DNA of 64,000 nucleotides from Giardia intestinalis (Eukaryota): NCBI GenBank assembly GCA_000002435.2, contig CM018792.1. One strand, given 5' to 3'. Each line of letters begins with the position of its first letter. Within the stretch, counting starts at the first letter, position 1. The position numbers and the translations under genes were made by a program. This document shows, one piece after another, positions 1 through 64,000 of the stretch. The notes under the pieces are model-generated. The model was not told the DNA's origin. It did no database searches and saw only the letters and a list, made by a program, of their open reading frames with translations.

Positions 1-802
1 CTATTTTATTGGCAAGTATCTCTCGTAGCTTATCGTCTGTTGAGATATGACAGTACCGGGCGCTGGCCTTGTAGGCATTCAAGGCATTGCGGTCCTGACC
101 AAGACTCTCGTAATGACATCCCAGGTTATAGGAGATAACGCACGCCAGTGAGTAGATTCGATCGTTGACTTCGTCCTTAGTCATTTGGCCGAACTTGTGA
201 TCGACGTTCTTGGTAATTACCTTGAGGGCGAGATGGCAGTTTTCAATTGCATTATGGTAGTGACCCAGCTGTGCTTGCGCCGCTGCAATGTTACTGTGAA
301 GAGCTGCAATAGCGTGTATCTTGTTGTATCTAGTAATACAGCTACCCTTCTCCGTAGGGAACAGGTGACACACCGTGTAGGCATATGAGCTTAGAACACT
401 CTGCTCTGCAACGAGCGCAGTGTTGAAGTCTTTCAGTGCTATACGCGGATTTCCAGAGCTTGCATTGAGAGATCCCCTATATGTTAGGAACTGAGCAGTG
501 CAGCGAAAGAAAAGTTGAGGATTGGCAAAATATGAAGAGCAGCGGCTGAGAAAGTTAAGCATGGAAAGCGCCTCTGCTTGCGAGGGGTCTTTATCAGTGT
601 ACGGGTGCTCGACGCAATAGCCAGTAATAAGATTCATCAGTGAACAGGCTGCTGCATCAAAGTTGTCTGTCCGCTTGTCAGGATATTCTTCCATTGTGAT
701 TTTATTCAGTCGTCTACTTAGGCTCTTGATCGCTAACATTTTCTTTCCGTCAATGTAACGAGAAACACAATTTGCAGTGAAGGATGGCAGGTCCTCCGAC
801 AT
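1..802 (-). CDS. N-terminal part of a TPR-like helical-repeat protein; the gene continues past the 5' edge of the window
   Basis: ATG at 800-802 on the minus strand. The reading frame stays open to position 1. The translation starts MSEDLPSFTANCVSRYIDGKK... and later shows paired-helix repeat character (AIAALHSNIAAAQAQLGHYHNAIENCHLALKV...YNLGCHYESLGQDRNALNAYKAS). The ORF is missing from the track because it runs off the edge. An AT-rich initiator (cattttaaaatttg) lies at the start. Confidence 0.5.
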   Translation of the reverse strand, partial: MSEDLPSFTANCVSRYIDGKKMLAIKSLSRRLNKITMEEYPDKRTDNFDAAACSLMNLITGYCVEHPYTDKDPSQAEALSMLNFLSRCSSYFANPQLFFRCTAQFLTYRGSLNASSGNPRIALKDFNTALVAEQSVLSSYAYTVCHLFPTEKGSCITRYNKIHAIAALHSNIAAAQAQLGHYHNAIENCHLALKVITKNVDHKFGQMTKDEVNDRIYSLACVISYNLGCHYESLGQDRNALNAYKASARYCHISTDDKLREILANKI

Positions 803-861
803 TTTAAAATTTGTTCGCTGCACTTCATAGCCTGCTCCTCAGAGTTGGCTAGCAGAGGGGC

Positions 862-3744
862 ATGGATTTTCCACTGTCTCTTTTGGACGCAAATGTCAGC
901 AAGGCTATTTTCATCTTGCTTCAAGGGGAGCCCGAGCAAGCCTCCCTATGGTCACTTATCCTTCAACTGCGAACCCCCGGCCAGGGGTCCAGCTTCGCTT
1001 CTTGCGCATCGCTGATTTACAAAGACCTCAAGGGACTTAGCTCCTGGATTACCGAGGCTGCTTTTATTCCCTTTCTCAGACGTTTGGGATTTTGTTCATT
1101 GTATCTAAGTTATGGGCACGATGTTCTGCTCGAGCTTTTCAAGTACCCTATCGTTCTCACTTCGACTGTTTCAGGGAAGCGGGTGCTCCTTTCAGAGCCC
1201 CAGATGCCTCTTGCTTTCCCACCTTGCCTCCATGACAAATCTGTATCATCTATGGTTCGAGCTTCCACTGTGCAGTATGCTTCTAACTGTCTTGAGGAAT
1301 TCATTTCTATGATTCAAGAGCACCCCATGAACGTACGATTCATATTCTTCTGCAAGACCCGGCCCTACATCCGAGCATTCCACAGCTTGGCATTACTAGG
1401 ATCAGCAACGGCCATCTGGCACCTTTCTCTTCTTCCTTCACAGTGCCTTACTGCCTTTTATCAAGCCAATCCATTAGTCACATTTAAGTTCCCGTACAAT
1501 GCCTTTTCCACGCGCTCGTTTTCATCTTTGCTACAGCTATGCACATCCCGTGGTCGGCTGATGCCGAACAATGCTATTAATTCAAATGCTAAAGCTAGAA
1601 TAACAAGACTCATTTCCATTTTTCGTAGTAAGATGAAACGGTTAAGCCACAATCTTACGTTTCTGAAAGACAAGAAACCCCAATCTCTTTTGCAATCATT
1701 TGGCTTTGATACGCATTTTAGGGTATTCTTAGATGAAACAGGCACCCTTCGTCACGCCCCTCTGCCCTTATCTGTGCACAAAATAACTCTTTATCTCATG
1801 TTATATTGCAAGTCCATCAGCGCATTTTCTATTCTTGGCAAAAGGAACGCTCGAACATTTCACTCACATCTCTTTCGCTTTATTTCTCAGCCAATGAACG
1901 GGTTTATGACCTTGCAAGAGCTCACCTCTAGTATCTCTACAAAAGAATTCCTTCTCCCAGCAACCACAGTCAGCAAGGCCGAGGGAGAGGTGCGACATCA
2001 CCTTTTAGCGTACTTCGTTGTCTATCTCATGGACTTCGTCATACTTCCCGCCCTCTATCAGTCGTTTTCTGCTGTTTCTATGCACACGGAGCTTTCCAAT
2101 CGGATCGAGACGGCCAACTCTATGGTTCCTGCATTGCTTTCCCGCTCACTTTGGGTCAGCTACAAGAATTACTTGATTAAATCGTCTGCTCGTCTAGAAA
2201 TAGCGGCCACTTATGAATTTGTCTGCTCATTATCCAATTTGCACTCTATCCCTCTAACCAACGAAGATGCTGTGAACCGTATATTTTGGAAGCAAGTCTC
2301 TCCCGGTAGGCTATCGTTTGTCTATAAATCTAATGGAAGGGTGCGGCCCCTATGTAACTTTAGTTTTTGTAGCCGACGACACAGGGTCTCACTTAATTCC
2401 TTTCTTCGAAGCGCGCTCCAGGTCATCATATTTGAGCTAGAGCGCCCACGCAATAGGTACTTGCAAGCACATCTAGCCAAGAATCTAGGCCACATAGCAG
2501 TGGACTATGCTGCTTGGCTCGATGCGACGTACACAGAAAACCCCGAGGCGCAGATATACATGGTCACAACCGATATGATAACTGCTTTTGAAAGCGTCTC
2601 CGTTCCTCGCTTACTCTACTACATATCCCATTACATCGTTACTGGGAATGCTTACGTTGTCTTGACTTACAAGGAGATTGCTCCCAGTAAGATGCCTAAG
2701 ATTAGGACCGTTGCGCTGCCCTGCCAGCATAATGGGTGTGTATCCATGGATTCTATTTCCCGCTACCTTCTCTGCAAGGAGACCCCTAAAAAACAGCCTA
2801 ATTCTATGCTGTGTCCCATGCATGCACGAATCTATAAGCGAGAGGACATTATCAAGATGCTAGAGCTTCATCTTCTCAATCCCCTCGTTATTCACGAAGG
2901 AGGAGTATACCGTCTGACATCTGGGATACCCCAGGGCAGTGTCGTAAGCACTGTCCTTTTCAATTGCTATTCGTCTCTCCTGCACGTGCAACTACTAAAT
3001 ACAGGGATTGTTTCGTCCCGTCTCTTCTTTTACAGGACCTTTGTTGACGACTGGCTGCTATTAACTACGTCCATAGCATTACTTGACGCATATATCGAGT
3101 ACCTGAACATCATGCGTGATCATGGAGCCTACTTCAGATTGTCCTGCTTCACGAAGCCACACAAAAACAGCCCATTCGCTCCCATAGCTACATTAGACTG
3201 TTCTAGAGAACCCATACCAAAGAAAAGTCTTTACACACCCAATCTCAATCAAGATATGTACAAACTAGACGTTCCACGATATTGTGGATATATATTTCTT
3301 GAAAATGTTGCCATAATAGACGTACTGAAGTGGTTTTCATCAACGCGAACCAATGGCAGTCCGTCCTATCCCATGATTTTTGGATCTGGGATATCTGTCA
3401 TGCAGAGACTCAGGTTGGTTTTCAAAAAGAGAATCCGGGATCTCCGCTGTTTCATTGAGAGAAGCATACAGGCACCCGATCCGCGTATAAAAGTGGACGG
3501 CTCTATTCTTTATGCGTATATACGTGCTGTTACGTTTTGCATACTTTGCTACACACGAAACATAAGATACTCTGAGTCCTTGCGCACCCTTTTAAGGAGC
3601 ACATTCTGTTCTCTTAAGGCGACCGTGTGGAGACATTCTACATCCCGTGCTATATTTATCCACGTATCCAAACGCATTATTCTACATGTCTATGGTCACA
3701 ATCCCCGCATCAGAGGGCTTCTTCTGGGAATGCTAAGCAGGTAG
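862..3744 (+). CDS. TERT: Telomerase reverse transcriptase catalytic subunit
   Basis: ATG confirmed at 862. The translation carries the RT motifs in order: motif 1/2-like VYKSNGRVRPLCN; motif A YMVTTDMITAFESV; motif B' LTSGIPQGSVVSTVLFNCY; motif C FFYRTFVDDWLLLT. It is a 960-aa intronless ORF. Confidence 0.8.
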   Translation: MDFPLSLLDANVSKAIFILLQGEPEQASLWSLILQLRTPGQGSSFASCASLIYKDLKGLSSWITEAAFIPFLRRLGFCSLYLSYGHDVLLELFKYPIVLTSTVSGKRVLLSEPQMPLAFPPCLHDKSVSSMVRASTVQYASNCLEEFISMIQEHPMNVRFIFFCKTRPYIRAFHSLALLGSATAIWHLSLLPSQCLTAFYQANPLVTFKFPYNAFSTRSFSSLLQLCTSRGRLMPNNAINSNAKARITRLISIFRSKMKRLSHNLTFLKDKKPQSLLQSFGFDTHFRVFLDETGTLRHAPLPLSVHKITLYLMLYCKSISAFSILGKRNARTFHSHLFRFISQPMNGFMTLQELTSSISTKEFLLPATTVSKAEGEVRHHLLAYFVVYLMDFVILPALYQSFSAVSMHTELSNRIETANSMVPALLSRSLWVSYKNYLIKSSARLEIAATYEFVCSLSNLHSIPLTNEDAVNRIFWKQVSPGRLSFVYKSNGRVRPLCNFSFCSRRHRVSLNSFLRSALQVIIFELERPRNRYLQAHLAKNLGHIAVDYAAWLDATYTENPEAQIYMVTTDMITAFESVSVPRLLYYISHYIVTGNAYVVLTYKEIAPSKMPKIRTVALPCQHNGCVSMDSISRYLLCKETPKKQPNSMLCPMHARIYKREDIIKMLELHLLNPLVIHEGGVYRLTSGIPQGSVVSTVLFNCYSSLLHVQLLNTGIVSSRLFFYRTFVDDWLLLTTSIALLDAYIEYLNIMRDHGAYFRLSCFTKPHKNSPFAPIATLDCSREPIPKKSLYTPNLNQDMYKLDVPRYCGYIFLENVAIIDVLKWFSSTRTNGSPSYPMIFGSGISVMQRLRLVFKKRIRDLRCFIERSIQAPDPRIKVDGSILYAYIRAVTFCILCYTRNIRYSESLRTLLRSTFCSLKATVWRHSTSRAIFIHVSKRIILHVYGHNPRIRGLLLGMLSR

Positions 3745-6462
3745 CTACTTAACTTGTGTTAGAAACGAGCTTATAATATTATTGGTAGATGTAGAGTCAA
3801 AGGTTGCTGCTTCAAACTCTCCCTGAAGATCTGAGGACACTTTGCTTCTCTGGCTCAGTGCAGATAGAGACAGATGCCCATCAACCTCCTCTAGTAGCGC
3901 AGCGAAGCATTCATAGATCGCACTAGACACTATCCTGACAAGGTTAGATATCAGGGCCTCAGAGGCCATCAGAATAACTTCCTTCATTGCTTCCTCTGGG
4001 ATGCTTCCTTGTTCTGCCTTTCTTAGTGTCAACATAAACATCTCAAAACAGGTATCTACCTGGCAGTAAGCCTCTGAAAAAGCATCCATTCTTAGTTGTT
4101 CATAGTTATAGGAGGTTAGCGTTGACTCCTTTTTTAATTTATAGACAAGAACCTTGTAATCGGTGGAATCTTCTACCTGGATACTCCTATACTTAGGGTT
4201 TCCCAAGCATATAAGGCGCGCCAATATGGTGTAAAACGTATCTAAGCACAATGTGCTATGGGCCAGTGTGTTCAGCTCAAATCCTTTTGTTTCCAGTATT
4301 TCATTGCAAACAACGGCTATCAGATACGTTGTATTTGTTTTCTTGTTTGTTTTGTCCATCGTTGACAGATTTAGCGACGACTTACGGAGAAGAATATTAG
4401 ATTCCTCAAGCATATCCAAGACATTATGTGAGGACTCTTTGGCCAAGGGCTTAGTATACTCTTTGGACGATACGTCAGGAAATGACTTGTGGAGCTGCAT
4501 TCCTTTCGCCACTCCAAGAGGAAGATGTATCTGTGTTTTGCGTAAAGAGGACTCATAGATGCTCCAGATACTAGGCGAGTCGTCTCTGTCTTCTCTCTCG
4601 AGTTGCCCATCGGAGACATCATTCCTTGGTGAATCAGTTTGCATTGACGTTTCTACAGCATTGGGTCCGCGATCCTCGACAGCTGGTGCCTCTCTGGCCT
4701 GGTCTCCTATCTGGGCATCCAAGCCATACAACAGTGACGCAACAGAGATAAGTTGGGCAGACGGATCAACGGGCTGAATCTCTTGGGTGACAATGTCTAT
4801 GGCAGAAATCGGCCGCACTCGGACACCATCTGAGGTGGTACTTTCCACTTTGCTGCTTGTCCAACAAGGTTCAGATTTGTCGCCACTACTACCAGTTGCA
4901 CTGTCATCGGCTGCAAGCGGTCTATAAGCCTCTTGATTCAAACGATTAGATGTAAGTATATTCCTATTCAGGTTATGAACCGCTGAAAAGCTGACAGGAT
5001 CACACTGTGCGCAAGCGCGTCCAGATATGTTCTCCAAGGTATGACGCGGAGTGCCCTTGACTCTAAGAGACTCCACCCCATCTGGTACAGATGCACCTTC
5101 ACTGGCACTGTCCGATTCTCTCTTGTGACAAAAAGACTCATCGGTCTCTGACAAGGTGCCTATTTCGTTTCCACAGAACTTACAAAACAGAATGGAGGGA
5201 TATCTTTCTGCGCCAAAAGAGCCGCGAAATACCCTTCTGAGGCAGTCTTGGCAAATGCAGTTCGTATTCTGATATGTCTTTGAGGCGACGGATTGAGCCT
5301 TAGTGAATGTGATGCGTCTCGTTATGCATGCATAGTCTAAGGTCCGCTTAGTCTCCGTGGTGTTAGATGCGTTGACAGTGGCAAGAAAGGTAACATATCC
5401 ATTCTCAAATGGTGTGCGAAGAATTTTCGTGAGCATGGAGGCTCTGTAGGGGACGTGGTTCTTACGGGAGGCTAAGTCTTCCAATACTTTACGGAGAGTA
5501 AGAAGGCTCTTATTTATGTCTATGCCCTCTGCCAAACGTCGTTCTTCTCTGGCCTTATGACCGGGTGAATGTATGACAGAGGATCCAACGGCTCCAAAGG
5601 CATTGAACCGCTCAGAGCCCGCTAGATCACAAAAATAAATTTTCCCTAGAGGAGAGTAGCCGCCAGCAAGATTGGGGGGTTTGCAAAGAATTGTGATAAT
5701 GGCGAGAAAGTGGGAGCGCGACGAAACGTCGTTACGGACCGTCGACGCCGTCATCCGCTGCTTGCAGGCACTTTTAAGACAGGAGAATGCCTGCTGCAGT
5801 GTGTCGCAAACAGTCTCGGTGAGATTTTTGAAGGTACCTGTTGTTTGTTGAAGCTGGGGCATGGAGCCCGTATTAAGCTGAGCTAGTAGTGAAGAGAAAG
5901 AAGAGGTGTGGTAGAAACTCCTATCAGGATTGCTACTGTGGTCGATCATGACTGAATAGGGAGTATTGCTAGTTTGCAAGTCATAGAGTCTTTCGCAATA
6001 GACTTCAAGGAAGCTTAACTTTACCATGAAGCCGAGGTTATAAATGCGACGCAAACCCTGTATGATGAGTCCTTCTTTGTTAGACTGGAGCAGAGTAGGG
6101 TCCCAATCATTCCCTGGCTCAATGGGGGAGCTTTTCTTGGCAGAGAACCCTCGTTTGCGCCGAGTATCGCTCAGAAAAAGATGCTCATCTCCCAGAATGG
6201 TATATGTTTTGCCAGAGTTTGTCTGGCCATAAGCAATAACAGCAGATATGCATCCGCCGATGGCCTTATCAATCACAGGTGGTAAAATAGAGTCAGCTAC
6301 CTCTCCATTAGTAACTTCTTCGCTGAATAACTGGGGAATACCAAACAGTAGTTTGGCTCCATTATATGCCAGTCCTATCTGCCTGCCCTCGCTGACAAGC
6401 TCACAAGAGCGCTTTTCGGTGGAGAACAACGGTCTTGCACGAACAGCAACATGAATAGGCAT
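3745..6462 (-). CDS. Kinesin motor protein with an N-terminal motor domain and a long tail
   Basis: ATG at 6460-6462. Motor-domain motifs are present: P-loop GQTNSGKTYT; switch I SSRSH; switch II DLAGSER; and HVPYRASMLTKIL. It is 905 aa. Its stop codon directly abuts the TERT stop codon, so the two genes converge with zero gap. Confidence 0.85.
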   Translation of the reverse strand: MPIHVAVRARPLFSTEKRSCELVSEGRQIGLAYNGAKLLFGIPQLFSEEVTNGEVADSILPPVIDKAIGGCISAVIAYGQTNSGKTYTILGDEHLFLSDTRRKRGFSAKKSSPIEPGNDWDPTLLQSNKEGLIIQGLRRIYNLGFMVKLSFLEVYCERLYDLQTSNTPYSVMIDHSSNPDRSFYHTSSFSSLLAQLNTGSMPQLQQTTGTFKNLTETVCDTLQQAFSCLKSACKQRMTASTVRNDVSSRSHFLAIITILCKPPNLAGGYSPLGKIYFCDLAGSERFNAFGAVGSSVIHSPGHKAREERRLAEGIDINKSLLTLRKVLEDLASRKNHVPYRASMLTKILRTPFENGYVTFLATVNASNTTETKRTLDYACITRRITFTKAQSVASKTYQNTNCICQDCLRRVFRGSFGAERYPSILFCKFCGNEIGTLSETDESFCHKRESDSASEGASVPDGVESLRVKGTPRHTLENISGRACAQCDPVSFSAVHNLNRNILTSNRLNQEAYRPLAADDSATGSSGDKSEPCWTSSKVESTTSDGVRVRPISAIDIVTQEIQPVDPSAQLISVASLLYGLDAQIGDQAREAPAVEDRGPNAVETSMQTDSPRNDVSDGQLEREDRDDSPSIWSIYESSLRKTQIHLPLGVAKGMQLHKSFPDVSSKEYTKPLAKESSHNVLDMLEESNILLRKSSLNLSTMDKTNKKTNTTYLIAVVCNEILETKGFELNTLAHSTLCLDTFYTILARLICLGNPKYRSIQVEDSTDYKVLVYKLKKESTLTSYNYEQLRMDAFSEAYCQVDTCFEMFMLTLRKAEQGSIPEEAMKEVILMASEALISNLVRIVSSAIYECFAALLEEVDGHLSLSALSQRSKVSSDLQGEFEAATFDSTSTNNIISSFLTQVK

Positions 6463-7231
6463 AAAAAGCTCGGGTTGCGCTTATCTCTTGGTTTTGCGTC
6501 GCTGAATGAGTCTTGTTAAAATAATTGAATAGGTTGGAAAATGTCGTTTTTTGGGGCGCTCAAACGCTGAGGGCATTCTACAATGCTCTTCCATAATTTG
6601 ACTTCTGTCACAGAGGAGACTGCCAGCAGCGTAGTTAGCAATGTTGAAAAGTGGCACGACATCTTTGGGTCCATAGCTTCCGTAGTAACAATAGATAATG
6701 CTAGCACGGCCCCCTGTGCACGGCGCTGTGGAGGGGTCATGGATGGGCGCTATAGTGATCTAGAAACCTATTATGCCTGTAGAGTAGCCCGCAACTCAAC
6801 CAGGACACCTGATCTGCACAATATGCAGCGCAGAAAAAGGGCGTGCTTACTTTTTTAAGGGAGGCCCGGCCACTGGAAGGAAGCACTTTCTTCGATGCCA
6901 CAAGAGTATTGCAACGATGTATCCAATGGTGGATGAGGCGTCCCGGAAGGAGCGTGAAATGGCGTTGAGATACTTTATAGATGAAGCAAGGCAAAAGAAA
7001 CAGTGTGCATGGCCCAAAGGCTCTAGTGCTGATCCAGTTGGTAGATGTTTATGCGATGCAATTCTCGCCCACGGGCTTGCTTATTCTCAAGGCCCAGTCA
7101 TTAAGTAGCTACTCACAAAGGTTATCAATGTTGTGGCTAGGATCGAAGGGTATTCTCCTGAGCTTCAGGATAAGCTGCTGCGAGCAGTTTCTGTGGCACG
7201 GATATCTAGAAGCACCATCCAGCGACGTGGA

Positions 7232-8818
7232 ATGAAGCAATATGCCCTCCATAAGGAACTGGTTCAGAAAGCAGTAGAAGGTGCAGACGGATATAGTATC
7301 ATTTTAGGAATAGTGTCATGTGGAGAGGGGCTGCGTCTTCTTGTAGCAATGAATTGTCTTTGGCCAGGAGCTGGCTCAATTCAAACCCTATTGTGTGGTC
7401 TTCCTAGCCTCCCGCCTTGTCCGGAATCAAGGGATATATTACGTGCACTCTTTCAAAGCATAGGTGCAGCGGATTGCATGCCAGATATGGCCCAACGACA
7501 CCATACTTTTCTTCATAAACTGACCTTGATATCTATTTATGAAAGCTCTAATTTGAAATACGATGAGGTTAAGCAAGCATTAAGGAAAGCAAGACAGGAC
7601 GTTGTGGAAGATGTGCCTCTCCCAGTCTTTAAGGTTATCTTATTTCCTCAACTTTCCTTTCTTAGAGACGCTTTAAGTGTGCACTGTGATTTGTTTACCG
7701 TCGTCACCGTACTCTTAGAGAGCTTGGTTGACACTGCACCAGATGGATGGCATCTTGATGCTGCGGAAGCTGATTGCTCCACTAATGCCTTTAACTTTGA
7801 TAGTGGCGAGGTCAAAGAGGATCGTTTATGGGGTGAAATGCGCACTCTAATCACTAAGTTTTCTGAAGCACAACATCAGCTGGATTATTTGTCGTTGATT
7901 GATCTGAAGGCAATCTTAAGATTGATTCGGGAGCATAAAGAAACACTCATTCACACAATGATGGCCGTATCCGTGACTAATCCTCTGTCGCAGCAATGCA
8001 TACCTAGTCTTACTGACTCCAAGTGGCTCCAACATGCACACTTTATAGAGGGCCTTGTAACGCTGTTAGCTCCGTTTGAAAGCATGCTGACCGCACCGAA
8101 TGCATGCGCCTTTGATGTATATGCCCACCTTGATAGACTTCGCTCGATTCTCCGTGACGCTCGCGACATGCTGCCATGTGCTGTACCCGACTTTCTATCC
8201 ATGGATCGGAAGTGTGCCAGAGCGCTCCACAGCGATAATATAGCGCCAGAAGAGGCGCATTTTTACTTTACTATACTGTCAATCTACATAGATGAGATAG
8301 ACTCAATCCTGGATTGCTACTCTCCATATGTTTCCGGCTTCAAGTTATGCACATTCACGCTAGGCACTGTCACTCTTAGCGAGATAACAAGCAGCTTAAG
8401 TAGCCTTCCCTGCAAACTAACCAACTTAGCCCAGATAGCGGAGGAATATTATTTTATATACCAATCCGAACAGATTGCAGATTGCCTTAGTACACTACAA
8501 AGTGTCAACCGATGTGAAGATGTATATGAGCATTGGAAGACTCTTGTTACTTTCTGGTCTAGGTTGTTACGTGAGTACTCATTGGCTAGCAGGCTTATGT
8601 TACTTCTGCTGACCGCATTTTCCACCCCGGCCATCTTCCTTGCTTCGAAGACTGTAATAAGCAGCGCTTTGTCTGCCCAGCGGTCCTGTCTAACAGAAGC
8701 GAACTCAGAGGCTGCTCTTCTTTTGCATCTAAAACATGGCTTCATAGTAAAAACATTGTTCAAATTTATATTAAAACAGCCAATTGGAGGCGGCTTACTT
8801 AGAGATGGAGCCGAATAG
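7232..8818 (+). CDS. Hypothetical protein. The annotated start at 7133 is GTG; the first in-frame ATG is at 7232. The frame also continues upstream into ORF 6917-7108 across a single TAG.
   Basis: The 561-codon ORF has non-repetitive, helical-looking sequence. I verified GTG at 7133-7135. ORF 6917-7108 is in the same frame and is separated from it only by TAG at 7106-7108. No family is recognised. Confidence 0.45.
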   Translation: MKQYALHKELVQKAVEGADGYSIILGIVSCGEGLRLLVAMNCLWPGAGSIQTLLCGLPSLPPCPESRDILRALFQSIGAADCMPDMAQRHHTFLHKLTLISIYESSNLKYDEVKQALRKARQDVVEDVPLPVFKVILFPQLSFLRDALSVHCDLFTVVTVLLESLVDTAPDGWHLDAAEADCSTNAFNFDSGEVKEDRLWGEMRTLITKFSEAQHQLDYLSLIDLKAILRLIREHKETLIHTMMAVSVTNPLSQQCIPSLTDSKWLQHAHFIEGLVTLLAPFESMLTAPNACAFDVYAHLDRLRSILRDARDMLPCAVPDFLSMDRKCARALHSDNIAPEEAHFYFTILSIYIDEIDSILDCYSPYVSGFKLCTFTLGTVTLSEITSSLSSLPCKLTNLAQIAEEYYFIYQSEQIADCLSTLQSVNRCEDVYEHWKTLVTFWSRLLREYSLASRLMLLLLTAFSTPAIFLASKTVISSALSAQRSCLTEANSEAALLLHLKHGFIVKTLFKFILKQPIGGGLLRDGAE

Positions 8819-11800
8819 GCGCTTGCGATACTTCAGGTCTGAAATACCACAGCCCGTCACGGAGCACCGCTTTCCCAAGCGCGTGGAGAAGCTTGTTTTC
8901 TCAGTGTTGTCATCGAATGCCCTCATGAAGTTGTCCGAGGTTCAAATCACAACACCGATTCTTTACGAGCACTACCCCTCCCCAGCAACCAACGGGGTGC
9001 TGGACAAAAGGCTTGGTCTATCGGACAAAGTTGGAAAGTGCGCGACTTGCGGCAAGGACACGAAAATGTGCATAGGACACTTTGGAACAATTTCCCTGGC
9101 CCTTCCTGTCTTCCATCCTGGCCTAATCAACGATGCAAGAACTATGCTCTCTATTGTCTGTCCGTTTTGCAGCCGCGTAAAGATCTCTGAAGCCGACAGA
9201 CTCAAGTACAAGGTTCTAAACCACAAGTTTTCTCTTGCCATTGTCAAAGAAGCCCAGGAGCAGGCGAAGAAGCAGGTGAACTGCCCGTTCTGCCATGCCC
9301 CAAGCACAATTTGCAAGAAATCACAGGGATTCCGGGTTCTAAGAGAGATGCATTACGAAGAGCGTGCTACTAAGATTCTTGCAGACGTCATCAAGCACCA
9401 GAAGGATATTGAAAAGATCCAAGAGCTTGACCAGCGGCTTCGGAATCACGTTGTGGATCCAATACAAGCACTTCACATCCTCCAGAAGGTTCCCGAGTGC
9501 GACTATCCCTACCTAGGAATACCCTGGCAGTCAAGAAACGTGTATGCGTCCCAGCAAACCCCTGATTCTATTGCCAGCAATGACGCTAGCCAGTTATTTT
9601 CCAGAGGCTCGTCCAAGCTACTCGCAAGAACGGCGAGTCGCTTTATTGCACAGCATCAGGGGATAAGCGATCGTGCCACACGTTTAACATCTCATGCCTT
9701 CCTGACCAGGCCTCAAGACGTTATTTTGACTCATATCCCTGTGCCTCCGTCTTGCCTCCGCCCCTCTGTACAATCAGGGTCTGGTGCTGGAACAACAGAA
9801 GACAACCTCACTTCCCACCTTGTTCGCATTTTAACCATTAACGACAAACTGAAGGAAGCGATGGTCTCCGGGGCCGTAGCAACCTCAAAAGTGTATGCAA
9901 AATGGGATCAGCTTAATATGGACGTTTCTCTACTATATATAGGGAAAATCCCAGGCGGCGTGCAGCCTGTGAAGAATAAGACGGATTCTGGCACCAAAGA
10001 GGGAACGGGGATTATTGATAGGCTGAAGGGAAAAGCAGGAAGATTTAGGTCTAACCTCAGCGGAAAACGGGTCAACTTCAGTGGGAGGACTGTCATTTCT
10101 CCAAACCCATACCTTTCTATGCAGCAGGTGGCAATTCCCCGCCTCATCGCCCAAAACCTTACCTTTCCAGAGATAGTAACGTCTCGGAATATTCGCTTTT
10201 TACGTGAGCTTATTCTTAATGGGAAGACCTATCCGGGAGCCAATGAAGTTCTTCTATTGAACGACACCATTAGATACAATCCAGCACTCAAGCGGCTCGG
10301 AATTGACGTGAAGCAAAGCCGAGATATGGAGGCAAAGGCTATGGAACTGGTTTCGCGCTGTGTTGACACGTTTAATCTCAATTCGCTTTGTGCAGACCTC
10401 CCAGAGCTCCAGGCTGCCATTCAGCACCTTGTTAGCGAGTCCAGTAACGCAATAAATAGTGAGCTCAAGGCAGAAGATCTGCCACAGAACCAGCCGCTTT
10501 TTGCCAAGGAGGTGTATGATCCAGCACAGAAAGGTGAATCAAACAATATAGACAACAACGTTTGTGAGATAGATGAGCTGAAGCTTGAAGACACAGCTGA
10601 TTATCAGGTAGGTGAGTCAGCTGGCCAAGCTTCAACTGTTGCAGTCGAGCAGCCACCGGAGTCAAGGACCGTTCTAAAATTGAACTCAATCGCATCGTTG
10701 CAGCTTACCAACGCGTCGTCACAGCACCTATCGACCTTCAAATTAAACACTGTTTCTCTGCTCCAAAAAGATCGCCGTGGGCGCCAGGCTATTGCCAATA
10801 GTCTCAGGCCCAACGACATAGTTTATCGGCATTTGCTTCCCAACGATACTTTACTCTTTAACCGTCAGCCGTCCCTTCACAGAATGTCAATCATGCAATT
10901 TAATGCAGTTATACACGAAAACCGTACTTTTTCTTTCAATCCAGTTGTCTGCTCTCCATTTAATGCAGATTTCGACGGGGACGAGATGAATATCTTTTAC
11001 ATGCAAGGCCAGGAGGCGCGTGCTGAAGCGGGGATCCTCATGGGCTCTCACGAAAACATTATTTCGCCACGACATGGAGAATGCATGATTGGGCTCACGC
11101 AGGATTTTCTAACAGGAATCTACCTTCTCAGCGGCAAGGGCATCTTCATGACACGCCAAGAGTACTGCCAGCATGTGTCCTATGGCTGTGATGGCTTTGG
11201 GGATGCCACATATGGTGTTAGTTTGTACAACTATGGTCGCGAGTTCATTAAAAGCATTCATGACAGGAGAGGTACAGAGGAAGACACCGTTGGGTTTGTT
11301 AAGGTCCCCTGTCTTTCACAGCCATGCATAGTGTACCCTCGACAGCTCTATAGCGGAAAGCAGGTGCTCTCTGTTCTCATGAAGGGAAACGATTTTGACT
11401 CTGTGAACATCAATCTAGAGCACGGTGACAAGACATACAAGAAAGACAGTGACAGGCGTGCACTCTCCGTCAACGATGACTATATCATCATCCAGAATTC
11501 AGAGCACCTCGTAGGGCGTCTCACCAAAACGTTCTTGGCATCGTCCAAGAATTGCATATTCTATTTTTTGGTACAGAACTATGGTCCTGTTTCAGCAGCT
11601 CGCATCATGCTCCGCTTCGCCAAGGTGGCTGCTAGATTTCTTATGAACTATGGCTTCACCATAGGCATAGATGATGTAATGCCATCCCAGCGAGTGCTGG
11701 GTAAGAAGGAGGTAATAGTTCAGGAAGGTTATGAGAAGGCGCAGGAAAAGATCCGTGACTACGAAAGCGGAAAGCTAGAGGCTATACCTGGGTCTACTGT

Positions 11801-14030
11801 GCAAGAGACGCTTGAAGCAACACTTAATCAGATCCTGTCCAACGTCCGCGAGTCCTGCGCCCAAATAGCTCTCAAGGAGCTTCACTTCACCAATAAGCCT
11901 CTCATCATGTCACTCTGTGGGAGCAAGGGAAGCCCCATCAACATCGCCCAGATGATTATTATTCTTGGACAACAATCCTTTGGAGGATCTAGGGCGCCTG
12001 ATGACTTCTACACTCGCTCAACTCCATATTTCTATCATTATTCAAAAGAGCCGAACGCAAAAGGGTTTATCCTGAACAGCTTTTATACTGGCTTGCTTCC
12101 ATTTGAATTCTTAGCGCACGCACGAGCAGGCCGAGATGGGGTCATTGACTCTGCCTGCAAAACAGCAGATACAGGGTATTTGCAGCGACGGCTTGTTAAG
12201 TGTCTAGAGGATCTTAGTGTGTCATATGATTTTACCGTGCGCAACAGCAAGAAGAGCGTGGTGCAATTCCGGTTTGGACACGATGGGTTTGATCCAATAA
12301 AGCTCGAAGTTGGGACTGGGCAGTGCTTCGATCTAGACACTTTGCTCAGACATATAATCTTGCTTAACAGATCACAAGATCTGGCCGAGGGGGCCTTCCC
12401 TGTTCTTCTGGATCGGTACAAGGCAGAGGCAGAGCTAGACGTCCTCCTGAACAAAGACTTTTACGGCCAGGAGGCTTGTTTGATTGAAAGAAGCAATGTC
12501 ACTAGCTATTTCCAGCAGAGCATATTGCCAAAATTAACTACGAACACACACATCGCCACTACTGTGGCCCCAGCACTTGCAGCATCATTCCTCCAAACAA
12601 CCCTTACCAAAAAGGACATAGATGATTTTCTAAGGCAGGTTCGGCGAAAGTACATTCGCCTGAATCTGGAACCGGGATCTCCATGCGGTGCGGTGGCCGC
12701 CCAGTCAGTCGGGGAGCCCTCCACTCAGATGACACTGAAGTCATTTCACCACGCAGGCTTAGCTTCCATGAACATAACGCAAGGGGTCCCACGGCTGAAA
12801 GAAATTGTCGATGGTGTGGTAAAGATATCCACACCAATCACAACCGTGGAGCTCCATGTAGATGTAGATAAGGAGGAACTGGCAGCAACGGTGACAGAAA
12901 AATATCTTGAAAAAGCGCGCATGATGAAGAACATCATCGAATGCACGTACCTTGGCCAGATATCTGCATCCATTATCGAGTGCTACAGCCAATCAGTTTG
13001 CCACATTGAAGTCAATTTGGATATGAAAATAATCGCAGACATGGGGCTTGCTGGGATCATAACGGTAGAGACGGTGGTAGCGTCCATCTTACACAACGAT
13101 AAGGCGAAAAAGCTAGTAGGACAGGACCAATCTTCTGGATCGGTAAGCATACACAGTGCCACAAGGTTCTCTGTCCGCCCCTTGACGCAGTCCAGAGACG
13201 ACTTGCTCTTCGACATTCAGAGCTTGAAGTTACTCCTTCCAATGATACCCGTTTCTGGCATATCTACTTGTAGTCGCGCGGTGATCAATGAGTATAAAGA
13301 GTTCTGCCAAGGCGCCACAAGCAGTGCACCGCTAACTAAGTACAATCTCCTTGTGGAGGGTATTGGGTTACAAAACATCCTAAATGTCAGTGGAATTGAC
13401 TTTACACGCACTCTGTCCAATAATATCGTAGAGGTAGCAAATACTCTTGGGATAGAGGCTGCAGTGGCCACAATATCCAACGAGATAAAGGCCTGTATGG
13501 ATAGCCATGGTATGGCCGTAGATATGCGACATATCCGCCTTCTTGCAGACATTATGTGCTTCAGGGGCCGAGTGCTAGGCTTTACAAGGTTTGGCTTGAC
13601 AAAGATGAAGGCCGATTCCGTAATCATGCTTGCAAGCTTCGAAAAGACTGGTGAGCACCTGTTTAATGCTGCACTAGGGAATAAGGTTGACGAAGCAAAC
13701 GGTGTTACAGAGTCTATCATACTAGGGAAACCGATGAGTATGGGAACAGGATCATTCTCGCTATTGCAGGCACCGTACTTTGATGAAAAAACGGGCAAGA
13801 CGATTGAGTACCAGCCTAAGCAGACAACCCGCTTTCTAGGGGAGGTCCTAAATAAACAGTACGATGAAGAGGTGGACGCTATAGTTAACGCGTTTTGGTA
13901 CGACGAAAAGCTTTATCTAACGGGTGCGGAGGCTAAGGCAAAGCTTCTTCGTGGAAGGCGGCATGCAAATAAGCGCTCCTGGTCGCGGGGAAAAGAAAGA
14001 CACGCTAGTTTGAAGCCAAAGAATCGATAA
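8805..14030 (+). CDS. RPC1: DNA-directed RNA polymerase largest subunit, best fitting Pol III RPC1 (C160)
   Basis: The first ATG is at 8805 because the track start at 8784 is TTG. Zinc-clamp region: CATCGKDTKMCIGHFG. Catalytic loop: LLFNRQPSLHRMSIM...NADFDGDEMN followed by EARAEA...LMG and TQDFLTG. Bridge helix: GRDGVIDSACKTADTGYLQRRLVKCLEDLSVSYD. C-terminal GTGSF. The EDLS..YD, TQDF.TG and LFNRQPSLHR.SI. patterns match Pol III C160 better than Rpb1 or A190. There is no CTD heptad array. Confidence 0.75.
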   Translation: MEPNRRLRYFRSEIPQPVTEHRFPKRVEKLVFSVLSSNALMKLSEVQITTPILYEHYPSPATNGVLDKRLGLSDKVGKCATCGKDTKMCIGHFGTISLALPVFHPGLINDARTMLSIVCPFCSRVKISEADRLKYKVLNHKFSLAIVKEAQEQAKKQVNCPFCHAPSTICKKSQGFRVLREMHYEERATKILADVIKHQKDIEKIQELDQRLRNHVVDPIQALHILQKVPECDYPYLGIPWQSRNVYASQQTPDSIASNDASQLFSRGSSKLLARTASRFIAQHQGISDRATRLTSHAFLTRPQDVILTHIPVPPSCLRPSVQSGSGAGTTEDNLTSHLVRILTINDKLKEAMVSGAVATSKVYAKWDQLNMDVSLLYIGKIPGGVQPVKNKTDSGTKEGTGIIDRLKGKAGRFRSNLSGKRVNFSGRTVISPNPYLSMQQVAIPRLIAQNLTFPEIVTSRNIRFLRELILNGKTYPGANEVLLLNDTIRYNPALKRLGIDVKQSRDMEAKAMELVSRCVDTFNLNSLCADLPELQAAIQHLVSESSNAINSELKAEDLPQNQPLFAKEVYDPAQKGESNNIDNNVCEIDELKLEDTADYQVGESAGQASTVAVEQPPESRTVLKLNSIASLQLTNASSQHLSTFKLNTVSLLQKDRRGRQAIANSLRPNDIVYRHLLPNDTLLFNRQPSLHRMSIMQFNAVIHENRTFSFNPVVCSPFNADFDGDEMNIFYMQGQEARAEAGILMGSHENIISPRHGECMIGLTQDFLTGIYLLSGKGIFMTRQEYCQHVSYGCDGFGDATYGVSLYNYGREFIKSIHDRRGTEEDTVGFVKVPCLSQPCIVYPRQLYSGKQVLSVLMKGNDFDSVNINLEHGDKTYKKDSDRRALSVNDDYIIIQNSEHLVGRLTKTFLASSKNCIFYFLVQNYGPVSAARIMLRFAKVAARFLMNYGFTIGIDDVMPSQRVLGKKEVIVQEGYEKAQEKIRDYESGKLEAIPGSTVQETLEATLNQILSNVRESCAQIALKELHFTNKPLIMSLCGSKGSPINIAQMIIILGQQSFGGSRAPDDFYTRSTPYFYHYSKEPNAKGFILNSFYTGLLPFEFLAHARAGRDGVIDSACKTADTGYLQRRLVKCLEDLSVSYDFTVRNSKKSVVQFRFGHDGFDPIKLEVGTGQCFDLDTLLRHIILLNRSQDLAEGAFPVLLDRYKAEAELDVLLNKDFYGQEACLIERSNVTSYFQQSILPKLTTNTHIATTVAPALAASFLQTTLTKKDIDDFLRQVRRKYIRLNLEPGSPCGAVAAQSVGEPSTQMTLKSFHHAGLASMNITQGVPRLKEIVDGVVKISTPITTVELHVDVDKEELAATVTEKYLEKARMMKNIIECTYLGQISASIIECYSQSVCHIEVNLDMKIIADMGLAGIITVETVVASILHNDKAKKLVGQDQSSGSVSIHSATRFSVRPLTQSRDDLLFDIQSLKLLLPMIPVSGISTCSRAVINEYKEFCQGATSSAPLTKYNLLVEGIGLQNILNVSGIDFTRTLSNNIVEVANTLGIEAAVATISNEIKACMDSHGMAVDMRHIRLLADIMCFRGRVLGFTRFGLTKMKADSVIMLASFEKTGEHLFNAALGNKVDEANGVTESIILGKPMSMGTGSFSLLQAPYFDEKTGKTIEYQPKQTTRFLGEVLNKQYDEEVDAIVNAFWYDEKLYLTGAEAKAKLLRGRRHANKRSWSRGKERHASLKPKNR

Positions 14031-16041
14031 TATTGCGTTTCTGTTCATCACTTAAGCTACACGTGCACAGAATCTTTTCTGCGTGAGCAACTGTAACTCT
14101 CTCGTATGGAAGAAGCCTTGTGATCACGTCTATGTGCCCCTTCTTGAGGGCGAGCTCTATGGCAAGTTCACCGCTCTTTGATCGCATCCCTGCTTCCCTG
14201 GTCGCCAAAGCTGCCACACACTCCGGCTTGTTGTGTATAGCAGCCAGAATGAGAGCTGTATAGCCAGACTTATTAGCCATTCCTCCCTCTTCCTCCAGTA
14301 AGCAGTGGACAACGTGTGGATGGCCGCCCATGGCTGCTGCCATGAGTGCTGTTTTAAAGCTGTGTGTGTCACGATAGCGAGCCTCGTACGGCAGGAGAAT
14401 CTGAACAACCTCCTTATATCCATGGTATGCCGCAATCATCATTGCAGTGGCATTTTCAAAGCTAAGTCCATAGAAAACCCTGCTCTGCATGCGCATTCCG
14501 GCCTCATACTTGGCCAAATAGCGAACGCTTTCTACATTATTACAGCGAGCCGCAAGCATTAACGCAGACATGGATTGGCAGTTGAGCCTTCCCAAGAATC
14601 TATGGAAGAGCCCTAGGCTCTTATATTTGTTATGATAAGCTAGCTCATGGAGAGGAGTGTTGCCGCTATCATCTGAAATTGTCTCTAGGGGCACCAGTAT
14701 CCTGTAAGCGTCTTGGTTGTTAAACTTGATGGCATAGTTAATAGCAGCGAGCCCATCGAGGTCGCGAAGGCCGGATTCTATGGACACTAGCAACTGCACC
14801 GCCTGCGAGTCCCCTACTATAACTGCCATCATCAATGCAGTAAGGTTTCTGTGGGTCAATCGCAAGTGGTGACTGTCGACCAAGTTTTGCAGTAGGTCAC
14901 GGCGTTCAGGACTATGAAAGTAGGCAGAGTCATAGTCATATCTCATGATATGCATCATAAGCTCTGTGTACCCTGCAAAGCTTAGAGCCAGGCGTTCTAG
15001 AGGTAGCAATGCTCTGACTAGCTCCAACCTACCTGATAAAAGAGCATGCTCAGTGGCACAGCACCCATGCATATCAACATGCCCCGCCTCACACGCTGCT
15101 AGCGCGTAGCAAGAACAATAGTTTCCGTTGGTCACTGCTTCCATCAGGGCTGTAGTACCGCGATCGGTCTTAACTCCAGCATCGAAAAGTCTGCGAAGGA
15201 GCACGTTACAAACATCATCATTTGTAGCAGCTTCTATTAACTGTGTCTTGTGCTTCTGCGGAAAGTCGCTCATATGCAGATGCAGACAGAGTCGCTTATA
15301 CCGCTCTTCCACAGTCCTTGCTGCTTTAAGCTCAAGCAGACCAGTTCTTTCAGCGGAGCTGTGCTCCATTGCTAGACATATCTCCTGCACAACAACTTTC
15401 GGGAGCTTGGTGAAGGAAACAAGGGCTAAGTAGTTATCTCGTCGGTCCGATGAGTAAACCTCCGGATACGGACCAGAAAGAGCTACGCTGAAAACTGTTG
15501 CAGCTACAATCCAGGGCACGGTGTCTGGACAGAAAAAATCTCTAGAGGATACATCGAGAGGTGCATTATCTGCCTCAATTCCCAACTCGGTCAGCATTTG
15601 GAGAGTCGCCAAAGAGGCAGAGCAGTCACCTGGGCCTGTCCAATTCCTAAAGCACAATCGGAAGACGATTCTCCCTATCCTGGTAACATACATTTTAGAA
15701 AGACAAAAGAGCCTGGTAAACACGTCATGCTGCCATTCTTCGGGGACGCTTTCTACCAGATAATTAGCGAGAATGACGAGTTGACAAAACAAGTCTTCGA
15801 CAAACGCGGAGTCCGGAGGCTCACAGATGTTAATGCACGTTTTACAATACTCCGCGAGAGACTGCTCCCCGCCCCACATGCACGAAACAACAATACAGCT
15901 ACTCCCAGCCTCGTCATCTAGCACGTCTTGAATCGGCACCAGGTGGCAGCATCGTAGCCTACCAAGGCATGAGATAGCCTCCATGAATGCATCCAGTGAT
16001 GTGTCTGTCATGTGATGATAAGAGCTTATCTCCCCCCACAT
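14005..16041 (-). CDS. Ankyrin-repeat protein of the Giardia 'Protein 21.1' type with a degenerate kinase-like N-terminal region
   Basis: It carries multiple G-x-TALM-x-A ankyrin repeats (TALMEAVTNGN, TALMAAAMGGHPHVV, YTALILAAIHNK). The track start at 16119 is TTG, and the first in-frame ATG is at 16039-16041. The 3' end overlaps the RPC1 3' end by 26 nt. Confidence 0.7.
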   Translation of the reverse strand: MWGEISSYHHMTDTSLDAFMEAISCLGRLRCCHLVPIQDVLDDEAGSSCIVVSCMWGGEQSLAEYCKTCINICEPPDSAFVEDLFCQLVILANYLVESVPEEWQHDVFTRLFCLSKMYVTRIGRIVFRLCFRNWTGPGDCSASLATLQMLTELGIEADNAPLDVSSRDFFCPDTVPWIVAATVFSVALSGPYPEVYSSDRRDNYLALVSFTKLPKVVVQEICLAMEHSSAERTGLLELKAARTVEERYKRLCLHLHMSDFPQKHKTQLIEAATNDDVCNVLLRRLFDAGVKTDRGTTALMEAVTNGNYCSCYALAACEAGHVDMHGCCATEHALLSGRLELVRALLPLERLALSFAGYTELMMHIMRYDYDSAYFHSPERRDLLQNLVDSHHLRLTHRNLTALMMAVIVGDSQAVQLLVSIESGLRDLDGLAAINYAIKFNNQDAYRILVPLETISDDSGNTPLHELAYHNKYKSLGLFHRFLGRLNCQSMSALMLAARCNNVESVRYLAKYEAGMRMQSRVFYGLSFENATAMMIAAYHGYKEVVQILLPYEARYRDTHSFKTALMAAAMGGHPHVVHCLLEEEGGMANKSGYTALILAAIHNKPECVAALATREAGMRSKSGELAIELALKKGHIDVITRLLPYERVTVAHAEKILCTCSLSDEQKRNIIDSLASN

Positions 16042-16281
16042 AGGCGCACCTGTCACCCGAGAGAGGAGGACGCACGATCCTTCTTCCGGGCCACTCAAAA
16101 TAAGCACATAGCTCTCCAAAGGAGAGACTCTTTTGATCGTCTCCCCCCTTGCTTCTGCAGTGCGACTTACGGCAGGCTCCAGTGCTGAGGGATGAAGAGA
16201 CTACAATCAACACCCAGTGGCAAAAATAAACGATATTAATTTCACTTTTGTAACTCAAAAAGACACCCTCTCGAACTAGCA

Positions 16282-16476
16282 ATGCCTGAGCCAATAAATG
16301 CGCGTGTGATCGAAGTCCTGGGAAGGACGAGCTCCCGCGGAGGAATAACACAGGTGAAGGTTGAATTCATGACAGGGGAGAAGCGCCAGATCATCCGTAA
16401 CGTTATAGGGCCGGTTAGGAAGGATGACATCCTTGTGTTGATGGAGTCGGAGCGTGAAGCGCGCCGCCTCAGGTAA
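16282..16476 (+). CDS. RPS28: Ribosomal protein S28e
   Basis: ATG confirmed. The 64-aa product [21 protein letters not shown]...[28 protein letters not shown] has the eS28 signature. AGTAAAC lies 30 nt past the stop. Confidence 0.85.
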
Positions 16477-16505
16477 ATGGCTGGGCATGCAGAGATCAAA
16501 GTTAA

Positions 16506-16512
16506 AGTAAAC
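16506..16512 (+). promoter_or_regulatory. AGTAAAC polyadenylation-signal-like element 30 nt downstream of the RPS28 stop
   Basis: aaAGTAAACtgagc follows the TAA at 16474-16476. Confidence 0.4.
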
Positions 16513-16525
16513 TGAGCCCAGCCGA

Positions 16526-19500
16526 CTACTGTCGCAGGCTAGAAATTCCAAGAGTGTGAGCGACCCGGTCTGTCTTTTCGGAGGTCGTGGTGGGGATGGC
16601 CTGGGGGCGCGTAGAGGACAGAATGAGTGACTTTCCTTGGGATTCTACAGAGAGAATTGCCCGACTTCTCCGTCCAAAGGCACCCCTTATCACTGATATC
16701 ATGCGGGTGAACATCCCACCTCTCTCCTTTCTTTGCTCCGACGATTCTGCACTCGCCTTTCCGGCCTCAAGCCTTGCCATCTCGACCGATCGAAACTTTG
16801 CTAAGTCCTGAAGTGTTCCGTGGACAGCATCCTCTGCGGTTAATTGCTCTGGGTTTGCTCCCAAAAGGATAAGGGTTGCAAGGTCCGAGTTGGGGACTAT
16901 TGCGTTCGCTGCATTCCTTATGTCTTCCAAGAAGCGATTGGACGCGTAGTAGATGTCTATTTCATTCATTGTCTGCAGGATGAGCTCATTGATATCTTCT
17001 ATGGTGGTCCCAGAGTTGTGGGCGATAGTGGCCATGAGCTTCATCTTCTCCTGAGCATTCATCTTCTCAACAAGGGAGTATGTAAGCATGTCCTCCAGAG
17101 AGATAGAGGACTCCGAGCCAAATGAGCCTGAGCTGCGTGTGGAGCGCCCACCAAGAGACACTAGAGATCTAGTCCGTATGCTAGGATCTTGCTGAGCTGG
17201 CTTTTGAAGTGGTGGCTCACCGTCACTCTCCGAGGTTCCTCCAGACCTATATGTCATGTGGCTCAGGTCTACCTTTCTATCAAAAAGAAGCTTGCGCAGA
17301 CGCTCTTCAATGCTGACCGGGGGATTGATGCATGAATCATTGATAGAATCTGCAGACAGGTTAGCCGTTAAAACCATTGCAGGTGCAGCTGCCACAAATT
17401 CGTTGCCGGAACCATCCACGTTATCTTCCTGATTGTAATTATGTATAGGCCCCAGAGCGCTTCCTGAGCGCGTAAGATTGGACAGGAGCAGAACGCCGTC
17501 CTTCGGCTGTGAGAAGACTGGCACTGACTTGGTTGAACGACGAGAGAATGGCTGCGTCCCTTTTAAGGACATGATCAAGGAGTCAGTAATCGATCGCCCT
17601 GCTGGCATAACAGGCGACTTCAAGTGCATAATCTTCTCTCTCTCCGACCTAGCCCCAGAGAATTTTTCTGGGCTGACAAGAGTGGTTCCGACAAAGGAGT
17701 GAGGCTCCAGAATAGGTATCTTCGATGTGATATCTTCAAATGTATCCAGTTCGTTGACAAACTCCTCTGGTAGCCGTTTCAGTTCTCTTCTATCCACTGC
17801 AATCTTCCTTCCCCCAGATGCAGTCAAGGGTCTGTCTATGGCTGTATTGATGCTGTGGTTCACATCGCTGAGCGTAAGTGGATGATCTATTGCTGTTTGC
17901 AGAGTGGCACCAGTTGGAAGATAGACAGTGTTGTTCTGTTGGCTTGCCATCAGCTGAGAGCTCAGGATGGCCCTGCTTCCTGCCACCATAGAGTGTCCCA
18001 TAAAGCGGCTAGTTGCTAGTGAGCTGAAAACGGAGCTGTGAGAGCGCGAAGCTAGTTCGTGCTGGTGTTGCGTATCATTGAGCTGCAACATCAGGTTTTG
18101 TATGGCTTCCGATTGCATGTTTGCTATGTCGTGCATATTACTTAGAAGAGTCTTGACCCGTGAATCAAGAAAGTATATCTTGCTCAGCAGATCCCAGTCT
18201 AAATACTTGGAAGGAACAAGGTCCCGTAAGATGTTGGAAAGATCGGCTACCTCTGCATGCCTCTCAAAGCTTTCACCCTTGGAAAACACTGATGTGCGAA
18301 GAAAGTATGATTGTATGGAGCTGGTCCAGACCAGAACCTTAGAAAGCTGCTCTTCTAGCATATCCTGCAGTTCTGTTAGACGTTGAGACGGTCTAAATCC
18401 AACTGTGAACTGGCTTGCCTCATCTATTACTTCTCGTAGAAGCTTCAGGTCGAACTTGCTATTAAAACTTTTGTCTACTATGTCAGTGGCTACCTGCTTT
18501 TGAAATTCTTGATACAATGATAATAGTAGCCTGGCAATCAGGCCAATCTGGTAGAATTTAAACTCCTCGCTATTCATCTCACAACGCCGTCCATTTGACT
18601 CTTCATCGTCGACGTTTTCTGGCATGGTTCCATAGAGCTCCCCAGAAGGAGCCGCGCTCTTCAGTAGCTCATCTATAAAGGCCTTGTCAGGACTTGGCAG
18701 AATACACACCTCCAACATCTTGCATATCGTGGAGTGGTTGTTGGCAACATCAACCTCAAATGTGTAGAGAATAGAAGACACTGGTTCTGCTTGATGTTCG
18801 CTATGCTTGAGAGGATGAGACGTGAGATAGTACCCTGGCAGATGACCATCTCGTGAGGTAATGTAGTAACACCAGAGCTCGAGTATTAGAAAAGCGGCGT
18901 AGAAATTGATGCAGTACTTAAAAAGCCGTTCGAGAATGTGCAGCTCAACTTCAAGGTAGAACTCTCTGGGCCGTCCAGAAGACCGAATGTGGTTGTTGAT
19001 GATTTTATCCAGGACTTTGCACTCAATATCTGTTGGCTCTTTAGAAACGAAGCCATTAATCTTTAAATTCTTAATCTCAAGTGGCGAAATATCTGAATTA
19101 TCGAGTAGAAATGGGGTAGATTGCTTGGTACCGTCAGTAGCATTTATAATAGAACTGGCAAGATAATATTGGTTATTATTGTAGTCTGAGCCCAAATCCA
19201 GCGCTATCCTATGTGTTGTATTACTAAGTGCTTCCGCAGTACATGTGTCTGGATAGGGCTCGCGGACTTGGAGTGAGGGGTCAGGCGGATGATCAAATGG
19301 TGTAGTACCTACAGAGCCTATATCTAGCGAGCTCGCACCATCCTTTGGTGCAATTTCGGTGCGTAAGCTCTCCAGCTCCGCCTTGAGCATGTTGTCAAGA
19401 TGACTCTCTGTGACAGCAACAGTACCAGCCAGATCGGGCGCTAATTTGTTTGCCTCTAGTTCCAGTTGTTCAACACTGCTCTGATCCTGTCCTTGATCTA

Positions 19501-21637
19501 CGTGGTTGATCATCTTTAGTGATACTGTACTAAGATCGACAACAGGGAGTTCAGATGACATAACATCGGAGATGCCCACAAGGGTGCCTACAGCGGTAGG
19601 AGCATCCTCCACCCGAGAGTCTATGTTTTCTATGTTAGAAGTAAGCGTTGCAACCACATTGGATGGGTCTTTAGCTGGTAGGTTTGGCATGCAAAAGGAT
19701 CCGTAATGATGCTTGCAAAATAGGTCCACAGGTCGGAACTGCATCTTAAGACTCAGAGGCACGGCAGCGTCGTTTTCAGATAGCTTGTCTAGTCCAGCAA
19801 TAACTATGTTGGTTGAATCGGACGAGACAAGGTCCTTGTAAGAAAATGTAAAGACGGTGTCTTCTACTGTGGTTACAATGACCCAGAGAGAGGTAATTGC
19901 AATTGCAGCAACGGCCACGCGGGTGGGGGTGACAATCTTATGACGGAGCTTCAACGCCATTTTATTGAATGTCTTGCTATGAACAAGCTCACAGATGTGA
20001 ACTTCAGCTGACTCAGTGGACCCAATGAATAAGTAATCTGACGACATGCTCATGGCAAGCACATTAGGGATGAATGGTGCGTTATATGCGCCAACAAGCT
20101 TCTTTCCATTGTAGAGAAATACATTATTCTGCCTGTAAACTCGATGGTCTGTCTTGACCATATCGTCGCGGAGCCCTGAAATGACTGCGGACGTGAATGA
20201 CCCTGGAGACGTAGCTGACCCGGATGTGCTGTTGGACCTAACGCAATCTGAAGATTGACTCCCAGGGGGTGCTGCCTTGCGCTTATCTGAAGGATAAGTT
20301 TTTTCCGGGCGTGGGGGTTGCGCTGTAGAAGTGGGTGTCTTCCCTCGGACGTGGGGCGGAGCAGTTGTTTCTTCAAGAATGGTAAAATTCAGAGAGGAGA
20401 TCATCGTACTGTTGGTGCTAGTAGTGCTAGTAGTGCTGAAAGTGCTGTTGGTAGCGTTGGCGCTTGCACTTCGAGCAGAAGCTCCCGTGGAGCACATGGA
20501 GAGGAAGTTCATTCCATAAATTACACAGAAGTGATACTGTTTCTGGTTCTTGCTGGACATCTCCTCATCTAGAATACTCCTTGCCAAGGCAGAAGCGATC
20601 AAGTTTCGCTCGCCAATCCTAAAGGACGGGTCCTGCTCCAGCAGAAGACCAATAGGATACACAGAGTACAGATAAGAGAACTCATTTTCTATATAGTTTC
20701 CTGATTCTTCTGCGTGAACCCGTAATCGTAGTACCTTGTCTTTGTAACAGAGAGTAAAGAGCTCGACTGCTGCCAGCCGTTTGTGAACAAATAGTATGAA
20801 AGAGTTCTGCTTAACATTTATCAGCGACTGATCACTGGCCATCTTCATGCTCCGCTGATCGACTAAAATCATATCTGGCTCTCTTATAATTTTATAGTGC
20901 ACGAGCACGTGCTGAGTCTCACTGTGCGGTTTAAGGTTTGGCGCAATTATTACGCCGCTCTTTGTCCTCCTGCTATACCCGACCATGTAGCCTGCTTGCA
21001 AGCAGTGGATGCGCGAAAAGTCCTGAAAGTCTAGCTTGTGGCGCGATAGTTTGGAAAGAATATCATGCTGATCCATCAAAAACGTAACGCCTTCCACTGT
21101 TACGCTCTTGGGGTGCCTTGCTGGAGGAGACATCTGTGTGGAGACAGTAGGGATCTTGCTTCCGCTTTTAGTGTCTGACACATTCACCTCAACCGAGAAT
21201 TGGTTAAGTGGCACCTTGAAGAACCACAGATCGACGCCATCTGTCCCCAGAATATACATGGTCTCAGAAATAATGACTGATGAGTTTAGGCCTAGAAGTT
21301 CTACTATCTCTATACTCCCGAGAGAGTACTGATCATTGTGAAGCTCAATGAGAAAGTCCCTGTCGGACAGAGGTGTAAACACGAGAGAGGAAGAAGGAGA
21401 AGGCGTGTGAGATGCACGAGCATCGCTTGACACATCTTCCTGAAGACCTAAAGTTGGAGTGACTGCTCTGAGAAATAGCTTATTGGATGAAAAGTATGCC
21501 ATGAAGGGGAGATGCTTATAAGTAGCACTGCCAGTCACCGGAATCTGCACGAGATATATGCTTTTCTTAATGTCCTTATACATATCTTGGAGAAGAGTTT
21601 CCGACCGTCTGCTCAAGATGCCTGCCACAACAGCCAT
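16526..21637 (-). CDS. Large hypothetical protein of about 1,703 aa, with a possible beta-propeller-like N-terminal region and an internal Ser/Thr-rich low-complexity tract
   Basis: The ORF is continuous. The track start at 21664 is GTG, and the first ATG is at 21635-21637. An S/T/N-rich stretch (SASANATNSTFSTTSTTSTNST) is encoded around 20380-20470. No family is confidently recognised. Confidence 0.65.
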   Translation of the reverse strand: MAVVAGILSRRSETLLQDMYKDIKKSIYLVQIPVTGSATYKHLPFMAYFSSNKLFLRAVTPTLGLQEDVSSDARASHTPSPSSSLVFTPLSDRDFLIELHNDQYSLGSIEIVELLGLNSSVIISETMYILGTDGVDLWFFKVPLNQFSVEVNVSDTKSGSKIPTVSTQMSPPARHPKSVTVEGVTFLMDQHDILSKLSRHKLDFQDFSRIHCLQAGYMVGYSRRTKSGVIIAPNLKPHSETQHVLVHYKIIREPDMILVDQRSMKMASDQSLINVKQNSFILFVHKRLAAVELFTLCYKDKVLRLRVHAEESGNYIENEFSYLYSVYPIGLLLEQDPSFRIGERNLIASALARSILDEEMSSKNQKQYHFCVIYGMNFLSMCSTGASARSASANATNSTFSTTSTTSTNSTMISSLNFTILEETTAPPHVRGKTPTSTAQPPRPEKTYPSDKRKAAPPGSQSSDCVRSNSTSGSATSPGSFTSAVISGLRDDMVKTDHRVYRQNNVFLYNGKKLVGAYNAPFIPNVLAMSMSSDYLFIGSTESAEVHICELVHSKTFNKMALKLRHKIVTPTRVAVAAIAITSLWVIVTTVEDTVFTFSYKDLVSSDSTNIVIAGLDKLSENDAAVPLSLKMQFRPVDLFCKHHYGSFCMPNLPAKDPSNVVATLTSNIENIDSRVEDAPTAVGTLVGISDVMSSELPVVDLSTVSLKMINHVDQGQDQSSVEQLELEANKLAPDLAGTVAVTESHLDNMLKAELESLRTEIAPKDGASSLDIGSVGTTPFDHPPDPSLQVREPYPDTCTAEALSNTTHRIALDLGSDYNNNQYYLASSIINATDGTKQSTPFLLDNSDISPLEIKNLKINGFVSKEPTDIECKVLDKIINNHIRSSGRPREFYLEVELHILERLFKYCINFYAAFLILELWCYYITSRDGHLPGYYLTSHPLKHSEHQAEPVSSILYTFEVDVANNHSTICKMLEVCILPSPDKAFIDELLKSAAPSGELYGTMPENVDDEESNGRRCEMNSEEFKFYQIGLIARLLLSLYQEFQKQVATDIVDKSFNSKFDLKLLREVIDEASQFTVGFRPSQRLTELQDMLEEQLSKVLVWTSSIQSYFLRTSVFSKGESFERHAEVADLSNILRDLVPSKYLDWDLLSKIYFLDSRVKTLLSNMHDIANMQSEAIQNLMLQLNDTQHQHELASRSHSSVFSSLATSRFMGHSMVAGSRAILSSQLMASQQNNTVYLPTGATLQTAIDHPLTLSDVNHSINTAIDRPLTASGGRKIAVDRRELKRLPEEFVNELDTFEDITSKIPILEPHSFVGTTLVSPEKFSGARSEREKIMHLKSPVMPAGRSITDSLIMSLKGTQPFSRRSTKSVPVFSQPKDGVLLLSNLTRSGSALGPIHNYNQEDNVDGSGNEFVAAAPAMVLTANLSADSINDSCINPPVSIEERLRKLLFDRKVDLSHMTYRSGGTSESDGEPPLQKPAQQDPSIRTRSLVSLGGRSTRSSGSFGSESSISLEDMLTYSLVEKMNAQEKMKLMATIAHNSGTTIEDINELILQTMNEIDIYYASNRFLEDIRNAANAIVPNSDLATLILLGANPEQLTAEDAVHGTLQDLAKFRSVEMARLEAGKASAESSEQRKERGGMFTRMISVIRGAFGRRSRAILSVESQGKSLILSSTRPQAIPTTTSEKTDRVAHTLGISSLRQ

Positions 21638-21895
21638 TGAGCCGTCCGGTTTAATAAATGACACCCAAAATCTCCATTTTTTGAATTGTTAATCTGGTAT
21701 GCCATGAAGTGAAGCTACAGAACATGATGATATAATTTATTCTACCTTGTACTTTATCATCTAGCGCCTTTGGTATCAAAATCTGAGAGCAAAAGCACGC
21801 AAGAGTCTAGGCTCTTCTGGGAAGTCAAGTATGGTTGCATACATAAGTGGTGTTGAGCCTCAACTGTCATGCATGGAGAGCTCAATCAGTAGCAG

Positions 21896-22627
21896 CTATA
21901 CACATCCTACGTGACCATGGCTCAAAGCGGGCATGAACGCCGTTGCACCAGATAGGTCTTGTATCCCTACTTCACACAAAAGCTGAAGAACATAGTCGGC
22001 TCAGCCCGCAGAAGCTGCCATCATCAGCGCAGAGCGACCTCTGAAGCCCAAGCCAGCATCTTCCATATACTGCTCAACGCTCTGAAACTCTTCGTTTCGA
22101 ACAGCCGTCATAAGCAACGTCTCACCATAAGTATCTTTTCCTATGCGCAGAGGTAGATTATATTGGATTTTGCTCGCAACTGAGTACTGACAGAGTACCG
22201 GTGATGACTTGATTCTCCTAGAATTGCACGCAAAGTGCAGGGATTCGGTTGCAGCTGAACTGGTGGCAATGCTTGAAATACCGTCACGGAGTAAATCTAC
22301 ATTGTCTTGGACAGTAAGGTTCAGTACCTCTTTCTGCGTAAGCTCTGCGTAAGCATGGATTGCACGACGAACATCGAAGAAGTAAGTACAACACGAGGAA
22401 CCATGCCTCTTATTCCAGAGACACACTGACGAGTCTAGATCATCTGCGCTAGTAGACAGCTTGGTATAAGAGAGGTTACGGCTGGATGACCTCCAGTTGC
22501 ATGTTGCGGATTGATTGGAGAATGAATGGATAAGTGAGTGGAAGATAGAAGCTCTGATTCTGCAGAGGCACGTGGCGGCGGCGTCCCACAGCCGTCCTAG
22601 ATGAGCTCCTGCACCAGTCGTTCTCAC
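21896..22627 (-). pseudogene. Probable decayed ankyrin-repeat (21.1-like) gene remnant
   Basis: ORF 22001-22627 starts with GTG. It ends in two ankyrin-type repeats (GETLLMTAVRNEEF...GRSALMMAASAG) followed by TGA at 22001-22003. The same frame then continues the repeat pattern (ADYVLQLLCEVGIQDLSGATAFMPALSHGHV) for 35 more codons to TAG at 21896-21898. There is no in-frame ATG until about 33 codons before the TGA. Confidence 0.4.
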
Positions 22628-22837
22628 GCTACTACCTATCTACAGACGCACATCTGTCGTGATACCGTGCAATATACTAATAACACGGGTTGCCACCTGT
22701 CTGGACCAACTGGATTGAGTTAACAAACAAGTAATCAGACCCATCGTGTTGTCGTCTCAACAAGGGAATCGGTGGAGGCTTCAACAGGACGCGTGGCATG
22801 CTCATCAGTCGTTGCCAATTAAGTTACTTAAAACCAA

Positions 22838-23368
22838 ATGGCCACTCCATCGGCGGAAAAGGCAGACACACTCAAGGAAACAGTGGATTATGTGACAGAG
22901 GCGATTAAGCAATTAGAGATGGAGCAGGAGCAAGTCGCAAATGACAAGCACCCAGAGTTTCAGCGCCTACTTGCGACTTTGGATGCCACACGTCTTCGCC
23001 TCTTGTCCATAGCAGAGATACAGTATCAGCTATCTATTCAGCATGCTAAGCACACCATGGAGTATACAAAAGCGCAAATTGAGGCCGATTTCCTCGTCGC
23101 CAGGGACGATGTAAAAGACAAGCTCTACAATGATCTGCGGAGACGCCGGAAGGAAATCAAGGATCTGATAGACAAATTAGCTCAGCACGGGGTCTCGGTT
23201 GAGCAGGAGTTAGTTGACAAGCTTGACACGCGTTTTCCTGCACGAAAGAGGACCCGTGAAAATTCGCGGTCCCAGCGCCCAGAGTTCAACCTCAAGCTCT
23301 CTGAGCACGAGATCCGCGAGGACACCGTGTACATCCAGTCCTTGCGACAGGAGAACTCTAGTAAATAA
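22838..23368 (+). CDS. Small coiled-coil protein of 176 aa, hypothetical
   Basis: ATG confirmed, with an AT-rich leader (aattaagttacttaaaaccaa). The sequence is charged and heptad-like. AGTAAAT overlaps the TAA stop at 23360-23368. Confidence 0.6.
   Translation: MATPSAEKADTLKETVDYVTEAIKQLEMEQEQVANDKHPEFQRLLATLDATRLRLLSIAEIQYQLSIQHAKHTMEYTKAQIEADFLVARDDVKDKLYNDLRRRRKEIKDLIDKLAQHGVSVEQELVDKLDTRFPARKRTRENSRSQRPEFNLKLSEHEIREDTVYIQSLRQENSSK
23360..23366 (+). promoter_or_regulatory. AGTAAAT polyadenylation-signal-like element overlapping the stop codon of the 22838-23368 gene
   Basis: The sequence ctctAGTAAATAAcag matches the Giardia AGTRAAY consensus. Confidence 0.4.
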
Positions 23369-23378
23369 CAGAGCAGAT

Positions 23379-23774
23379 TCACTTTATGCTCATGGCGATC
23401 CTCTTCATGGCCATCTTGCGCTCCCTTCTGAGCTTGGCAATCTTGCCCATGTCCTCGAACGTCGCCTTAGCACGGAGACGCTGCTGCTGAATCTTCTTGC
23501 CCCAGACGGAGTTCATGAACGTGTCGATGGCAGGAGATGCTTCTATCTCTTTCTTAAGCTGCTCTGTCGTCGGCTTTTCAGAGATGTTTATCACCTGGTC
23601 CGTGAGCATGGCCCATCGGAGGGAAACGACCTGGCGCTTGACGCCCGTTGTGGGACCATCGATCAGGACTGCCGCTGTGCTCAGGATGTCCACTATGACC
23701 GCCAGCTTCCCCTTATCGGGCCCGTCGCCGAGATAAACGAGCCTTCCCGCCTCCACAAACCTATGGTAGGACAT
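23379..23774 (-). CDS. RPL14: Ribosomal protein L14e
   Basis: The second codon is the ATG at 23772-23774; the first codon in the track is TTG. The product reads SYHRFVEAGRLVYLGDGPDKGKLAVIVDILSTAAVLIDGPTTGVKRQ..., and the KOW-like N-terminus and basic tail match eL14. Confidence 0.85.
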   Translation of the reverse strand: MSYHRFVEAGRLVYLGDGPDKGKLAVIVDILSTAAVLIDGPTTGVKRQVVSLRWAMLTDQVINISEKPTTEQLKKEIEASPAIDTFMNSVWGKKIQQQRLRAKATFEDMGKIAKLRRERKMAMKRIAMSIK

Positions 23775-23839
23775 CAAGAAAATTCATTTTGAATACTTTT
23801 TAAAATCAGGCAAACATGATCATTTACAAAAGGCCCCAC

Positions 23840-24232
23840 TCAGATCTCGTAGTCGTGGATGTTGTCCATGTGGAGTGGAAACACCCACTCGCGGGAGGCG
23901 ATGTGTAGAAAAGCGTATCCGACAAACGTACAACTGAGAAACAGCCCAGCGATGACGCTCCGAGAGTTATGATAGTTTGCAGCAGCAACCCCCGTCACGG
24001 TAGTAACAGTCACAGCGCAGAGTAGCACATAAAGAAGCTTCTGGTGGTGTGTGTAGCGCGTAATGAGACAGTACAGGAAGCATAGCGCACATATGGCCGC
24101 CTGGCCCTGGACGATGGAGGCAAGCTTCCGATCCAAGGCTGTATGGCGGCCGAAGAGCAGGGGGAGGGCTTTGCGAATGGCGTCCATCATATATTTTTTG
24201 TGCAGATGACTCGCCGCCACGTGTTTACTCAT
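23840..24232 (-). CDS. Small predicted multi-pass membrane protein, hypothetical
   Basis: The track start at 24253 is TTG, and the first ATG is at 24230-24232. Alternative ATGs exist at MMDAIRK near 24190. Three hydrophobic helices are visible (AAICALCFLYCLI; LLYVLLCAVTVTTVTGVAA; VIAGLFLSCTFVGYAFL). The start overlaps the RPS20 stop by 8 nt. Confidence 0.45.
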   Translation of the reverse strand: MSKHVAASHLHKKYMMDAIRKALPLLFGRHTALDRKLASIVQGQAAICALCFLYCLITRYTHHQKLLYVLLCAVTVTTVTGVAAANYHNSRSVIAGLFLSCTFVGYAFLHIASREWVFPLHMDNIHDYEI

Positions 24233-24605
24233 TATCCGGCTCTTCCACCTCAACGGTTACCTGGATCCCAGGTATGACCACTGTCTTGGACAAAATTGTG
24301 CTAATGTCATTCCCTCCGCAGGTAACCCAGAATGTGCGCTTGTACATGCGTAGCTCAAAACGGTGCCAGGTGTTGGTGCCCTCTCCGCACGGGGATTTTC
24401 GGGTTGTAATGGTCAGCCTCCTGACTGGGGCGCGGCACGGGCCAGATATCCCAAACGCTCTGCCCTCCTTCACTATGCTCTTGACGTACCTCTCGACCAG
24501 CTTAAGGTCCTTCCCGACCACAATGATGGTGTACTTCTGGTGCATATCCTTTCCATCCTTGTGATCTGCAAGATTCACGCCTCCAGTCGACACGCTCTCT
24601 GCCAT
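24225..24605 (-). CDS. RPS20: Ribosomal protein S20 (uS10)
   Basis: ATG confirmed at 24603-24605. LTITTRKSPCGEGTNTWHRFELRMYKR matches the eukaryotic uS10 core [20 protein letters not shown]. Confidence 0.85.
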   Translation of the reverse strand: MAESVSTGGVNLADHKDGKDMHQKYTIIVVGKDLKLVERYVKSIVKEGRAFGISGPCRAPVRRLTITTRKSPCGEGTNTWHRFELRMYKRTFWVTCGGNDISTILSKTVVIPGIQVTVEVEEPDNE

Positions 24606-24683
24606 AGCCTCGGTGGCCGCGTTTTCGTACTTAAAGAATTCATTTTAATTCTGTTAAATTTTTGTTTAATGACCACCACGAGC

Positions 24684-27566
24684 CTATGACAATAAACGTA
24701 TAAATGCGTCCCGCAGTTGAGGGTTGGTAGAGCCAGAGTACCTTTTAAGCCTCTCCAAAGCAGAAAGACCGCGAGTGTCCTCTAGGGCTTTTTCCCGTGG
24801 TGCTAGGATCTCTGCACACTCAAAGTTCTGGAACTCTACAGCATAGATTAGGGCTGTGCAGTTGTCGTCTTGTGCGTTTTGGACTCCTGCTTCATATGGA
24901 GCTAACAGCCTCACCATAGTTACGTCTCCTGCTACCGCTGCCCACATAAGCGCGGTGTACCCCTTGCCATCTTGGCGCCTCTTTTCGTGGTCTATCAGGA
25001 GAAGGCAGCATTCCACATTGCCGTTCTTAGCTGCGCGTATCAACGCTGTTTCACCCTTCTTGTTGTGGAGGCCTGCCTCTGTCGTGCACAGCAGTTTTAC
25101 TGCGGAGAGGTTGTTGTTGGAAACTGCGTGAATAAGAGACGTGTTGCCATCCTCATCCTTTTCACGGCTTTGGTACGGCAAAAGGCAAAAGATTTTCAGT
25201 ACATCCCCCTCTATTGCATACCTCATCATCTCCGTGCGCGGGCCTTTCCGAGATGTGCCACTTTCTGTAATATTAGTGGGCATCTGTGTTATGTTCTGAA
25301 CATCACAGTAGCTAGACTCCAGGCCCCGGAGAAGCTCTGCTGTCTCGAAATGCTCACTCCGTAGCGCTAGTATTAGAGCTGTATCCCCGTTGTCTAAACA
25401 CATCCCACACTCCAGAGGCGCAAGTATCGAGACAGCACCCTTATTATCTCTTTCACAGGCAAACATAAGAGCCGTGTAGCCGTTAGTTAAGGCACACCCT
25501 GCATATTCCATGTGTCGAGGTATGTCATGGTTATGCCGAAAGAGAACAGCGTCCATCAAGGGTGTATGTGTCGACCACCTTTTAGAGGATGCCCTATTCT
25601 TCGATGCAATCAGCATCCATTCATCTAAAGGCGACCTGGCGTCTTCTCTCTCATGATTGGGAGTAGTGTCCAGCATTCTCCGCGTACCTCTGGGCCCTGG
25701 TGAGGGCTGTACCTTTGGTGATTGAGTAGCAGGAGGTCTGATGTTGGAAGATTTCAGCCTCGTACTGGTATGGACTACGGACCGTGTTGGTGTTGGCAAT
25801 GTGTGGGCCCTTTCTATGGGCCTGGAGACTTGTGGGGTGCCTGGACTTGCCTTGCTCCCTCTGCCTCTGGAGAGTACGCTGTTCTCTGAGAGAGGTGATG
25901 CGATTGACCTCCGAATCGGAGTAGATGATTTTGGTTTGCTAGTTGTCACTCCCAACGTATTCTGCGGAGTATTCTGCAACAGAATTCCTGGGTTCAATAC
26001 GTGTGGAGACCGTATCAAATTATCCACCGTTGTGTTACACAAAGATATAGAGTTTTCATAACTTTGGATAGTTCTTTTCAACTCTTCATTTTGCCGTGTC
26101 AGCGCCTTTATTTGCTCATCCCTTTGTGTTATATTGGCTTGCAGTGAGCTAATAAGCTGTGCTTGCTGTACGCATTTTTGTGATATCACGTCTATCTCAT
26201 GTAGTCTATTTTGTTCTAGTGACATCTCTGTGGAGTCTGCATCGCTCTGTCTTGAGTACACACTGCTATTTCGATTAGGTGTGATGCTGTCTGCTCTCTC
26301 TGTGATGTGGATTGATGGAAGTTCAGACTTCACCAGTTGCTGTGCCGCCGCAAGCAATGTGGAAAGGTTTTCAAAAGGTGCGGACTGGCACAGCACGGCA
26401 ATCTCTTCTCCTAGTGAAGCATTAATAGCTCGGAGAGATGCATTTTCCTTTTGAAGTGTCTCTCTTTCAACACCGTGAGCCTTTGTGATTTCAGCCATCT
26501 TCACCTCCAAATTCTCTATTTTGGACACGAAGATTGTCGCTTGCTCTTCATTCTGACGCTGCTGTGCTTCTAGCTCACGCTGCCGGGCAGCTACTTCTGT
26601 TCGGAGGGCTTCGATATTGCTATTCTTCTCCGCCATCTGGGCCTCTGTGAATATTGGATAGAGCGTTTGGATGTGCTCATTTTTGTTGTGTACTGCAGAG
26701 TCACGAATGCAGCCGAGTAAGTCGGCATTGGTTTGTCGAGGTTCTGGTGTTGCAAATCTGTCAGAACAGCGGGGCCTGTGGGGCTCGTGAATAGTGGCAT
26801 CGTGACCAGAAATGTTGCTACTAGATTCGCTGGTTACCAGCTGAGCACTTTGAAGAAAAGACAATGAGTAAGTATCCTCTTCAATCCCCGAAAGTTGGCA
26901 AGTGGAGGTGGGGTCGGGGTGGGCAGTGCCCCTGCAAGGCTGCTGCTCTACAGTCGAAGCATCCCAAATGCTAACATTGGGGGTCAAGGAGAGCTCTAAG
27001 CCATGGTTCTGGTTAGACTCTGTCACACAGATCTCTTGGTTGGTGGCCAGGCTTTCTGATTTTAAAGACTGCTTTTTCACTTCACAGTGTACCCCTCTAG
27101 TACTTAGTTCGTGTAGAATAAGGTGCTGGATGGGCTCAGATGTTGTAGGGATCATGCGGTCGTACACACATTGAAGATCTTCGAGAGCCAGGCCAGGATG
27201 CCGGAGAAGAATCCTTAAGGACGGTACATCCTCTCGTTGGACAGCGATATCCAGGGCTGTTAGCCCTGCTTTGGTATGTCGAATACTCGTGTAAGCCAAC
27301 AGAAGTGCCAAGGCCTTACATGCTCCAGATTGAGCAGCAAATATGAGGGCATCTTCATTGTTATCCGTGCAGACATCAACCTCTGAAGGTATCAAAATGC
27401 TCGCGAGATTGGCATTGTTCATTCGGCACGCAATCATGAGTGCGGTTTCTCCTGCCTCTGTGCGGGTTCTAGCATGAATTTTTATCATTTCACTCACAAG
27501 TGAGATGTCGCCGCACTTAACTGCGTTGAACCAATCGTGCTGGGCCGGATCTAAAGGAGCATCCAT
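24684..27566 (-). CDS. Ankyrin-repeat protein (21.1 type) with a central coiled-coil region
   Basis: The track start at 27608 is TTG, and the ATG is at 27564-27566, giving the typical 21.1 N-terminus MDAPLDPAQHDWFNAVKCGDISLV. Ankyrin repeats occur at both ends (ETALMIAC, TALILAL, YTALMWAAVAG). The middle is long and heptad-rich (EAQQRQNEEQ..., LEEQ...). Confidence 0.75.
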   Translation of the reverse strand: MDAPLDPAQHDWFNAVKCGDISLVSEMIKIHARTRTEAGETALMIACRMNNANLASILIPSEVDVCTDNNEDALIFAAQSGACKALALLLAYTSIRHTKAGLTALDIAVQREDVPSLRILLRHPGLALEDLQCVYDRMIPTTSEPIQHLILHELSTRGVHCEVKKQSLKSESLATNQEICVTESNQNHGLELSLTPNVSIWDASTVEQQPCRGTAHPDPTSTCQLSGIEEDTYSLSFLQSAQLVTSESSSNISGHDATIHEPHRPRCSDRFATPEPRQTNADLLGCIRDSAVHNKNEHIQTLYPIFTEAQMAEKNSNIEALRTEVAARQRELEAQQRQNEEQATIFVSKIENLEVKMAEITKAHGVERETLQKENASLRAINASLGEEIAVLCQSAPFENLSTLLAAAQQLVKSELPSIHITERADSITPNRNSSVYSRQSDADSTEMSLEQNRLHEIDVISQKCVQQAQLISSLQANITQRDEQIKALTRQNEELKRTIQSYENSISLCNTTVDNLIRSPHVLNPGILLQNTPQNTLGVTTSKPKSSTPIRRSIASPLSENSVLSRGRGSKASPGTPQVSRPIERAHTLPTPTRSVVHTSTRLKSSNIRPPATQSPKVQPSPGPRGTRRMLDTTPNHEREDARSPLDEWMLIASKNRASSKRWSTHTPLMDAVLFRHNHDIPRHMEYAGCALTNGYTALMFACERDNKGAVSILAPLECGMCLDNGDTALILALRSEHFETAELLRGLESSYCDVQNITQMPTNITESGTSRKGPRTEMMRYAIEGDVLKIFCLLPYQSREKDEDGNTSLIHAVSNNNLSAVKLLCTTEAGLHNKKGETALIRAAKNGNVECCLLLIDHEKRRQDGKGYTALMWAAVAGDVTMVRLLAPYEAGVQNAQDDNCTALIYAVEFQNFECAEILAPREKALEDTRGLSALERLKRYSGSTNPQLRDAFIRLLS

Positions 27567-28158
27567 AAGAAATTTTAGAGCGTGCCCGGAAATAATACTT
27601 AGACGCAATTTACATGTCTGCTTCAGCCACCAAGTTGTTCACATGCGCCAGGCAATTGTCTAGGGCACCCCTTGTCTTCGCAATAATGGTTATTTGGAGC
27701 TTCTCACCCTTACTCTCCCCCGGGCGAAGCACCGTAGCATCGAAGGCTTGGCTGAGATACTCAATTGTCTGTGCCTTAAGCAACTGGCGCTTGGCACTTG
27801 CAGAGAGATTGCTTATATCCAGCACAACTTGGGCTCCTGGAAGGTCGCAGATCCCAAGAGCCGCAGCCGTCCGCACTGCAGAATGATACTCGGGAGGTAA
27901 GGAATACTGGGCCGACAACGGGTATATGAAGTTTGGAGACAGAATGTGGAGAGTGGGGTGGAGTGATGGTTGTACCTCTTCTCTGCCATTCTCACTAGCT
28001 AAACCGGTGTTGCGTAGGTTCTTTATGTTAGCCAGGCCATGTCCCGTCCGTACTAGAGGAACAAATGGGGGGTGCTGGCCAAGTTTCTGTTGCGCTAAGT
28101 AGACTGTGTGTTAGTGTTTGCAGGTCCCTCCTTTTTTTGCTGTTTCCCCAACCTCAAA

Positions 28159-28569
28159 ATGGCTTCCAGGACTATGTGCACCTGCCACGGAACCATCCAT
28201 CCCCTAATCCCCGCGCGGACAGGGGCACTCATGTGTCTCAACTGTGGGAACATCGTCTGCCAAGCACAGGGCTTGGGGCCGTGTCTCTTCTGTGGTGCTT
28301 CCTGCAGCAATGAGCAGTTTGCAGTCACCGAGGAGCTGGTCACACAGCAATCAGCTAGCTCTGCCTCGCCCGCAGCTCGCCAAATGAACGAAAACCTGAA
28401 ACGCCTCGTCCGACGAAATCCTTGTGAGCCCCTCACTGAGGCTGAAGAAAAAACTGCTGAGTTATTCAGGCAGACAATACTGAAGAACATAGAAGATGCG
28501 GCAGAGATAGATCCTGTGTTGGCCATCAAGGATGATCAAGATGGGCTCCTCGGGCTTCTTGGGGATTAA
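28159..28569 (+). CDS. Small protein with an ASC-1/TRIP4-type C2HC5 zinc finger
   Basis: The track start at 28108 is GTG, and the ATG is at 28159. The product CTCHGTIHPLIPARTGALMCLNCGNIVCQAQGLGPCLFCG matches the zf-C2HC5 pattern (C-x-C-H...HPL.P....C..CG.I.C..EG.GPC.FCG). It has 136 aa and no ASCH domain. Confidence 0.65.
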   Translation: MASRTMCTCHGTIHPLIPARTGALMCLNCGNIVCQAQGLGPCLFCGASCSNEQFAVTEELVTQQSASSASPAARQMNENLKRLVRRNPCEPLTEAEEKTAELFRQTILKNIEDAAEIDPVLAIKDDQDGLLGLLGD

Positions 28570-28687
28570 GCTCAGAAGCAAATCATCGCTTCTATCATGT
28601 GGCTGCTGAATATGCTGAACCTTTTTGTGCATAGAGAGATGGAGGCATCTTTGCATCACTACTAATGAACGAGGTACAAAAAATCAT

Positions 28688-30208
28688 ATGAGTGAATTGC
28701 GTACTCTGCACACGCAAATAACCATTATTGGGGGACACACGAAGCCAATCCGTGGTTTGTATGTGGGAAGCAATTTTCTGATAGTCGCAGACGAAGCCCA
28801 GGTGTACTACTACAAACGACCCTATGAAGACGAGGATTCATATGGGATTGAGTGTACCTTTAAGGATAAATTTGGAGGCCCTATCTCTTGCATGGCCTAC
28901 AGTATAGCCTATGGCGTTGAGCTTCTCTACTTGGGCACCACCCTTGGGTGCCTAAACGTTGTTCGCCTGAAGACAGCGAACGGACGGAGAACGATGCATC
29001 TAGACCACTTCTTCTATGTTGGGAGGGCTGCAATTCGAAAGCTACAGTGGCTAACTATGGCTAAAATCTTAGTGATAACTGCTGCATCTCCTGACATTTA
29101 TATGTATGTGCCTCTGCTCGGGCAAGTTTTCTCCCGAAGGGTCTCGAATAAGCCCCTCACGCATAGTTTTCTGGACGAGCTCACAGAGGCACTTTATATT
29201 TCTGATTCACGGGACTATGTGAGGGTCTTCAACATACCTCTTAGCAATCCAGGAATTATCAATCAGAATGCGGCAGTACGAGGATCGTCCTTGTTTGTTT
29301 CTTTGTACGACGGTACATCATACACTCCGACAACCTCCATTTTCGCCTCTGGGATGGGCTCTACTAAAGCACAGACTTTTAATAGAAAATTCCACGAATC
29401 AAGTAGTACTAAGCAAACGACAGACAAGCAAACGACAGACGAGCTTTCCACAATCAAGATTAGAAACAACACTAACTTTAGCATATCAATGGTTCCTAAG
29501 ACCACTGCGCCATCCACTATCTATTCACTTAAGCCAAAGAAGCACCGTGGCAAGAAAGTTTTAGCTAAACTTTCTAATTTCTTTAAACGGTTTTCTAAGC
29601 ATACCAGCCAGGCAAGGCGTGTAGAGTCATCGGAGCTTGGTGTGTGTGCTTTGCAAATAGAGGGTCTGGGGGAGAATGCTATCGATACTAGTACCAGAGC
29701 TGTCTCAATTGTGACAAGCTGCACTGGGCAGGACGCCGTCTACGTACCCAAACTAGTTGCTGCGTTAGGAATGAACTCGGCTCGACGGCTAGTGCAATCT
29801 GCGCACAAGAAATCTATCCGAACCTTTCTGATCGACCCCGTCAACGGGCTAATATTTACTGGAGGAGATGACAAGGTCATTGCCATATGGAACATCGAGT
29901 CGCTGTTTGTGTCTGGTGAATCATACATAATCGATACCAGCAACTTCAACTACAAAAAAGTCACAACACTGGCCTTTTCACCTTTGCGTCTTGTGCTTTT
30001 CAGTGCAGACGAAAGCGGGGCTATTAACGTGTTTGATGCCAACAACCTCCTTATTGTTAACACCTGGCTTGCACACAGCGGTCCCATCAATGGAATCTTT
30101 CTTGATGACGAGGCAGGGCTACTCTACACATATGGCAACGACGGACTTATTAAGGTCTGGCGCGTTTGGATAGACGAGTCTGAGTGCCTTGTCGCTAAGA
30201 GGAAGTAG
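28688..30208 (+). CDS. WD40-repeat protein
   Basis: The track start at 28625 is TTG, and the first ATG is at 28688. WD-like repeats end in LIFTGGDDKVIAIWNI and LLYTYGNDGLIKVWRV. An internal 15-bp tandem duplication encodes KQTTDKQTTD. Confidence 0.65.
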   Translation: MSELRTLHTQITIIGGHTKPIRGLYVGSNFLIVADEAQVYYYKRPYEDEDSYGIECTFKDKFGGPISCMAYSIAYGVELLYLGTTLGCLNVVRLKTANGRRTMHLDHFFYVGRAAIRKLQWLTMAKILVITAASPDIYMYVPLLGQVFSRRVSNKPLTHSFLDELTEALYISDSRDYVRVFNIPLSNPGIINQNAAVRGSSLFVSLYDGTSYTPTTSIFASGMGSTKAQTFNRKFHESSSTKQTTDKQTTDELSTIKIRNNTNFSISMVPKTTAPSTIYSLKPKKHRGKKVLAKLSNFFKRFSKHTSQARRVESSELGVCALQIEGLGENAIDTSTRAVSIVTSCTGQDAVYVPKLVAALGMNSARRLVQSAHKKSIRTFLIDPVNGLIFTGGDDKVIAIWNIESLFVSGESYIIDTSNFNYKKVTTLAFSPLRLVLFSADESGAINVFDANNLLIVNTWLAHSGPINGIFLDDEAGLLYTYGNDGLIKVWRVWIDESECLVAKRK

Positions 30209-30214
30209 TTCTAT

Positions 30215-32824
30215 TCACGCTTGGATGGTGAGTATAACGTTGTATGCTATACTATTAACTATTACTAAGCCAAGGACAGCAAAGAATAGGCTCATGTAGC
30301 TTTTCATTGCAAAGAAGGGCTTGGTGTCTCCTGATGTCAGTACGAACGGAGCTGGAGTTGGAGCCGAAGCCGGCTCGGGGCAAATGGTAGAATTGTTGTT
30401 ACTGGTGTCCAAGACGTGAGTAGAAGGCTGTTGAAGCGGCCCGGTATATATTGCGGATACGGTGGCAGGCGCAACGCTCTTCGTGACGAAACGTGTTTGA
30501 TCATAGAGAGAGCTTTCATTGGGAGACAGAATAGACAGCTGCTGAGGACCCTCTCCACAAACGCTGGCAGACATGCTATTCAACTTGGCATTTGGCTCTC
30601 CAGCGCACACAACTACAGGCTCATCGGTATTGCGAGGCAGAGCGAATGGTTGCACTCTACCATCTGCAATAACGCTAGATGGAGTGGCAGCTGAATAGTT
30701 CCCTGTTTCTGAGCGGTCCCGGCTGCTTTTCTCTTGTAACATGAACATGGTTAAGGTCTGTTGGGTCTTCATGATATGCTCAATCTGTTCATTGTGTCCA
30801 GTTATGAGCGTCGTTATCTTCTCAAACCCACTTGAAAGAGACGCACAATGTTCTGTATTTTGTTTTGTCAGAGCATCAAGTCGTTCTATTTTTTCGCTTA
30901 TGCCTGCTAAGAGAGTTGATAAGGATTTTTCTACCCCCTCGAAACTTCCATCACCTCTGGGAGAGTACTTGCTCGGGCGATTAGTTGCCCCTGGTGTGAT
31001 GTTTGCACTCCCTGCATTCGGCACAGCACACTTGGCAAGAAGCTTAAAGCAGTCTTCATGCCCAGGACTGTTAACGTCTTCTTGTGCGCCACCTGCGCCG
31101 GAATTGTGGATCGATAGTTCTTCACTGGAAACCTTAGTTTGGCTGAAGAGATGAGCTGCTTCGTCTGTGATATCTGCCCTTTCATGTGCAACCCCAATAG
31201 AAACACACGGTAATGATAGATCCTTCGGCGAAGTATTCTCTTCTGTCCGCTCACTGATCGTGCGGCAATTATCAGAGGTGCAGATAGACACCAGTTCTTG
31301 GCTTATATTCTGTGCATTAGCCTTTTGAACAGATTCCTTTACCAACTTTGAGATTGCTGGAATTTGTCCTTTATTAGCAATTTTTGGCCGTACAACATGG
31401 GGCTCAGAGTCATAGGGCCCTACCTTACTGAATGATTTGCGGGAGATATTGCGGCCGACATCTGACGAGCCTGCCCGCCGAGGGACGGACCTGGAAGCCG
31501 ACGAGGACCTGCTGCCCGAGCGCATTGTCCTGATAGACTCTTTAGAAGGTGTCTGCTTCATTGGAGTAGTCATGGGCCCAACGTCCTTGTGGATTGCTAA
31601 CCTCTCAGTAGACCTACTTCTATTTGGTCCCGGAGAGATGGTGTCCCGTGACACGCCCCTGGGTTCTTTGCTCTTAGGCCTGCGAGCCTCCTGTGGAGTG
31701 GTTCGCGTATTGGCAGCACGCAACGGTATTGGCTTGGTATTGGGGATCGTCAGGCGAGGGGTTGCGTGAAGCAAACTAACAGTAGAGACAGGCCTCTTGG
31801 CTTCTTCCATTTGATCTGGAAAGCTGCTGATCTCGGCATCCTGCTGACAGGTATCTATAGTTTCCTGGGCAGCAGCGTGCGTTGTAGTCGGAAGTGTAGC
31901 CGAGGGTTCAGTGGTTGCAAGAAGGCCAGGGGCAGCGGAGGCTAGTTGCTTAGAGAGGCTGGCAGATGAGCCAATAATGATGTCCTTGAACGCAGTATCT
32001 CTAAGATACGATGTGAATCCACGTTGAGAGGAGTCAATACAGTCCTTTTCTAGTTCAAACAGTAGCTCTGCTACATCCTTCGCACCATGGATGATGGCAT
32101 AGAACAGTGCACATTTATCTCCGTCATCAGGATTGGTCAGTTTGGCACAGTCTGAGATGTGGTCCTGGACGTACTGCACATCGTTTGTGGCAGCCGCATA
32201 GAACCACGGATGTGTTGCTCTGAAAGACGGATCCTCTACCATGGCCCGTTGCTCAAGAAACGATGTGACCAAGTTGATACAATCTGTCTGGGCATCTGTC
32301 AACTCACGATCACATGTACACTCCTGGACTATGACTGTTGTGAGACTAGAACACTCTGATGGGAGGAGCAGTTGCACAGATTCTTTGTGGCCGGACATCA
32401 TCGCCATGGCCAGGGCATTACAACCTTTAGGAAAGTCTGAAACGGGCTCCTTCAGTGTGGCGTTGAGCTCTCCTTCGTAGGAGAAGAGAGTTTTTATAAT
32501 GGTGGTGAAGCCATGAAGAGATGCCCGCATCAGGCCGGTGATGCCACGATAGTCTGAGAGACCTGCCTCAAGAGGAGCTAGCTCCTGGACAATAGGCTGA
32601 TGACCAGAATCGCACGCAAACATTAGCGCCGTCCAGTGCGTGTCGCAGTAGATTCGCGCCTCATGACCCTTTAATACGCCCACCACTTCACGGCATCCGT
32701 AGCGGGCCGCGATCATCAGCGCAGTATAGCCCCCGCTTGTGGTCCGTGAACCCTTCATCTGGCGACAGTAGGCCTTGATGTATGAAATGTCACCTGTCCT
32801 GGCCGCCCTGAACCACTGATCCAT
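30215..32824 (-). CDS. Ankyrin-repeat protein (21.1 type) with a C-terminal transmembrane anchor
   Basis: ATG confirmed at 32822-32824. The N-terminus MDQWFRAARTGDISYIKAY...GYTALMIAARYGCREVV...WTALMFACDSGHQPIV is classic 21.1. The final ~30 residues are hydrophobic (FFAVLGLVIVNSIAYNVILTIQA). Confidence 0.75.
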   Translation of the reverse strand: MDQWFRAARTGDISYIKAYCRQMKGSRTTSGGYTALMIAARYGCREVVGVLKGHEARIYCDTHWTALMFACDSGHQPIVQELAPLEAGLSDYRGITGLMRASLHGFTTIIKTLFSYEGELNATLKEPVSDFPKGCNALAMAMMSGHKESVQLLLPSECSSLTTVIVQECTCDRELTDAQTDCINLVTSFLEQRAMVEDPSFRATHPWFYAAATNDVQYVQDHISDCAKLTNPDDGDKCALFYAIIHGAKDVAELLFELEKDCIDSSQRGFTSYLRDTAFKDIIIGSSASLSKQLASAAPGLLATTEPSATLPTTTHAAAQETIDTCQQDAEISSFPDQMEEAKRPVSTVSLLHATPRLTIPNTKPIPLRAANTRTTPQEARRPKSKEPRGVSRDTISPGPNRSRSTERLAIHKDVGPMTTPMKQTPSKESIRTMRSGSRSSSASRSVPRRAGSSDVGRNISRKSFSKVGPYDSEPHVVRPKIANKGQIPAISKLVKESVQKANAQNISQELVSICTSDNCRTISERTEENTSPKDLSLPCVSIGVAHERADITDEAAHLFSQTKVSSEELSIHNSGAGGAQEDVNSPGHEDCFKLLAKCAVPNAGSANITPGATNRPSKYSPRGDGSFEGVEKSLSTLLAGISEKIERLDALTKQNTEHCASLSSGFEKITTLITGHNEQIEHIMKTQQTLTMFMLQEKSSRDRSETGNYSAATPSSVIADGRVQPFALPRNTDEPVVVCAGEPNAKLNSMSASVCGEGPQQLSILSPNESSLYDQTRFVTKSVAPATVSAIYTGPLQQPSTHVLDTSNNNSTICPEPASAPTPAPFVLTSGDTKPFFAMKSYMSLFFAVLGLVIVNSIAYNVILTIQA

Positions 32825-32878
32825 GACCGAGAATCTGGATTTTTGTTGACGGCAGATTATAAAAAACCACTAATTTAA

Positions 32879-33850
32879 ATGATCATTGCAAATGGCCAAT
32901 ATATCTGTAAGATCGAGCCGACTGGGATTAAATACTTCTCCACAGCACAGCCCAACACTTTAGAGGTGAACACAGCCTTCACCATAACCGCAGCCACCCT
33001 TCCGGCTGATAGCAGCGTGTTATATTTTAGCGATGGGGAATTTCTATATACTTTCGATATGGGGCATGAAAATGACAATATTCGGAGAATCACTATTCCG
33101 AAAACGGGTTCTATTAAGCAACTATATTCTGCGGTCAATAGCATTTGTGCCCTCTTAGTGCTCCTCACTGAAGTTGAGCTGCTTCTTGTCACAGACAGAA
33201 ATGGTGTAGTGCACACCATACGGCATGCGCTAGAGCATCCTCCCCCCTTTTATGCCATGGACTTGTCATCGCTGGCACATCTATTCACAGATCCTCCTGG
33301 GATGATGAAATTAGAGTCATCCTCGCCTGCAAACTTCTTCCTGAGTATTGCGTTGCGCAACCTACAAAGTGTTGAGTACCGGTTTGCTGTCTCCATAGTA
33401 GATAACGCAAGTCTTTCAATCAACATTGCATCTACCAGTACTCTTATCCCTAGGGTTCCTCAGCCCATCTTATTCTTTAAGTATTTCGGTCGTCAGACCG
33501 TTTTTGTGACCACAGGGACGCTCTATCTCATTTCTCAAACAGACTACCTTGCTATACCTATAGATCAATCCTTAGCCAAGTCAATCTGCAACGCTAAGAT
33601 TTATTCATTGCTTTCATCTACCTCTGCCACTGGCAACACACCGGCCTTCCACGGAAATATCAGCTGTATTGTTCTTCTCTTCTGCAAGGACACTAACTGT
33701 CACGTTGTCAACCTAGAGACCAGGGCTGTGAAGGAGATCCTTGACACCAACGGTGCAAAACACGCATATGAGAATAATGGAAGCTTCTTTTTCGTGTCTG
33801 AAGATGTTCGGAAAGAGCTACGATTGACAGAACTGACCAAGTACTTCTAA
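32879..33850 (+). CDS. Hypothetical protein of 323 aa
   Basis: ATG confirmed, with the AT-rich leader aaaaaaccactaatttaaATG. The sequence is non-repetitive and looks beta-rich. No family is recognised. Confidence 0.5.
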   Translation: MIIANGQYICKIEPTGIKYFSTAQPNTLEVNTAFTITAATLPADSSVLYFSDGEFLYTFDMGHENDNIRRITIPKTGSIKQLYSAVNSICALLVLLTEVELLLVTDRNGVVHTIRHALEHPPPFYAMDLSSLAHLFTDPPGMMKLESSSPANFFLSIALRNLQSVEYRFAVSIVDNASLSINIASTSTLIPRVPQPILFFKYFGRQTVFVTTGTLYLISQTDYLAIPIDQSLAKSICNAKIYSLLSSTSATGNTPAFHGNISCIVLLFCKDTNCHVVNLETRAVKEILDTNGAKHAYENNGSFFFVSEDVRKELRLTELTKYF

Positions 33851-33892
33851 ACCACCCACTGCCTACCTTCCTACTCTCTTACCTCTTATCTC

Positions 33893-35731
33893 TTATCTCT
33901 TTCCGACAACACGAGCCTGTCCACCCCAGTTGTCAGATGACTCTTGATATTGATCACCACCGCCTCTGTTATGGGACGACTCGTCGTACCAGCTGCTATC
34001 CTCCTTGCGGCGGACGCCTCCATGCTCGCCATCTGTGAATGAAGCGTTGATTGTAGAGTCCTTGTCAAGGAATCTTCCCGATGTCGACATCTCGTGCACA
34101 GTGGCTGTGTACTCGCTGGAGCGATCGTAGCTGCTCTCGCTGTTCGATCCATCATCCCCTTGTTCAGCCTGCTCATCTGTCCCATCATCCTCATTGTTAT
34201 CTTGCTCGATGTCTATCTTCGCCAGCATCGAGTACTTGATTATGTACTGCACTAAGAGCACTATTCCGAGCGTTGCCCCACAAAAATCACCAATGGGGTA
34301 GGCCAGAGTGAAGTCGGCCTGGTCACCTATAACAAGTGCCATGACCATCAACGAAAGAAGTGCTGGAATGGTGCGGGACAGCTGCATTATTATGGCCAGC
34401 AGGACCTTGCCTTCCAGTTGGGAGGTCGTGCTCACGATGTGGTAGGGTCCCATAAGTGGCGGTGTAATGAAGGCCCACTTGGTGATTGGTTTTATGGCCT
34501 CAAGGAAGGCATTGGACCAGTCTGGTTCAGTGGCGTAGCGTGGCTGAATCCCCTCTGTCAGATGATCAGAGACAGAGAGCAATGTGAAGGAAACGACGGA
34601 TGGAAGAACGCACATGTACACTAGTGTCAATATTATTGACTGTTTCGCCCTACGAAAACGCTTGATAGCCAGGTTGAACCCAATGATCTGAGCAAAGCCC
34701 TGAACTAATGAATTAGAAAGAAGTGAGGCAAGAGCATAGAATCGTGTGTACAAAGAATATCCGACGCGCTTATAGATTAGAACCTCCTGGTCTGAATAGA
34801 AGTACCCATAGAGAAGATTCATTATTATTACAACAAGTTGCATCTGAGCCAGGAAGAACCACTGCGGAATTGCAAAGAGCAGTATCCTCCATATTATTTT
34901 AATGTTGATGGGAAACAGGCGCCGGAGACTAAAGTGCAAACACCCCTTCAAGGGGATCATAAGGCAAGACTTGTGGAAGAAGACTACGATCATCCAGATG
35001 GCTATAACAAGATTGGTTGCTAGATATGCAATAGCTAGATAGTATAAAGTGCTCGGCGTTCCCACTGGATTGTACATAGATGAAATGTAAAGCAACATGA
35101 ATGTGAAAAAGAGCTGGAGAAGTGCAGAAAGCAATCCTCGCATAGTATGGATGCAATTACGATTTTCCACCCTCAAAAATGGCTGAATGGATGCGGAAAA
35201 GGCCGTTAAAATCGGTCCACCGATGAACATCCACAAGTAGTACACGTAGCCAAATGCATCTTCGGATCTTTTGAAGACAGAGAGGAACGAGCTTAGGTGT
35301 TTGTATGGAGATGCAAAACAAATTGGCACAAGGATTCCCCAGATGAAGATGATAAAGAAGAAGTGCGAAAGATATATGTTGGCCACGTTCGCATGTCCCT
35401 GTGCAAGAGCTCGTGATACAAATGTTGATGTCGCTGTTGCAAATGCATATGGCGCATACGTGTTTAGCATGAGTTCGAGCGGTTGGTACACGGAATGAAG
35501 TGCAACCGCACTGAACCCGGAGTAGTAAAATAGTAGAGTGTACTCTGCCAGGCCTCCAAGAGCACCCAGCGTGTTGACTATGATGGAGGGAGTGCTTGTC
35601 TTCCAGATGAGAGTATTAATGCTGTCAGTGGATAAACGTTGTATTGAGAGGTCCACAGCCAGGGCCTCCACGGATCCACCAGAGCCGTCCGATTGGGCAT
35701 CAAATTTATCATCGATCATTAGCGGCGGCAT
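33893..35731 (-). CDS. Polytopic membrane protein of about 12 TM segments, possibly a MATE/MOP-type transporter, with an acidic or Ser-rich cytosolic tail
   Basis: ATG confirmed at 35729-35731. Hydrophobic segments recur regularly across the first ~470 aa. The C-terminal ~120 aa are D/E/S/G-rich. The family assignment is tentative. Confidence 0.55.
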   Translation of the reverse strand: MPPLMIDDKFDAQSDGSGGSVEALAVDLSIQRLSTDSINTLIWKTSTPSIIVNTLGALGGLAEYTLLFYYSGFSAVALHSVYQPLELMLNTYAPYAFATATSTFVSRALAQGHANVANIYLSHFFFIIFIWGILVPICFASPYKHLSSFLSVFKRSEDAFGYVYYLWMFIGGPILTAFSASIQPFLRVENRNCIHTMRGLLSALLQLFFTFMLLYISSMYNPVGTPSTLYYLAIAYLATNLVIAIWMIVVFFHKSCLMIPLKGCLHFSLRRLFPINIKIIWRILLFAIPQWFFLAQMQLVVIIMNLLYGYFYSDQEVLIYKRVGYSLYTRFYALASLLSNSLVQGFAQIIGFNLAIKRFRRAKQSIILTLVYMCVLPSVVSFTLLSVSDHLTEGIQPRYATEPDWSNAFLEAIKPITKWAFITPPLMGPYHIVSTTSQLEGKVLLAIIMQLSRTIPALLSLMVMALVIGDQADFTLAYPIGDFCGATLGIVLLVQYIIKYSMLAKIDIEQDNNEDDGTDEQAEQGDDGSNSESSYDRSSEYTATVHEMSTSGRFLDKDSTINASFTDGEHGGVRRKEDSSWYDESSHNRGGGDQYQESSDNWGGQARVVGKR

Positions 35732-35803
35732 TCAGACAAGATGCTCTAGGTAAAATATTATAAACAAAAGAAACTCTACTTCGAGCCTCCAGCTTTTCAA
35801 ACC

Positions 35804-38800
35804 ATGCCCAGGCCTCTTGTAGCAGCCGATACCATCGATTCCATTATGAGGCTGGAGCACGAGGAGACGCGGCTGCGACTCTTAGAGCTGGCGAAGCTGT
35901 CCTCAGATTCAAAGAAACTGACGCCCATTGACGAGGTAATTTCCACTCTACAGGCAATTGCGCCTGATGAGCTTGCATCTAAGACATCTATGCAGACACT
36001 TTCTGAAATCCTTAGTAGCATTTATGCCACCCCCAATCAAGATATTGCAGAGATGATAGTCCAACACGGAGCCAGCCCAAAAAGTGAGCCGACAAAAGTG
36101 AGCACCCAGCTACGCAGAAAGAATACAAGCAGAGCTGCCGAACTGCAACATTCCCTTGCGGCACACTCTGCATACTTGCAGTCGCAGCAGCATGAAGCCA
36201 GAAAGCCCATATCTCCTGAGCAGACGGAAAAGAAGGTCAAGCATCTTAAAAATACAGTAGCTAACGAGAACAAAGACACTACGGAGAACCAAGGCAAGGT
36301 GAGAAGGAGAAGCCGCATTAAGCTGGAATTAAAGGACGGTGCCACTGCTCCATCTGTCGAGCCCTCAATAAAGCGCAAGCATGTCCCCAAGAAGCAGGCC
36401 AGGCTCGAGACTCTGCAGTCCGTTTCTCATCTCGCTGTCCTCTTCAATGTTCTCACGAAGGAGGATGCTACAGCAGTGCCGCACGTATACATGCCGAATC
36501 TCTGGTTAGGATGCCTACAGAGTATCTCTTATGAGTCGTTTTTGTCCTTAGAAAAGCTTTTGAGCCGTAGCGAGTTCCTTTCAGTATTTGGTCTAGTTCT
36601 AGAAGCACAGTCTGCTGATAGCCAGATCCCTGCCTCTCTTGTAACCAAGCGTACATCGTCTGTGCTGCCACCTGAACAGCCAAAGAACGATATTGACATG
36701 CGAGCGAGTCTGGCGTCACTCCTATCGACATCATCAGAGTATCGCGCAACTGGCATGGTTTGCCCACTTTCTGGAAAGTCACGGACAACTGGGCAGTCAG
36801 CAGTGTCACTGCCCACTCCCAGTTCTTTTCAAGTCAGGAAGGACCCAGTGATCCACTTACTGACTCAATTATTGTTAGCTACCAGTGGAATCTCTTTAAC
36901 TATGCCGTCTCAGGCCCCAGATGACTCCCCAACTTCCATTTCAGAGTTTACTTTGATGAAAGAGGTCTTAGAGTACTCTTTGTACTATCAAAACGCTTAC
37001 TTTTTCGAACAATCTACTTTACACTCTAAGCAGCGGTTCAATAACGCAATGGACTGGGCCTCTACTTTAGTGCAAACAGCAAAGCCCTCTAATAATGCAG
37101 AGATACAATCCTTGCTCAGCTCTCTTGCACCCCATATTAAGCCATCCACACACGACATCAGCAGAGGAGAATTGCTTTCATATATCTACATTAGCCTATC
37201 ACTGAGGCGTTGGCTCAACATTCAGCAGTCTTCTAGTCCGTCCAGGCCTCTCTCAAACCTGCAACGCGTCATTATAGCAAAACTTAAACTTCCAAATCCA
37301 CTCCCTGCTGCGCACAACTTGGATAGTGATTCGCGACTCTTATTCTTCAGTAAGCGAATAGTGAGCCAGGCGTTGCTTAATCTTTACTATAACTCCTCCT
37401 CCACGGTAGTTGCACAACAAGAACAACCCTACGCTCGCTTGACAAAGTATCTGCTCCCCATGGGTATCCCACCTGTTCGGTTGGTGCTTCTTGACGAACC
37501 ACTGTGCGGCCCCGTTTTTGATCCATATGAAAAATATTTCCTAATGTCTGTGCACCATCCTGAACTTCAGTTTCTTGTTGCTCCTCCTCGATATCTTGAC
37601 CAACCCGCCTTCATGCAGAGCCCTGGCATCAGTGCACCTCATCTCGGGCCAACAAGGATTGCACCACGACTAGCTCTAAAAATAGAACAGAAATCTGGTT
37701 GCACTAACTTGGTTCTCGATGAAGCAATTGATCCGGGAACATGTATCATGGATGTAGTTGGGTGCTACTTACCGATTGAGGAAGCACACCGCATCCTTTG
37801 CTATCTTGTCGAAGAGGGGTTGCGCTCGGGTCACTCCTATTCAGCTGTATGGAACGAGGTTATTCGCTATTCTTCTCACTGTATTTATCTCGAAGGGCTT
37901 CGGGTAATTATTGACATGAACTGCTGCTCGTCACTATCTGTCTATATTCAATTTGATGAACCTGATAATAAGCAGGAGGCTGCAAACTGTGAGCTGGGCT
38001 TGTGCTATTCTCTAGACTACGTTATTTGTAGATTGTACAGTACCGTTGCTATCACGTCAGGATCGTCTATCCGTCTTCCACTTAAATATCAATGGCTAAA
38101 CAGAGAAGTACCTACAGAGATAACTGGCTGCACTGCAGACGATATTCGCAGAGAGTTGATATCGAAGCATATAAAGGGTTGTGAAGACTTTATAACCGAC
38201 CCCTTGGATAGCATTCTCGCAATACCTGCATACGATCCCTTCTCCGGAGGCTATTCCTTACTATCCTATCCTGGGCCCTATCTCTCACTCATCAAGGAAA
38301 TTATCGCTGTTATGATGTCTGTATCATACAGAGAGGCGTCGAAGTTCACGTCTGCAGACTACCTTTCTTTTCTAGAGGCCTACCGCATTGGGCTTCGTAG
38401 TCCCGGACCAGGATATACTAATACGTTACCTAAGAGTGCTCAAGCGCGGGTAACTCTTCAGCGAAACATTGAGCTTGCTCAGCGGCTAGTACTCTCGATC
38501 ATGATGGAGACGAAGAACTTGAACTTGTTCCTTGCACTGGACCGGGATAACTTATTAGATAAGCAGCTAATTGATACTGACACCCTAATTCCGGTTATAG
38601 CACAGAAGTTCAAAGATTGCTACCTATACAGTCACAGGTGCCGTCACGTGGCCAACGGTACTCCACCCGTTCCAGGAAGCTCATCTGCTGTGTTTCTCAA
38701 GCAGGCGATGGATAATAGATCAAATGCAGTCAAGCGTATTGGGACCGAATACAATCACTTCCTCCTCCTATACAGAATTGCATTTGCGGTACAGGCTATG

Positions 38801-39310
38801 GAGGATCTATTCTCGCACCCCATGATCAACGATGAGCTGTTCATACAAGCAGATACTCAAATATCCGCTCTCGGATACACAGAGTTGGAGCAGGAAGTAT
38901 CCCAAGAGCAGTCGTCGGACCAGGACGATGCCAAGCCAGCCCGTCTTGCCCTCACTGGAGCTCAGAAAAAAGAGCAAGCAGCAGAGCAAGTAACGATCGA
39001 ACCGTCAACTGATGCCTCTGTAGCACCTGCTCGAATCAATCTTAAGCTTAAGGAAGCCCCTGAGCAGGAGTCCAAGTCATCTTCTCCTAATATCACCTAT
39101 GATAAGCACACTTCTGAATGCCAAGCATTTTATATCCAGGAGCCTTACGCGCCATCTCCCAACCCGTACATTGATCTTAACACTATACGCCTTGTGTCAA
39201 CACTAGACTACCTTCTGGGTGAATCTGTTCCTGAGAAAAACCTAGCTTCAATGATAACAGAAGATGAGATGCGGCGGGGCCTCTCTAATGCCCTTGGATA
39301 TGGGTACTAA
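35804..39310 (+). CDS. Large hypothetical protein of 1,168 aa
   Basis: ATG confirmed. It is 72 bp from the divergent membrane-protein gene. The ORF is long and continuous with no recognisable domain. Confidence 0.6.
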   Translation: MPRPLVAADTIDSIMRLEHEETRLRLLELAKLSSDSKKLTPIDEVISTLQAIAPDELASKTSMQTLSEILSSIYATPNQDIAEMIVQHGASPKSEPTKVSTQLRRKNTSRAAELQHSLAAHSAYLQSQQHEARKPISPEQTEKKVKHLKNTVANENKDTTENQGKVRRRSRIKLELKDGATAPSVEPSIKRKHVPKKQARLETLQSVSHLAVLFNVLTKEDATAVPHVYMPNLWLGCLQSISYESFLSLEKLLSRSEFLSVFGLVLEAQSADSQIPASLVTKRTSSVLPPEQPKNDIDMRASLASLLSTSSEYRATGMVCPLSGKSRTTGQSAVSLPTPSSFQVRKDPVIHLLTQLLLATSGISLTMPSQAPDDSPTSISEFTLMKEVLEYSLYYQNAYFFEQSTLHSKQRFNNAMDWASTLVQTAKPSNNAEIQSLLSSLAPHIKPSTHDISRGELLSYIYISLSLRRWLNIQQSSSPSRPLSNLQRVIIAKLKLPNPLPAAHNLDSDSRLLFFSKRIVSQALLNLYYNSSSTVVAQQEQPYARLTKYLLPMGIPPVRLVLLDEPLCGPVFDPYEKYFLMSVHHPELQFLVAPPRYLDQPAFMQSPGISAPHLGPTRIAPRLALKIEQKSGCTNLVLDEAIDPGTCIMDVVGCYLPIEEAHRILCYLVEEGLRSGHSYSAVWNEVIRYSSHCIYLEGLRVIIDMNCCSSLSVYIQFDEPDNKQEAANCELGLCYSLDYVICRLYSTVAITSGSSIRLPLKYQWLNREVPTEITGCTADDIRRELISKHIKGCEDFITDPLDSILAIPAYDPFSGGYSLLSYPGPYLSLIKEIIAVMMSVSYREASKFTSADYLSFLEAYRIGLRSPGPGYTNTLPKSAQARVTLQRNIELAQRLVLSIMMETKNLNLFLALDRDNLLDKQLIDTDTLIPVIAQKFKDCYLYSHRCRHVANGTPPVPGSSSAVFLKQAMDNRSNAVKRIGTEYNHFLLLYRIAFAVQAMEDLFSHPMINDELFIQADTQISALGYTELEQEVSQEQSSDQDDAKPARLALTGAQKKEQAAEQVTIEPSTDASVAPARINLKLKEAPEQESKSSSPNITYDKHTSECQAFYIQEPYAPSPNPYIDLNTIRLVSTLDYLLGESVPEKNLASMITEDEMRRGLSNALGYGY

Positions 39311-39648
39311 GTTTATGAGTGAATTATTTTCTAAAGATTGATGGAATTAGTTTTTTAGTTGGGGATTAGAAAGCATGATCACGGAGCAATCTGCAGCACA
39401 CAATCAAGGGTGATGGAGACTCTGTGAAAAGCATTGACATTCTCGAGATCTCATAAAGGAATGCTATTCTAGACAGAGTAGGGTACAGCAACAGTGACTA
39501 AGTAGCCACAAATCTCTCCTTTGTCTGTAGTGTTGTACTGGGACTCTTTTTCAACTCGAATTTTAGGGACACAGATGATACAGATCGAATGATGTGCAAG
39601 TACATAGCAAGGGTTGTTATTCAAGGATAAACGAACCCGATCCTTCTG

Positions 39649-40677
39649 ATGCTTTCCTCTGATATTTTAACTGCTAATCGCTTAGAGTGTAAAATGACTG
39701 ATTCTAAAGAAACTGCTGTTACGGCCTACAACTTGGTGGTATCATGCATTGGGCTCAAGCAGCTCCCAGAGCGAGCACACTACATGGCCGTCGCCCTATC
39801 TCTTCTATATATTTTGGACTCCCGGGGGCTCAGCAGCTTCTCGAACATCTGCAAGGATCATCCACAAATCTTCACCATCCTCGTTAATTCCATTCTTGAT
39901 TCAAAGAAATCTGGTTCCTTGGCCGTGCTTGCGCTGCGAGTTCTCTTCTTTGCGATAAATTGCCCCGAAACTGCACATATATTTTGCAAAGATAACTATC
40001 ACTTCCTTGAAAACCTCATCCACTTGTCAGAGAACCCACAGACAGATCCCAACATCGCTCAAATGCAAGTGGTTACGTTTAGCCCCACTGCACTTACTAA
40101 CACCAACCCTTCAGATGGGTCCCTACTCCTGACCCTGCAGGATCCTCTGCTGTCTGCAACCTTTGTAAGTACTCGATATACTCTGGACCCAGCCAGCTGC
40201 TGGGGCTGCGATATGCTGTCCGACGCTTCAGCGGCTATCATTGCGCATCTTGCACTCGTTAGCCCTCTCGCTCGGCGAATATTTATCCTGAGCCCCTGCA
40301 ACGGGCTGCTTGCTCACAGTCTCGCAAATGCGTCGTTTCTAGAGCTAGCTTCTCCGTCACGTCTCATTCACCTCCTGGACGCATTGTTCTACATGGGTAG
40401 CATGAGTGCTTCGCAGGAAGCAGCGGTACAATTTCAGGACTTTATTTGCAAACACAATCTAAAGAACATGGCCATCAAATTGGGCAATCTGATATTTCTT
40501 AATAACATACATTGGTATCTATTGTATCAACACACGGATGTACAAGTTAAAAAGGCTGGCTCTGGGATTTATAGCCTCGAGACCCGGCAAGTCATCTATG
40601 ACTCAGATGATCTTTTTTTGTTGAAGCAACAATTAATACGCTTCCTAAGATTGCTTTTTAAAATCGCCGACTACTAA
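39649..40677 (+). CDS. Hypothetical protein of 342 aa, helical-repeat-like
   Basis: ATG confirmed. No family is recognised. Confidence 0.5.
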   Translation: MLSSDILTANRLECKMTDSKETAVTAYNLVVSCIGLKQLPERAHYMAVALSLLYILDSRGLSSFSNICKDHPQIFTILVNSILDSKKSGSLAVLALRVLFFAINCPETAHIFCKDNYHFLENLIHLSENPQTDPNIAQMQVVTFSPTALTNTNPSDGSLLLTLQDPLLSATFVSTRYTLDPASCWGCDMLSDASAAIIAHLALVSPLARRIFILSPCNGLLAHSLANASFLELASPSRLIHLLDALFYMGSMSASQEAAVQFQDFICKHNLKNMAIKLGNLIFLNNIHWYLLYQHTDVQVKKAGSGIYSLETRQVIYDSDDLFLLKQQLIRFLRLLFKIADY

Positions 40678-40745
40678 GCTTTATTACTAAGTACTAAGCT
40701 TACGAAGGATCATTGGGTTCGTATGGTTAGCAGCATTGAAAACTC

Positions 40746-41153
40746 ATGGAAAAAATGAAACGAGTGGAGGTTGACCAGCACATTGAGGTATCGTTTGCAG
40801 ATCTTTTAGCAAAGAACCCCAAGTTGGACAAGCTCACTCTCTTTTCCTCTCTACAGGACCTAATCGCAGATTGTAACGAGAAGGTGGAGAAAAACTCTAT
40901 AACCGTTCGGCTTCTTGAAGACGAAGATGTATATGACATGAAAGATTTTAGCACGATTGCCGCCCTCAAACGGCATCGTCCTCCCGAAGAGCGCTGCCTC
41001 CACACGCGGGTCATGACGAAAGCAGGCATGCTTCGAGTTTCACTGGATGATGATTGTGCAACTCCGGCAGTCCAATCCATAATTATGGGCGAGATCCGGC
41101 GTCATCTTGACGAGTGTCTCGATGCTCTCACTGGCAAGGATACTAGCAAATAG
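40746..41153 (+). CDS. Hypothetical small acidic protein of 135 aa
   Basis: ATG confirmed. It lies 68 bp downstream of the previous gene. No family is recognised. Confidence 0.4.
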   Translation: MEKMKRVEVDQHIEVSFADLLAKNPKLDKLTLFSSLQDLIADCNEKVEKNSITVRLLEDEDVYDMKDFSTIAALKRHRPPEERCLHTRVMTKAGMLRVSLDDDCATPAVQSIIMGEIRRHLDECLDALTGKDTSK

Positions 41154-41197
41154 CCAACCAATTTACACCTCTAGATAGCTCTAAACAGCCGGACAAC

Positions 41198-41491
41198 TCA
41201 CATGTAGCGTGTACTATTTGCATCCATAGAGACTATTTGGTAGAAGGCAATAGAAAATAGAGTCAGTATGAGCATGACCATTGCTATAAATGGGACATTA
41301 TTCGGACTGTCCAGGCGTCGACGCTCTGCATTGCGGGCCATAGAGAGTAGGACTTCGTGATCATTGGACTCGACCTGCCGTGTGGCCTTCGTGAGAACGT
41401 CTATCGATATTTGCTTGGCAGCATCATCAAATGCGCTAATGTACTGGACGGACCCGTCCTTCACTGGCTCAGCGTGGCCATCCTTGGGCAT
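41198..41491 (-). CDS. Small tail-anchored membrane protein of 97 aa
   Basis: ATG confirmed at 41489-41491. The N-terminus is hydrophilic. A single C-terminal TM helix (VPFIAMVMLILTLFSIAFYQIV) is followed by a short luminal tail. Confidence 0.45.
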   Translation of the reverse strand: MPKDGHAEPVKDGSVQYISAFDDAAKQISIDVLTKATRQVESNDHEVLLSMARNAERRRLDSPNNVPFIAMVMLILTLFSIAFYQIVSMDANSTRYM

Positions 41492-41508
41492 GGAATTTTG
41501 CTTTGAAT

Positions 41509-42966
41509 TTAGTTTACTTGGCTACTGAGAAAGGGTATAGACCTCTTATCAAGATCGAACGCAGAGACAGACGGCCGAGACGACACTGTTGCCTCATGAG
41601 GTTGCCTAGACTGGACTGGCTTAGAGATTGGCGGCAACTCGTCCTCTTCATCCGAGAAAACCGAAGAAAACGATGCGGATCGGGAATGCCCATCTGTTCT
41701 GCGCCCATACATTTGTTCGTGACTGTCTATGTCCAGAGAAGCATTGGTTTTGGTAGATGTCGTAGATACATTCTGTAACTGAAAGTGAGACTGTGCTGCA
41801 GTCGCATGGCTATGTGTATACCGGAGTGTTTTAGTTATTGATGGCAGCGCTTCTGGAAGCTCAAAACTAAGTTCGGACATGTATGGATTTTGAACGCCCT
41901 CTGTGAGATCAAAGAAGTCTCCATCCTCCTTTAATCTTTGTCTTCTGTCTCTGTTCAGTCGCTGACGCTTATCTGCATGATCCCCAATTCTCTGTCTATA
42001 AGATTTTGCCACCACTTCTTGATACTTGTTGACTACCGGCACATTTAGCGGACTTTTACTCGTACTACTACTTCTTGCTGCCAAGGAGACAATGCTCGAC
42101 CTTGACCTAATTCCTGATAATCCCAATTCTTCTCTCCGCTCTACAGTTCGCTTCTTTTCAGCCATTTGTGTGTAGTAGTTTGTTATTTCAGCCCGATTTA
42201 CATGCTCATGAGGAGCATATTGAATGGGCAAGCGTACTGTATTTCCCTGAGACCGTCCGACAGAGCTGGGAGTCATTGATCGCTGAGACCTTCCAGACCT
42301 GCTATCAGAGATGAGACGCTGTCCGGGCCGTGGCTCAAGCCGCATCTCACCATTTCTACTGTCATCCCAAGAAGAATGCTGTGTAGCCTTCCATGCTCCT
42401 GAGCTGGAGGATCTTTGCATGGCGTGATTCGCCCCTCGCTCCGACTCGCTGCTTCTCCTTGATGTGCTAGACGTATTGAACTGATTCCGTTTATTGGTTT
42501 CGCAAAGAACTGTAAGGGTCTCTAAATATGATTTATCGACAGCGATAGAAGCATTTGGAGCTCGTTTAACGTTGAATATTTGACCGTGTGTTACCAGTCG
42601 GTAGGCCTCTGCGAGAAGCTCCATTGGCTCAGCATGGTTCCTTAATCCTTCAGTGATCGCATCAATTGCCGCGTTTCTGCGAAATATAGCCATTTCAAAC
42701 TCAGCCCTGAAGACCCATGCTTCAGCGCATCGCCTAATCTGTGGGTGTTTGTCTGCAAAGTCATTAAGGATAGTGGACGCATAAATAAACCGAGCATCTA
42801 CCATAGCCGCTTGCAAAGCTGCTTGGCACTTTGTTGCGAAGTCGCGCTTTGAGAACTGTAAATCAATGATTGTTTCGAGGTAGAAAGTCCTCGGAGGCCG
42901 CAGAATACTCAACCGAGGGCCTACTATCTTTAGGGTCTCTGCGGCAGAGCCCAGTTTCTCTGGCAT
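41509..42966 (-). CDS. Hypothetical protein of about 485 aa with a Ser/Arg-rich middle region
   Basis: The track start at 42972 is TTG, and the ATG is at 42964-42966. It lies 17 bp upstream of the tail-anchored gene on the same strand. Confidence 0.5.
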   Translation of the reverse strand: MPEKLGSAAETLKIVGPRLSILRPPRTFYLETIIDLQFSKRDFATKCQAALQAAMVDARFIYASTILNDFADKHPQIRRCAEAWVFRAEFEMAIFRRNAAIDAITEGLRNHAEPMELLAEAYRLVTHGQIFNVKRAPNASIAVDKSYLETLTVLCETNKRNQFNTSSTSRRSSESERGANHAMQRSSSSGAWKATQHSSWDDSRNGEMRLEPRPGQRLISDSRSGRSQRSMTPSSVGRSQGNTVRLPIQYAPHEHVNRAEITNYYTQMAEKKRTVERREELGLSGIRSRSSIVSLAARSSSTSKSPLNVPVVNKYQEVVAKSYRQRIGDHADKRQRLNRDRRQRLKEDGDFFDLTEGVQNPYMSELSFELPEALPSITKTLRYTHSHATAAQSHFQLQNVSTTSTKTNASLDIDSHEQMYGRRTDGHSRSASFSSVFSDEEDELPPISKPVQSRQPHEATVSSRPSVSAFDLDKRSIPFLSSQVN

Positions 42967-43349
42967 AAACAAAAAACCGATTATTTACGGAGAATGAACA
43001 AACTAATTTATTTTAGTCACAGAGGAACATAGGAGCCATGCGACGGTAACATACGTACCTGAGTAGGTTCGCATCCTTTTCATCAGCAGTGTGCTAGAAA
43101 TAAAACTGAGCATGGAGAAACCACAGATGTGTGATGCGGAGATAAACACGCCAATCTACAAGGAGGGATGTGAAACAGGACCAGCTACGGATGGAAACCC
43201 CAGTGAAGCTGCACTCAAGCTGAAGACCAGTCTTATTGAGGCTGAAAGGCTTCTTCAAGCAATTAAGATGGACTTCAGGAATCTTCAGATACTCGCGAAC
43301 GATGAGTGTGCGTCGGCATGAAGCAGAACACGCGCAGTTTTGCGATAGG

Positions 43350-45692
43350 CTAGTTCCAGTGCAAGCGACTAGTAAATTGCTCTCCTTCCACATAAAATTC
43401 GCTGGGCGAGCTTGTGCAGATGACGTCCCTCTGTGCCAATTGTTGATTGGTAAATATAACTATTAGAATTGCCAGGCAGCGACCCATAAGGGTGCTATAT
43501 GAGCAGTGGAGAACAACCGCGCTCAGTGACTCTGTGGAGACACCGTCAACGGGTCGCAGTTTCAAAATATGCCCATAGGGATAGTTGTGCAATACTGTGA
43601 GAGAGATGATCTTTGTATAACGTGTTGCTAGGCAGAGCACAGACTCTAGCTCAAGTGAGCGAGCTGGCAAGCTCTCTACGAAGCTCTCTAACCGTGCAAT
43701 TGTTGCAGAGACATCAATCTCATTGAGGTTATCCTTCGCAGCCCCCATATGCGACCCAAGGTTGGATTGGCTTAGCTTGATTGCAGGTGTGGTGATCCAT
43801 TGCATAAAGGCATCCTTGACCTGCTTGACTTTGGCCCTTCGCAGTGGATAGCACTGATCGTAGAGCTCCTTGCAAACTTCCTCAAGCACAAGGTCAAAGC
43901 ATGTTGCTACAGGAGAACTGAGATAGGCATTTGTGAGCTCAGTAGAACCAACAATCTGCGACACATACCAGAGAACAGACCTAGAGCTATAAGAGTGAGC
44001 CCGCTTGGTCCTGGGCCGCCTCGCCCAGGCACCAAAAGCATCGAGAACATGAGACAGATTATAGTAGAGCGTCGACGGAGCAAGTGTAGTGGGAATGCAC
44101 GGGGCTTGCGTGAGGTTAGAAACCGTTATTAGAAGCTCTTTCTCCCCCAAGATGGGGATACCATCGCGTACCAGACCAAGAAGGAAAGGCTGGGCTTCAT
44201 CTTTTGAAACCGCAAACGACAGAGAAGCAAACTGAGAGGTACTTAGAATAGGTTGGAAGATGATTGAGGTTTGTCCAGAAGAAGCAGCACTTGCTGGGGG
44301 CGGTGTAACAAACTCAAGACTGGTCAATGGCATTATGTCAACGTGCGTTGGTCTAGACAAGGGTTTTGGAGCTTCAGTTAACGGAGACTCATGTGCAAGT
44401 TCAATGGGTTTAGAATCGCATTGTGTTGCAACGCAATCAATACTGTCATCATGTATAACCTCTCCCTCGTCCAGTGGCACCTGGTAATGACCCAATAGGG
44501 CCGTTAGGTCTTTCCGGGCATCACTGGAAAGGACTTGCATGACTCGCAGTTTCCGTAAAGAATCATTAGACAAATATGTCTCCATTTCTTTCGTTAGTTG
44601 TGTCAGGGTCTGGTCATCAAAAAGCTCTAAAGAAGCACTTTGTATTTTATAACGCAACGCATTGCGAGAGCCCCGACTCCACTCCGGGGGTTCTCCTAAG
44701 GGTGCTAGGGTGAGCCTCGTAATTCTGAATGCACGAAGAATCGTAGAGTTGGTAAAATTATTATGAAGTAAATCGTTAGTAAAGTAATTAGACGGAAGCA
44801 TGGAGGTGGTACCTGTGCAAGATACTGCTGAGCAATTAGGGTAGCAGGTGTGAAAGCGAGCCTCAGGGGTTAGATCCTTTGCCGCCCGCAGACTAGAATA
44901 CTCTGTATGCCCCCACACTCTCCTGGAAATAGCATTGCAAATACGCTTAATGCCAGCATCCACGTCATAGCACATTCCAGATTTGAAGTCTCGCTGCCGA
45001 GCAAGGATTGTCATATGAACCAGGTCGGGTAATGACTGCATAACGGGAAACCGTCGACGAATCAGTTCCTCGTCCAGCATATTGTATGATACCAGATACC
45101 TGTGCTCATTAGCATTGCCTCCGTTATCACCTATATAGGATAGAAATGCAGGCACAAACCCTCCTAAAAGTAGAGGAGCCGCCGAATTCTGTTCTCGCAA
45201 GTGGATCAGCTCCTCGATGATGGAGGGTGAGCCCAGTGCACCATTAGTTGAGTCCGCGCTTGTATGGATGATTGCATATCTCTGCTGCAAATTGCAATAG
45301 CAGACGGCCCCTGACAGAAGGGTACGCTCTACATAACGAAGTTGCTTCTGGTTGGAGTGGACAGGCATGCGCACTCCGTTGCGTATCCTGATAGAAAAGC
45401 GCTTGGCAAAGAAGACACGCAACCGAGGGAGTGACCGACGCCGCCGGGCTTTACGAGAAAGCTTTGGTGGTGGTGCTAGCTTATCGCGCTTGGCAAGAGT
45501 TTTGAATACTCGTGGAAGGCACCTGACCGACCAGCTCATGAGCCTTCGGCGCCGGTGTCGCGGGAGAAGCTGATATGTCCGGAACGTCTTATGACGTCCC
45601 GCAGCATCCAAAAGGGCCTTTATAGCATTCATCTGCTCCTTGAGCAGGGACTCGCCGTTGAGTGAAGCCAGCTTCGATGGAGGACTCGCCAT
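43350..45692 (-). CDS. POP1: RNase P/MRP protein subunit POP1
   Basis: The track start at 45698 is TTG, and the ATG is at 45690-45692. The N-terminal segment YQLLPRHRRRRLMSWSVRCLPRVF matches the conserved POP1 N-terminal motif (human [23 protein letters not shown]). Confidence 0.7.
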   Translation of the reverse strand: MASPPSKLASLNGESLLKEQMNAIKALLDAAGRHKTFRTYQLLPRHRRRRLMSWSVRCLPRVFKTLAKRDKLAPPPKLSRKARRRRSLPRLRVFFAKRFSIRIRNGVRMPVHSNQKQLRYVERTLLSGAVCYCNLQQRYAIIHTSADSTNGALGSPSIIEELIHLREQNSAAPLLLGGFVPAFLSYIGDNGGNANEHRYLVSYNMLDEELIRRRFPVMQSLPDLVHMTILARQRDFKSGMCYDVDAGIKRICNAISRRVWGHTEYSSLRAAKDLTPEARFHTCYPNCSAVSCTGTTSMLPSNYFTNDLLHNNFTNSTILRAFRITRLTLAPLGEPPEWSRGSRNALRYKIQSASLELFDDQTLTQLTKEMETYLSNDSLRKLRVMQVLSSDARKDLTALLGHYQVPLDEGEVIHDDSIDCVATQCDSKPIELAHESPLTEAPKPLSRPTHVDIMPLTSLEFVTPPPASAASSGQTSIIFQPILSTSQFASLSFAVSKDEAQPFLLGLVRDGIPILGEKELLITVSNLTQAPCIPTTLAPSTLYYNLSHVLDAFGAWARRPRTKRAHSYSSRSVLWYVSQIVGSTELTNAYLSSPVATCFDLVLEEVCKELYDQCYPLRRAKVKQVKDAFMQWITTPAIKLSQSNLGSHMGAAKDNLNEIDVSATIARLESFVESLPARSLELESVLCLATRYTKIISLTVLHNYPYGHILKLRPVDGVSTESLSAVVLHCSYSTLMGRCLAILIVIFTNQQLAQRDVICTSSPSEFYVEGEQFTSRLHWN

Positions 45693-45789
45693 CCACAAAG
45701 TATAATCAAGCGGCTGGTCTTCCTTTTTGCTGAATCATGAATTCATACTCAAAAAGTCGCGTAATTCGTCGTTGCAAGCAAAGGCGACG

Positions 45790-48750
45790 ATGGCTAGCAG
45801 CTACCAGCGGCCTAACCAGCCATTCAATGGGGTAACTGTCACGCAAGAAGGACAGGAAGCGACAGTCATAGTGATATTGCCAAAATTGACTGAAAAGGGT
45901 ATCAATAACATGGCACAGCACTTGCGATGGTTAAGCAAGCTTGCGCACACGCACATCTCGCCCTTGATATCACACACTTATTCCAAAGAAAGCTCATGTC
46001 TTTCTCTCAAATACTTTGTTGGAGACGCGGTGCAACTATCCCAAATCATGGCCCGCTCTGCAGAGAAGAGCTCTGGAAAAGCACATATCACAGAGACAAC
46101 CATAATAGGCTTGTTATTGCATGCTGCGGCAGCGCTGGGATTTGTCTGCAATCCGATTCGCTCTCAGCTGATGAATATTCCTCCACAGCATCACTCCTTT
46201 CTCTCTCCAGACTTCATCTTCATTAATGAACACACGAGAATGGCTTCCATCGTCGCAGTAGGAATCTATTGGAATCTTCTGCAGCCAGAGGATTCTAGAG
46301 ACATGATGCCCACCATTTCTTATAGTCGCGAGAAAGAAGATGTTCTGGTGTTAGGGAAGCTGATTAATAACATCATCATGCAATCAACTGGGTCCTACTC
46401 TGGGCTACTAAAGCGGATTGTCAATCTTATGCTCAATGAAGATCCGCAATCTCGACCGAACTTTGCTGATCTATATATTTTTCTCTCATCACTAGTAGAA
46501 CTACAACAAAATCCTCAATATAAGCCTAAGGGTTCTACGGCACCACCAGATGAACTGCAACCTCCTCGAGCTATGCGGCGTGCAAGTACCCAAATACCAG
46601 ACTATCAGCGCTCTCCGTCACCGACGTATGAGAGATATACATCAACTATGCACCGATCTATAGAGGTACCCAAGACTTCTCGTTGTGTCCAAAGTCCCAC
46701 AGAACAATTCAGTCACACAGCACCCATCAAGCGACCAGTATCTGTCCTGCAGCAGGTAATAAAGACTAGGAGCCAGTCAAGGACTATGCAACCCATCTTC
46801 CCACAGTCTTCTCCAAGTCTGCAAACACAACAAGCAGGCAATCCAGTTAGTAAGAACATGAAGGTTACTAGAAAATGCAATCCGCTCTTCGAAGCAGTGG
46901 AGTCTAATGACATTGGCGAAGTGCGCCGTTTGAAAGAGCTGTTTGCACGGGGAACAGATGCTTCGGGGAATACTGCACTCATAAGGGCCTTACAACTTCG
47001 TAATACAGACATTGCCATGGAGCTCCTTCCCTTAGAATATCAGAAACGGAACAGCAAGGGCCAGCTGCCTCTAATGGTTTCTTTAATAGAGAAGATGGAT
47101 GCAGTTGCCGTCGAGCTACTCCTTAATTACGATGAGTTCTATGGCACAACAGACGATAAGGGGAACACAGCATTGATGTATGCAGTCATGAGCCACTTTA
47201 AAAAGGCGGTAGAGGTCCTTGCAGTACACGAGCACAGCATTCCAAACAAAGAAGGAACATATCCTATACACGTTGCCATAAAGCATGGATTTATTGATCT
47301 AGCGCTATATCTCTTAGAATATAATAGTGATGTACTAGATAGAGAATACAGGACCCTTTCTGAATACTGTGATCTTTACAATTGTCCACTAGTGAAAGAT
47401 AGACTTCTAACCATTAGCAAGCGAGCATCTAGCGCACCTTCTGATTACACAGCCTTAATGGTGGCTGCTGGCTTGAACGATATTGACGATCTATACAGGT
47501 ATCTTCCCTCGCATGTAGGTATGCGGCATGCATCTGGGGAAACAGCGCTTATGGTGGCCATCCGAAAGAACCAGGTGGATGCCATGCGAGTACTCCTTCC
47601 ATATGAGTTTCACCTTCCGGACAAAACCGGCCACTTCTTCATGTACCAAGCAGGGTTAACAGGCTCGCGGCAGCTTATCAAGTGTGCACTGGACTCTTTG
47701 TTCACTGATGCCATGCTTATGTGTTTGCAGTTTGATGACAATCTAAGTGAGATTGCGATAGAGCTACGAGCCATGATAGAGGAGGCCTTGGTTTCCAACG
47801 ACCAGGATCTCTTACGAAATTGCATTCAAGATCTTGATAGCATAATTAGTCACCAAGTAGAAACCGGAGCCATAGTCACGTACTATGACGATCTTTGGGT
47901 CGGTCCATCCACCCCACTATTGATTCCAGACTCTGCAGTGCATCTGGGAGAAGCAGATTTGGACATCAACGCCTTGAATGTATCGAATTCAGGTGTATAT
48001 GCAGAGGCATCGACCAGTTCACAGCTAACTGAGCAAGTCATTACAAGTAGGTTAAGGCTCTCCAAACCTTCGTATGCGTCTAACGTTTTTAAGGACGCGA
48101 AGAGTGTCACTTCATCTAAGCCAAGTAGGCTAGGTCGTCGCTCCTCGAGCAGCCTTGCACTATCGTCTACTGTCCAGGTCAATGACGTTTCTAAACCAGC
48201 TAGTAAGGTCTCTACTGTGATCAACGGGGATTCGCATGATCCCTCGTCCTCGACTGGTTTGTCAGCAGAAAGAAAGAAAGCTAAAACACTACTAACAGCA
48301 AGTACGGTTGGATTTAAGGATCTCTCCGAGAGTCTCCAGTCATCTTCAGCAACCCTTTTTTCCACAGACATAAATGAATACGGTAACACCCCGTTGACAT
48401 GCTCTGTGTTGAACAGCGATGTTGACTCCGTAAAAAGTTTCGCCAAAAGGTATGCATGCTCTCTCAATAACAAAGGTGAGACCGCACTCCACACGGCTCT
48501 TCAGTTACCCAACAATTCTACTACCGTAGAAATGGTGCGCATATTGGCACCACTAGAATGGAATGTTTCTTCATCAAATGGCACATATCCCATCGAATTG
48601 GCCGCCATCAGGATGCTCCGTGAGGCATTTCTCATATTAGTAGAGCACGACTCCCGCTACTCGGCTGAATCAGTCAAGGCCATCAAAAAAGCAATAGATG
48701 AAGGTGACACAAAGACTGTGAAAAGCCTTGTCTGGTCTAAGCAGATGTAG
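45790..48750 (+). CDS. NEK-like pseudokinase domain fused to ankyrin repeats
   Basis: The track start at 45727 is TTG, and the first ATG is at 45790. The N-terminal ~270 aa retain a kinase-fold outline (VIVILPK, HISPLISHTY, YFVGDA, LLHAAAALGFV, ...NEDPQSRPNFADL) but lack HRD and DFG. They are followed by ankyrin repeats (GNTALIRALQL, GNTALMYAVMSH, YTALMVAAGL, ETALMVAIRK). Confidence 0.7.
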   Translation: MASSYQRPNQPFNGVTVTQEGQEATVIVILPKLTEKGINNMAQHLRWLSKLAHTHISPLISHTYSKESSCLSLKYFVGDAVQLSQIMARSAEKSSGKAHITETTIIGLLLHAAAALGFVCNPIRSQLMNIPPQHHSFLSPDFIFINEHTRMASIVAVGIYWNLLQPEDSRDMMPTISYSREKEDVLVLGKLINNIIMQSTGSYSGLLKRIVNLMLNEDPQSRPNFADLYIFLSSLVELQQNPQYKPKGSTAPPDELQPPRAMRRASTQIPDYQRSPSPTYERYTSTMHRSIEVPKTSRCVQSPTEQFSHTAPIKRPVSVLQQVIKTRSQSRTMQPIFPQSSPSLQTQQAGNPVSKNMKVTRKCNPLFEAVESNDIGEVRRLKELFARGTDASGNTALIRALQLRNTDIAMELLPLEYQKRNSKGQLPLMVSLIEKMDAVAVELLLNYDEFYGTTDDKGNTALMYAVMSHFKKAVEVLAVHEHSIPNKEGTYPIHVAIKHGFIDLALYLLEYNSDVLDREYRTLSEYCDLYNCPLVKDRLLTISKRASSAPSDYTALMVAAGLNDIDDLYRYLPSHVGMRHASGETALMVAIRKNQVDAMRVLLPYEFHLPDKTGHFFMYQAGLTGSRQLIKCALDSLFTDAMLMCLQFDDNLSEIAIELRAMIEEALVSNDQDLLRNCIQDLDSIISHQVETGAIVTYYDDLWVGPSTPLLIPDSAVHLGEADLDINALNVSNSGVYAEASTSSQLTEQVITSRLRLSKPSYASNVFKDAKSVTSSKPSRLGRRSSSSLALSSTVQVNDVSKPASKVSTVINGDSHDPSSSTGLSAERKKAKTLLTASTVGFKDLSESLQSSSATLFSTDINEYGNTPLTCSVLNSDVDSVKSFAKRYACSLNNKGETALHTALQLPNNSTTVEMVRILAPLEWNVSSSNGTYPIELAAIRMLREAFLILVEHDSRYSAESVKAIKKAIDEGDTKTVKSLVWSKQM

Positions 48751-48802
48751 GCTTGTGTACCGTATGAATCCCGGACCATAATTTCAAAAATTCGGAAAAT
48801 AC

Positions 48803-50887
48803 ATGTCTAGACGCCCTCCACAGCCTCTATCACAGCACTCATCGTGCATTAAGCTCGACCAAGATGCTAGTGTGTCAAAGACTATGGTATCCATGACACC
48901 ACTAACTGCCATGCTGAATAGAGTCTATAGTCAGAAGTGCGCCGTGCGTAACGTGTCGCGAGGTACAACAGGTCCGGAATCTAAGAAAAGCGCCTCTAAC
49001 TCGTCAGCAGTTGCCCCCACTCCTTCACTTGGCTCAAAGACAGTTACATCTGAGGACGTACTGAAAGCTATAGATCAACTCTCCATTACCTTCCAGGACA
49101 TAAAGAAATCATCGGATTTGACCGCAAAGTCAGTGTCCCAAACAAAGCCTCTTAGCTCCATAACGGCAAATGACCTGAACGCCCTTCCACAGTCTGGTCA
49201 GGCTGCTGCCGCAGTAGACGTTACTCAGGAAAACGACTCTTCCACAAATCTGGACAATTTTGAATTCACTGGAAAAACAATGCAGGAGAAGGTTGCTGAG
49301 CTTAGAGCTAAGCCGGAGATTTTGAAGAAGATAATAGCAGACTGCAACAACGAAAAGGCAAAGGCAGTGCTAGCCAAGAGAACAAAAAACTTGGAGGACA
49401 GAATAGCACACAGAGCTTTTCTCTCTCGCATGGAGCAGGGGACGGTTCCACAGAGCAATCCCCGCTGTTACACAGATTCACTTCAACACAGGCATTTGTT
49501 TACGCCCTATGCTGCGAGTTATAAGACTACGGGAGATAGAGTTACAACCTCTGGTAACATACCGACCGAATTATCAGCCTCTCTAAACCAAAAGATTCGT
49601 ACTTGCCTCGCTAGTTCCACTCCAAAAGCTGCGGGTGCCTCTGGCTCCGCTCTCGAAATAGGATCCTATCAAGATACGCAGCTTTTCTCGACGGCAGTAC
49701 CTCCGCTTATTCCAGACATTGTGAAGCATAATCGGCTTCTTTCACGCACAGACTACTATACACCAGAAGTGGCAGCTCTCCGGAATGAATACAGAGGCTT
49801 ACGGGAAAATATTAAGATGGAGATGGTACTAAACAACTACGACGCAGTCACCATGAAAGAATATGAAAGGAGCTCTTCAGCATATCGCAACAAGCTACAA
49901 AATGCACCTGGAATTATTCTGCCTCAGACATTCATTATTCAACGCAACAAACTATGCCCCCTAATTTACCTAGCTGCTCGATTTGCGGCTCTCTTCGAAG
50001 TTTCGAAGCTCTACTCAGAAATCAATCTCAATAATGCATTGATGAGCAAGGCTGCGATCACTATTCAGTATGTGTTCCGCGCCTATGCCGCTCGCAGGAA
50101 CCTCGAGCGCATGCGCCAAGCGGCCACCACCATTCAGTTGGCATCGCTCCGCTTTCTCAATAGCCTTCGGCTACAGCGCCGTAGGGCATCGCTGCTTGTT
50201 ATTAAGCGATACCTCATGGATACATACAGACAAAATACATGGATGGCTGCGACGTATATGCACTATCATGGAGCCGCCACGATTGTGCAGTGGCTGCGCT
50301 TTCATTTGAAAAGAAAGAATGCTCGCTTGGAGTATATCCGGGCCTCTCTGCGCCTCTATGATTGGATCGTGACGAAGGAGCTCCTAGGCCAGAAAAAAGT
50401 CAAGGCGGCAGAGGCATTCATGCGTGCTGAGTCAAAGAAGAAGACAAAGCGGGACCCAACCACAGGGAAGAAGATCCTCCCTGTTGCCCCTAGCACTGCT
50501 GTCAATGATGAGGAGATAGGTGTAGCAGTGTTCCAGCCAGATATAATTAATATGCTCAGTAGAATACTATACAATCATATCGCACGTGTGAATGCAGGCC
50601 AACTCGATAAGATACACGAATACATATTGGGCCCTTGCAGAGGCTACTGTGGGGCCTGCATGTCCTTCATCCCCGGGGAAGAGTGCCTTTTAGAGGTAAT
50701 CCGCTGTGCCAAGGGCATTCACGGGACAGAGGGAAGCACCATGGGCGATCTCCAAGCTGCGATCAATGGTTTGCTTTTGGACAATCCACAGTACGTTGAA
50801 AAGGTCGTACTAGACGAGAACTTCGGACACGTGAAGGTCAGCATAGTCAATGGAGCTATTGTGGAGGTGAATGAAGACGAAGAATAA
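48803..50887 (+). CDS. IQ-motif-containing protein, hypothetical
   Basis: ATG confirmed. Several IQ-like calmodulin-binding motifs are present: AAITIQYVFRAYAARRNL, AATTIQLASLRFLNSLRLQRRR and AATIVQWLRFHLKRKNARL. Confidence 0.6.
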   Translation: MSRRPPQPLSQHSSCIKLDQDASVSKTMVSMTPLTAMLNRVYSQKCAVRNVSRGTTGPESKKSASNSSAVAPTPSLGSKTVTSEDVLKAIDQLSITFQDIKKSSDLTAKSVSQTKPLSSITANDLNALPQSGQAAAAVDVTQENDSSTNLDNFEFTGKTMQEKVAELRAKPEILKKIIADCNNEKAKAVLAKRTKNLEDRIAHRAFLSRMEQGTVPQSNPRCYTDSLQHRHLFTPYAASYKTTGDRVTTSGNIPTELSASLNQKIRTCLASSTPKAAGASGSALEIGSYQDTQLFSTAVPPLIPDIVKHNRLLSRTDYYTPEVAALRNEYRGLRENIKMEMVLNNYDAVTMKEYERSSSAYRNKLQNAPGIILPQTFIIQRNKLCPLIYLAARFAALFEVSKLYSEINLNNALMSKAAITIQYVFRAYAARRNLERMRQAATTIQLASLRFLNSLRLQRRRASLLVIKRYLMDTYRQNTWMAATYMHYHGAATIVQWLRFHLKRKNARLEYIRASLRLYDWIVTKELLGQKKVKAAEAFMRAESKKKTKRDPTTGKKILPVAPSTAVNDEEIGVAVFQPDIINMLSRILYNHIARVNAGQLDKIHEYILGPCRGYCGACMSFIPGEECLLEVIRCAKGIHGTEGSTMGDLQAAINGLLLDNPQYVEKVVLDENFGHVKVSIVNGAIVEVNEDEE

Positions 50888-50897
50888 GCCTTTACAG

Positions 50898-53615
50898 TTA
50901 GTTCATGTAAATAGTGTCGCGCCCAACGTATGCACGGACAAGGAGGGCCAGGGCCCGCGATGCCCTGTCTGCCTTTTCAAAGACAACCACTCCGTGTTTC
51001 ATCATTTCCATGCGGAGCTCGTGGAACTTCCATCCTGAGTCGCAAACAAACACCCACGGCTTAGAGTACTCAGGGTTAGCATGAAGAGCAATGAAGCGCC
51101 TGCAGATGGAGTCCTCATCAGCGACGCAATTCTCCCCTATGAGGGCACCGACATTGCCTGCGGTGGTCTTGATGATGTGAGTCTCAGGAACGGCACTGAA
51201 GATCGCACAATCTACAGACAAGCTCTTGAGCAGGATCTCTGCTATCTCCTGGTACGCCCTATCAGGAATGGTTGGGGTCGTGTCTATGATGTCGCTTACA
51301 TCAACAACAGCGCCAATCTTGTACTTCTCGTAGATTGCTTTAATCGCCTCTTTGGTCTCTGAGTCATAAGTGGGAAGTCTAAAGTAGCTCCTGGACCTTT
51401 CATCGCATGGATCAATCGAGCGTGTGCTCAGCTCAAACAGATGGTCTGCAATGCAGCAACATTCGAAGCCTGCATTGGAAAGAGCGGTCACAGATACGTA
51501 TCCTTTCGCATCAAAGCCCTCGCGGAGCCTGTGGATTCTGGGCGCAATCCCAGAGGCCAGATAAATTACGTCGTCGAAACTATCAAATGAGTCACAGACC
51601 ACGGCACCAGCCATGTCCAGAAGCTCACTGAACATGCTGTAGTCACCTGCCAACGAGGCTGTGTGCCCTGCAGCGGCGCTGGATCCCTGCGGTGTGCGAC
51701 CAGATTTATATATGACGATAACCTTTCCGAGATCACGAGCTTGAGCAACCAACTTCATAAGACGAATGCCTTCGTTCATATTGAGGCCCTCCATGTAGAC
51801 ACCGATAACGCGGATTAAGCTCTTCTGGGCGTCTAGATCCTTAAGCTTGGCAAGGGCACGGGAATCAAGCGTATAACCTGCAGAAATCGCATTCCTCTCG
51901 TATGTGCTAGCAGAATCTTCCGTCAACAGCCATTCGATGAAGTCGGTTCCCGATAAGCAAAGCTGATTCCCAACAGATACGGACATGAGAGGACGAACCT
52001 TGTATGCCAAGTTCGACATTCTTGTTATCATGCTGGCACCAGACTGGCAAACCAGAGCAACATTGTTGTTTGGAGAGGCAATAGACCGGATTCTCACGTC
52101 CGAGGACTTGATGGTCAACTTCGACTTCGTCACCTCTAGATCACCCTGGTCATCAAATGCAATATTTGTCTGCAGATTTGTAAGAACATCATCAGAAGTA
52201 GACGACTTTGACTCAAGATAGAACTCGTTGGCTGAGGACTTTGCGGAACTGACAAAAATGGTGTTAACAAGATCCTGCCAGACAAACCCAAGCGTATTGG
52301 GGCCTGAAACAAGGGTGCGGTTGTAAGCAGCACCATAGGAATTCAGTTTCGTGCGTAAGCGTTCTTCTATCTCTTTTCCGTTGGCAGTCTCGGCAAATCC
52401 ACCGGACAAGACAAAGATGCTGTTACAGAGGTTACTGTCTATCAAATCGTTCATAACAAGCTCTGCAGCCTTTGCAGCGACGCCTACAACGGCCAAATCT
52501 ATAGCTTTACCTGCCCTAAATAACAGCAAGTCAGAAACAGTCTTGAAACACGGCCTGCCAAAGATTTCATCAGCAGTGGGGTGGATGCAGAAGACATCGA
52601 TTCCAGGGATCTCCATAAGCTTGCGCAACACGACAGTTGACGGATTTGTGAGACTCTTCGTCGATGCGCCGACGATGACAACGGATTGCGGAGCAAATAG
52701 GGAACCGACCTTGTAGAGAGGCTTGTGCGCACTATACACCGGGATGGCGTCCTCTGCTGTTGCGTATGCTTTGTAGCTAGGATTGGGCAAGATGCGAACA
52801 ACAGCATCAAGGGCGAGTAGATTGCCTGTCTCCCTCTCCACAACCGCAGGGTTGATCTCTATCTCACGTATGACATACTTCGTTGTCGCATTGTTTCTAC
52901 AATAGTGCCTCAGAAGTGCCTGCAAGATGCTCAATGGAGAAACCACCTGATCTATAGAGGAAATCAACCGCTTTGAGCCACGAACCTTGCCCAGTAGAAA
53001 TTGACTAACAGGCAAGCGCTCCAGAGCGGCCATAGCAGCAGTCGAGTTCGCTAGATTGATCCAACTCGGAAGAAAAATGGAAGAGTGTCCCTGGCGCATA
53101 ACCTTCTTGTAATATTCCACTCCAGTTCCTCCGAGACCGAAACAGACACAAGGCCCGAACCCGGTATCTTCAAAGGCAGAGATCAGAAGCTCGCCGTTCG
53201 ACATCCCACTGTCATAAAACTTCGCCATCTCGACGACAATGACACCCTCGAGGTTGTGGCCAGCGCTCTTGAGCTTGTTGACAAATGGTTCCAGGTCAGC
53301 CTCGATGTTCGAGCGGTCCTTGAAGAGCATGATCCCGCCGATGTCCGTCTTGTGGAGGCACCCGGGAATGTGGCACTTGATGACGTACTTCTGGTTGGGC
53401 TTCATGAAGGTCTTGATCTGGGAAGCCAGGGACGAATGCAGAGGGAAGTATCTGAACTCGGGAACCTTGATGCCGATTAGCTCGAAGAGCTCATACGCCT
53501 CGTACTCATAGAGGAGCCCGTCAGGGCGCGAGGAAGCCTGTTCAAAGATGCTTGCTATCTCAGCCTCATGCCTCAGGGCAAAGTAGTCCTCGTGATGGAA
53601 ATCGGACGGGAGCAT
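50898..53615 (-). CDS. Acetyl-CoA synthetase (ADP-forming, NDP-forming acyl-CoA synthetase family), fused single chain
   Basis: ATG confirmed at 53613-53615. The ATP-grasp (beta-type) region lies at the N-terminus: EYEAYELFELIGIKVPEF...KYVIKCHIPGCLHKTDIGGIMLF. The CoA-binding Rossmann segment (SVVIVGASTKS) follows. The ligase-CoA segment carries the phospho-histidine loop GHTASLAG. The product has 905 aa. Confidence 0.8.
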   Translation of the reverse strand: MLPSDFHHEDYFALRHEAEIASIFEQASSRPDGLLYEYEAYELFELIGIKVPEFRYFPLHSSLASQIKTFMKPNQKYVIKCHIPGCLHKTDIGGIMLFKDRSNIEADLEPFVNKLKSAGHNLEGVIVVEMAKFYDSGMSNGELLISAFEDTGFGPCVCFGLGGTGVEYYKKVMRQGHSSIFLPSWINLANSTAAMAALERLPVSQFLLGKVRGSKRLISSIDQVVSPLSILQALLRHYCRNNATTKYVIREIEINPAVVERETGNLLALDAVVRILPNPSYKAYATAEDAIPVYSAHKPLYKVGSLFAPQSVVIVGASTKSLTNPSTVVLRKLMEIPGIDVFCIHPTADEIFGRPCFKTVSDLLLFRAGKAIDLAVVGVAAKAAELVMNDLIDSNLCNSIFVLSGGFAETANGKEIEERLRTKLNSYGAAYNRTLVSGPNTLGFVWQDLVNTIFVSSAKSSANEFYLESKSSTSDDVLTNLQTNIAFDDQGDLEVTKSKLTIKSSDVRIRSIASPNNNVALVCQSGASMITRMSNLAYKVRPLMSVSVGNQLCLSGTDFIEWLLTEDSASTYERNAISAGYTLDSRALAKLKDLDAQKSLIRVIGVYMEGLNMNEGIRLMKLVAQARDLGKVIVIYKSGRTPQGSSAAAGHTASLAGDYSMFSELLDMAGAVVCDSFDSFDDVIYLASGIAPRIHRLREGFDAKGYVSVTALSNAGFECCCIADHLFELSTRSIDPCDERSRSYFRLPTYDSETKEAIKAIYEKYKIGAVVDVSDIIDTTPTIPDRAYQEIAEILLKSLSVDCAIFSAVPETHIIKTTAGNVGALIGENCVADEDSICRRFIALHANPEYSKPWVFVCDSGWKFHELRMEMMKHGVVVFEKADRASRALALLVRAYVGRDTIYMN

Positions 53616-53766
53616 TTTTGTGGTAAGAGTGTGTTTTTAAGCAAAAAAATGTCATGTAAAGATTTTGGATACTAAATTTGGATCTAAATTGGAAAAGGGA
53701 TAATTTAAATTCACGTGCAACAAAGTTGAAACACTGGATTGCATCTGGTCCTAGCGCAACCTTGTA
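53616..53766. promoter_or_regulatory. AT-rich divergent intergenic region shared by the acetyl-CoA synthetase gene (minus) and the MutL gene (plus)
   Basis: A 151-bp A/T-rich gap (tttttaagcaaaaaaatgtcatgtaaagattttggatactaaatttggatctaaattggaaaagggataatttaaatt) sits between two confirmed ATGs. Confidence 0.45.
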
Positions 53767-55950
53767 ATGGTTATCTGCACAGAAAGTAAAGCGGAGGCAG
53801 GCAGGATCAGAAGCTTGTCGGCCGGCGATAGTCGGCTTATCTTGGCAACCCAGCAATTTCCAGATCCGTATAAGGTCGTTAGCGCATTACTTGAGAATTC
53901 CTTGGATGCAGGTGCCTCAGAAATTGCAATTGTCTTAGAGGGCATGGGGCTCAAGAGTATCACTGTCAATGATAATGGATGTGGACTGGACTTATCTACT
54001 CTCCAAGCACTCGGGAGCTGTAGGGTCACGACAGCTACTTCTCAGCCAGGCAGCTTGAACCGTAAGGGCGAGTCTATCTTCTTAATATCTGCCTTAAGTA
54101 CAGTCTTAGTCACCAGCTCATTGGGAGACGACCCCTATGAAAGAGTTGTTAGTGAAGATACAAGCAGCGCAAAGCACGCCACACGAGCAGGCAGGGGGAC
54201 CACTGTTGTTGTTCAAGATCTATATAGATCAATCCCTGTTCGTCAAAGATACTTCTCGACTCCGTCTCTTCGCAAGAAGCTGCTTCTGTCCATCACTGAT
54301 CTGATTCAGTCATATGCACTGGCTAACTATACGCTGGGTTTTCGACTAATTGTGGATGGAGCTGTGCACATTGATGTCTCTTCGGGATCCAAGAATTCCA
54401 TCCACGACCGCTACGTTGAGCTTTTCGGCAGAGATGTTCGATCTCTCGTTGGTTTCTTTTCATTTGAAACGCGTCTGGGCTATACTGTTAAGGCCAGTCT
54501 TGCGTGCCCAGATGCAGGCATTACTCCGCAAAGTAAGCTGGGACATGCCCGTAAGATCTTTCTTTCTACCAATGGAAGGCCCATACTTTGTCCCTCGTTG
54601 ATTGAGGCCCTTCAGCAAGTGTATGCACGGATCTCTGCAACCAACGTTCCGATTGGCGCGTTAAATCTCGTGCTTCCGTTGGGGACTTATGCACTGGCAC
54701 GGAGCACACCCTATGACACTCTTCAAATGCAAGGGCTGAGCGTATTTATCGATCTCTTATCAGAGGAGTATCTTGCATGGCTCCTGAGATATAACAAATC
54801 GACAATCACAAATGGGCATCTGGGACGCGACGTTACTAGCAAGAGTTTGATAGTCAGAGCAGCTAAAGAGAAGTCAGTTAATTCACCATGTCCTAAATCT
54901 AGCTTTGGAGTTAGATCTCAGCAACGAGATACTGTGCCAGATAATATTGTCATCAGTCGCGTATCGCACACTAAGGCGGCATCCTTCTTCCATACGCGGA
55001 AGCCTGAATTACGTCAAGCATATCATTCTGAGACAAACACCAATACCGAACCACCCCCTGGAGGCACACCTTCAGTGCTGGGAATCGTTGGCTTTTCAAA
55101 GCTACAAAGCTCACTCTCCAATCCAGGTCCATCTGATGCTTCGGATTCCATAAAAGTTGAAAGTCAATCATGTGACCCTGAAAGCAAGGTGAGGATTGGA
55201 CCAGTAAGAAGAAGAGGCTCGGCATCGGGATTCAGACAGCAAGACTTTAATAATCTAAAGTACATATGTCAATATAACCAATCGTTCCTAATAACTCAGC
55301 TTAACAACACCTTCTACCTGATCGACCAACACGCAGCTCATGAAGCCAAGCATTTTAGCGACTACTGGCATAACCCACACTGCTACTTATCGAGGCAGAA
55401 GACTATCACACCCCTGAAGCTAAGGCTTCGACCAGATGAAAAGCTGTGTCTTGAGGAGTTTCTCTCTAGTGCGATATTTGATATTATTGGATTTGAACTG
55501 TGCTTGTCAGAGAATTACGTGCTTATTTTTTCTTTCCCATCTCTTTTTGGGCAAACTCTTACGGAGGAGGACTTCAGAGAGTACCTTTTGTCACTGTATG
55601 GACACACCAGGGAACATGTTGAGAGCATCATATGCGCCAAGAGTACTGGATCAAAACCCAGGGAGAAATCACTTCTCTGCTTACTGCATAATAATATAGC
55701 TCCGCCCAGAATTAGAAAAATCTTCGCGTCAAAATCATGCAAGGCCTCCGTACGCCTCGGAGACCCGCTCTTAGACTCAACTGCCAAACGTATCATTGCA
55801 GATCTGGCCCGTTGCGAGAAGCCATTTAACTGTCCCCATGGAAGACCTGTATTACGATTCTTAGACCTTGCGCCACGAGCAGATTCTACCGATGAAGATC
55901 TGCCCCATGCAGAAGAATTACACAGTGATGTGATCAATAGCGAGGACTAA
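53767..55950 (+). CDS. MutL homologue of the PMS1/PMS2 (endonuclease-type) class
   Basis: ATG confirmed. The GHKL ATPase motifs LLENSLDAGASEIAIV and VNDNGCGL are present. The C-terminal region has DQHAAHE and the metal-binding CPHGRP motif (FNCPHGRPVLRF). Confidence 0.8.
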   Translation: MVICTESKAEAGRIRSLSAGDSRLILATQQFPDPYKVVSALLENSLDAGASEIAIVLEGMGLKSITVNDNGCGLDLSTLQALGSCRVTTATSQPGSLNRKGESIFLISALSTVLVTSSLGDDPYERVVSEDTSSAKHATRAGRGTTVVVQDLYRSIPVRQRYFSTPSLRKKLLLSITDLIQSYALANYTLGFRLIVDGAVHIDVSSGSKNSIHDRYVELFGRDVRSLVGFFSFETRLGYTVKASLACPDAGITPQSKLGHARKIFLSTNGRPILCPSLIEALQQVYARISATNVPIGALNLVLPLGTYALARSTPYDTLQMQGLSVFIDLLSEEYLAWLLRYNKSTITNGHLGRDVTSKSLIVRAAKEKSVNSPCPKSSFGVRSQQRDTVPDNIVISRVSHTKAASFFHTRKPELRQAYHSETNTNTEPPPGGTPSVLGIVGFSKLQSSLSNPGPSDASDSIKVESQSCDPESKVRIGPVRRRGSASGFRQQDFNNLKYICQYNQSFLITQLNNTFYLIDQHAAHEAKHFSDYWHNPHCYLSRQKTITPLKLRLRPDEKLCLEEFLSSAIFDIIGFELCLSENYVLIFSFPSLFGQTLTEEDFREYLLSLYGHTREHVESIICAKSTGSKPREKSLLCLLHNNIAPPRIRKIFASKSCKASVRLGDPLLDSTAKRIIADLARCEKPFNCPHGRPVLRFLDLAPRADSTDEDLPHAEELHSDVINSED

Positions 55951-58900
55951 GTCTGCACTATGTTATTGTACAGTCCGTCTGCCAAGTGCTCTACATTTGT
56001 GCTTAGAACCACTCTGGAAAACTCAGTGGACTCAATTACTAAAATGTCTGAAATGACTTTTTGAACAGAGTACCCATCGGGCAAAGAAACCATTACCCTT
56101 GCCTCGACAGCTTCGTCCCATATGAGAATATTAAGAAGGAAGCAAACCGTTGTGGGAAGCAGTGGAACACATGCGGTGCACAAACGATCTAAGGTTATGC
56201 CAGGACAAAGTGAAATGAGAGATATTATTTGGCGAAGAGATAGCTCCGCTTCGTATCTATTACCATCAGCATAATCTATAGAGCAGTTTGCAGGGCTGAT
56301 GGCAGAAAACTCCGTCGCAAACTGCTCATAGCTGGAACTTGCTAAGAAGGTCTCGAGAGGAACAAACACCGTTTCAGTTATTAGTCGTCTAGGGACGAAG
56401 AAACCGCTGCCTAGTAAAATATCTTTACTCTCTGGGCAGTTGAAAAGCGTCAGGCTTAAGTTAGTATCATTATACTTCTGCAGCAATATGTCTATGCCTT
56501 GTTTTTGTGTAGAATTACAATCTTCAGTCAAATTGACTAAGGGACAGACAAGCTCCAACCCAATCTCTTGGAAGCCCTGGATTGCGTCACCTATCATTGC
56601 GCTCACAGCGTCGTCCATGCCAGCATACGTCTCAAGGATATCTTCTACGGGGTTGAATGATGTATCTTCCTCACCAAATTCCAGATCAATTATAGAGCAG
56701 GGATCGATAATCCTGAGCTCTTCTATCGTGCTCCCTGATAGGCGGTACCGCTGACGATGTAGTCCAAACAGAATAGAAGGTAGGAGGAGAAAGGCATGGT
56801 GTACAGTCATTGTACCCATATCGATATTACTGAGGTAGCTATTTCGGCTATCGGCAGATATTAGGCTAGGCTTCTGTAGTGTTTTGGAAACTGAGTACCC
56901 CAAAGATCCGTATTCTTGTTGTCGAGCATACCCAGATGCCAACAGATATTGCAAAGAAAAGTCACTCATGCTATTACTAGCCATTGACTCAATGGCGCGA
57001 AGGGCGGCTCCATCGGCTGTAATGTTAACTTGAGATGGATTCCATAGCGTACATGCCATGAACATCCTGATTTCTCTGGCCCACTTGTGCTGCTGCAAGA
57101 TCACCTTGTTGCGAAAACTGCACACAATATCCCGCAACCTCTGACACGCTAATGCTTTCCCGTTACTGGTGTCGTTAAGGAGTACATTTGTAGAGTGTAT
57201 TATTGCATTGCACAAGTAAGGCAAGCACAAGAAGCTAATGAGACTTTGAATGGTGTCGCCGCTTCGTGATAGACTTTGTTTTTCAGTATAATCTGTTCTT
57301 CTTAGAAGAAGACGGTGTGTACTATAACATACTTTGAGAGCGCGCTGATCTGTGTTATATGTTATGATAGGGTTGGCATGGTGGAGCATATTGCACGATA
57401 AAATACACTGTATTAGAAGAGATATATGCTCCTCCGCATCTATCATGTGGGAACAATCATAACAGGTAGCTGGACTTGCAGACGATTGACGGGCGATATC
57501 GTTGCACAGCAAGAGAAAACCGGGCTGCCAAAGATCAAAGAATCTCTTGTCGTACACATATGTTATGCAATCAGGGTCAGCTGCTCCTTCAAAATCAAAT
57601 TCCACCTTAAGGGAATCTGAGTTTATGCAGTTGATAAGAATGTCTTTTTCAATCAGTAGCTTAGATTGTAATTTTTTAGACGGAGATTGGTTTATTTTAT
57701 TAGTCAATAAGTACAGCAGGTTGGCCACTCTGACCGTTTCAGATGGATCAGAAAGTTGCCTTTCTCGATAGGTGTTACGGACAATGGACGTAATTACATC
57801 TGAGAACTTTCCTAAGAGCAAGCTTCTCTCCTTAGCTGATGGAAGATCTATGAGGACATCTATCTCTGGGCTTACAAGAGAAAGCGCGGCCATTGAATAT
57901 ATCCGTCCGTACGTGATAAAATCCCTCTTTGTTGCGTTGGTTTTTATGTACTTTTCAATCACAGCTGTTAAGGTACAACTGGATTGTTCTTGCAATAAAG
58001 CTACCACGCCGTCCTCTTCACTGTTGGGCTTGCTAGAAGCATATCCTCTCATCCATGGTGATACTACACGAAATAGGGACATATAATGCATCATGCAGTG
58101 CTCCCAATATCGAAGTTCATCATCACTCAAGCTAATATATCGGCGTGATGCTCTGTATTGTGCTACCATCTCTGTGAGGTCCTCTACTGTCAACGCACGT
58201 ACTTGCTCCGTGGGATGGTTCTTGGGTTCTGATTCCTCGCATAGCAAGAGTGCAAATTCTTCACGAAGATGCAGCTCTTGTTTCTGCTTATGTCTTTGCC
58301 TTTGCAATGCAGGTGTGAGACGTGAAGAGCGAGCAGACCGCATTCGCTGGATGTCTCTGTTATACTTTTGAAAGATTGATGCTCCTGTAGCCTTCATTGC
58401 AGCAATTGATTCGGTGCTGAATGCCAATAGCCAAGGACTATTTGTAAACAAGGACATGGAGCAGTACTCGGTTCCCCTACTGTCAGTAGGCTGCATGTTA
58501 ATGGAGAGAGACGACGAATTACCCCCTCTGGGCCTCATGTTCAGTAGCACCTTATCAACCCAGTATGAAACTGGAGCAGAAGCTCGAGCCACAAGGGCCT
58601 GAGAAAGCTGAACCTTATGTACTTTATGCCTGGTATCTGGTACGCACTGAATGAGGATATTCTTATCTATGTCTTCGGGCTTCAAAGAAACACTGGGAAT
58701 GTAAACACAATGTTGAGGATTGTGGTCATTAGGTTCGGATTGGCTCAGGAAATCATAAAAGGCCAATGTGACGATCTTCATAGAGTGCAGAATAAAGTGC
58801 AAAGTGTTCCACTGGGAAGAGCGATAGTACTCAAAGGCTTTATCCAGCGAGCCATCAAAGTGAAGATCTAGGTACTTTAAAGGCAGATCGCTCACAGCTG

Positions 58901-61900
58901 CAGTGGCTAAGCTGTGATAGTCCAGTATAAGCAGATTCGTGACAGAGTGCTGCAGACTTGCTCTTGCGTAGCTACACTCCTCGGCCTCAAAGAGCCTTTG
59001 CAGCTCCTTCTGCACTGCACCCATAAATGCATTGATGTGAACAATGACACCTTGTTGGCCTATAGTATCGCAAAGAGACATGGCTGCTTCCTGGGCTTTG
59101 GACACAGACGATTGGATAGTGGAGGCAAAATCTAAATCACCCAGTCGTTCCTTCAAAAATGCCAGTGTTTCTGAATTGACTATCCACGAACGTATCAGGG
59201 TATAGATAGCTAGCTCATTGCACAAGCAGGATAAGCTTATTGGTCCCTCATCTGTGCACAGCTTTAAAGCCATGTACACGCGCAAAGAAAAGTCCTCTAG
59301 AAGCGACCAGAACAGCACTAGCTCCTGTTCTGTAGAAACAGAGATGGGCTCCAGAAGCTCTATGCTTATGGTGTCAGCTTCATGAACTGCTCTGATTGTG
59401 GCCCCAATGCCAGATACGTAAAGCGAGGAGTACAGAGCTGACAAAACGTTATTCAGTATAATGGGGTGTCTCTTAAGATCACTAAGCTTTAGCGAAGGAA
59501 GATGCGAAACCGTCCTATGAATATGATTCTTGATCTTAGCATCTGGCTGTTCAATGGACCAGTGAAGAACATCTATATGCTGGAGCCACTCACGATATTT
59601 TCCCATTCTTAGAACAAAAAAATTATTAAGCACCAATAAATAAAGTGCCGGATTGCTCACTTTATAAATAAAAGTATTGGGAAAAGAAAGCAGATAGGGC
59701 AAGAAAAGATGGTAGAGGGGAGAAGATTCTGGGAAAGGAAACAGGTATGCATATTCTGAGAAGGTAAGAGCCTCGCAAAGAGATATGTCAGACACAGATG
59801 AATGAGCCATGTCCTTGATTGATTGCAAGAGTACGATGTGCAGGAGCATGAGCTTGCGCAGAGTGTACTTTCTCTTTGTGCGAGAGATATCAGCCTTAAT
59901 AGCCATAAGCGTCTCAGAACAAGAAGAAAGATATGCAGAGACTTGAGCCATTGACTGTTCGCTCCGTGTGGACCCTGCTAAGACTACAACTTTTACGTTG
60001 GAGCGCTTCACATGACTATTCAAATCATGGAGAAATACATCTGTGCTTTCATAACCAGTCAATTCTGGCATGCAAGAGGTCATCCAGGATAGAGTAGATG
60101 ACTCAGACCCAGAGGACAGCTCTGCACTACCTTCTCGGCCAGGATCATTAAGGTAGTCTTGTTCGAGGTCAGCACCTATGCCTGCGTCTGTCTCGTCACG
60201 AGCTAGCAAAGTTGGAAGAGTGGATAGGTAGACCTTGAGACGATCTAAAAGATTCGGCATATTCTGAAGAAACCCAGAGGTAGGAGAGTCACCAAGTTCG
60301 TGCGTATCCATTACAAATATATCTGAACGATAGTAAACAGTACATGTCTTTGCGCCTATTGACACAGAAGACTCGAGTATGTACCCTGTCTCCAGAAGGT
60401 AATCAATTGACCGCTGCACAACCTTTCTGTCTGTCTTTTTCTTTGTTAGGTCTTTGAATCCATAAGAGAGTGGAAAGGAGGTATATACCTCTGCAGGAAG
60501 CAGTGAAGCAAGTTGGACAAGATCTTGCTGGATGTATAGCGGTGTGAGCCGAAAGAAGCTGAGAATAAGCTGTGCTTTGGCACTCATTGCAATATTTCTC
60601 TGAGTATCATATGTTATAAGGGCACACTCGAGAGCATCAGGAAAGAAGCAGCCCAAAGGTGTTAGAATAGGTGTGCTGGGCTTCTGAGGAGCATTATCTG
60701 TTGGTGTGGCGCACAGAAGCGTCTGCTTAAGAGGAGAGTCTTCCTCCTGATGCATCTCATGAACAGTTATACTATTTGTAGATAAGCTGACACTGAGGGC
60801 AGAGCTAGTGGGGCCACTATGATTAGTTGAAAGAAAGCCAGCAAGGCGGGAATAACCATACCTGATTTTGCGCTCAAATGATCGTCTAGAGCCAGACCCA
60901 GAGGATGTCTTCGCAGGGGAGTCGAAAAGAGGCGTGTAAAGAGCTTGAGGTCCATGAGGAAAGTACCAATATTTGAACGCCCCCGATTCCTCGGACTTTA
61001 CAACGGGAAAAGAGGAGACTAGGACGTCTGAAATCCATTCCATGACCTTTCGTGCTAGACAGAATTGGTCTCTCAAATTAGTAAGCTGAATGCCTTCTTC
61101 TCCAGCCTGAAAAATCTTTATAAGTAGGAGCTCTGTCACAGTAGATACCCTATTTCCATAAGTGAGTGGAATTAAAAGACTTACTTCGATAGGAGTAAAT
61201 CCATCAATGGGATACAAGGTCAGTGATGGTAAGACTTGCTGCGCTGATGCAAGGGTTTGCGCGGAAGTAAGAAAAAGAAAGTTGGGGCTAAATGTCATAG
61301 GAGACATGGGGCTCATATGAAAGATGTTCTGCGAGCCCTTGTTTTCACGGCGGATTGCACTAAGAGGCTTGAAACTGAGACTTTGGGGTGTCAAAAAGCG
61401 AGAGTATACCAGTGTATCCCCCAATTTTACATAGCTTCCTAGAACACCTGCCTTATCGAGGGCAGTCGTAATAGTGTCAAGCTGAACATTGAGAGTTTTA
61501 CGAGCCTTTGCGGAATCTACGCCTAGTTCCTTAATAAAGTGATCTAGGATGTCCTCGTATGCTTGCTCTCTTCCAGTAGAGGCTAGATACTGACACACCA
61601 TCATGGCAGTGGGAGCCTTTTGGCCTTCTGGCTGGTGAGAATGAGCCCCAAAGCTGCTTAACCCCCGAGTATACTCTATAAATGCTTCACGCAACTCTTC
61701 ATCAGATCTCCTACCAAGAAAGATGGTGGCCCACACGATGTTGGATGTGTTAGTTCCCCAGTAGTCCTTGATTGCCCCTGTAAGTGTCACAGAAAGTGAA
61801 TACACCAGTCTGTTTCCTGATAAGATCTTAATGAAGCGAGACACCTGCCGACTGTCCAGCTTAGTCTTTGAAGAAATTTCCGTGGCAAGAATTCCGTGAG

Positions 61901-62204
61901 AAAAGGATGCAGCGACGGCACGAAACACAGGCTCACCATCTTCCGAGAGTCGCGTGTTCTTGGTCCCTAATACTTCCGCAGACCAACTAGGAGATGGATA
62001 AATTCGCTCGCCGAAGTCAGTAAAGCCAGGGTACTTCCTGAAAAACTCAAAGAGGCGGCGGGAAGCCTCTGAAACATCGTTAGCAGCCGAGAATTTTGGC
62101 TGCTCTAGACGAAGAAAAGTCTCTATCTCCTCCAGAGATGCCCCATTGGGTCCCTGGATGGCCATGAAGAACTTCGTGAATTGTGCGATTTGATGCCAAA
62201 ACAT
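55947..62204 (-). CDS. Very large hypothetical protein of 2,085 aa
   Basis: ATG confirmed at 62202-62204. The ORF is continuous. The N-terminal ~250 aa resemble repeated winged-helix modules. Family is unknown. Its 3' end overlaps the MutL stop by 4 nt. Confidence 0.65.
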   Translation of the reverse strand: MFWHQIAQFTKFFMAIQGPNGASLEEIETFLRLEQPKFSAANDVSEASRRLFEFFRKYPGFTDFGERIYPSPSWSAEVLGTKNTRLSEDGEPVFRAVAASFSHGILATEISSKTKLDSRQVSRFIKILSGNRLVYSLSVTLTGAIKDYWGTNTSNIVWATIFLGRRSDEELREAFIEYTRGLSSFGAHSHQPEGQKAPTAMMVCQYLASTGREQAYEDILDHFIKELGVDSAKARKTLNVQLDTITTALDKAGVLGSYVKLGDTLVYSRFLTPQSLSFKPLSAIRRENKGSQNIFHMSPMSPMTFSPNFLFLTSAQTLASAQQVLPSLTLYPIDGFTPIEVSLLIPLTYGNRVSTVTELLLIKIFQAGEEGIQLTNLRDQFCLARKVMEWISDVLVSSFPVVKSEESGAFKYWYFPHGPQALYTPLFDSPAKTSSGSGSRRSFERKIRYGYSRLAGFLSTNHSGPTSSALSVSLSTNSITVHEMHQEEDSPLKQTLLCATPTDNAPQKPSTPILTPLGCFFPDALECALITYDTQRNIAMSAKAQLILSFFRLTPLYIQQDLVQLASLLPAEVYTSFPLSYGFKDLTKKKTDRKVVQRSIDYLLETGYILESSVSIGAKTCTVYYRSDIFVMDTHELGDSPTSGFLQNMPNLLDRLKVYLSTLPTLLARDETDAGIGADLEQDYLNDPGREGSAELSSGSESSTLSWMTSCMPELTGYESTDVFLHDLNSHVKRSNVKVVVLAGSTRSEQSMAQVSAYLSSCSETLMAIKADISRTKRKYTLRKLMLLHIVLLQSIKDMAHSSVSDISLCEALTFSEYAYLFPFPESSPLYHLFLPYLLSFPNTFIYKVSNPALYLLVLNNFFVLRMGKYREWLQHIDVLHWSIEQPDAKIKNHIHRTVSHLPSLKLSDLKRHPIILNNVLSALYSSLYVSGIGATIRAVHEADTISIELLEPISVSTEQELVLFWSLLEDFSLRVYMALKLCTDEGPISLSCLCNELAIYTLIRSWIVNSETLAFLKERLGDLDFASTIQSSVSKAQEAAMSLCDTIGQQGVIVHINAFMGAVQKELQRLFEAEECSYARASLQHSVTNLLILDYHSLATAAVSDLPLKYLDLHFDGSLDKAFEYYRSSQWNTLHFILHSMKIVTLAFYDFLSQSEPNDHNPQHCVYIPSVSLKPEDIDKNILIQCVPDTRHKVHKVQLSQALVARASAPVSYWVDKVLLNMRPRGGNSSSLSINMQPTDSRGTEYCSMSLFTNSPWLLAFSTESIAAMKATGASIFQKYNRDIQRMRSARSSRLTPALQRQRHKQKQELHLREEFALLLCEESEPKNHPTEQVRALTVEDLTEMVAQYRASRRYISLSDDELRYWEHCMMHYMSLFRVVSPWMRGYASSKPNSEEDGVVALLQEQSSCTLTAVIEKYIKTNATKRDFITYGRIYSMAALSLVSPEIDVLIDLPSAKERSLLLGKFSDVITSIVRNTYRERQLSDPSETVRVANLLYLLTNKINQSPSKKLQSKLLIEKDILINCINSDSLKVEFDFEGAADPDCITYVYDKRFFDLWQPGFLLLCNDIARQSSASPATCYDCSHMIDAEEHISLLIQCILSCNMLHHANPIITYNTDQRALKVCYSTHRLLLRRTDYTEKQSLSRSGDTIQSLISFLCLPYLCNAIIHSTNVLLNDTSNGKALACQRLRDIVCSFRNKVILQQHKWAREIRMFMACTLWNPSQVNITADGAALRAIESMASNSMSDFSLQYLLASGYARQQEYGSLGYSVSKTLQKPSLISADSRNSYLSNIDMGTMTVHHAFLLLPSILFGLHRQRYRLSGSTIEELRIIDPCSIIDLEFGEEDTSFNPVEDILETYAGMDDAVSAMIGDAIQGFQEIGLELVCPLVNLTEDCNSTQKQGIDILLQKYNDTNLSLTLFNCPESKDILLGSGFFVPRRLITETVFVPLETFLASSSYEQFATEFSAISPANCSIDYADGNRYEAELSLRQIISLISLCPGITLDRLCTACVPLLPTTVCFLLNILIWDEAVEARVMVSLPDGYSVQKVISDILVIESTEFSRVVLSTNVEHLADGLYNNIVQT

Positions 62205-62390
62205 CTATGCGAGCAATGGCGGCTGGTGGTTGGCAGCTACTAATCTATACTTGCCGAAATACACTTGACAATAAAATATTTATTCTGACCAAAACCAAAA
62301 CTCGAATTTCGTGCTTTCGTTGTCACCTAATCTATGCTTCCCCCAAAACAGGGACTGACAAGATCGTCTAGAATTGCACAGCCCACACGT

Positions 62391-64000
62391 ATGCAGGTTG
62401 TGGTGAGAGTGCGGCCACCTACGAAGACAGAGCTGGAATCTGGTGTCGGGAACCTCACGTTCCTTGAAAACTCTATACAGGTAAAAGCCAATGCAACAAA
62501 GCGGCAATCTCAGGTTATAGATGAACCTGTCATCGCTGATAACACACAGACCCGAGAGAGGAGATTCACTTTCGATCACCTCTTCGAGCCTTCCTCCACT
62601 CAGGCGGAGGTTTACTATTCGATTGGGCAAGATCTTGTCGATGCAGCCCTTTCTGGAATCAATGCAGCCCTCATGTGCTACGGTGTCACGGGTTCTGGCA
62701 AAACGTATTCCCTGTCTAACCTGACCCCAAACCACGAGGGCCTAGTAGTCCGTTGCTGCTCTCATCTTTTCAACAAGGCTGCGGAAGAGAACACAGACAT
62801 ATCTATTTCGGTCAGCTATTACCAAATTTATCTTGAGCAGGTCTATGATCTGTTGGCCTTTGAGGCAGGAGAAACTGGACCCCAGGTTAAGTCGATAGAG
62901 CAGCGCACAAAGAAGCTCTCGGATCCAAAGCAGTTCATTCCTGGGCTTCCTGTCCGGGAAAATAGGGACGGAACAGTTTTTGTGGAGTCTCTTTCCTCGC
63001 ACATTTGTAGGTCAATGAGTGAGCTTCAGCAGCTACTAGCAATAGGAGAAAACAATAAGATTTTTGCGGCAACGCAGATGAACCAGGCTAGCTCCCGCTC
63101 TCACGTTATTCTAGACTTAAAAATCACGATAAATAGCGGCATGTCCGGCTCACATTCTCGATTTACAACGGAGAAGTACACCAGCAACTTCCTATTTGTC
63201 GACTTAGCTGGATCTGAGCGGCAATCTAAGACGGAAGCCGCTGGGCGTCGTTTGGAGGAGGCTAAATTTATTAACAAGAGCTTGTCTGCACTAGGTAAGA
63301 TAGTCGCTGCACTTTCTAGTAAGGGAACTGCAGAAATGAAAAGTGCAGACTCTGTGCAAGGGAGCCAAACCCCTAAGCAGCGCTCCGTGTCGTCGGCCAG
63401 CCAGACCCCGAGCATTACCAAAGATCCGCTATACTGCGATGACTTCAGCGACGATGACATCAATTCGTCTGGCTGCTTCAGTAGCCGGAGCAGCAACGCA
63501 TCGACAAGGTCGCACTCTCCAAGCGTTAACTCGATGAAGAGTGCATCACGTGACAGTCTTTTGGACGATTCCATTAAGACACACATTCCGTGGCGAGACT
63601 CGAAGCTGACTAGGCTCCTCAAGAACGTGTTGGGAGGGAATTCTCGCGCTACTCTAATGATAAACATCTCTCCGTCCAACGACATGATCCAGGAGACAGT
63701 TACTTCTCTCCTTTTCGGTCGCCGGGCGATGAGTATCGTGCAGGCACCTAAGGTGAATGTCGCAGGCTCCATGAAGGCCCTTTCAGAGCAGATGCAGGCC
63801 GAGATGATAGAATTGAAGGAGACCCTTACGAGGAAGGAGGATGAAAATACAAAACTGAAGACGTTTGTCGTTGAGCTAGAACGGACGATAACAACCCTTA
63901 ACGATCAGTTGGATGAGAAGAACAGAGACCTAGTGGAGACAGAAAATTACTATAAAGAGGTCTTAGCAAAATTGCGGCCTAAGTCTAGTCGCACGTCATG
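62391..64000 (+). CDS. Kinesin motor protein; the 5' part runs off the 3' edge of the window
   Basis: ATG at 62391. The frame was read by hand and stays open to position 64000, which is why it is absent from the track. Motifs found: MQVVVRVRPPTKTE; P-loop GVTGSGKTYS; SSRSH; DLAGSER; HIPWRDSKLTRLL. A coiled-coil stalk starts after about 63750. Confidence 0.8.
   Translation, partial: MQVVVRVRPPTKTELESGVGNLTFLENSIQVKANATKRQSQVIDEPVIADNTQTRERRFTFDHLFEPSSTQAEVYYSIGQDLVDAALSGINAALMCYGVTGSGKTYSLSNLTPNHEGLVVRCCSHLFNKAAEENTDISISVSYYQIYLEQVYDLLAFEAGETGPQVKSIEQRTKKLSDPKQFIPGLPVRENRDGTVFVESLSSHICRSMSELQQLLAIGENNKIFAATQMNQASSRSHVILDLKITINSGMSGSHSRFTTEKYTSNFLFVDLAGSERQSKTEAAGRRLEEAKFINKSLSALGKIVAALSSKGTAEMKSADSVQGSQTPKQRSVSSASQTPSITKDPLYCDDFSDDDINSSGCFSSRSSNASTRSHSPSVNSMKSASRDSLLDDSIKTHIPWRDSKLTRLLKNVLGGNSRATLMINISPSNDMIQETVTSLLFGRRAMSIVQAPKVNVAGSMKALSEQMQAEMIELKETLTRKEDENTKLKTFVVELERTITTLNDQLDEKNRDLVETENYYKEVLAKLRPKSSRTS

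Follow-up and report, generated by a model that had tools for sequence, protein, structure and literature searches.

Does the RNA polymerase III of Giardia intestinalis carry, within its largest subunit, a segment that the same subunit lacks in other organisms, and if so, what might this segment do on the enzyme? The question is raised by the gene located at positions 8805..14030 (+ strand) of the window, the stretch of 64,000 nucleotides of contig CM018792.1 analysed here. A first-pass annotation of this DNA had noticed an insertion of about 150 residues at 10290-10800, specific to the lineage and lying between clamp and active-site loop. The protein itself, RPC1, is already known and has long been present in public databases; a literature search found no description of this insertion. 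We were therefore interested in the identity of the protein, in the reality, limits and conservation of the insertion, and in the readings that its conservation and position allow.

Identity of the protein

The open reading frame extends over 8784..14030 (+) and opens at a TTG; its first ATG, at 8805, gives a protein of 1741 aa followed by a TAA stop. An exact-sequence look-up identified this protein as UniRef100_P25202 (P25202.1, XP_001709578.1, KAE8303672.1), catalogued in Swiss-Prot as DNA-directed RNA polymerase III subunit RPC1 of Giardia intestinalis. Rpb1 domains 1 to 5 of Pfam (PF04997, PF00623, PF04983, PF05000 and PF04998) all match it in the canonical order, with E values from 1e-29 to 1e-75. 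In phmmer comparisons the score is 938 bits with human RPC1 and 893 with yeast C160, versus no more than 577 bits for Rpb1 and about 419 bits for RPA1/A190. Its named best homologues are RPC1 without exception, and its best matches in the PDB are the human and yeast Pol III. The heptad CTD is absent: the last 150 residues were searched and gave neither a match to YSPxSPx nor an SP dipeptide. Judged by these full-length score differences, the protein is the largest subunit of Pol III, and the earlier assignment is borne out. Of the three motifs on which that assignment had been based, TQDFLTG and LEDLSVSYD are both present, but it is the full-length scores that are diagnostic of Pol III and not the three motifs by themselves.

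Compared with the RPC1/C160/POLR3A proteins of known structure (human 7a6h, 7ae1 and 7d58; yeast 5fj8 and 6eu0), the Giardia protein has in common the five Rpb1 domains, the catalytic NADFDGD motif (10962..10982, aa 720-726, +), the LFNRQPSLH segment (10854..10880, aa 684-692, +), which is invariant in the alignment, and further residues that do not vary; over the conserved blocks it is 40-43% identical to the RPC1 of animals and fungi. It differs in being about 350 residues longer than a typical RPC1, through insertions of 162, 57 and 34 aa, a C-terminal extension and smaller additions. The length of 1,741 aa, which had been called unusual for a C160 orthologue, is indeed so, the other 115 homologues having 1310-1938 aa with a median of 1401.

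Size and limits of the insertion

We aligned the Giardia protein with 120 RPC1 homologues using MAFFT, 115 of them from outside the Giardia-like clade. The spacing between A479, in the conserved YPGA (aa 476-479, nt 10230-10241), and L684, the first residue of LFNRQPSLH, is 204 residues in Giardia and 40-53 residues, with a mode of 42, in the 115 orthologues, so that the roughly 200 residues initially reported between these two segments agree with the count. In phmmer alignments, query residues 483-658 remain unaligned opposite 14 residues of human RPC1, and residues 493-659 opposite 5 residues of yeast C160; by either comparison the net insertion is 162 aa, and it is placed between residues 421 and 436 of the human protein and between residues 443 and 449 of the yeast protein. 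The Pfam match to Rpb1 domain 2 is likewise broken into two stretches at the insertion. Since the anchor on either side is invariant, the 162 extra residues are independent of the method of alignment.

The predicted structure allows the limits to be drawn more closely. The insertion would be bounded by the two strands of a predicted beta-hairpin: an outgoing strand at YPGANEVL (10230..10253, aa 476-483, +), in which P477, G478 and A479 are invariant, and a returning strand (10749..10778, aa 649-658, +), where an AlphaFold2 (AF2) strand is predicted at aa 649-651 and the human and yeast alignments resume at query residues 659/660. These strands put the probable limits of the insertion at aa 484-648 (nt 10254-10748). 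Hence, the region indicated at first was right, but the limits lie some 40-50 nt further upstream; the estimate of about 150 residues had caught a real insertion whose size is 162 aa; and the site between clamp and active-site loop corresponds, more exactly, to a beta-hairpin tip within Rpb1 domain 2 of Pfam.

Conservation and distribution

The insertion is tripartite, with two predicted helical parts, A and C, flanking a fast-evolving and predicted disordered acidic loop, B. Part A (10254..10439, aa 484-545, +) is 95-98% identical among three G. duodenalis lineages, with dN of about 0.02 and saturated dS, and in a comparison of assemblages A, B and E it is 97-98% identical. Its identity to G. 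muris is 54%, where the value for the whole gene is 57%. It contains the motif CVDTFNLN (10359..10382, aa 519-526, +), whose C, D and NLN residues never vary in the alignment; this CxDxxNLN pattern is unchanged in all six lineages bearing the insertion. Part C (10680..10748, aa 626-648, +) is a conserved segment with a predicted helix, and identity between assemblages over aa 626-658 is 97-100%; among assemblages A, B and E part C is 100% identical. In parts A and C, dN is about 0-0.03 against saturated dS, a conservation on a par with that of the catalytic core; on these rates, purifying selection acts on the two parts with the same strength as on the core.

Part B (10440..10679, aa 546-625, +) shows about 45% identity, with dN of about 0.4 and omega of 0.24-0.29; in the comparison of assemblages A, B and E its identity is 46-71%. 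It is compositionally biased, and its length varies from 30 to 95 residues across relatives, the lower value being that of G. muris, in which it is largely deleted. Its net charge over the six lineages is -10 (in the sequence studied here), -11, -15, -3, -15 and -3, the weakest value, -3, being found in G. muris and P0005. In P0005, the most distant relative, both parts B and C align poorly. The acidic or polar stretch cited in the first-pass annotation, ELKAEDLPQ..., is present from aa 553 (nt 10461). This stretch belongs to part B, the least conserved part of the insertion.

The insertion is found in six Giardia-like sequences. Among the proteins compared, it is shared only with other assemblages of G. 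duodenalis, with G. muris and with two additional lineages that are Giardia-like, which upholds the view that it is lineage-specific. The RPC1 of the fornicate Aduncisulcus is without it. A profile search among 1.84 billion representative proteins brought back nothing beyond three sequences already included in the query profile and a fragment of the Giardia protein itself. Searching Pfam with the insertion, at E values up to 10, gave chance matches only, all of them with E of at least 0.1, and the best hit of a sequence profile search of the PDB, an unrelated 'H3 Protein' with an E value of 0.002, was treated as noise. A profile query weighted towards fornicates had no Spironucleus, Hexamita, Trepomonas or other fornicate in the top 120 matches listed, and a query with a fragment, aimed at other diplomonads and fornicates, returned short proteins only. 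In P0004 and P0005, with GC contents of 60% and 67%, TAA and TAG serve as stops, and therefore these sequences do not use the Hexamitinae genetic code.

A segment that is long and has no homologues raises the suspicion of an intein or of an intron left unspliced, of a mistake in assembly or annotation, or of an artefact of the alignment; these two properties were the only reason to consider such an explanation, and nothing was found in its favour. The same in-frame segment is present in assemblies made independently for assemblages A, B and E, for a fourth G. duodenalis-like lineage, for G. muris and for two other lineages. Parts A and C are constrained as protein, with dN/dS far below 1. Across the insertion only the frame of the gene is open, the other two + frames having 10 and 15 stops. 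Spliceosomal introns of Giardia are recognized by a GTATGT donor, a CTRACACRCAG-type branch/acceptor and the lack of constraint at the protein level; neither the donor nor a Giardia-type branch/acceptor motif is found in nt 10201-10860. An intein would be expected to contain a Hint domain, to begin with Cys or Ser and to end with His-Asn followed by Cys, Ser or Thr; no Hint or intein domain was detected in Pfam, and no junction residues of the intein type were seen on reading the sequence. We consider an artefact or a non-protein element practically out of the question, and conclude from the sequence data that the 162-residue insertion of Giardia RPC1 is real and translated.

Predicted structure

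An AF2 model of aa 300-800, calculated from a 53-sequence alignment, has the insertion flanked by the confident strands of a hairpin, one at aa 479-483 (pLDDT about 90) and the other at aa 649-651. Within part A helices are predicted at aa 485-490, 493-497, 506-519 and 532-557, the last one reaching into part B, with pLDDT of 52-75, and within part C a helix is predicted at aa 628-641 (pLDDT about 62-65). Across aa 558-626 the pLDDT falls below 50, so that part B is predicted to be disordered. A second and independent AF2 run, using the insertion alone and a 5-sequence alignment, gave closely similar secondary structure with a mean pLDDT of 41. The moderate confidence of the first model (52-75) and the mean of 41 for the insertion alone do not establish a packing of part A on part C. 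A fold search using the model of aa 300-800 recovered only the largest subunits of Pol III, of archaeal polymerases and of Pol II.

From Rpb1 numbering and from the alignment to yeast and human RPC1, the hairpin that bears the insertion probably belongs to the dock domain. A literature search found no explicit residue limits for this domain.

Possible function

The dock is a meeting point for initiation factors and transcript. The zinc ribbon of Brf1 touches Pol III's dock, and its linker goes into the RNA exit channel (PMC6066478), polymerases in general are recruited through contacts between B-ribbon and dock (PMC10881513), and the RNA path is directed along the dock (PMC7111264). Furthermore, the Pol III apparatus of Giardia is divergent, Rpc31 having been undetected in any Excavate and homology to Bdp1 undetected in Excavates (PMC1540719). 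If the hairpin is indeed part of the dock domain, parts A and C may make up a small additional domain at the surface of the polymerase, which would adjoin the site of the Brf1 zinc ribbon and the RNA exit. Such a domain might serve as an interaction surface for the divergent initiation or RNA-handling machinery of Giardia, part B being perhaps a flexible acidic tether or loop. We favour this reading, in which the conserved A/C module at the dock hairpin would be a clade-specific interaction surface and part B a flexible acidic loop, with a probability of roughly 0.6, as suggested by the sequence comparisons and the structural models. Several considerations weigh against it: the AF2 confidence in the insertion is moderate, G. 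muris can largely do without part B, and neither part B nor part C aligns well in P0005. Moreover, the strong conservation of A and C could instead stem from constraints of folding or packing and not from dedicated binding.

A different explanation is that slippage or insertion enlarged a loop at the surface of the dock, harmlessly and without giving it a specific function. The fast evolution of part B (omega about 0.25-0.3), its range of 30 to 95 residues, its biased composition and its predicted disorder speak for such growth, and so does the lack of a homologue of the insertion in Pfam, in the PDB and among the 1.84 billion proteins. The protein also appears prone to expansion in general, since it has a second and a third insertion specific to the clade and is extended at its C terminus. 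The second insertion (9516..9704, aa 238-300, +) is evident from the spacing between L237 and P303, 65 residues versus 8, which corresponds to 57 aa net, and is 76-83% identical between assemblages. The third (11181..11312, aa 793-836, +), with a spacing between D796 and P840 of 43 residues versus 9 and a net size of 34 aa, is 93-98% identical. The C-terminal extension (13776..14027, aa 1658-1741, +), which has a basic tail and is recognized in the alignments, is 75-78% identical between assemblages. However, neutral growth does not account well for parts A and C, which are conserved like the catalytic core between lineages whose synonymous divergence is saturated, nor for the retention of part A in G. 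muris at the identity level of the whole gene, nor for a motif in part A that is invariant across six lineages. We therefore hold neutral expansion of the whole insertion to be rather unlikely.

The charge of part B suggests another possibility, that the loop itself is functional, either as a nucleic-acid mimic or as an auto-inhibitory or initiation element beside the RNA exit channel. Such a role would parallel that of the acidic C-terminal tail of RPC7/Rpc31, a subunit apparently absent from Giardia, or that of the acidic expander loop of Pol I. The net negative charge has been kept in all six lineages despite the turnover of the sequence; Rpc31, whose acidic C-end is important for initiation, is undetected in Excavates including Giardia (PMC1540719); and the acidic expander loop of Pol I is a comparison drawn in a review (PMC8837262). 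Nevertheless, in G. muris and P0005 the charge amounts to only -3, no part of the insertion is under weaker constraint than B, and loops that are both acidic and disordered are widespread and as a rule lack specificity, so that we regard a specific function of part B as improbable.

Both ideas might be combined, the insertion being a built-in substitute or adaptor for the missing or divergent initiation components of Giardia Pol III. The helical module with its CxDxxNLN motif would then bind, at the dock, a Brf-type factor or some other partner particular to the clade, and the part that the acidic tail of Rpc31/RPC7 plays in auto-inhibition and initiation in other eukaryotes would fall to the tethered acidic loop. 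We give this combined proposal little credence, and return to the interaction surface formed by parts A and C as the preferred reading.

Comparison with known systems

The acidic elements of other polymerases offer likenesses and differences. Part B resembles the RPC7/Rpc31 tail and the expander of Pol I A190, a DNA-mimicking loop, in being acidic, predicted to be disordered and probably tethered near the RNA exit side (PMC8837262). It differs from them in belonging to another subunit and position, in showing no sequence similarity, in its weak conservation and in being much shorter in G. muris.

Insertions confined to one lineage are frequent in the subunits of polymerases, and the Giardia insertion, real as it is, belongs to this ordinary kind of feature. 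Lane and Darst have reportedly catalogued the sequence insertions of the bacterial beta and beta' subunits, and many of the bacterial polymerase insertions are built from a recurring fold. Like them, the Giardia insertion is a block restricted to a clade, set in a presumed surface loop between universally conserved regions and leaving the catalytic motifs unaffected. Unlike them, it resides in a eukaryotic Pol III subunit, at what is presumably the dock hairpin, and, whereas a fold recurs in many bacterial insertions, it has no detectable relative in Pfam, in the PDB or among the 1.84 billion proteins searched.

The practical value of these results is a sharper target for deletion and structural work, and they bring no new principle. 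The segment is absent from the host, and in principle it is specific to the parasite. At the dock all archaeal and eukaryotic polymerases are recruited by TFIIB-like factors, and there the transcript exits; a strongly conserved extra module at this position, in an organism with a reduced and divergent apparatus, would provide a handle on how the Pol III of Giardia is recruited and regulated.

Identity of the RPC1 protein

The RPC1 open reading frame (window 8784..14030, + strand, first ATG at 8805) encodes a product of 1741 aa which, by exact-sequence look-up, matches UniRef100_P25202 / P25202.1 / XP_001709578.1 / KAE8303672.1 with no differences; entry P25202 is titled 'DNA-directed RNA polymerase III subunit RPC1, Giardia intestinalis'. 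The window is thus DNA of Giardia intestinalis (duodenalis). The source of the entry is presumably the assemblage A isolate WB, and it reportedly originates from a 1992 sequence paper. Pfam recovers the five Rpb1 domains in canonical order, domain 2 being broken into two stretches, the second of which (aa 659-746) starts from model position 77. When the protein was scored by phmmer against all PDB chains, human RPC1 gave 938 bits and yeast C160 893 bits, against at most 577 bits for Rpb1 chains, ~519 for archaeal Rpo1N and ~419 for RPA1/A190. All named proteins among the 120 best database matches are RPC1, and a search for a heptad CTD in the window protein found none. The 360-bit gap and the identity to a curated entry make the Pol III assignment secure by sequence comparison, as the first-pass annotation had proposed; the three motifs on which it based that assignment are all present but do not discriminate between paralogues. 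The gene and its Pol III class were already known.

Reality and limits of the 162-residue insertion

The same annotation described an insertion of about 150 residues between the clamp and the active-site loop. Using a MAFFT alignment of the window RPC1 and 120 homologues, we counted the residues between two invariant positions, A479 (in YPGA) and L684 (in LFNRQPSLH). In the window protein the interval holds 204 residues, as it does in two further lineages of G. duodenalis; G. muris has 152 and two Giardia-like relatives have 232 and 223, versus 40-53 (mode 42) across the other 115 RPC1 sequences. In phmmer the alignments break off at this site too, with human RPC1 (query 482 = human 421; query 659 = human 436) and with yeast C160 (query 492 = yeast 443; query 660 = yeast 449), and both give a net insertion of 162 residues. 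The insertion is therefore no alignment artefact, and its earlier interpretation holds, while its size, limits, location and internal structure each needed refining: 162 residues, aa 484-648 (window 10254-10748), in three parts. The RPC1 frame is the only one open across this segment, the region contains neither an intron donor nor a branch/acceptor motif of the Giardia type, and a Pfam search of the segment, intein domains included, found no domain; together with the alignment, these data exclude an intron, an intein, misassembly and misalignment.

Only the Giardia-like clade has two more insertions, at aa 238-300 (window 9516-9704) and aa 793-836 (window 11181-11312); a C-terminal extension of ~84 residues with a basic tail (window 13776-14027) shares the clade distribution of the insertion at aa 484-648. 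With the latter, they make up most of the ~350 extra residues of RPC1.

Distribution among lineages

The insertion between YPGA and LFNRQPSLH was found in G. duodenalis assemblages A, B and E, in a fourth, G. duodenalis-like lineage (P0002), in G. muris, and in two lineages from SRA assemblies (P0004 and the most distant, P0005), which have compact gene arrangements and GC contents of 60% and 67%. Since TAA and TAG serve as stop codons in these two, they are not on the Hexamitinae genetic code. Neither the fornicate Aduncisulcus paluster nor any other eukaryote examined carries the insertion (115 RPC1 sequences in all, a set that left out RPC1 of Spironucleus, Hexamita, Trepomonas and Kipferlia). 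An insertion-only profile matched, among 1.84 billion representative proteins, nothing beyond three members of the query profile and one 102-aa fragment of the window protein, and nothing credible in the PDB. The short database protein P0121 (102 aa) agrees with window aa 572-655 at every residue, beyond which its tail is unrelated; its likeliest source is a frameshifted ORF call on a short contig from the same assemblage.

The GC-rich (60% and 67%), intron-poor lineages L001 (SRR31929897) and L002 (SRR14944320) follow the standard genetic code, and their RPC1, at 45-47% identity, has all three Giardia-type insertions; both look like Giardia relatives not yet described or sequenced.

Gene context

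A 561-aa ORF without Pfam match (window 7133-8818, +) ends 14 nt within the RPC1 coding sequence (start 8805), and at the related locus L005 a gene call likewise overlaps the RPC1 start (1-636 vs 626); adjacent same-strand genes thus overlap in this compact genome. Convergent to RPC1, a 704-aa ankyrin-repeat protein (window 14005-16119, -) overlaps its 3' end by 26 nt, an arrangement that L003 and L005 share; ankyrin repeats are also encoded by ORFs at window 24684-27608 and 30215-32824. Upstream, on the opposite strand, a kinesin-motor gene (window 3745-6462, -; L003 1-2352; L006 518-2905) shows conserved synteny in the window, assemblage B and G. muris, and downstream the gene order differs, with RPC1 followed in G. 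muris and L002 by a gene for ribosomal protein S10. The 960-aa ORF at window 862-3744 (+) matches the telomerase RNA-binding domain (Pfam PF12009) weakly, though above threshold (E = 8.5e-7), and probably encodes the telomerase reverse transcriptase of Giardia.

Conservation and selection within the insertion

Part A (aa 484-545, nt 10254-10439) shows 95-98% identity across the three G. duodenalis lineages, between which synonymous sites are saturated (dS > 1.4). By the Nei-Gojobori method on the relatives' coding DNA, its dN (~0.02) equals that of the segments flanking the active site, and its identity to G. muris is 54%, versus 57% for the whole gene. The motif C519-x-D521-x-x-N524-L525-N526 is invariant in all six insertion-bearing lineages. 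In part C (aa 626-648, with the returning strand as far as aa 658) identity is 97-100%. The acidic or polar stretch quoted in the first-pass annotation falls in part B (aa 546-625, nt 10440-10679), which has only ~45% identity, dN ~0.4 and omega 0.24-0.29, and shrinks to 30 residues in G. muris. The reference proteins of assemblage B ATCC 50581 and assemblage E P15, compared with the window protein (A), repeat this pattern: identities for A vs E and A vs B are 95.5% and 90% over whole RPC1, 98% and 97% in part A, 71% and 46% in part B, and 100% in both cases in part C. A purely neutral expansion would be compatible with part B but is at odds with how well parts A and C are conserved. The insertion at aa 793-836 is 93-98% identical between assemblages, and therefore looks constrained too.

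Despite its sequence turnover, part B keeps a negative net charge in all six lineages (-10, -11, -15, -3, -15 and -3). [quoted passage not shown] The short, weakly charged loop of G. muris weakens this explanation.

Predicted structure

In an AF2 model of aa 300-800 (53-sequence alignment, mean pLDDT 64), aa 479-483 and 649-651 are confidently predicted as strands (block means ~90). Helices are predicted at aa 485-490, 493-497, 506-519 and 532-557 (pLDDT 52-75) and at aa 628-641 (pLDDT ~62-65), with a predicted disordered run between them at aa 558-626 (pLDDT < 50). The best PDB matches of this model in a fold search were Pol III largest subunits, as expected. Parts A and C may pack together. 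When the insertion was modelled alone from five sequences, the secondary structure came out much the same, but the mean pLDDT was 41, and for this reason that run was left out of the fold comparison.

Location and possible role

By alignment, the insertion interrupts a hairpin at yeast C160 ~434-455 and human RPC1 ~415-440, which we take, from the Rpb1 sequence and domain map, to be Rpb1 ~405-420, in the dock domain. We found no published description of the insertion in the searchable literature; visible in any alignment of this long-public sequence, it adds a new and better characterised case to a familiar phenomenon.

The Pol III dock is touched by the Brf1 zinc ribbon, after which the Brf1 linker enters the RNA exit channel (PMC6066478); B-ribbon/dock contacts are a general recruitment interface of archaeal and eukaryotic polymerases (PMC10881513), and the dock guides nascent RNA (PMC7111264). 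Giardia has a divergent Pol III system, and no homology to Bdp1 was found among Excavates (PMC1540719). The best-supported reading is that the insertion at aa 484-648 would be a clade-specific surface module, carrying a flexible acidic loop and kept by selection, on the initiation-factor/RNA-exit face of Pol III, where it may act as an interaction surface.

Follow-up and report, generated by a model that had tools for sequence, protein, structure and literature searches.

The window analysed here, a stretch of DNA of 64,000 nucleotides, contains 1200 bp (21638-22837) that lie between a 1703-aa gene on the minus strand (16526-21637) and the 176-aa gene GL50803_6026 on the plus strand (22838-23368). 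Each of the two genes bounds this gap with its ATG, which for GL50803_6026 is at position 22838. An earlier note on this DNA, made from the sequence alone, had claimed that the gap contains no ATG-initiated ORF of 60 aa or more. A six-frame scan bore this out, with zero such ORFs overlapping 21638-22837 and the longest ones measuring 44, 42 and 40 aa. It is the largest gap of this kind in the 64-kb window; the next internal ones are 376 and 338 bp long, and the 861-bp ATG-ORF-free gap that opens the window is an edge effect. A scan of 21000-23500 against Rfam at E<=1 gave zero family matches, and the gap is therefore not accounted for by any known RNA gene.

GL50803_006026 of Giardia duodenalis WB and the DH protein are both identical to the product of the ORF at 22838-23368, and the window is G. 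duodenalis assemblage A, WB-like. The genes in the neighbourhood include those of the ribosomal proteins L14e and S20 and several ankyrin genes. Between L14e and S20 lies a small gene (23840-24220, minus strand), called as 126 or 130 aa and giving weak transmembrane-like Pfam hits, which has 3.4% segregating sites among assemblage A isolates, 2-6 times the proportion in its ribosomal-protein neighbours. Elsewhere in the window, the RNA-polymerase large-subunit ORF (8784-14030, plus strand) and a convergent ankyrin gene (14005-16119, minus strand) overlap by 26 bp at their 3' ends (14005-14030), and strain P15 keeps an identical 26-bp overlap (7642-9678 and 9653-14878 of contig L018). The 960-aa ORF at 862-3744 (plus strand), which gave a weak above-threshold match to PF12009, the telomerase RNA-binding domain (E=8.5e-07, 29.6 bits, cut-off 25), is probably, judging by this match, the Giardia TERT.

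On the minus strand of the gap, an ORF of 208 aa (22001-22627) runs from a GTG codon to ...GRSALMMAASAG and is terminated by a TGA (22001-22003) lying within an ankyrin repeat. The GTG start, the TGA inside the ankyrin array and the resumption of an ankyrin repeat in the same frame (ADYVLQLLCEVGIQDLSGATAFMPALSHGHVGCV) before a second stop, TAG (21896-21898), had all been described in the earlier note and were found again here. What it had missed is that the same frame continues beyond this TAG with LLLIELSMHDS, a TGA (21860-21862) and GSTPLMYAT...; two further ankyrin-like units thus lie past the stop at 22001, broken by the TAG at 21896-21898 and the TGA at 21860-21862. It had also counted a single internal ATG, 33 codons from the end of the ORF. 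There are actually four, at residues 173, 188, 202 and 203, and the first one is 36 codons before the stop.

When read through its stops, the translation matched Pfam Ank_2 with E=3.4e-27 and 95 bits against a cut-off of 27, an ankyrin signal far beyond chance, and Ank, Ank_3, Ank_4 and Ank_5 were above their cut-offs as well. Approximately four ankyrin repeat remnants survive, the orthologues described below having many more. TALM-type motifs were recognized by eye, as TALMLAS, TALMIAA, TALMYAA, TALMSAS and SALMMAA in the orthologues and in degenerate forms in the remnant (TLLMTAV, SALMMAA, TPLMYAT and TAFMPAL, the last of which is TALMLAL in other assemblage A isolates).

Intact positional orthologues in other assemblages

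A word-indexed protein search with the read-through translation returned the ORF itself only, and the orthologous DNA was reached via the two flanking genes. Assemblage E (P15) was represented by contigs L018 and L006 (adjacent ACVC01000126/127), assemblage B by L019 and L012-16, and a fourth, more divergent lineage by L020 and L007-10. In P15, in a B metagenome contig and in the fourth lineage, the orthologue of the 1703-aa gene is immediately preceded, on the same strand, by an open frame of 643-651 codons that extends to the contig end. On the other side, approximately 215-250 bp from the GL50803_6026 orthologue, E, B and the fourth lineage have an ATG-initiated 5' end that begins M(T/A)(Q/H)ELIS... 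in all three and goes on (G/S)YRDA(V/A)FVDRGSAGALFRAVRAQDGAVVAVRALDPERL in E and B.

The P15 orthologue is GLP15_3986 (EFO63572.1), annotated as 'Protein 21.1' and matching Pfam Ank_2 with E=1.7e-57. Its length of 1713 bp is that of the 570-aa gene call adjoining GLP15_3985 in L018. The gene models of GLP15_3986 and of its GS counterpart GL50581_544 are 5'-truncated because the contigs begin within the gene; in practice, a dead-Nek kinase domain situated in the assembly gaps is probably missing from both models. Pairwise omega values for the intact copies of E, B and the fourth lineage ranged from 0.078 to 0.110, indicating that the gene is functional in these lineages and under strong purifying selection.

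The earlier note had read the gap as holding a pseudogenised paralogue of Protein 21.1 and had proposed a comparison with other assemblages. The intact positional orthologues found in E, B and the fourth lineage support the pseudogene reading. Membership of the 21.1 family also stands, through the ankyrin arrays, the TALM-type motifs and the synteny with the annotated family member GLP15_3986, although the intact ATG-initiated ORF needed for a functional 21.1 protein is absent from the window copy. The remnant is, however, the dead positional orthologue of GLP15_3986 and GL50581_544 and not a decayed extra paralogue. As expected of a unitary pseudogene, the flanking genes are the same in A, E, B and the fourth lineage, the ancestral 5' and 3' spacers are kept, and there is no sign of retroposition. 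We conclude, with a probability of about 0.95, that 21638-22837 holds a unitary pseudogene, in which a gene probably combining a Nek-type kinase with TALM-ankyrin repeats has died in assemblage A; that gene is intact in E, B and the fourth lineage.

Some additional contigs gave observations of their own. In an E-like contig (L021, Logan SRR14195738), 98.7% identical to P15, the orthologue contains two in-frame stops, CAA>TAA at L021:316 and TGG>TGA at L021:~1001, and all differences from P15 but one are transitions. These stops might mark another, independent pseudogenisation, or else come from an error in the reads or the assembly. In L011, a distant Giardia-like contig with 46% amino-acid identity in the GL50803_6026 homologue, the homologues of the flanking genes are separated by an uncalled gap of 1.25 kb (L011:6754-8000; 55% GC) with no ankyrin homology. 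In the distant contig L017 the gene order is different and there is no gap. No ankyrin homologue was found at the syntenic place in these two distant Giardia-like contigs.

Lesions of the assemblage A copy

The lesions were read against the P15, B and fourth-lineage orthologues, using blastn and pairwise alignment. There are 12 of them, comprising a lost start codon, four nonsense codons, five frameshifting indels and two in-frame deletions (of ~735 bp and of exactly 696 bp). The body of the pseudogene, delimited by the alignments to the orthologues and by the Ank_2 match on read-through, extends on the minus strand from the ancestral start position to the retained stop (21757-22617). It measures 861 bp, compared with an estimated ~2.7 kb for the intact gene, so that ~1.8 kb are gone. 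All the lesions described below lie on the minus strand and are given in the 5' to 3' direction of the gene.

The ancestral ATG (22615-22617) is now a CTG, as seen in the upstream alignment with L006, L012 and L007: E, B and the fourth lineage share the sequence AAAAAATG(A/G)C(A/G)CA(G/C)GAGCT, in place of which the window has ...CTGGTGCAGGAGCT. Codon 7 (22597-22599), a TCG (Ser) in E and B, aligns with a TAG in the window and with TTG in the assemblage A contigs L002, L003 and L005. Homology breakpoints place the junction of the ~735-bp net in-frame deletion at 22576-22581. Homology to P15 stops at 22581 on the N-terminal side and resumes at ~22575-22566 on the C-terminal side, and the deletion would have removed the GC-rich dead-Nek kinase domain (approximately residues 14-258), the extent of the domain being taken from GL50803_94927. 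Three frameshifting changes come next. The alignments with P15 revealed a 28-bp deletion at 22492-22493, of a segment that is also present in B and the fourth lineage, and a 4-bp insertion at 22414-22417, which is absent, the ancestral state, in the assemblage A contig L004. An 11-bp tandem duplication at 22333-22354 (GCTTACGCAGA twice) is a single copy in L004 and in the orthologues.

In the ankyrin array, a CGA (Arg) has become TGA at 22001-22003, in a repeat that reads SAG-R-ADYV in E, B and the fourth lineage, and a CAG (Gln) has become TAG at 21896-21898, where the orthologues read GCV-Q-LLL. Both are fixed in all assemblage A isolates examined. The alignments further place the junction of the 696-bp in-frame deletion, exactly 232 codons, at 21882-21885, between two ankyrin repeats at their LLLIE and LLLAE ends. 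It is followed by a TGG (Trp) changed to TGA at 21860-21862, where L004 retains TGG, by a frameshifting deletion of ~0.38 kb at a CCAT(A/C)CAT microhomology (~21838-21846) and by a 1-bp deletion at ~21831. The ancestral stop is retained at 21757-21759, as …DTKGAR-TGA in the window and …DTKGVR-TGA in P15.

The spacer on the minus strand between this stop and the ATG of the 1703-aa gene (21638-21756) is better conserved than the pseudogene; its 119 bp contain 2 segregating sites among the assemblage A sequences, and 84.6% identity to P15 was observed over 21837-21600. It presumably holds the promoter of the 1703-aa gene. The divergent spacer on the other side, from the former start to GL50803_6026 (22618-22837), could be aligned with E, B and the fourth lineage and has a pi of 2.2% within assemblage A.

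The 208-aa GTG ORF (22001-22627, minus strand), which in isolate DH is DHA2_152026, was compared frame by frame with the P15 protein. It is in the ancestral frame only at ~22418-22492, from the 28-bp deletion as far as the 4-bp insertion, and once more below ~22332, past the 11-bp duplication, and is out of frame elsewhere. Judged from these frames, the ORF is a chimera, a chance reading partly outside the ancestral frame. A variant of it has been deposited in GenBank as ESU37758.1 (DHA2_152026, 'hypothetical protein, partial'), which is, in practical terms, a chance ORF within a pseudogene.

Neutral decay within assemblage A

Six assemblage A sequences, representing three lineages, were compared with one another. 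The stops at 22001 and 21896 are common to all six, which places the death of the gene after the A/E split and before the sampled A lineages diverged. Other lesions are polymorphic: the codon at 21860 is either TGG or TGA, the insertions of 4 and 11 bp are present or absent, and so is a 1-bp deletion at 22114. This last deletion is an extra one found in L003 and L004, where it splits the 208-aa ORF, and L004 also has a further 3-bp deletion.

The remnant is the only segment with indels in this comparison, with 19 indel columns in the pseudogene body and none in the flanking genes. Segregating sites amount to 6.1% and pi to 2.9% in the body, compared with 0.5-3.4% and 0.3-1.6%, respectively, in the flanking genes, and the pairwise divergence of the body (3.4-3.8%) is equal to the dS of its neighbours (0.02-0.06). 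The pN/pS ratio within assemblage A was 0.36-0.50 for the best-preserved block, a value based on 13-14 changes only and not clearly 1, and 0-0.14 for the neighbours. Between A and E, omega was 0.28 on 261 shared codons, and 0.014-0.14 for the flanking genes. With B and the fourth lineage as outgroups, 37 nonsynonymous and 3 stop changes versus 21 synonymous ones were assigned to the A branch, and 15 versus 16 to the E branch, a modest nonsynonymous excess on the A branch (odds ratio about 2) that by itself does not reach significance. With approximately four times the diversity of its neighbours, and its indels, the remnant is a convenient neutral marker and could help to separate assemblage A sub-lineages.

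We propose that the A copy lost its start codon and acquired nonsense codons after the A/E split and before the sampled A lineages diverged. Three large blocks would have been lost, namely the whole kinase domain (~735 bp), 232 codons in register between ankyrin repeats, and ~0.38 kb at the microhomology. Neutral drift would thereafter have added more frameshifts and one more stop, which vary between assemblage A isolates. The remnant has no coding function and probably no role at the RNA level either. The parts likely to matter are only the spacers at its two edges, which may serve the flanking genes as promoters.

Giardia possesses RNAi machinery, and a remnant whose coding function is dead might be kept as a non-coding element, as a source of small RNAs against GL50803_94927 or other 21.1/Nek genes, or as extended promoters. 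Such a role would fit with the persistence of ~860 bp in a window whose other intergenic gaps do not exceed 376 bp. However, the body evolves at a neutral rate with polymorphic indels, which argues against sequence constraint, the Rfam scan at E<=1 mentioned above was blank, and the WB pseudogenes tested for SAGE tags in the P15 genome paper reportedly had none, this locus not being among those tested. We consider this explanation very unlikely.

An even smaller probability is given to a short functional ankyrin protein still being encoded, either by the 208-aa GTG ORF or as a product of stop read-through. No stop interrupts this ORF in the window or in L001, L002 and L005, it is in GenBank as a hypothetical protein, and the three downstream stops are all in one frame. 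It lacks, however, an ATG start, approximately 40% of it is outside the ancestral frame and hence open by chance only, and in L003 and L004 it is cut by the deletion at 22114, which leaves pieces of 36+172 or 36+154 aa. The diversity, at the synonymous level and with indels, also goes against a coding reading, and read-through could not restore the protein, since the ancestral reading changes frame past the third stop. The least probable explanation, that the stops and frameshifts are assembly or sequencing artefacts in a gene intact in assemblage A, a concern already raised in the earlier note and for which one may invoke the difficulty of assembling the orthologous region in other assemblages, can practically be dismissed, because the identical 208-aa ORF is found on 176 independently assembled contigs, five further assemblage A isolates share the core lesions (TGA 22001 and TAG 21896 in all five), ~1.8 kb are absent from 62-66-kb contigs that cross the locus unbroken, and the P15 paper, using the original WB assembly, had arrived at the locus independently.

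Two other possibilities were considered and rejected. An alternative genetic code or read-through does not fit with the presence of two types of stop (TGA and TAG) and with the frame shifting past the third stop. An intron hiding the stops does not fit with their alignment to conserved codons within ankyrin repeats.

Probable kinase ancestry and relation to known genes

When the 208-aa ORF was used in an exhaustive representative search, the only matches were its L004 variant and three weak Nek/ankyrin relatives, including P0042. This protein, from a separate GS_B contig (L022), begins ...CLCVDPARRISAAAFATFPPALWALHRVEQAAPT, including the TFPPALWALHRVEQAAPT that opens the B orthologue fragment. 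Its WB counterpart is GL50803_94927 (Nek GK189), listed as 'Dead Nek - missing K72, D166' in the kinome catalogue of Manning et al. 2011. The first 54 residues of GL50803_94927 are identical to the N-terminus of the B orthologue at 48 of 54 positions, and to that of the E orthologue at 42 of 46. Its N-terminal region matched Pfam Pkinase with E=5.4e-22, and a TFPPALW... motif at residues 246-263 marks the end of the kinase region. The downstream part of the orthologues opens with TFPPALWALHRVEQAAP, which closes the kinase domain of GL50803_94927.

From these two domain ends, the intact orthologues most probably encode ~895 aa, made up of a dead-Nek kinase domain of ~260 residues and ~630 residues of linker and ankyrin repeats; ~190 codons in the middle of the kinase domain fall in an assembly gap in every non-A assembly reached. 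Like GL50803_94927, which is classed as missing K72, the orthologues have VVAVRAL in place of the VAxK of active kinases, the Asp166 region being unassembled. In the window only ~13 N-terminal codons and the last few codons of the kinase domain are left, and the domain as such is absent. On these sequence comparisons, the ancestral gene was probably a Nek/21.1 hybrid with a catalytically dead kinase domain, paralogous to GL50803_94927.

All non-A contigs fetched at the locus end inside the GC-rich kinase segment, eleven on the GL50803_6026 side and four on the other, the GS contig of the 94927-type paralogue also starts in the GC-rich segment, and the P15 paralogue model is x-filled there. The GC-rich cassette was also sought by exact pattern in JGI metagenome contigs, in two scans that gave no matches and left the assembly gap unbridged. 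The cassette has a GC content of 78-85% (L012:1-163, minus strand; L006:1-140, minus strand; L018:1-37) and is common to two otherwise divergent loci. In GS, the 3986-type and 94927-type loci are identical at 55 of 55 nucleotides (L019:1-55 versus L022:78-132) up to a sharp boundary, beyond which protein identity is ~27%. Between B and E the cassette is 95-100% identical (~7 of 140 nucleotides differ in the N-terminal part), compared with ~72% for the rest of the gene. At the domain boundary, both B copies have the residue T, and both E copies have S.

These observations, made on short segments, suggest a repeated kinase cassette that evolves in concert. Gene conversion, perhaps with a GC bias, might still be going on between Nek domains scattered through the Giardia genome, a tentative reading against which we hold the odds to lean somewhat. 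If it is true, the kinase deletion in assemblage A could be an ectopic-recombination by-product of cassette conversion. Cassette conversion would then also explain the breaks in the non-A assemblies and the annotation of the orthologues, mistakenly, as kinase-less 21.1 proteins.

The locus has been noticed before. In the structural-variation table (Additional file 6) of the P15 genome paper (Jerlström-Hultqvist et al. 2010; PMC3091692) it is given as 'Pseudogene in WB', with the entries contig483(30919..32631) Protein 21.1 GLP15_3986, CH991779(201709..202602) and contig703(29093..30559) Hypothetical protein (Protein 21.1) GL50581_544. The WB span of 894 bp in this entry matches the 861-bp body mapped here. 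The earlier note held that such a pseudogene is unusual in so compact a genome, which is not the case. Five other candidate WB pseudogenes, three of them 21.1, are listed in Additional file 2 of the P15 paper, 30 Nek pseudogenes were reported in the WB kinome (Manning et al. 2011), and, according to a 2023 long-read study, assemblages vary extensively in which Nek and ankyrin genes are present or absent.

The pseudogene is thus real, ordinary, already known in kind and in instance, and fixed in assemblage A. No published lesion map of this locus was found, and the locus is absent from the supplements of the kinome paper; to the existing record, the present analysis adds such a map, the evidence from the assemblage A population and the probable ancestry with a kinase. 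The biological weight of the finding is small, as it represents one more lineage-specific loss in the Nek and Protein 21.1 families, which are known for gene gain and loss between assemblages.

Compared with known genes, the remnant is like GLP15_3986 of P15 and GL50581_544 of GS in its position, with the same neighbours on both sides. Three blocks of GLP15_3986 are co-linear with it at 78-85% nucleotide identity, and the in-frame stops of the remnant correspond to Arg, Gln and Trp codons in the orthologues. The latter are open and constrained (omega about 0.1), whereas the window copy is ~1.8 kb shorter and carries the 12 lesions. GL50803_94927, the probable paralogue of the ancestral gene, shares with it nearly identical kinase-domain ends (48/54 aa; TFPPALWALHRVEQAAP) and a kinase-linker-ankyrin architecture that is co-linear to the C-terminus, as seen via its GS orthologue P0042 at 27% identity. 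It differs by lying at another locus, by being intact in WB and by an identity of ~27% outside the kinase domain. The Nek and Protein 21.1 pseudogenes described earlier in WB differ from this locus in that it had received only a one-line entry in the structural-variation table. They belong to the same families and present the same lineage-specific decay, with intact positional orthologues elsewhere.

What the first reader, a model, noticed from the sequence alone, without database searches (positions are those of the whole stretch)
50898..53615. ADP-forming acetyl-CoA synthetase with an ATP-grasp domain at the N-terminus, and of unusual length
In my reading of the sequence the ATP-grasp (beta-type) region (EYEAYELFELIGIKVPEF...CLHKTDIGGIMLF) precedes the CoA-binding and ligase-CoA (alpha-type) regions (VVIVGAS...GHTASLAG). 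This is a beta-alpha arrangement in a 905-aa chain. The characterised Giardia enzyme that I recall is shorter and described as alpha-beta. This may therefore be a second, differently organised ACD paralogue.
Basis: partly seen in the sequence, partly recalled or inferred. Interest (0 to 1): 0.55.

Follow-up and report, generated by a model that had tools for sequence, protein, structure and literature searches.

The report
Giardia's second-type ADP-forming acyl-CoA synthetase
This is an intact, already annotated Giardia gene (GL50803_16667) for an ADP-forming acyl-CoA synthetase whose ATP-binding half comes first; that domain order is normal for a large, biochemically unstudied enzyme subfamily of anaerobic bacteria and protists, so the finding is real but fairly ordinary.

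Summary
Window 50898..53615 (−) is a 905-aa ORF with ATP-grasp_5 (aa 27-275), then CoA_binding_2 (311-411), then Succ_CoA_lig (577-684). A structure model shows that aa ~700-905, unassigned by Pfam, is ACD domain 5. The fold is therefore a complete [3-4-1-2-5] NDP-forming acyl-CoA synthetase, collinear with Nitrosopumilus Nmar_1309 (PDB 9y43).

The protein is 100% identical to XP_001709605 (GL50803_16667, G. intestinalis WB, annotated "Acyl-CoA synthetase"). It is not the classical ACS (GL50803_13608). Giardia also has a 50%-identical paralogue, GL50803_86511.

Neither the domain order nor the length is exceptional. An exhaustive profile search found 517 relatives at E<1e-30, and 135 of the 148 best share this order at about 730-860 aa. 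They come from anaerobic bacteria and anaerobic protists (Spironucleus, Hexamita, Dysnectes, Anaeramoeba, Stygiella). The extra length comes mostly from loop insertions, chiefly aa 460-510.

Both catalytic histidines (H88, H651) and the acidic and Mg ligands are invariant, and dN/dS is 0.04. About a quarter of the bacterial homologues lie beside 2-oxoacid:ferredoxin oxidoreductase genes.

The likeliest function is acyl-CoA + ADP + Pi → acid + ATP + CoA; the substrate is unknown. In passing, I found a ~335-nt gene-conversion tract shared by the two Giardia paralogues.

The parts
50898..53615 (-). Complete gene for the 905-aa NDP-forming acyl-CoA synthetase-like protein (GL50803_16667 orthologue); the stop codon is at 50898-50900
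   Evidence: ORF listing. 100% identical to P0132 = XP_001709605.1/KAE8303695.1. dN/dS 0.039 against isolate DH. A-rich sequence immediately upstream of the ATG and no in-frame upstream ATG.
52791..53537 (-). ATP-grasp region (ACD domains 3-4, 'beta' part), aa 27-275
   Evidence: Pfam ATP-grasp_5, E 1.5e-32. Foldseek matches to ACD1 beta chains with TM ~0.8. K80, E253, N255 and D270 are invariant in the family.
53352..53354 (-). Codon of His88 (LHKTDIGG), the ATP-site histidine that takes part in phosphoryl transfer
   Evidence: Aligns with the LHKTDVGG motif of Nmar_1309, where H69 is the ATP-site histidine (PMC13018889). H in 144 of 146 family members.
52704..52790 (-). Linker between domain 4 and domain 1, aa 276-304
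   Evidence: No Pfam domain. Poorly conserved among diplomonads. Part of it (aa 281-291) is absent from bacterial members.
52272..52703 (-). CoA-binding Rossmann domain (ACD domain 1), aa 305-448
   Evidence: Pfam CoA_binding_2 at aa 311-411. Collinear alignment with Nmar_1309 to aa ~442. G316, S318, G406, E409, G438 and N440 invariant.
52086..52238 (-). Lineage-specific loop insertion, aa 460-510, between domains 1 and 2
   Evidence: Absent from at least 80% of bacterial members, from the other eukaryotes and from paralogue 86511. AF2 pLDDT below 50 for aa 455-501. Ser/Thr/Asp-rich sequence.
51516..52070 (-). Flavodoxin-like ligase domain (ACD domain 2) with the swinging loop, aa 516-700; it includes a 32-aa helical insertion at aa 567-598
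   Evidence: Pfam Succ_CoA_lig, E 2.5e-26. Q524-S525-G526, G549-N550 and E609 invariant. Insertion mapped.
51663..51665 (-). Codon of His651 (GHTASLAG), the swinging-loop phosphohistidine
   Evidence: Aligns with the SHTGSLGG motif of Nmar_1309, where H503 is the swinging-loop histidine. H in 146 of 146 family members.
50901..51515 (-). ACD domain 5 (C-terminal part of the 'alpha' unit), aa 701-905; not recognised by Pfam
   Evidence: The model region aa ~300-905 covers the whole ACD1 alpha chain (domains 1, 2, 5) with TM ~0.81 over ~617 columns, and all of Nmar_1309 with TM 0.82. An HMM of this region hits between the ligase and ATP-grasp parts of alpha-beta proteins. G716, D724 and D778 invariant.
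53176..53511 (-). Gene-conversion tract shared with paralogue GL50803_86511 (CDS nt ~105-440, aa ~29-147)
   Evidence: 97-100% nucleotide identity with the paralogue's DNA (L001), against 45-57% in the flanking CDS and 33-45% upstream. 99% protein identity against ~50% overall.

Best explanation
The gene encodes a catalytically competent, single-chain NDP-forming acyl-CoA synthetase of the ACD superfamily with domain order [3-4-1-2-5]. By analogy with solved relatives, the ATP-grasp domains bind ADP/ATP. His88 there exchanges a phosphoryl group with His651, which sits on a mobile loop of domain 2. That loop swings into the site formed by domains 1, 2 and 5, where CoA and the acyl group bind and an acyl-phosphate intermediate forms. 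In a fermentative organism such as Giardia, the likeliest physiological direction is acyl-CoA + ADP + Pi -> acid + CoA + ATP in the cytosol, downstream of the pyruvate/2-oxoacid:ferredoxin oxidoreductases. It would then be a paralogous substrate-level phosphorylation enzyme beside the classical ACS (GL50803_13608). Shown: the fold, the domain order, conservation of every catalytic residue tested, purifying selection, and linkage to OFOR genes in bacterial homologues. Inferred: activity, direction, cytosolic location and substrate. Acetyl-CoA is possible. Propionyl-CoA from PFOR-2 acting on 2-oxobutyrate is an attractive candidate. Aryl- or branched-chain acyl-CoAs are suggested only by the bacterial iorAB context.
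For: Domain content and order come from Pfam and from collinear sequence alignment to Nmar_1309. The AF2 model (pLDDT 77, pTM 0.81) matches 9y43 at E 2.5e-37, TM 0.82, and matches ACD1 alpha and beta chains. Catalytic residues are invariant in a 146-sequence family alignment: H88 144/146, H651 146/146, E609 145/146, D724 145/146, D778 146/146, N255 and D270 145/146, K80 144/146. Their roles are taken from PMC13018889. dN/dS is 0.039. In bacteria, 18 of 72 homologous loci carry 2-oxoacid:ferredoxin oxidoreductase genes next to the gene on the same strand. These are iorA/iorB (the IorB equivalog scores 246 bits against a cut-off of 222) or a KorB-gamma fusion (TPP_enzyme_C + POR). This mirrors Pyrococcus ACS2, whose alpha gene shares an operon with IOR (PMC3942289). 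The Giardia protein has no N-terminal extension relative to bacterial homologues. Giardia PFOR-2 uses 2-oxobutyrate, and propionyl-CoA is a poorer substrate of the classical ACS (PMC5355454). The paralogue 86511 has been detected as a protein in trophozoites (PMC7190177).
Against: No biochemical data exist for any member of this subfamily. Identity to characterised enzymes is only 17-22%. All NCBIfam equivalog scores are far below their cut-offs. The OFOR linkage holds in only about 25% of sampled bacterial loci, and operon logic does not transfer to a eukaryote. Giardia has no IOR. The closest solved structure, Nmar_1309, works physiologically in the opposite direction (acid activation). I found no direct expression evidence for 16667 itself in the texts I could read. 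The 50-aa disordered insertion has no assigned role.
Confidence: 0.7

Rival explanations
1. Same enzyme chemistry, but the physiological direction is acid activation (acid + ATP + CoA -> acyl-CoA + ADP + Pi). The enzyme would scavenge short-chain or aryl acids, abundant in the gut lumen, for acylation or lipid remodelling, as Nmar_1309 activates 3-hydroxypropionate.
For: The best structural and sequence match is an acid-activating enzyme with the same domain order (PMC13018889). ACD reactions are reversible. Giardia cannot make fatty acids de novo and relies on activating scavenged acids (PMC4510421 abstract).
Against: Similarity to Nmar_1309 is remote: 19% identity, and NF045492 scores 118 bits against a cut-off of 1300. 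Bacterial homologues lie next to OFORs, which produce acyl-CoAs. Anaerobic protists use ACDs for ATP gain (PMC11316075).
Confidence: 0.15
2. A non-catalytic CoA-binding or regulatory protein that kept the ACD fold, as suggested by Guo et al. [quoted passage not shown]
For: That suggestion is in the literature (PMC4510421). The protein is divergent, carries large insertions and scores below all equivalog cut-offs.
Against: Both phosphohistidines, the Glu and Asp partners and the ATP-grasp Mg ligands are invariant across bacteria and eukaryotes. A binding-only protein would not be expected to keep them. All five domains are complete, and dN/dS is 0.039.
Confidence: 0.07
3. A Pat/PatZ-like protein acyltransferase or acyl-CoA sensor: an ACD-like scaffold of about 900 aa that uses acyl-CoA to modify proteins.
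For: The length is similar to bacterial Pat proteins. Many ACD-GNAT fusion proteins were among the word-indexed hits, and E. coli PatZ appears among the fold matches (ranks 15-16).
Against: There is no GNAT domain. Pfam finds none, and the C-terminal 200 aa is ACD domain 5. The order is beta-alpha, not alpha-beta-GNAT. The PatZ match covers only the ACD-like part (TM 0.42 on the target).
Confidence: 0.03

Closest known systems
[quoted passage not shown]
   Same: Single chain with the same domain order [3-4-1-2-5]. Best sequence hit in the PDB (E 1.6e-25, collinear) and best fold hit (TM 0.82). Both histidines (H69/H503 against H88/H651) and the Glu (E462 against E609) are conserved.
   Different: Only 19% identity. 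705 aa against 905 aa: the Giardia protein has insertions at aa 460-510 and 567-598 plus smaller ones. The NCBIfam equivalog score is 118 against a cut-off of 1300. Nmar_1309 is an archaeal carbon-fixation enzyme that works in the acid-activating direction.
Classical ADP-forming acetyl-CoA synthetase of Giardia (GL50803_13608; 'ACS1' of diplomonads) and Entamoeba ACD
   Same: Same superfamily and presumably the same two-histidine chemistry, in the same organism and presumably the same compartment (cytosol) (PMC3483818; PMC7542792).
   Different: A different gene and locus, not in this window. By my recollection of Sanchez et al. 2000 (not tested here) it is 726 aa with alpha-beta order. The metamonad ACS1/ACS2/ACS3 passages I read do not mention the 16667/86511 type.
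Archaeal heterotetrameric ACDs (Ca. Korarchaeum ACD1, PDB 4xyl etc.; Pyrococcus furiosus ACS1/ACS2)
   Same: The alpha chain (domains 1, 2, 5) and beta chain (domains 3, 4) each superpose on the corresponding parts of the model with TM ~0.8. Pyrococcus ACS2 alpha shares an operon with IOR, like many bacterial members of this subfamily.
   Different: Two separate subunits rather than one chain, 20-22% identity, and no long loop insertions.
Uncharacterised bacterial and protist beta-alpha ACD subfamily (e.g. Spironucleus EST42817/EST44983, Stygiella ANM86835, Anaeramoeba KAJ3432681; Phycisphaerae, Acidobacteriota, Elusimicrobia and Desulfobacterota homologues)
   Same: Full-length collinear homology, including a recognisable domain 5 (270-920 bits). 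Same order in 135 of 148. Same invariant residues. This is the family the gene actually belongs to.
   Different: Typical members are 730-860 aa and lack the aa 460-510 insertion. Some eukaryotic members carry N-terminal extensions that the Giardia protein lacks. None has been studied biochemically as far as I could find.

Membership tests
NDP-forming acyl-CoA synthetase (ACD) superfamily | All five structural domains are present: 1 CoA-binding, 2 flavodoxin-like ligase, 5 ligase-CoA C-terminal, and 3-4 ATP-grasp | tested here: met
   Pfam finds domains 3-4, 1 and 2. The fold search shows that aa ~300-905 cover domains 1-2-5 of ACD1 alpha, and that the whole chain covers Nmar_1309.
NDP-forming acyl-CoA synthetase (ACD) superfamily | Phosphohistidine on the swinging loop of domain 2 (GH[TA]xxxAG motif) | tested here: met
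   H651 in GHTASLAG. It aligns with the SHTGSLGG motif of Nmar_1309, whose swinging-loop histidine is H503. Invariant in 146/146.
NDP-forming acyl-CoA synthetase (ACD) superfamily | Second histidine in the ATP-grasp domain, which distinguishes ACDs from succinyl-CoA synthetase | tested here: met
   H88 in LHKTDIGG. It aligns with the LHKTDVGG motif of Nmar_1309, whose ATP-site histidine is H69. Conserved in 144/146.
NDP-forming acyl-CoA synthetase (ACD) superfamily | Acidic residues that stabilise the phosphohistidine (Glu in domain 2; Asp in domain 5 of the partner chain) | tested here: inconclusive
   E609 aligns with E462 of Nmar_1309 and is conserved in 145/146. Domain 5 has two invariant Asp residues, D724 and D778, but I had no residue-level alignment of domain 5 to decide which one corresponds to D602'.
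NDP-forming acyl-CoA synthetase (ACD) superfamily | Catalysis of acyl-CoA + NDP + Pi <-> acid + CoA + NTP | not testable with these tools
   Needs an enzyme assay. No biochemical report was found for 16667, 86511 or any subfamily member.
ADP-forming acetyl-CoA synthetase proper (EC 6.2.1.13; NCBIfam TIGR02717 / NF045494 equivalogs) | Score at or above the curated equivalog cut-off | tested here: not met
   TIGR02717 scores 122 bits against a cut-off of 567. NF045494 scores 132 against 1200.
ADP-forming acetyl-CoA synthetase proper (EC 6.2.1.13; NCBIfam TIGR02717 / NF045494 equivalogs) | Identity with the purified and cloned Giardia ACS | tested here: not met
   The characterised ACS is GL50803_13608. 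This gene is GL50803_16667 = XP_001709605. A direct sequence comparison was not possible because the sequence of 13608 could not be obtained.
[quoted passage not shown] | Domain order [3-4-1-2-5] | tested here: met
   order as described in PMC13018889.
[quoted passage not shown] | Equivalog-level sequence similarity | tested here: not met
   118 bits against a cut-off of 1300; 19% identity in the structural alignment.
Pat/PatZ protein acetyltransferases (ACD-like + GNAT) | C-terminal GNAT acetyltransferase domain | tested here: not met
   No GNAT hit in Pfam at E<=1. The C-terminal region folds as ACD domain 5.
Hydrogenosomal 'divergent ACS' of Spironucleus salmonicida | Orthology with the Hexamitinae-restricted organellar enzyme | tested here: not met
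   That enzyme's orthologues are reported only in Hexamitinae (PMC11437800), whereas this family is present in Giardia. Its accession could not be retrieved because no supplement is held, so this is a test by taxon distribution, not by sequence.

The most novel reading that the evidence does not exclude
The 16667/86511 type is a fourth, overlooked lineage of ACD enzymes in anaerobic eukaryotes, beside ACS1, ACS2 and ACS3. It would have been acquired from anaerobic bacteria, where it is partnered with indolepyruvate/2-oxoacid:ferredoxin oxidoreductases. It would be specialised for non-acetyl substrates such as propionyl-CoA from threonine/2-oxobutyrate, or aryl/branched acyl-CoAs from amino-acid fermentation. 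Giardia would then gain ATP from more than acetyl-CoA. The two copies would be kept identical in the N-terminal ATP-grasp lobe by recurrent gene conversion, perhaps because that lobe has to fit a shared partner or the homodimer interface.
Probability: 0.3. Interest if true: 0.5.

Novelty: new member of a known kind. Interest (0 to 1): 0.3.

Why it matters
Substrate-level phosphorylation by ACD is the main known ATP-yielding step beyond glycolysis and the arginine pathway in Giardia. ACD has no human homologue, so it is discussed as a drug target. If GL50803_16667 and GL50803_86511 are active ACDs, current metabolic reconstructions are incomplete: the one I read lists only GL50803_13608. Inhibiting the classical ACS alone might then be buffered by the paralogues. 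Evolutionary scenarios for ATP generation in metamonads (ACS1/2/3) would also be missing a widely distributed gene family. The finding does not reveal a new kind of system. The gene is already annotated, and its domain permutation is already documented structurally in archaea.

Tried and rejected
1. The word-indexed homology search suggested a diplomonad-only family, with scores falling from about 600 to about 100 bits to prokaryotes, nearly all of them alpha-beta. The exhaustive profile search showed this was a sensitivity artefact. I dropped the idea of a diplomonad-specific invention.

2. I tested whether the gene is the 'divergent ACS paralogue' of the Spironucleus hydrogenosome. I rejected this on taxon distribution. 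The accession could not be checked because no supplement is held.

3. In some searches I passed coordinates that omitted the Met codon. The 'not in the collection' result is therefore an artefact. The look-up of encoding contigs with the correct protein also found nothing, yet the protein is identical to cluster member P0132.

4. The look-up of encoding contigs for P0124 failed. The paralogue's DNA was obtained through P0003 instead.

5. I could not obtain the sequence of the classical ACS (GL50803_13608). No close relative was available as a query, and Brasen et al. 2008 is not held. The alpha-beta versus beta-alpha comparison within Giardia therefore rests on recollection.

6. The Pat-like (GNAT) reading is rejected.

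7. The other 905-aa ORF in the window (3745..6462) is a kinesin and is unrelated.

8. Gene neighbours in Giardia (an IQ-motif protein and a MutL homologue) say nothing about function. I used bacterial neighbourhoods instead.

9. The NJ tree is crude. The eukaryote clade has only 36% bootstrap support, so I make no claim about a single transfer or a donor lineage.
Full report
**1. What is there**

Window 50898..53615 (minus strand) is a single uninterrupted ORF of 905 aa starting at the first ATG after a stop. The ATG is preceded by an A-rich stretch, and there is no in-frame upstream ATG.

Pfam finds three domains in this order:
- ATP-grasp_5 at aa 27-275 (E 1.5e-32)
- CoA_binding_2 at aa 311-411 (E 4.7e-8)
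- Succ_CoA_lig at aa 577-684 (E 2.5e-26)

Pfam leaves two stretches unassigned, aa 412-576 and aa 685-905. An AlphaFold2 model built on a 12-sequence alignment (mean pLDDT 77, pTM 0.81) resolves both.
- The whole chain superposes on the single-chain [3-4-1-2-5] enzyme Nmar_1309 (PDB 9y43; Foldseek E 2.5e-37, TM 0.82 on the target).
- Residues ~300-905 cover the entire alpha subunit (domains 1, 2 and 5) of Ca. Korarchaeum ACD1 (TM ~0.81).
- The C-terminal 200 aa is therefore a divergent ACD domain 5, and the protein has the complete five-domain fold.

**2. Identity of the gene**

The window comes from Giardia duodenalis (intestinalis) WB.
- The protein is 100% identical to cluster member P0132 = XP_001709605.1 / KAE8303695.1, named 'Acyl-CoA synthetase'.
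- Table 1 of Guo et al. 2015 equates XP_001709605 with GL50803_16667 (905 aa, ATP-grasp_5) (PMC4510421).
- Isolate DH (A2) differs at 5 residues, P15 (E) at 44, and the assemblage B orthologue is 90% identical.
- Synteny with the MutL homologue and the 694-aa gene is kept in DH.
- Against DH there are 37 synonymous and 5 non-synonymous differences, giving dN/dS 0.039. The gene is a functional coding sequence under strong constraint.

The purified and cloned Giardia ACS is a different gene, GL50803_13608 (PMC3483818). It is not in this window: tblastn with the query or its paralogue hits only the gene itself.

Unexpectedly, Giardia carries a second gene of this same type, GL50803_86511 (XP_001710279; 902 aa in the current annotation). 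It is 50% identical to the query. Its product has been detected as a protein in trophozoite lysates (PMC7190177).

The only published comment I found on either gene is in Guo et al. 2015. [quoted passage not shown]

**3. The arrangement is typical of a large family**

The first, word-indexed homology search showed diplomonad orthologues (Hexamita, Spironucleus) and then a drop to about 100 bits. Of the 114 prokaryotic hits listed, 108 are alpha-beta ordered (104 coab-lig-grasp, 3 with a detectable domain 5 in between, 1 lacking the CoA-binding match) and only 6 are beta-alpha. That pattern looked like a diplomonad oddity.

The exhaustive profile search changed the picture. It found 10,919 hits at E<=1e-3 and 517 at E<1e-30. 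Of the best 148, 135 have the order ATP-grasp, CoA-binding, ligase, domain 5. They match the profile end to end and are about 730-860 aa long.

Named members are anaerobic protists:
- a second Spironucleus salmonicida copy
- two Dysnectes brevis proteins
- Anaeramoeba flamelloides
- the jakobid Stygiella incarcerata

A scan of one genome per prokaryotic species found at least 578 bacterial loci. The best 80 are full-length collinear at 24-29% identity. They come from Phycisphaerae/Planctomycetota, Acidobacteriota, Elusimicrobia, Krumholzibacteriota, Gemmatimonadota, Desulfobacterota, Myxococcota, Rectinema/Treponemataceae, Bacteroidia and Fibrobacteraceae.

In a rough NJ tree:
- The known eukaryotic sequences cluster together without any of the bacterial loci, but support is weak (36/100).
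- The Giardia + Hexamita + Spironucleus + Dysnectes-A group is well supported (95/100).
- The two Giardia paralogues are sisters. The conversion tract described in section 6 biases this result.

The [3-4-1-2-5] permutation itself is documented in the literature as one of several domain shufflings in the superfamily (PMC13018889).

**4. Where the extra length comes from**

About 130 residues of the Giardia protein lie in segments absent from at least 80% of bacterial members. The two largest are:
- aa 460-510. This segment is also absent from paralogue 86511 and from the other eukaryotes. It is Ser/Thr/Asp-rich and modelled with pLDDT below 50.
- aa 567-598, a helical insertion in domain 2.

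The paralogue has a different insertion at the same domain 1/2 junction. The 'unusual length' is therefore a family baseline of about 750-800 aa plus lineage-specific loop insertions. No additional domain is present.

**5. How it probably works**

The residues that define ACD chemistry are conserved in the six diplomonad sequences and in a 146-sequence alignment spanning bacteria and eukaryotes:

| Residue | Motif or role | Conservation |
|---|---|---|
| H88 | LHKTDIGG; ATP-site histidine (H69 of Nmar_1309) | 144/146 |
| H651 | GHTASLAG; swinging-loop phosphohistidine (H503) | 146/146 |
| E609 | equivalent of E462 | 145/146 |
| D724, D778 | two Asp residues in domain 5 | 145/146 and 146/146 |
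| K80, E253, N255, D270 | ATP-grasp lysine and Mg ligands | 139-145/146 |

Equivalences come from the alignment, and roles from PMC13018889.

This conservation argues strongly against a merely CoA-binding pseudo-enzyme. It argues for the standard mechanism: phosphoryl transfer between nucleotide, H88 and H651, then an acyl-phosphate intermediate, then thioester formation or cleavage.

For the physiological direction I used bacterial gene context, because Giardia's own neighbours are uninformative (an IQ-motif protein and a MutL homologue).
- In 18 of 72 bacterial loci, the adjacent gene or genes on the same strand, usually directly upstream, encode a 2-oxoacid:ferredoxin oxidoreductase.
- In some loci these are iorA + iorB. 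IorB passes its NCBIfam cut-off (246 against 222 bits). IorA scores 439-517, below its cut-off of 651.
- In others it is a TPP-binding beta subunit fused to a gamma domain (Pfam TPP_enzyme_C + POR).

OFORs make acyl-CoAs, and ACDs convert them to acids with ATP gain. The characterised precedent is Pyrococcus ACS2. Its alpha gene lies in the IOR operon, and the enzyme uses phenylacetyl- and indoleacetyl-CoA (PMC3942289).

Giardia has no IOR. It does have two PFORs. PFOR-2 also oxidises 2-oxobutyrate, and the resulting propionyl-CoA is a poorer substrate of the classical ACS (PMC5355454). This leaves a plausible role for extra ACDs, but that is inference. Substrate and direction are untested.

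The Giardia protein has no N-terminal extension, so a cytosolic location is the default expectation.

**6. Observation in passing: gene conversion**

The two Giardia paralogues are about 50% identical overall but 99% identical over aa 29-147.

At the DNA level, CDS nt ~105-440 (window 53176..53511) is 97-100% identical to the paralogue's DNA recovered from a Giardia metagenome contig (L001). The flanking coding sequence is 45-57% identical and the upstream region 33-45%.

The 5' boundary differs between assemblages:
- In assemblage B, the 16667 orthologue resembles 86511 from residue 1 (93% over aa 1-28).
- In WB and P15, that segment is only 43% and 36% identical between the paralogues.

This points to recurrent, independent conversion events. 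The tract covers the N-terminal lobe of the ATP-grasp domain, including H88. It probably explains the remark in the GS genome paper that acyl-CoA synthetase genes were mis-assembled because of highly conserved nucleotide stretches (PMC2723961).

**7. Comparison with what is known, and verdict**

The protein meets the structural and catalytic-residue criteria of the ACD superfamily. It shares the domain order of Nmar_1309. It does not reach the equivalog threshold of any characterised enzyme: 118-132 bits against cut-offs of 567-1300.

It is not the classical Giardia ACS and not a Pat-type acetyltransferase (no GNAT domain). By taxon distribution it is not the Spironucleus hydrogenosomal ACS. 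The metamonad ACS1/ACS2/ACS3 passages I could read do not mention this type.

- The gene is already annotated.
- The acetyl-CoA specificity is unproven.
- The organisation is typical of its subfamily.
- There are two such genes in Giardia.

I rate it a new, uncharacterised member of a known kind, of modest interest. The value lies in pointing to an unstudied ACD subfamily that may add to substrate-level phosphorylation in anaerobic protists.

Not verified here: the 726-aa length and alpha-beta order of GL50803_13608. These rest on my recollection of Sanchez et al. 2000.

Noticed in passing
window 53176..53511 (minus strand; CDS nt ~105-440) compared with L001:~4180-4515: A ~335-nt tract is 97-100% identical between GL50803_16667 and its paralogue GL50803_86511, although the genes are otherwise about 50% identical. 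The 5' boundary differs between assemblages A/E and B, which implies recurrent gene conversion over the N-terminal ATP-grasp lobe.
   Followed up: yes
P0144 (Dysnectes), P0146 (Anaeramoeba), P0148, P0161, P0170: Several eukaryote-like members of the family carry N-terminal extensions of 20-140 aa rich in Ser, Lys, Arg and Leu. These could be targeting signals for mitochondrion-related organelles. The Giardia proteins lack them.
   Followed up: no
P0006 and P0141 (Spironucleus salmonicida); P0142 and P0144 (Dysnectes brevis): Other fornicates also have two copies of this beta-alpha type. In the NJ tree, Spironucleus copy A groups with the Giardia pair and copy B groups with Hexamita. This suggests an older duplication in diplomonads in addition to the one in the Giardia lineage.
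   Followed up: partly
Bacterial loci L018 and five others, the gene directly downstream of the ACD homologue: In 6 of 72 bacterial loci, a Peptidase_S49 (signal-peptide-peptidase-like) gene follows on the same strand. No explanation was sought.
   Followed up: no
window 3745..6462 (minus strand): A second ORF of exactly 905 aa. It is a kinesin (Pfam Kinesin, E 4e-51) and has no similarity to the ACD gene, so the equal length is coincidence.
   Followed up: yes
window 48803..50887 (+), 53767..55950 (+), 55947..62204 (-): Gene packing is very tight. The 694-aa gene (weak IQ-motif hit only) ends 10 bases before the ACD gene's stop codon, in convergent orientation. The MutL homologue overlaps the end of a 2085-aa ORF with no Pfam match by 4 bases.
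   Followed up: partly
one search compared (method): The word-indexed protein search missed essentially the whole bacterial and protist beta-alpha subfamily and returned mainly alpha-beta ACDs and ACD-GNAT fusions. This created a false impression of a lineage-restricted family, and only the exhaustive profile search corrected it.
   Followed up: yes
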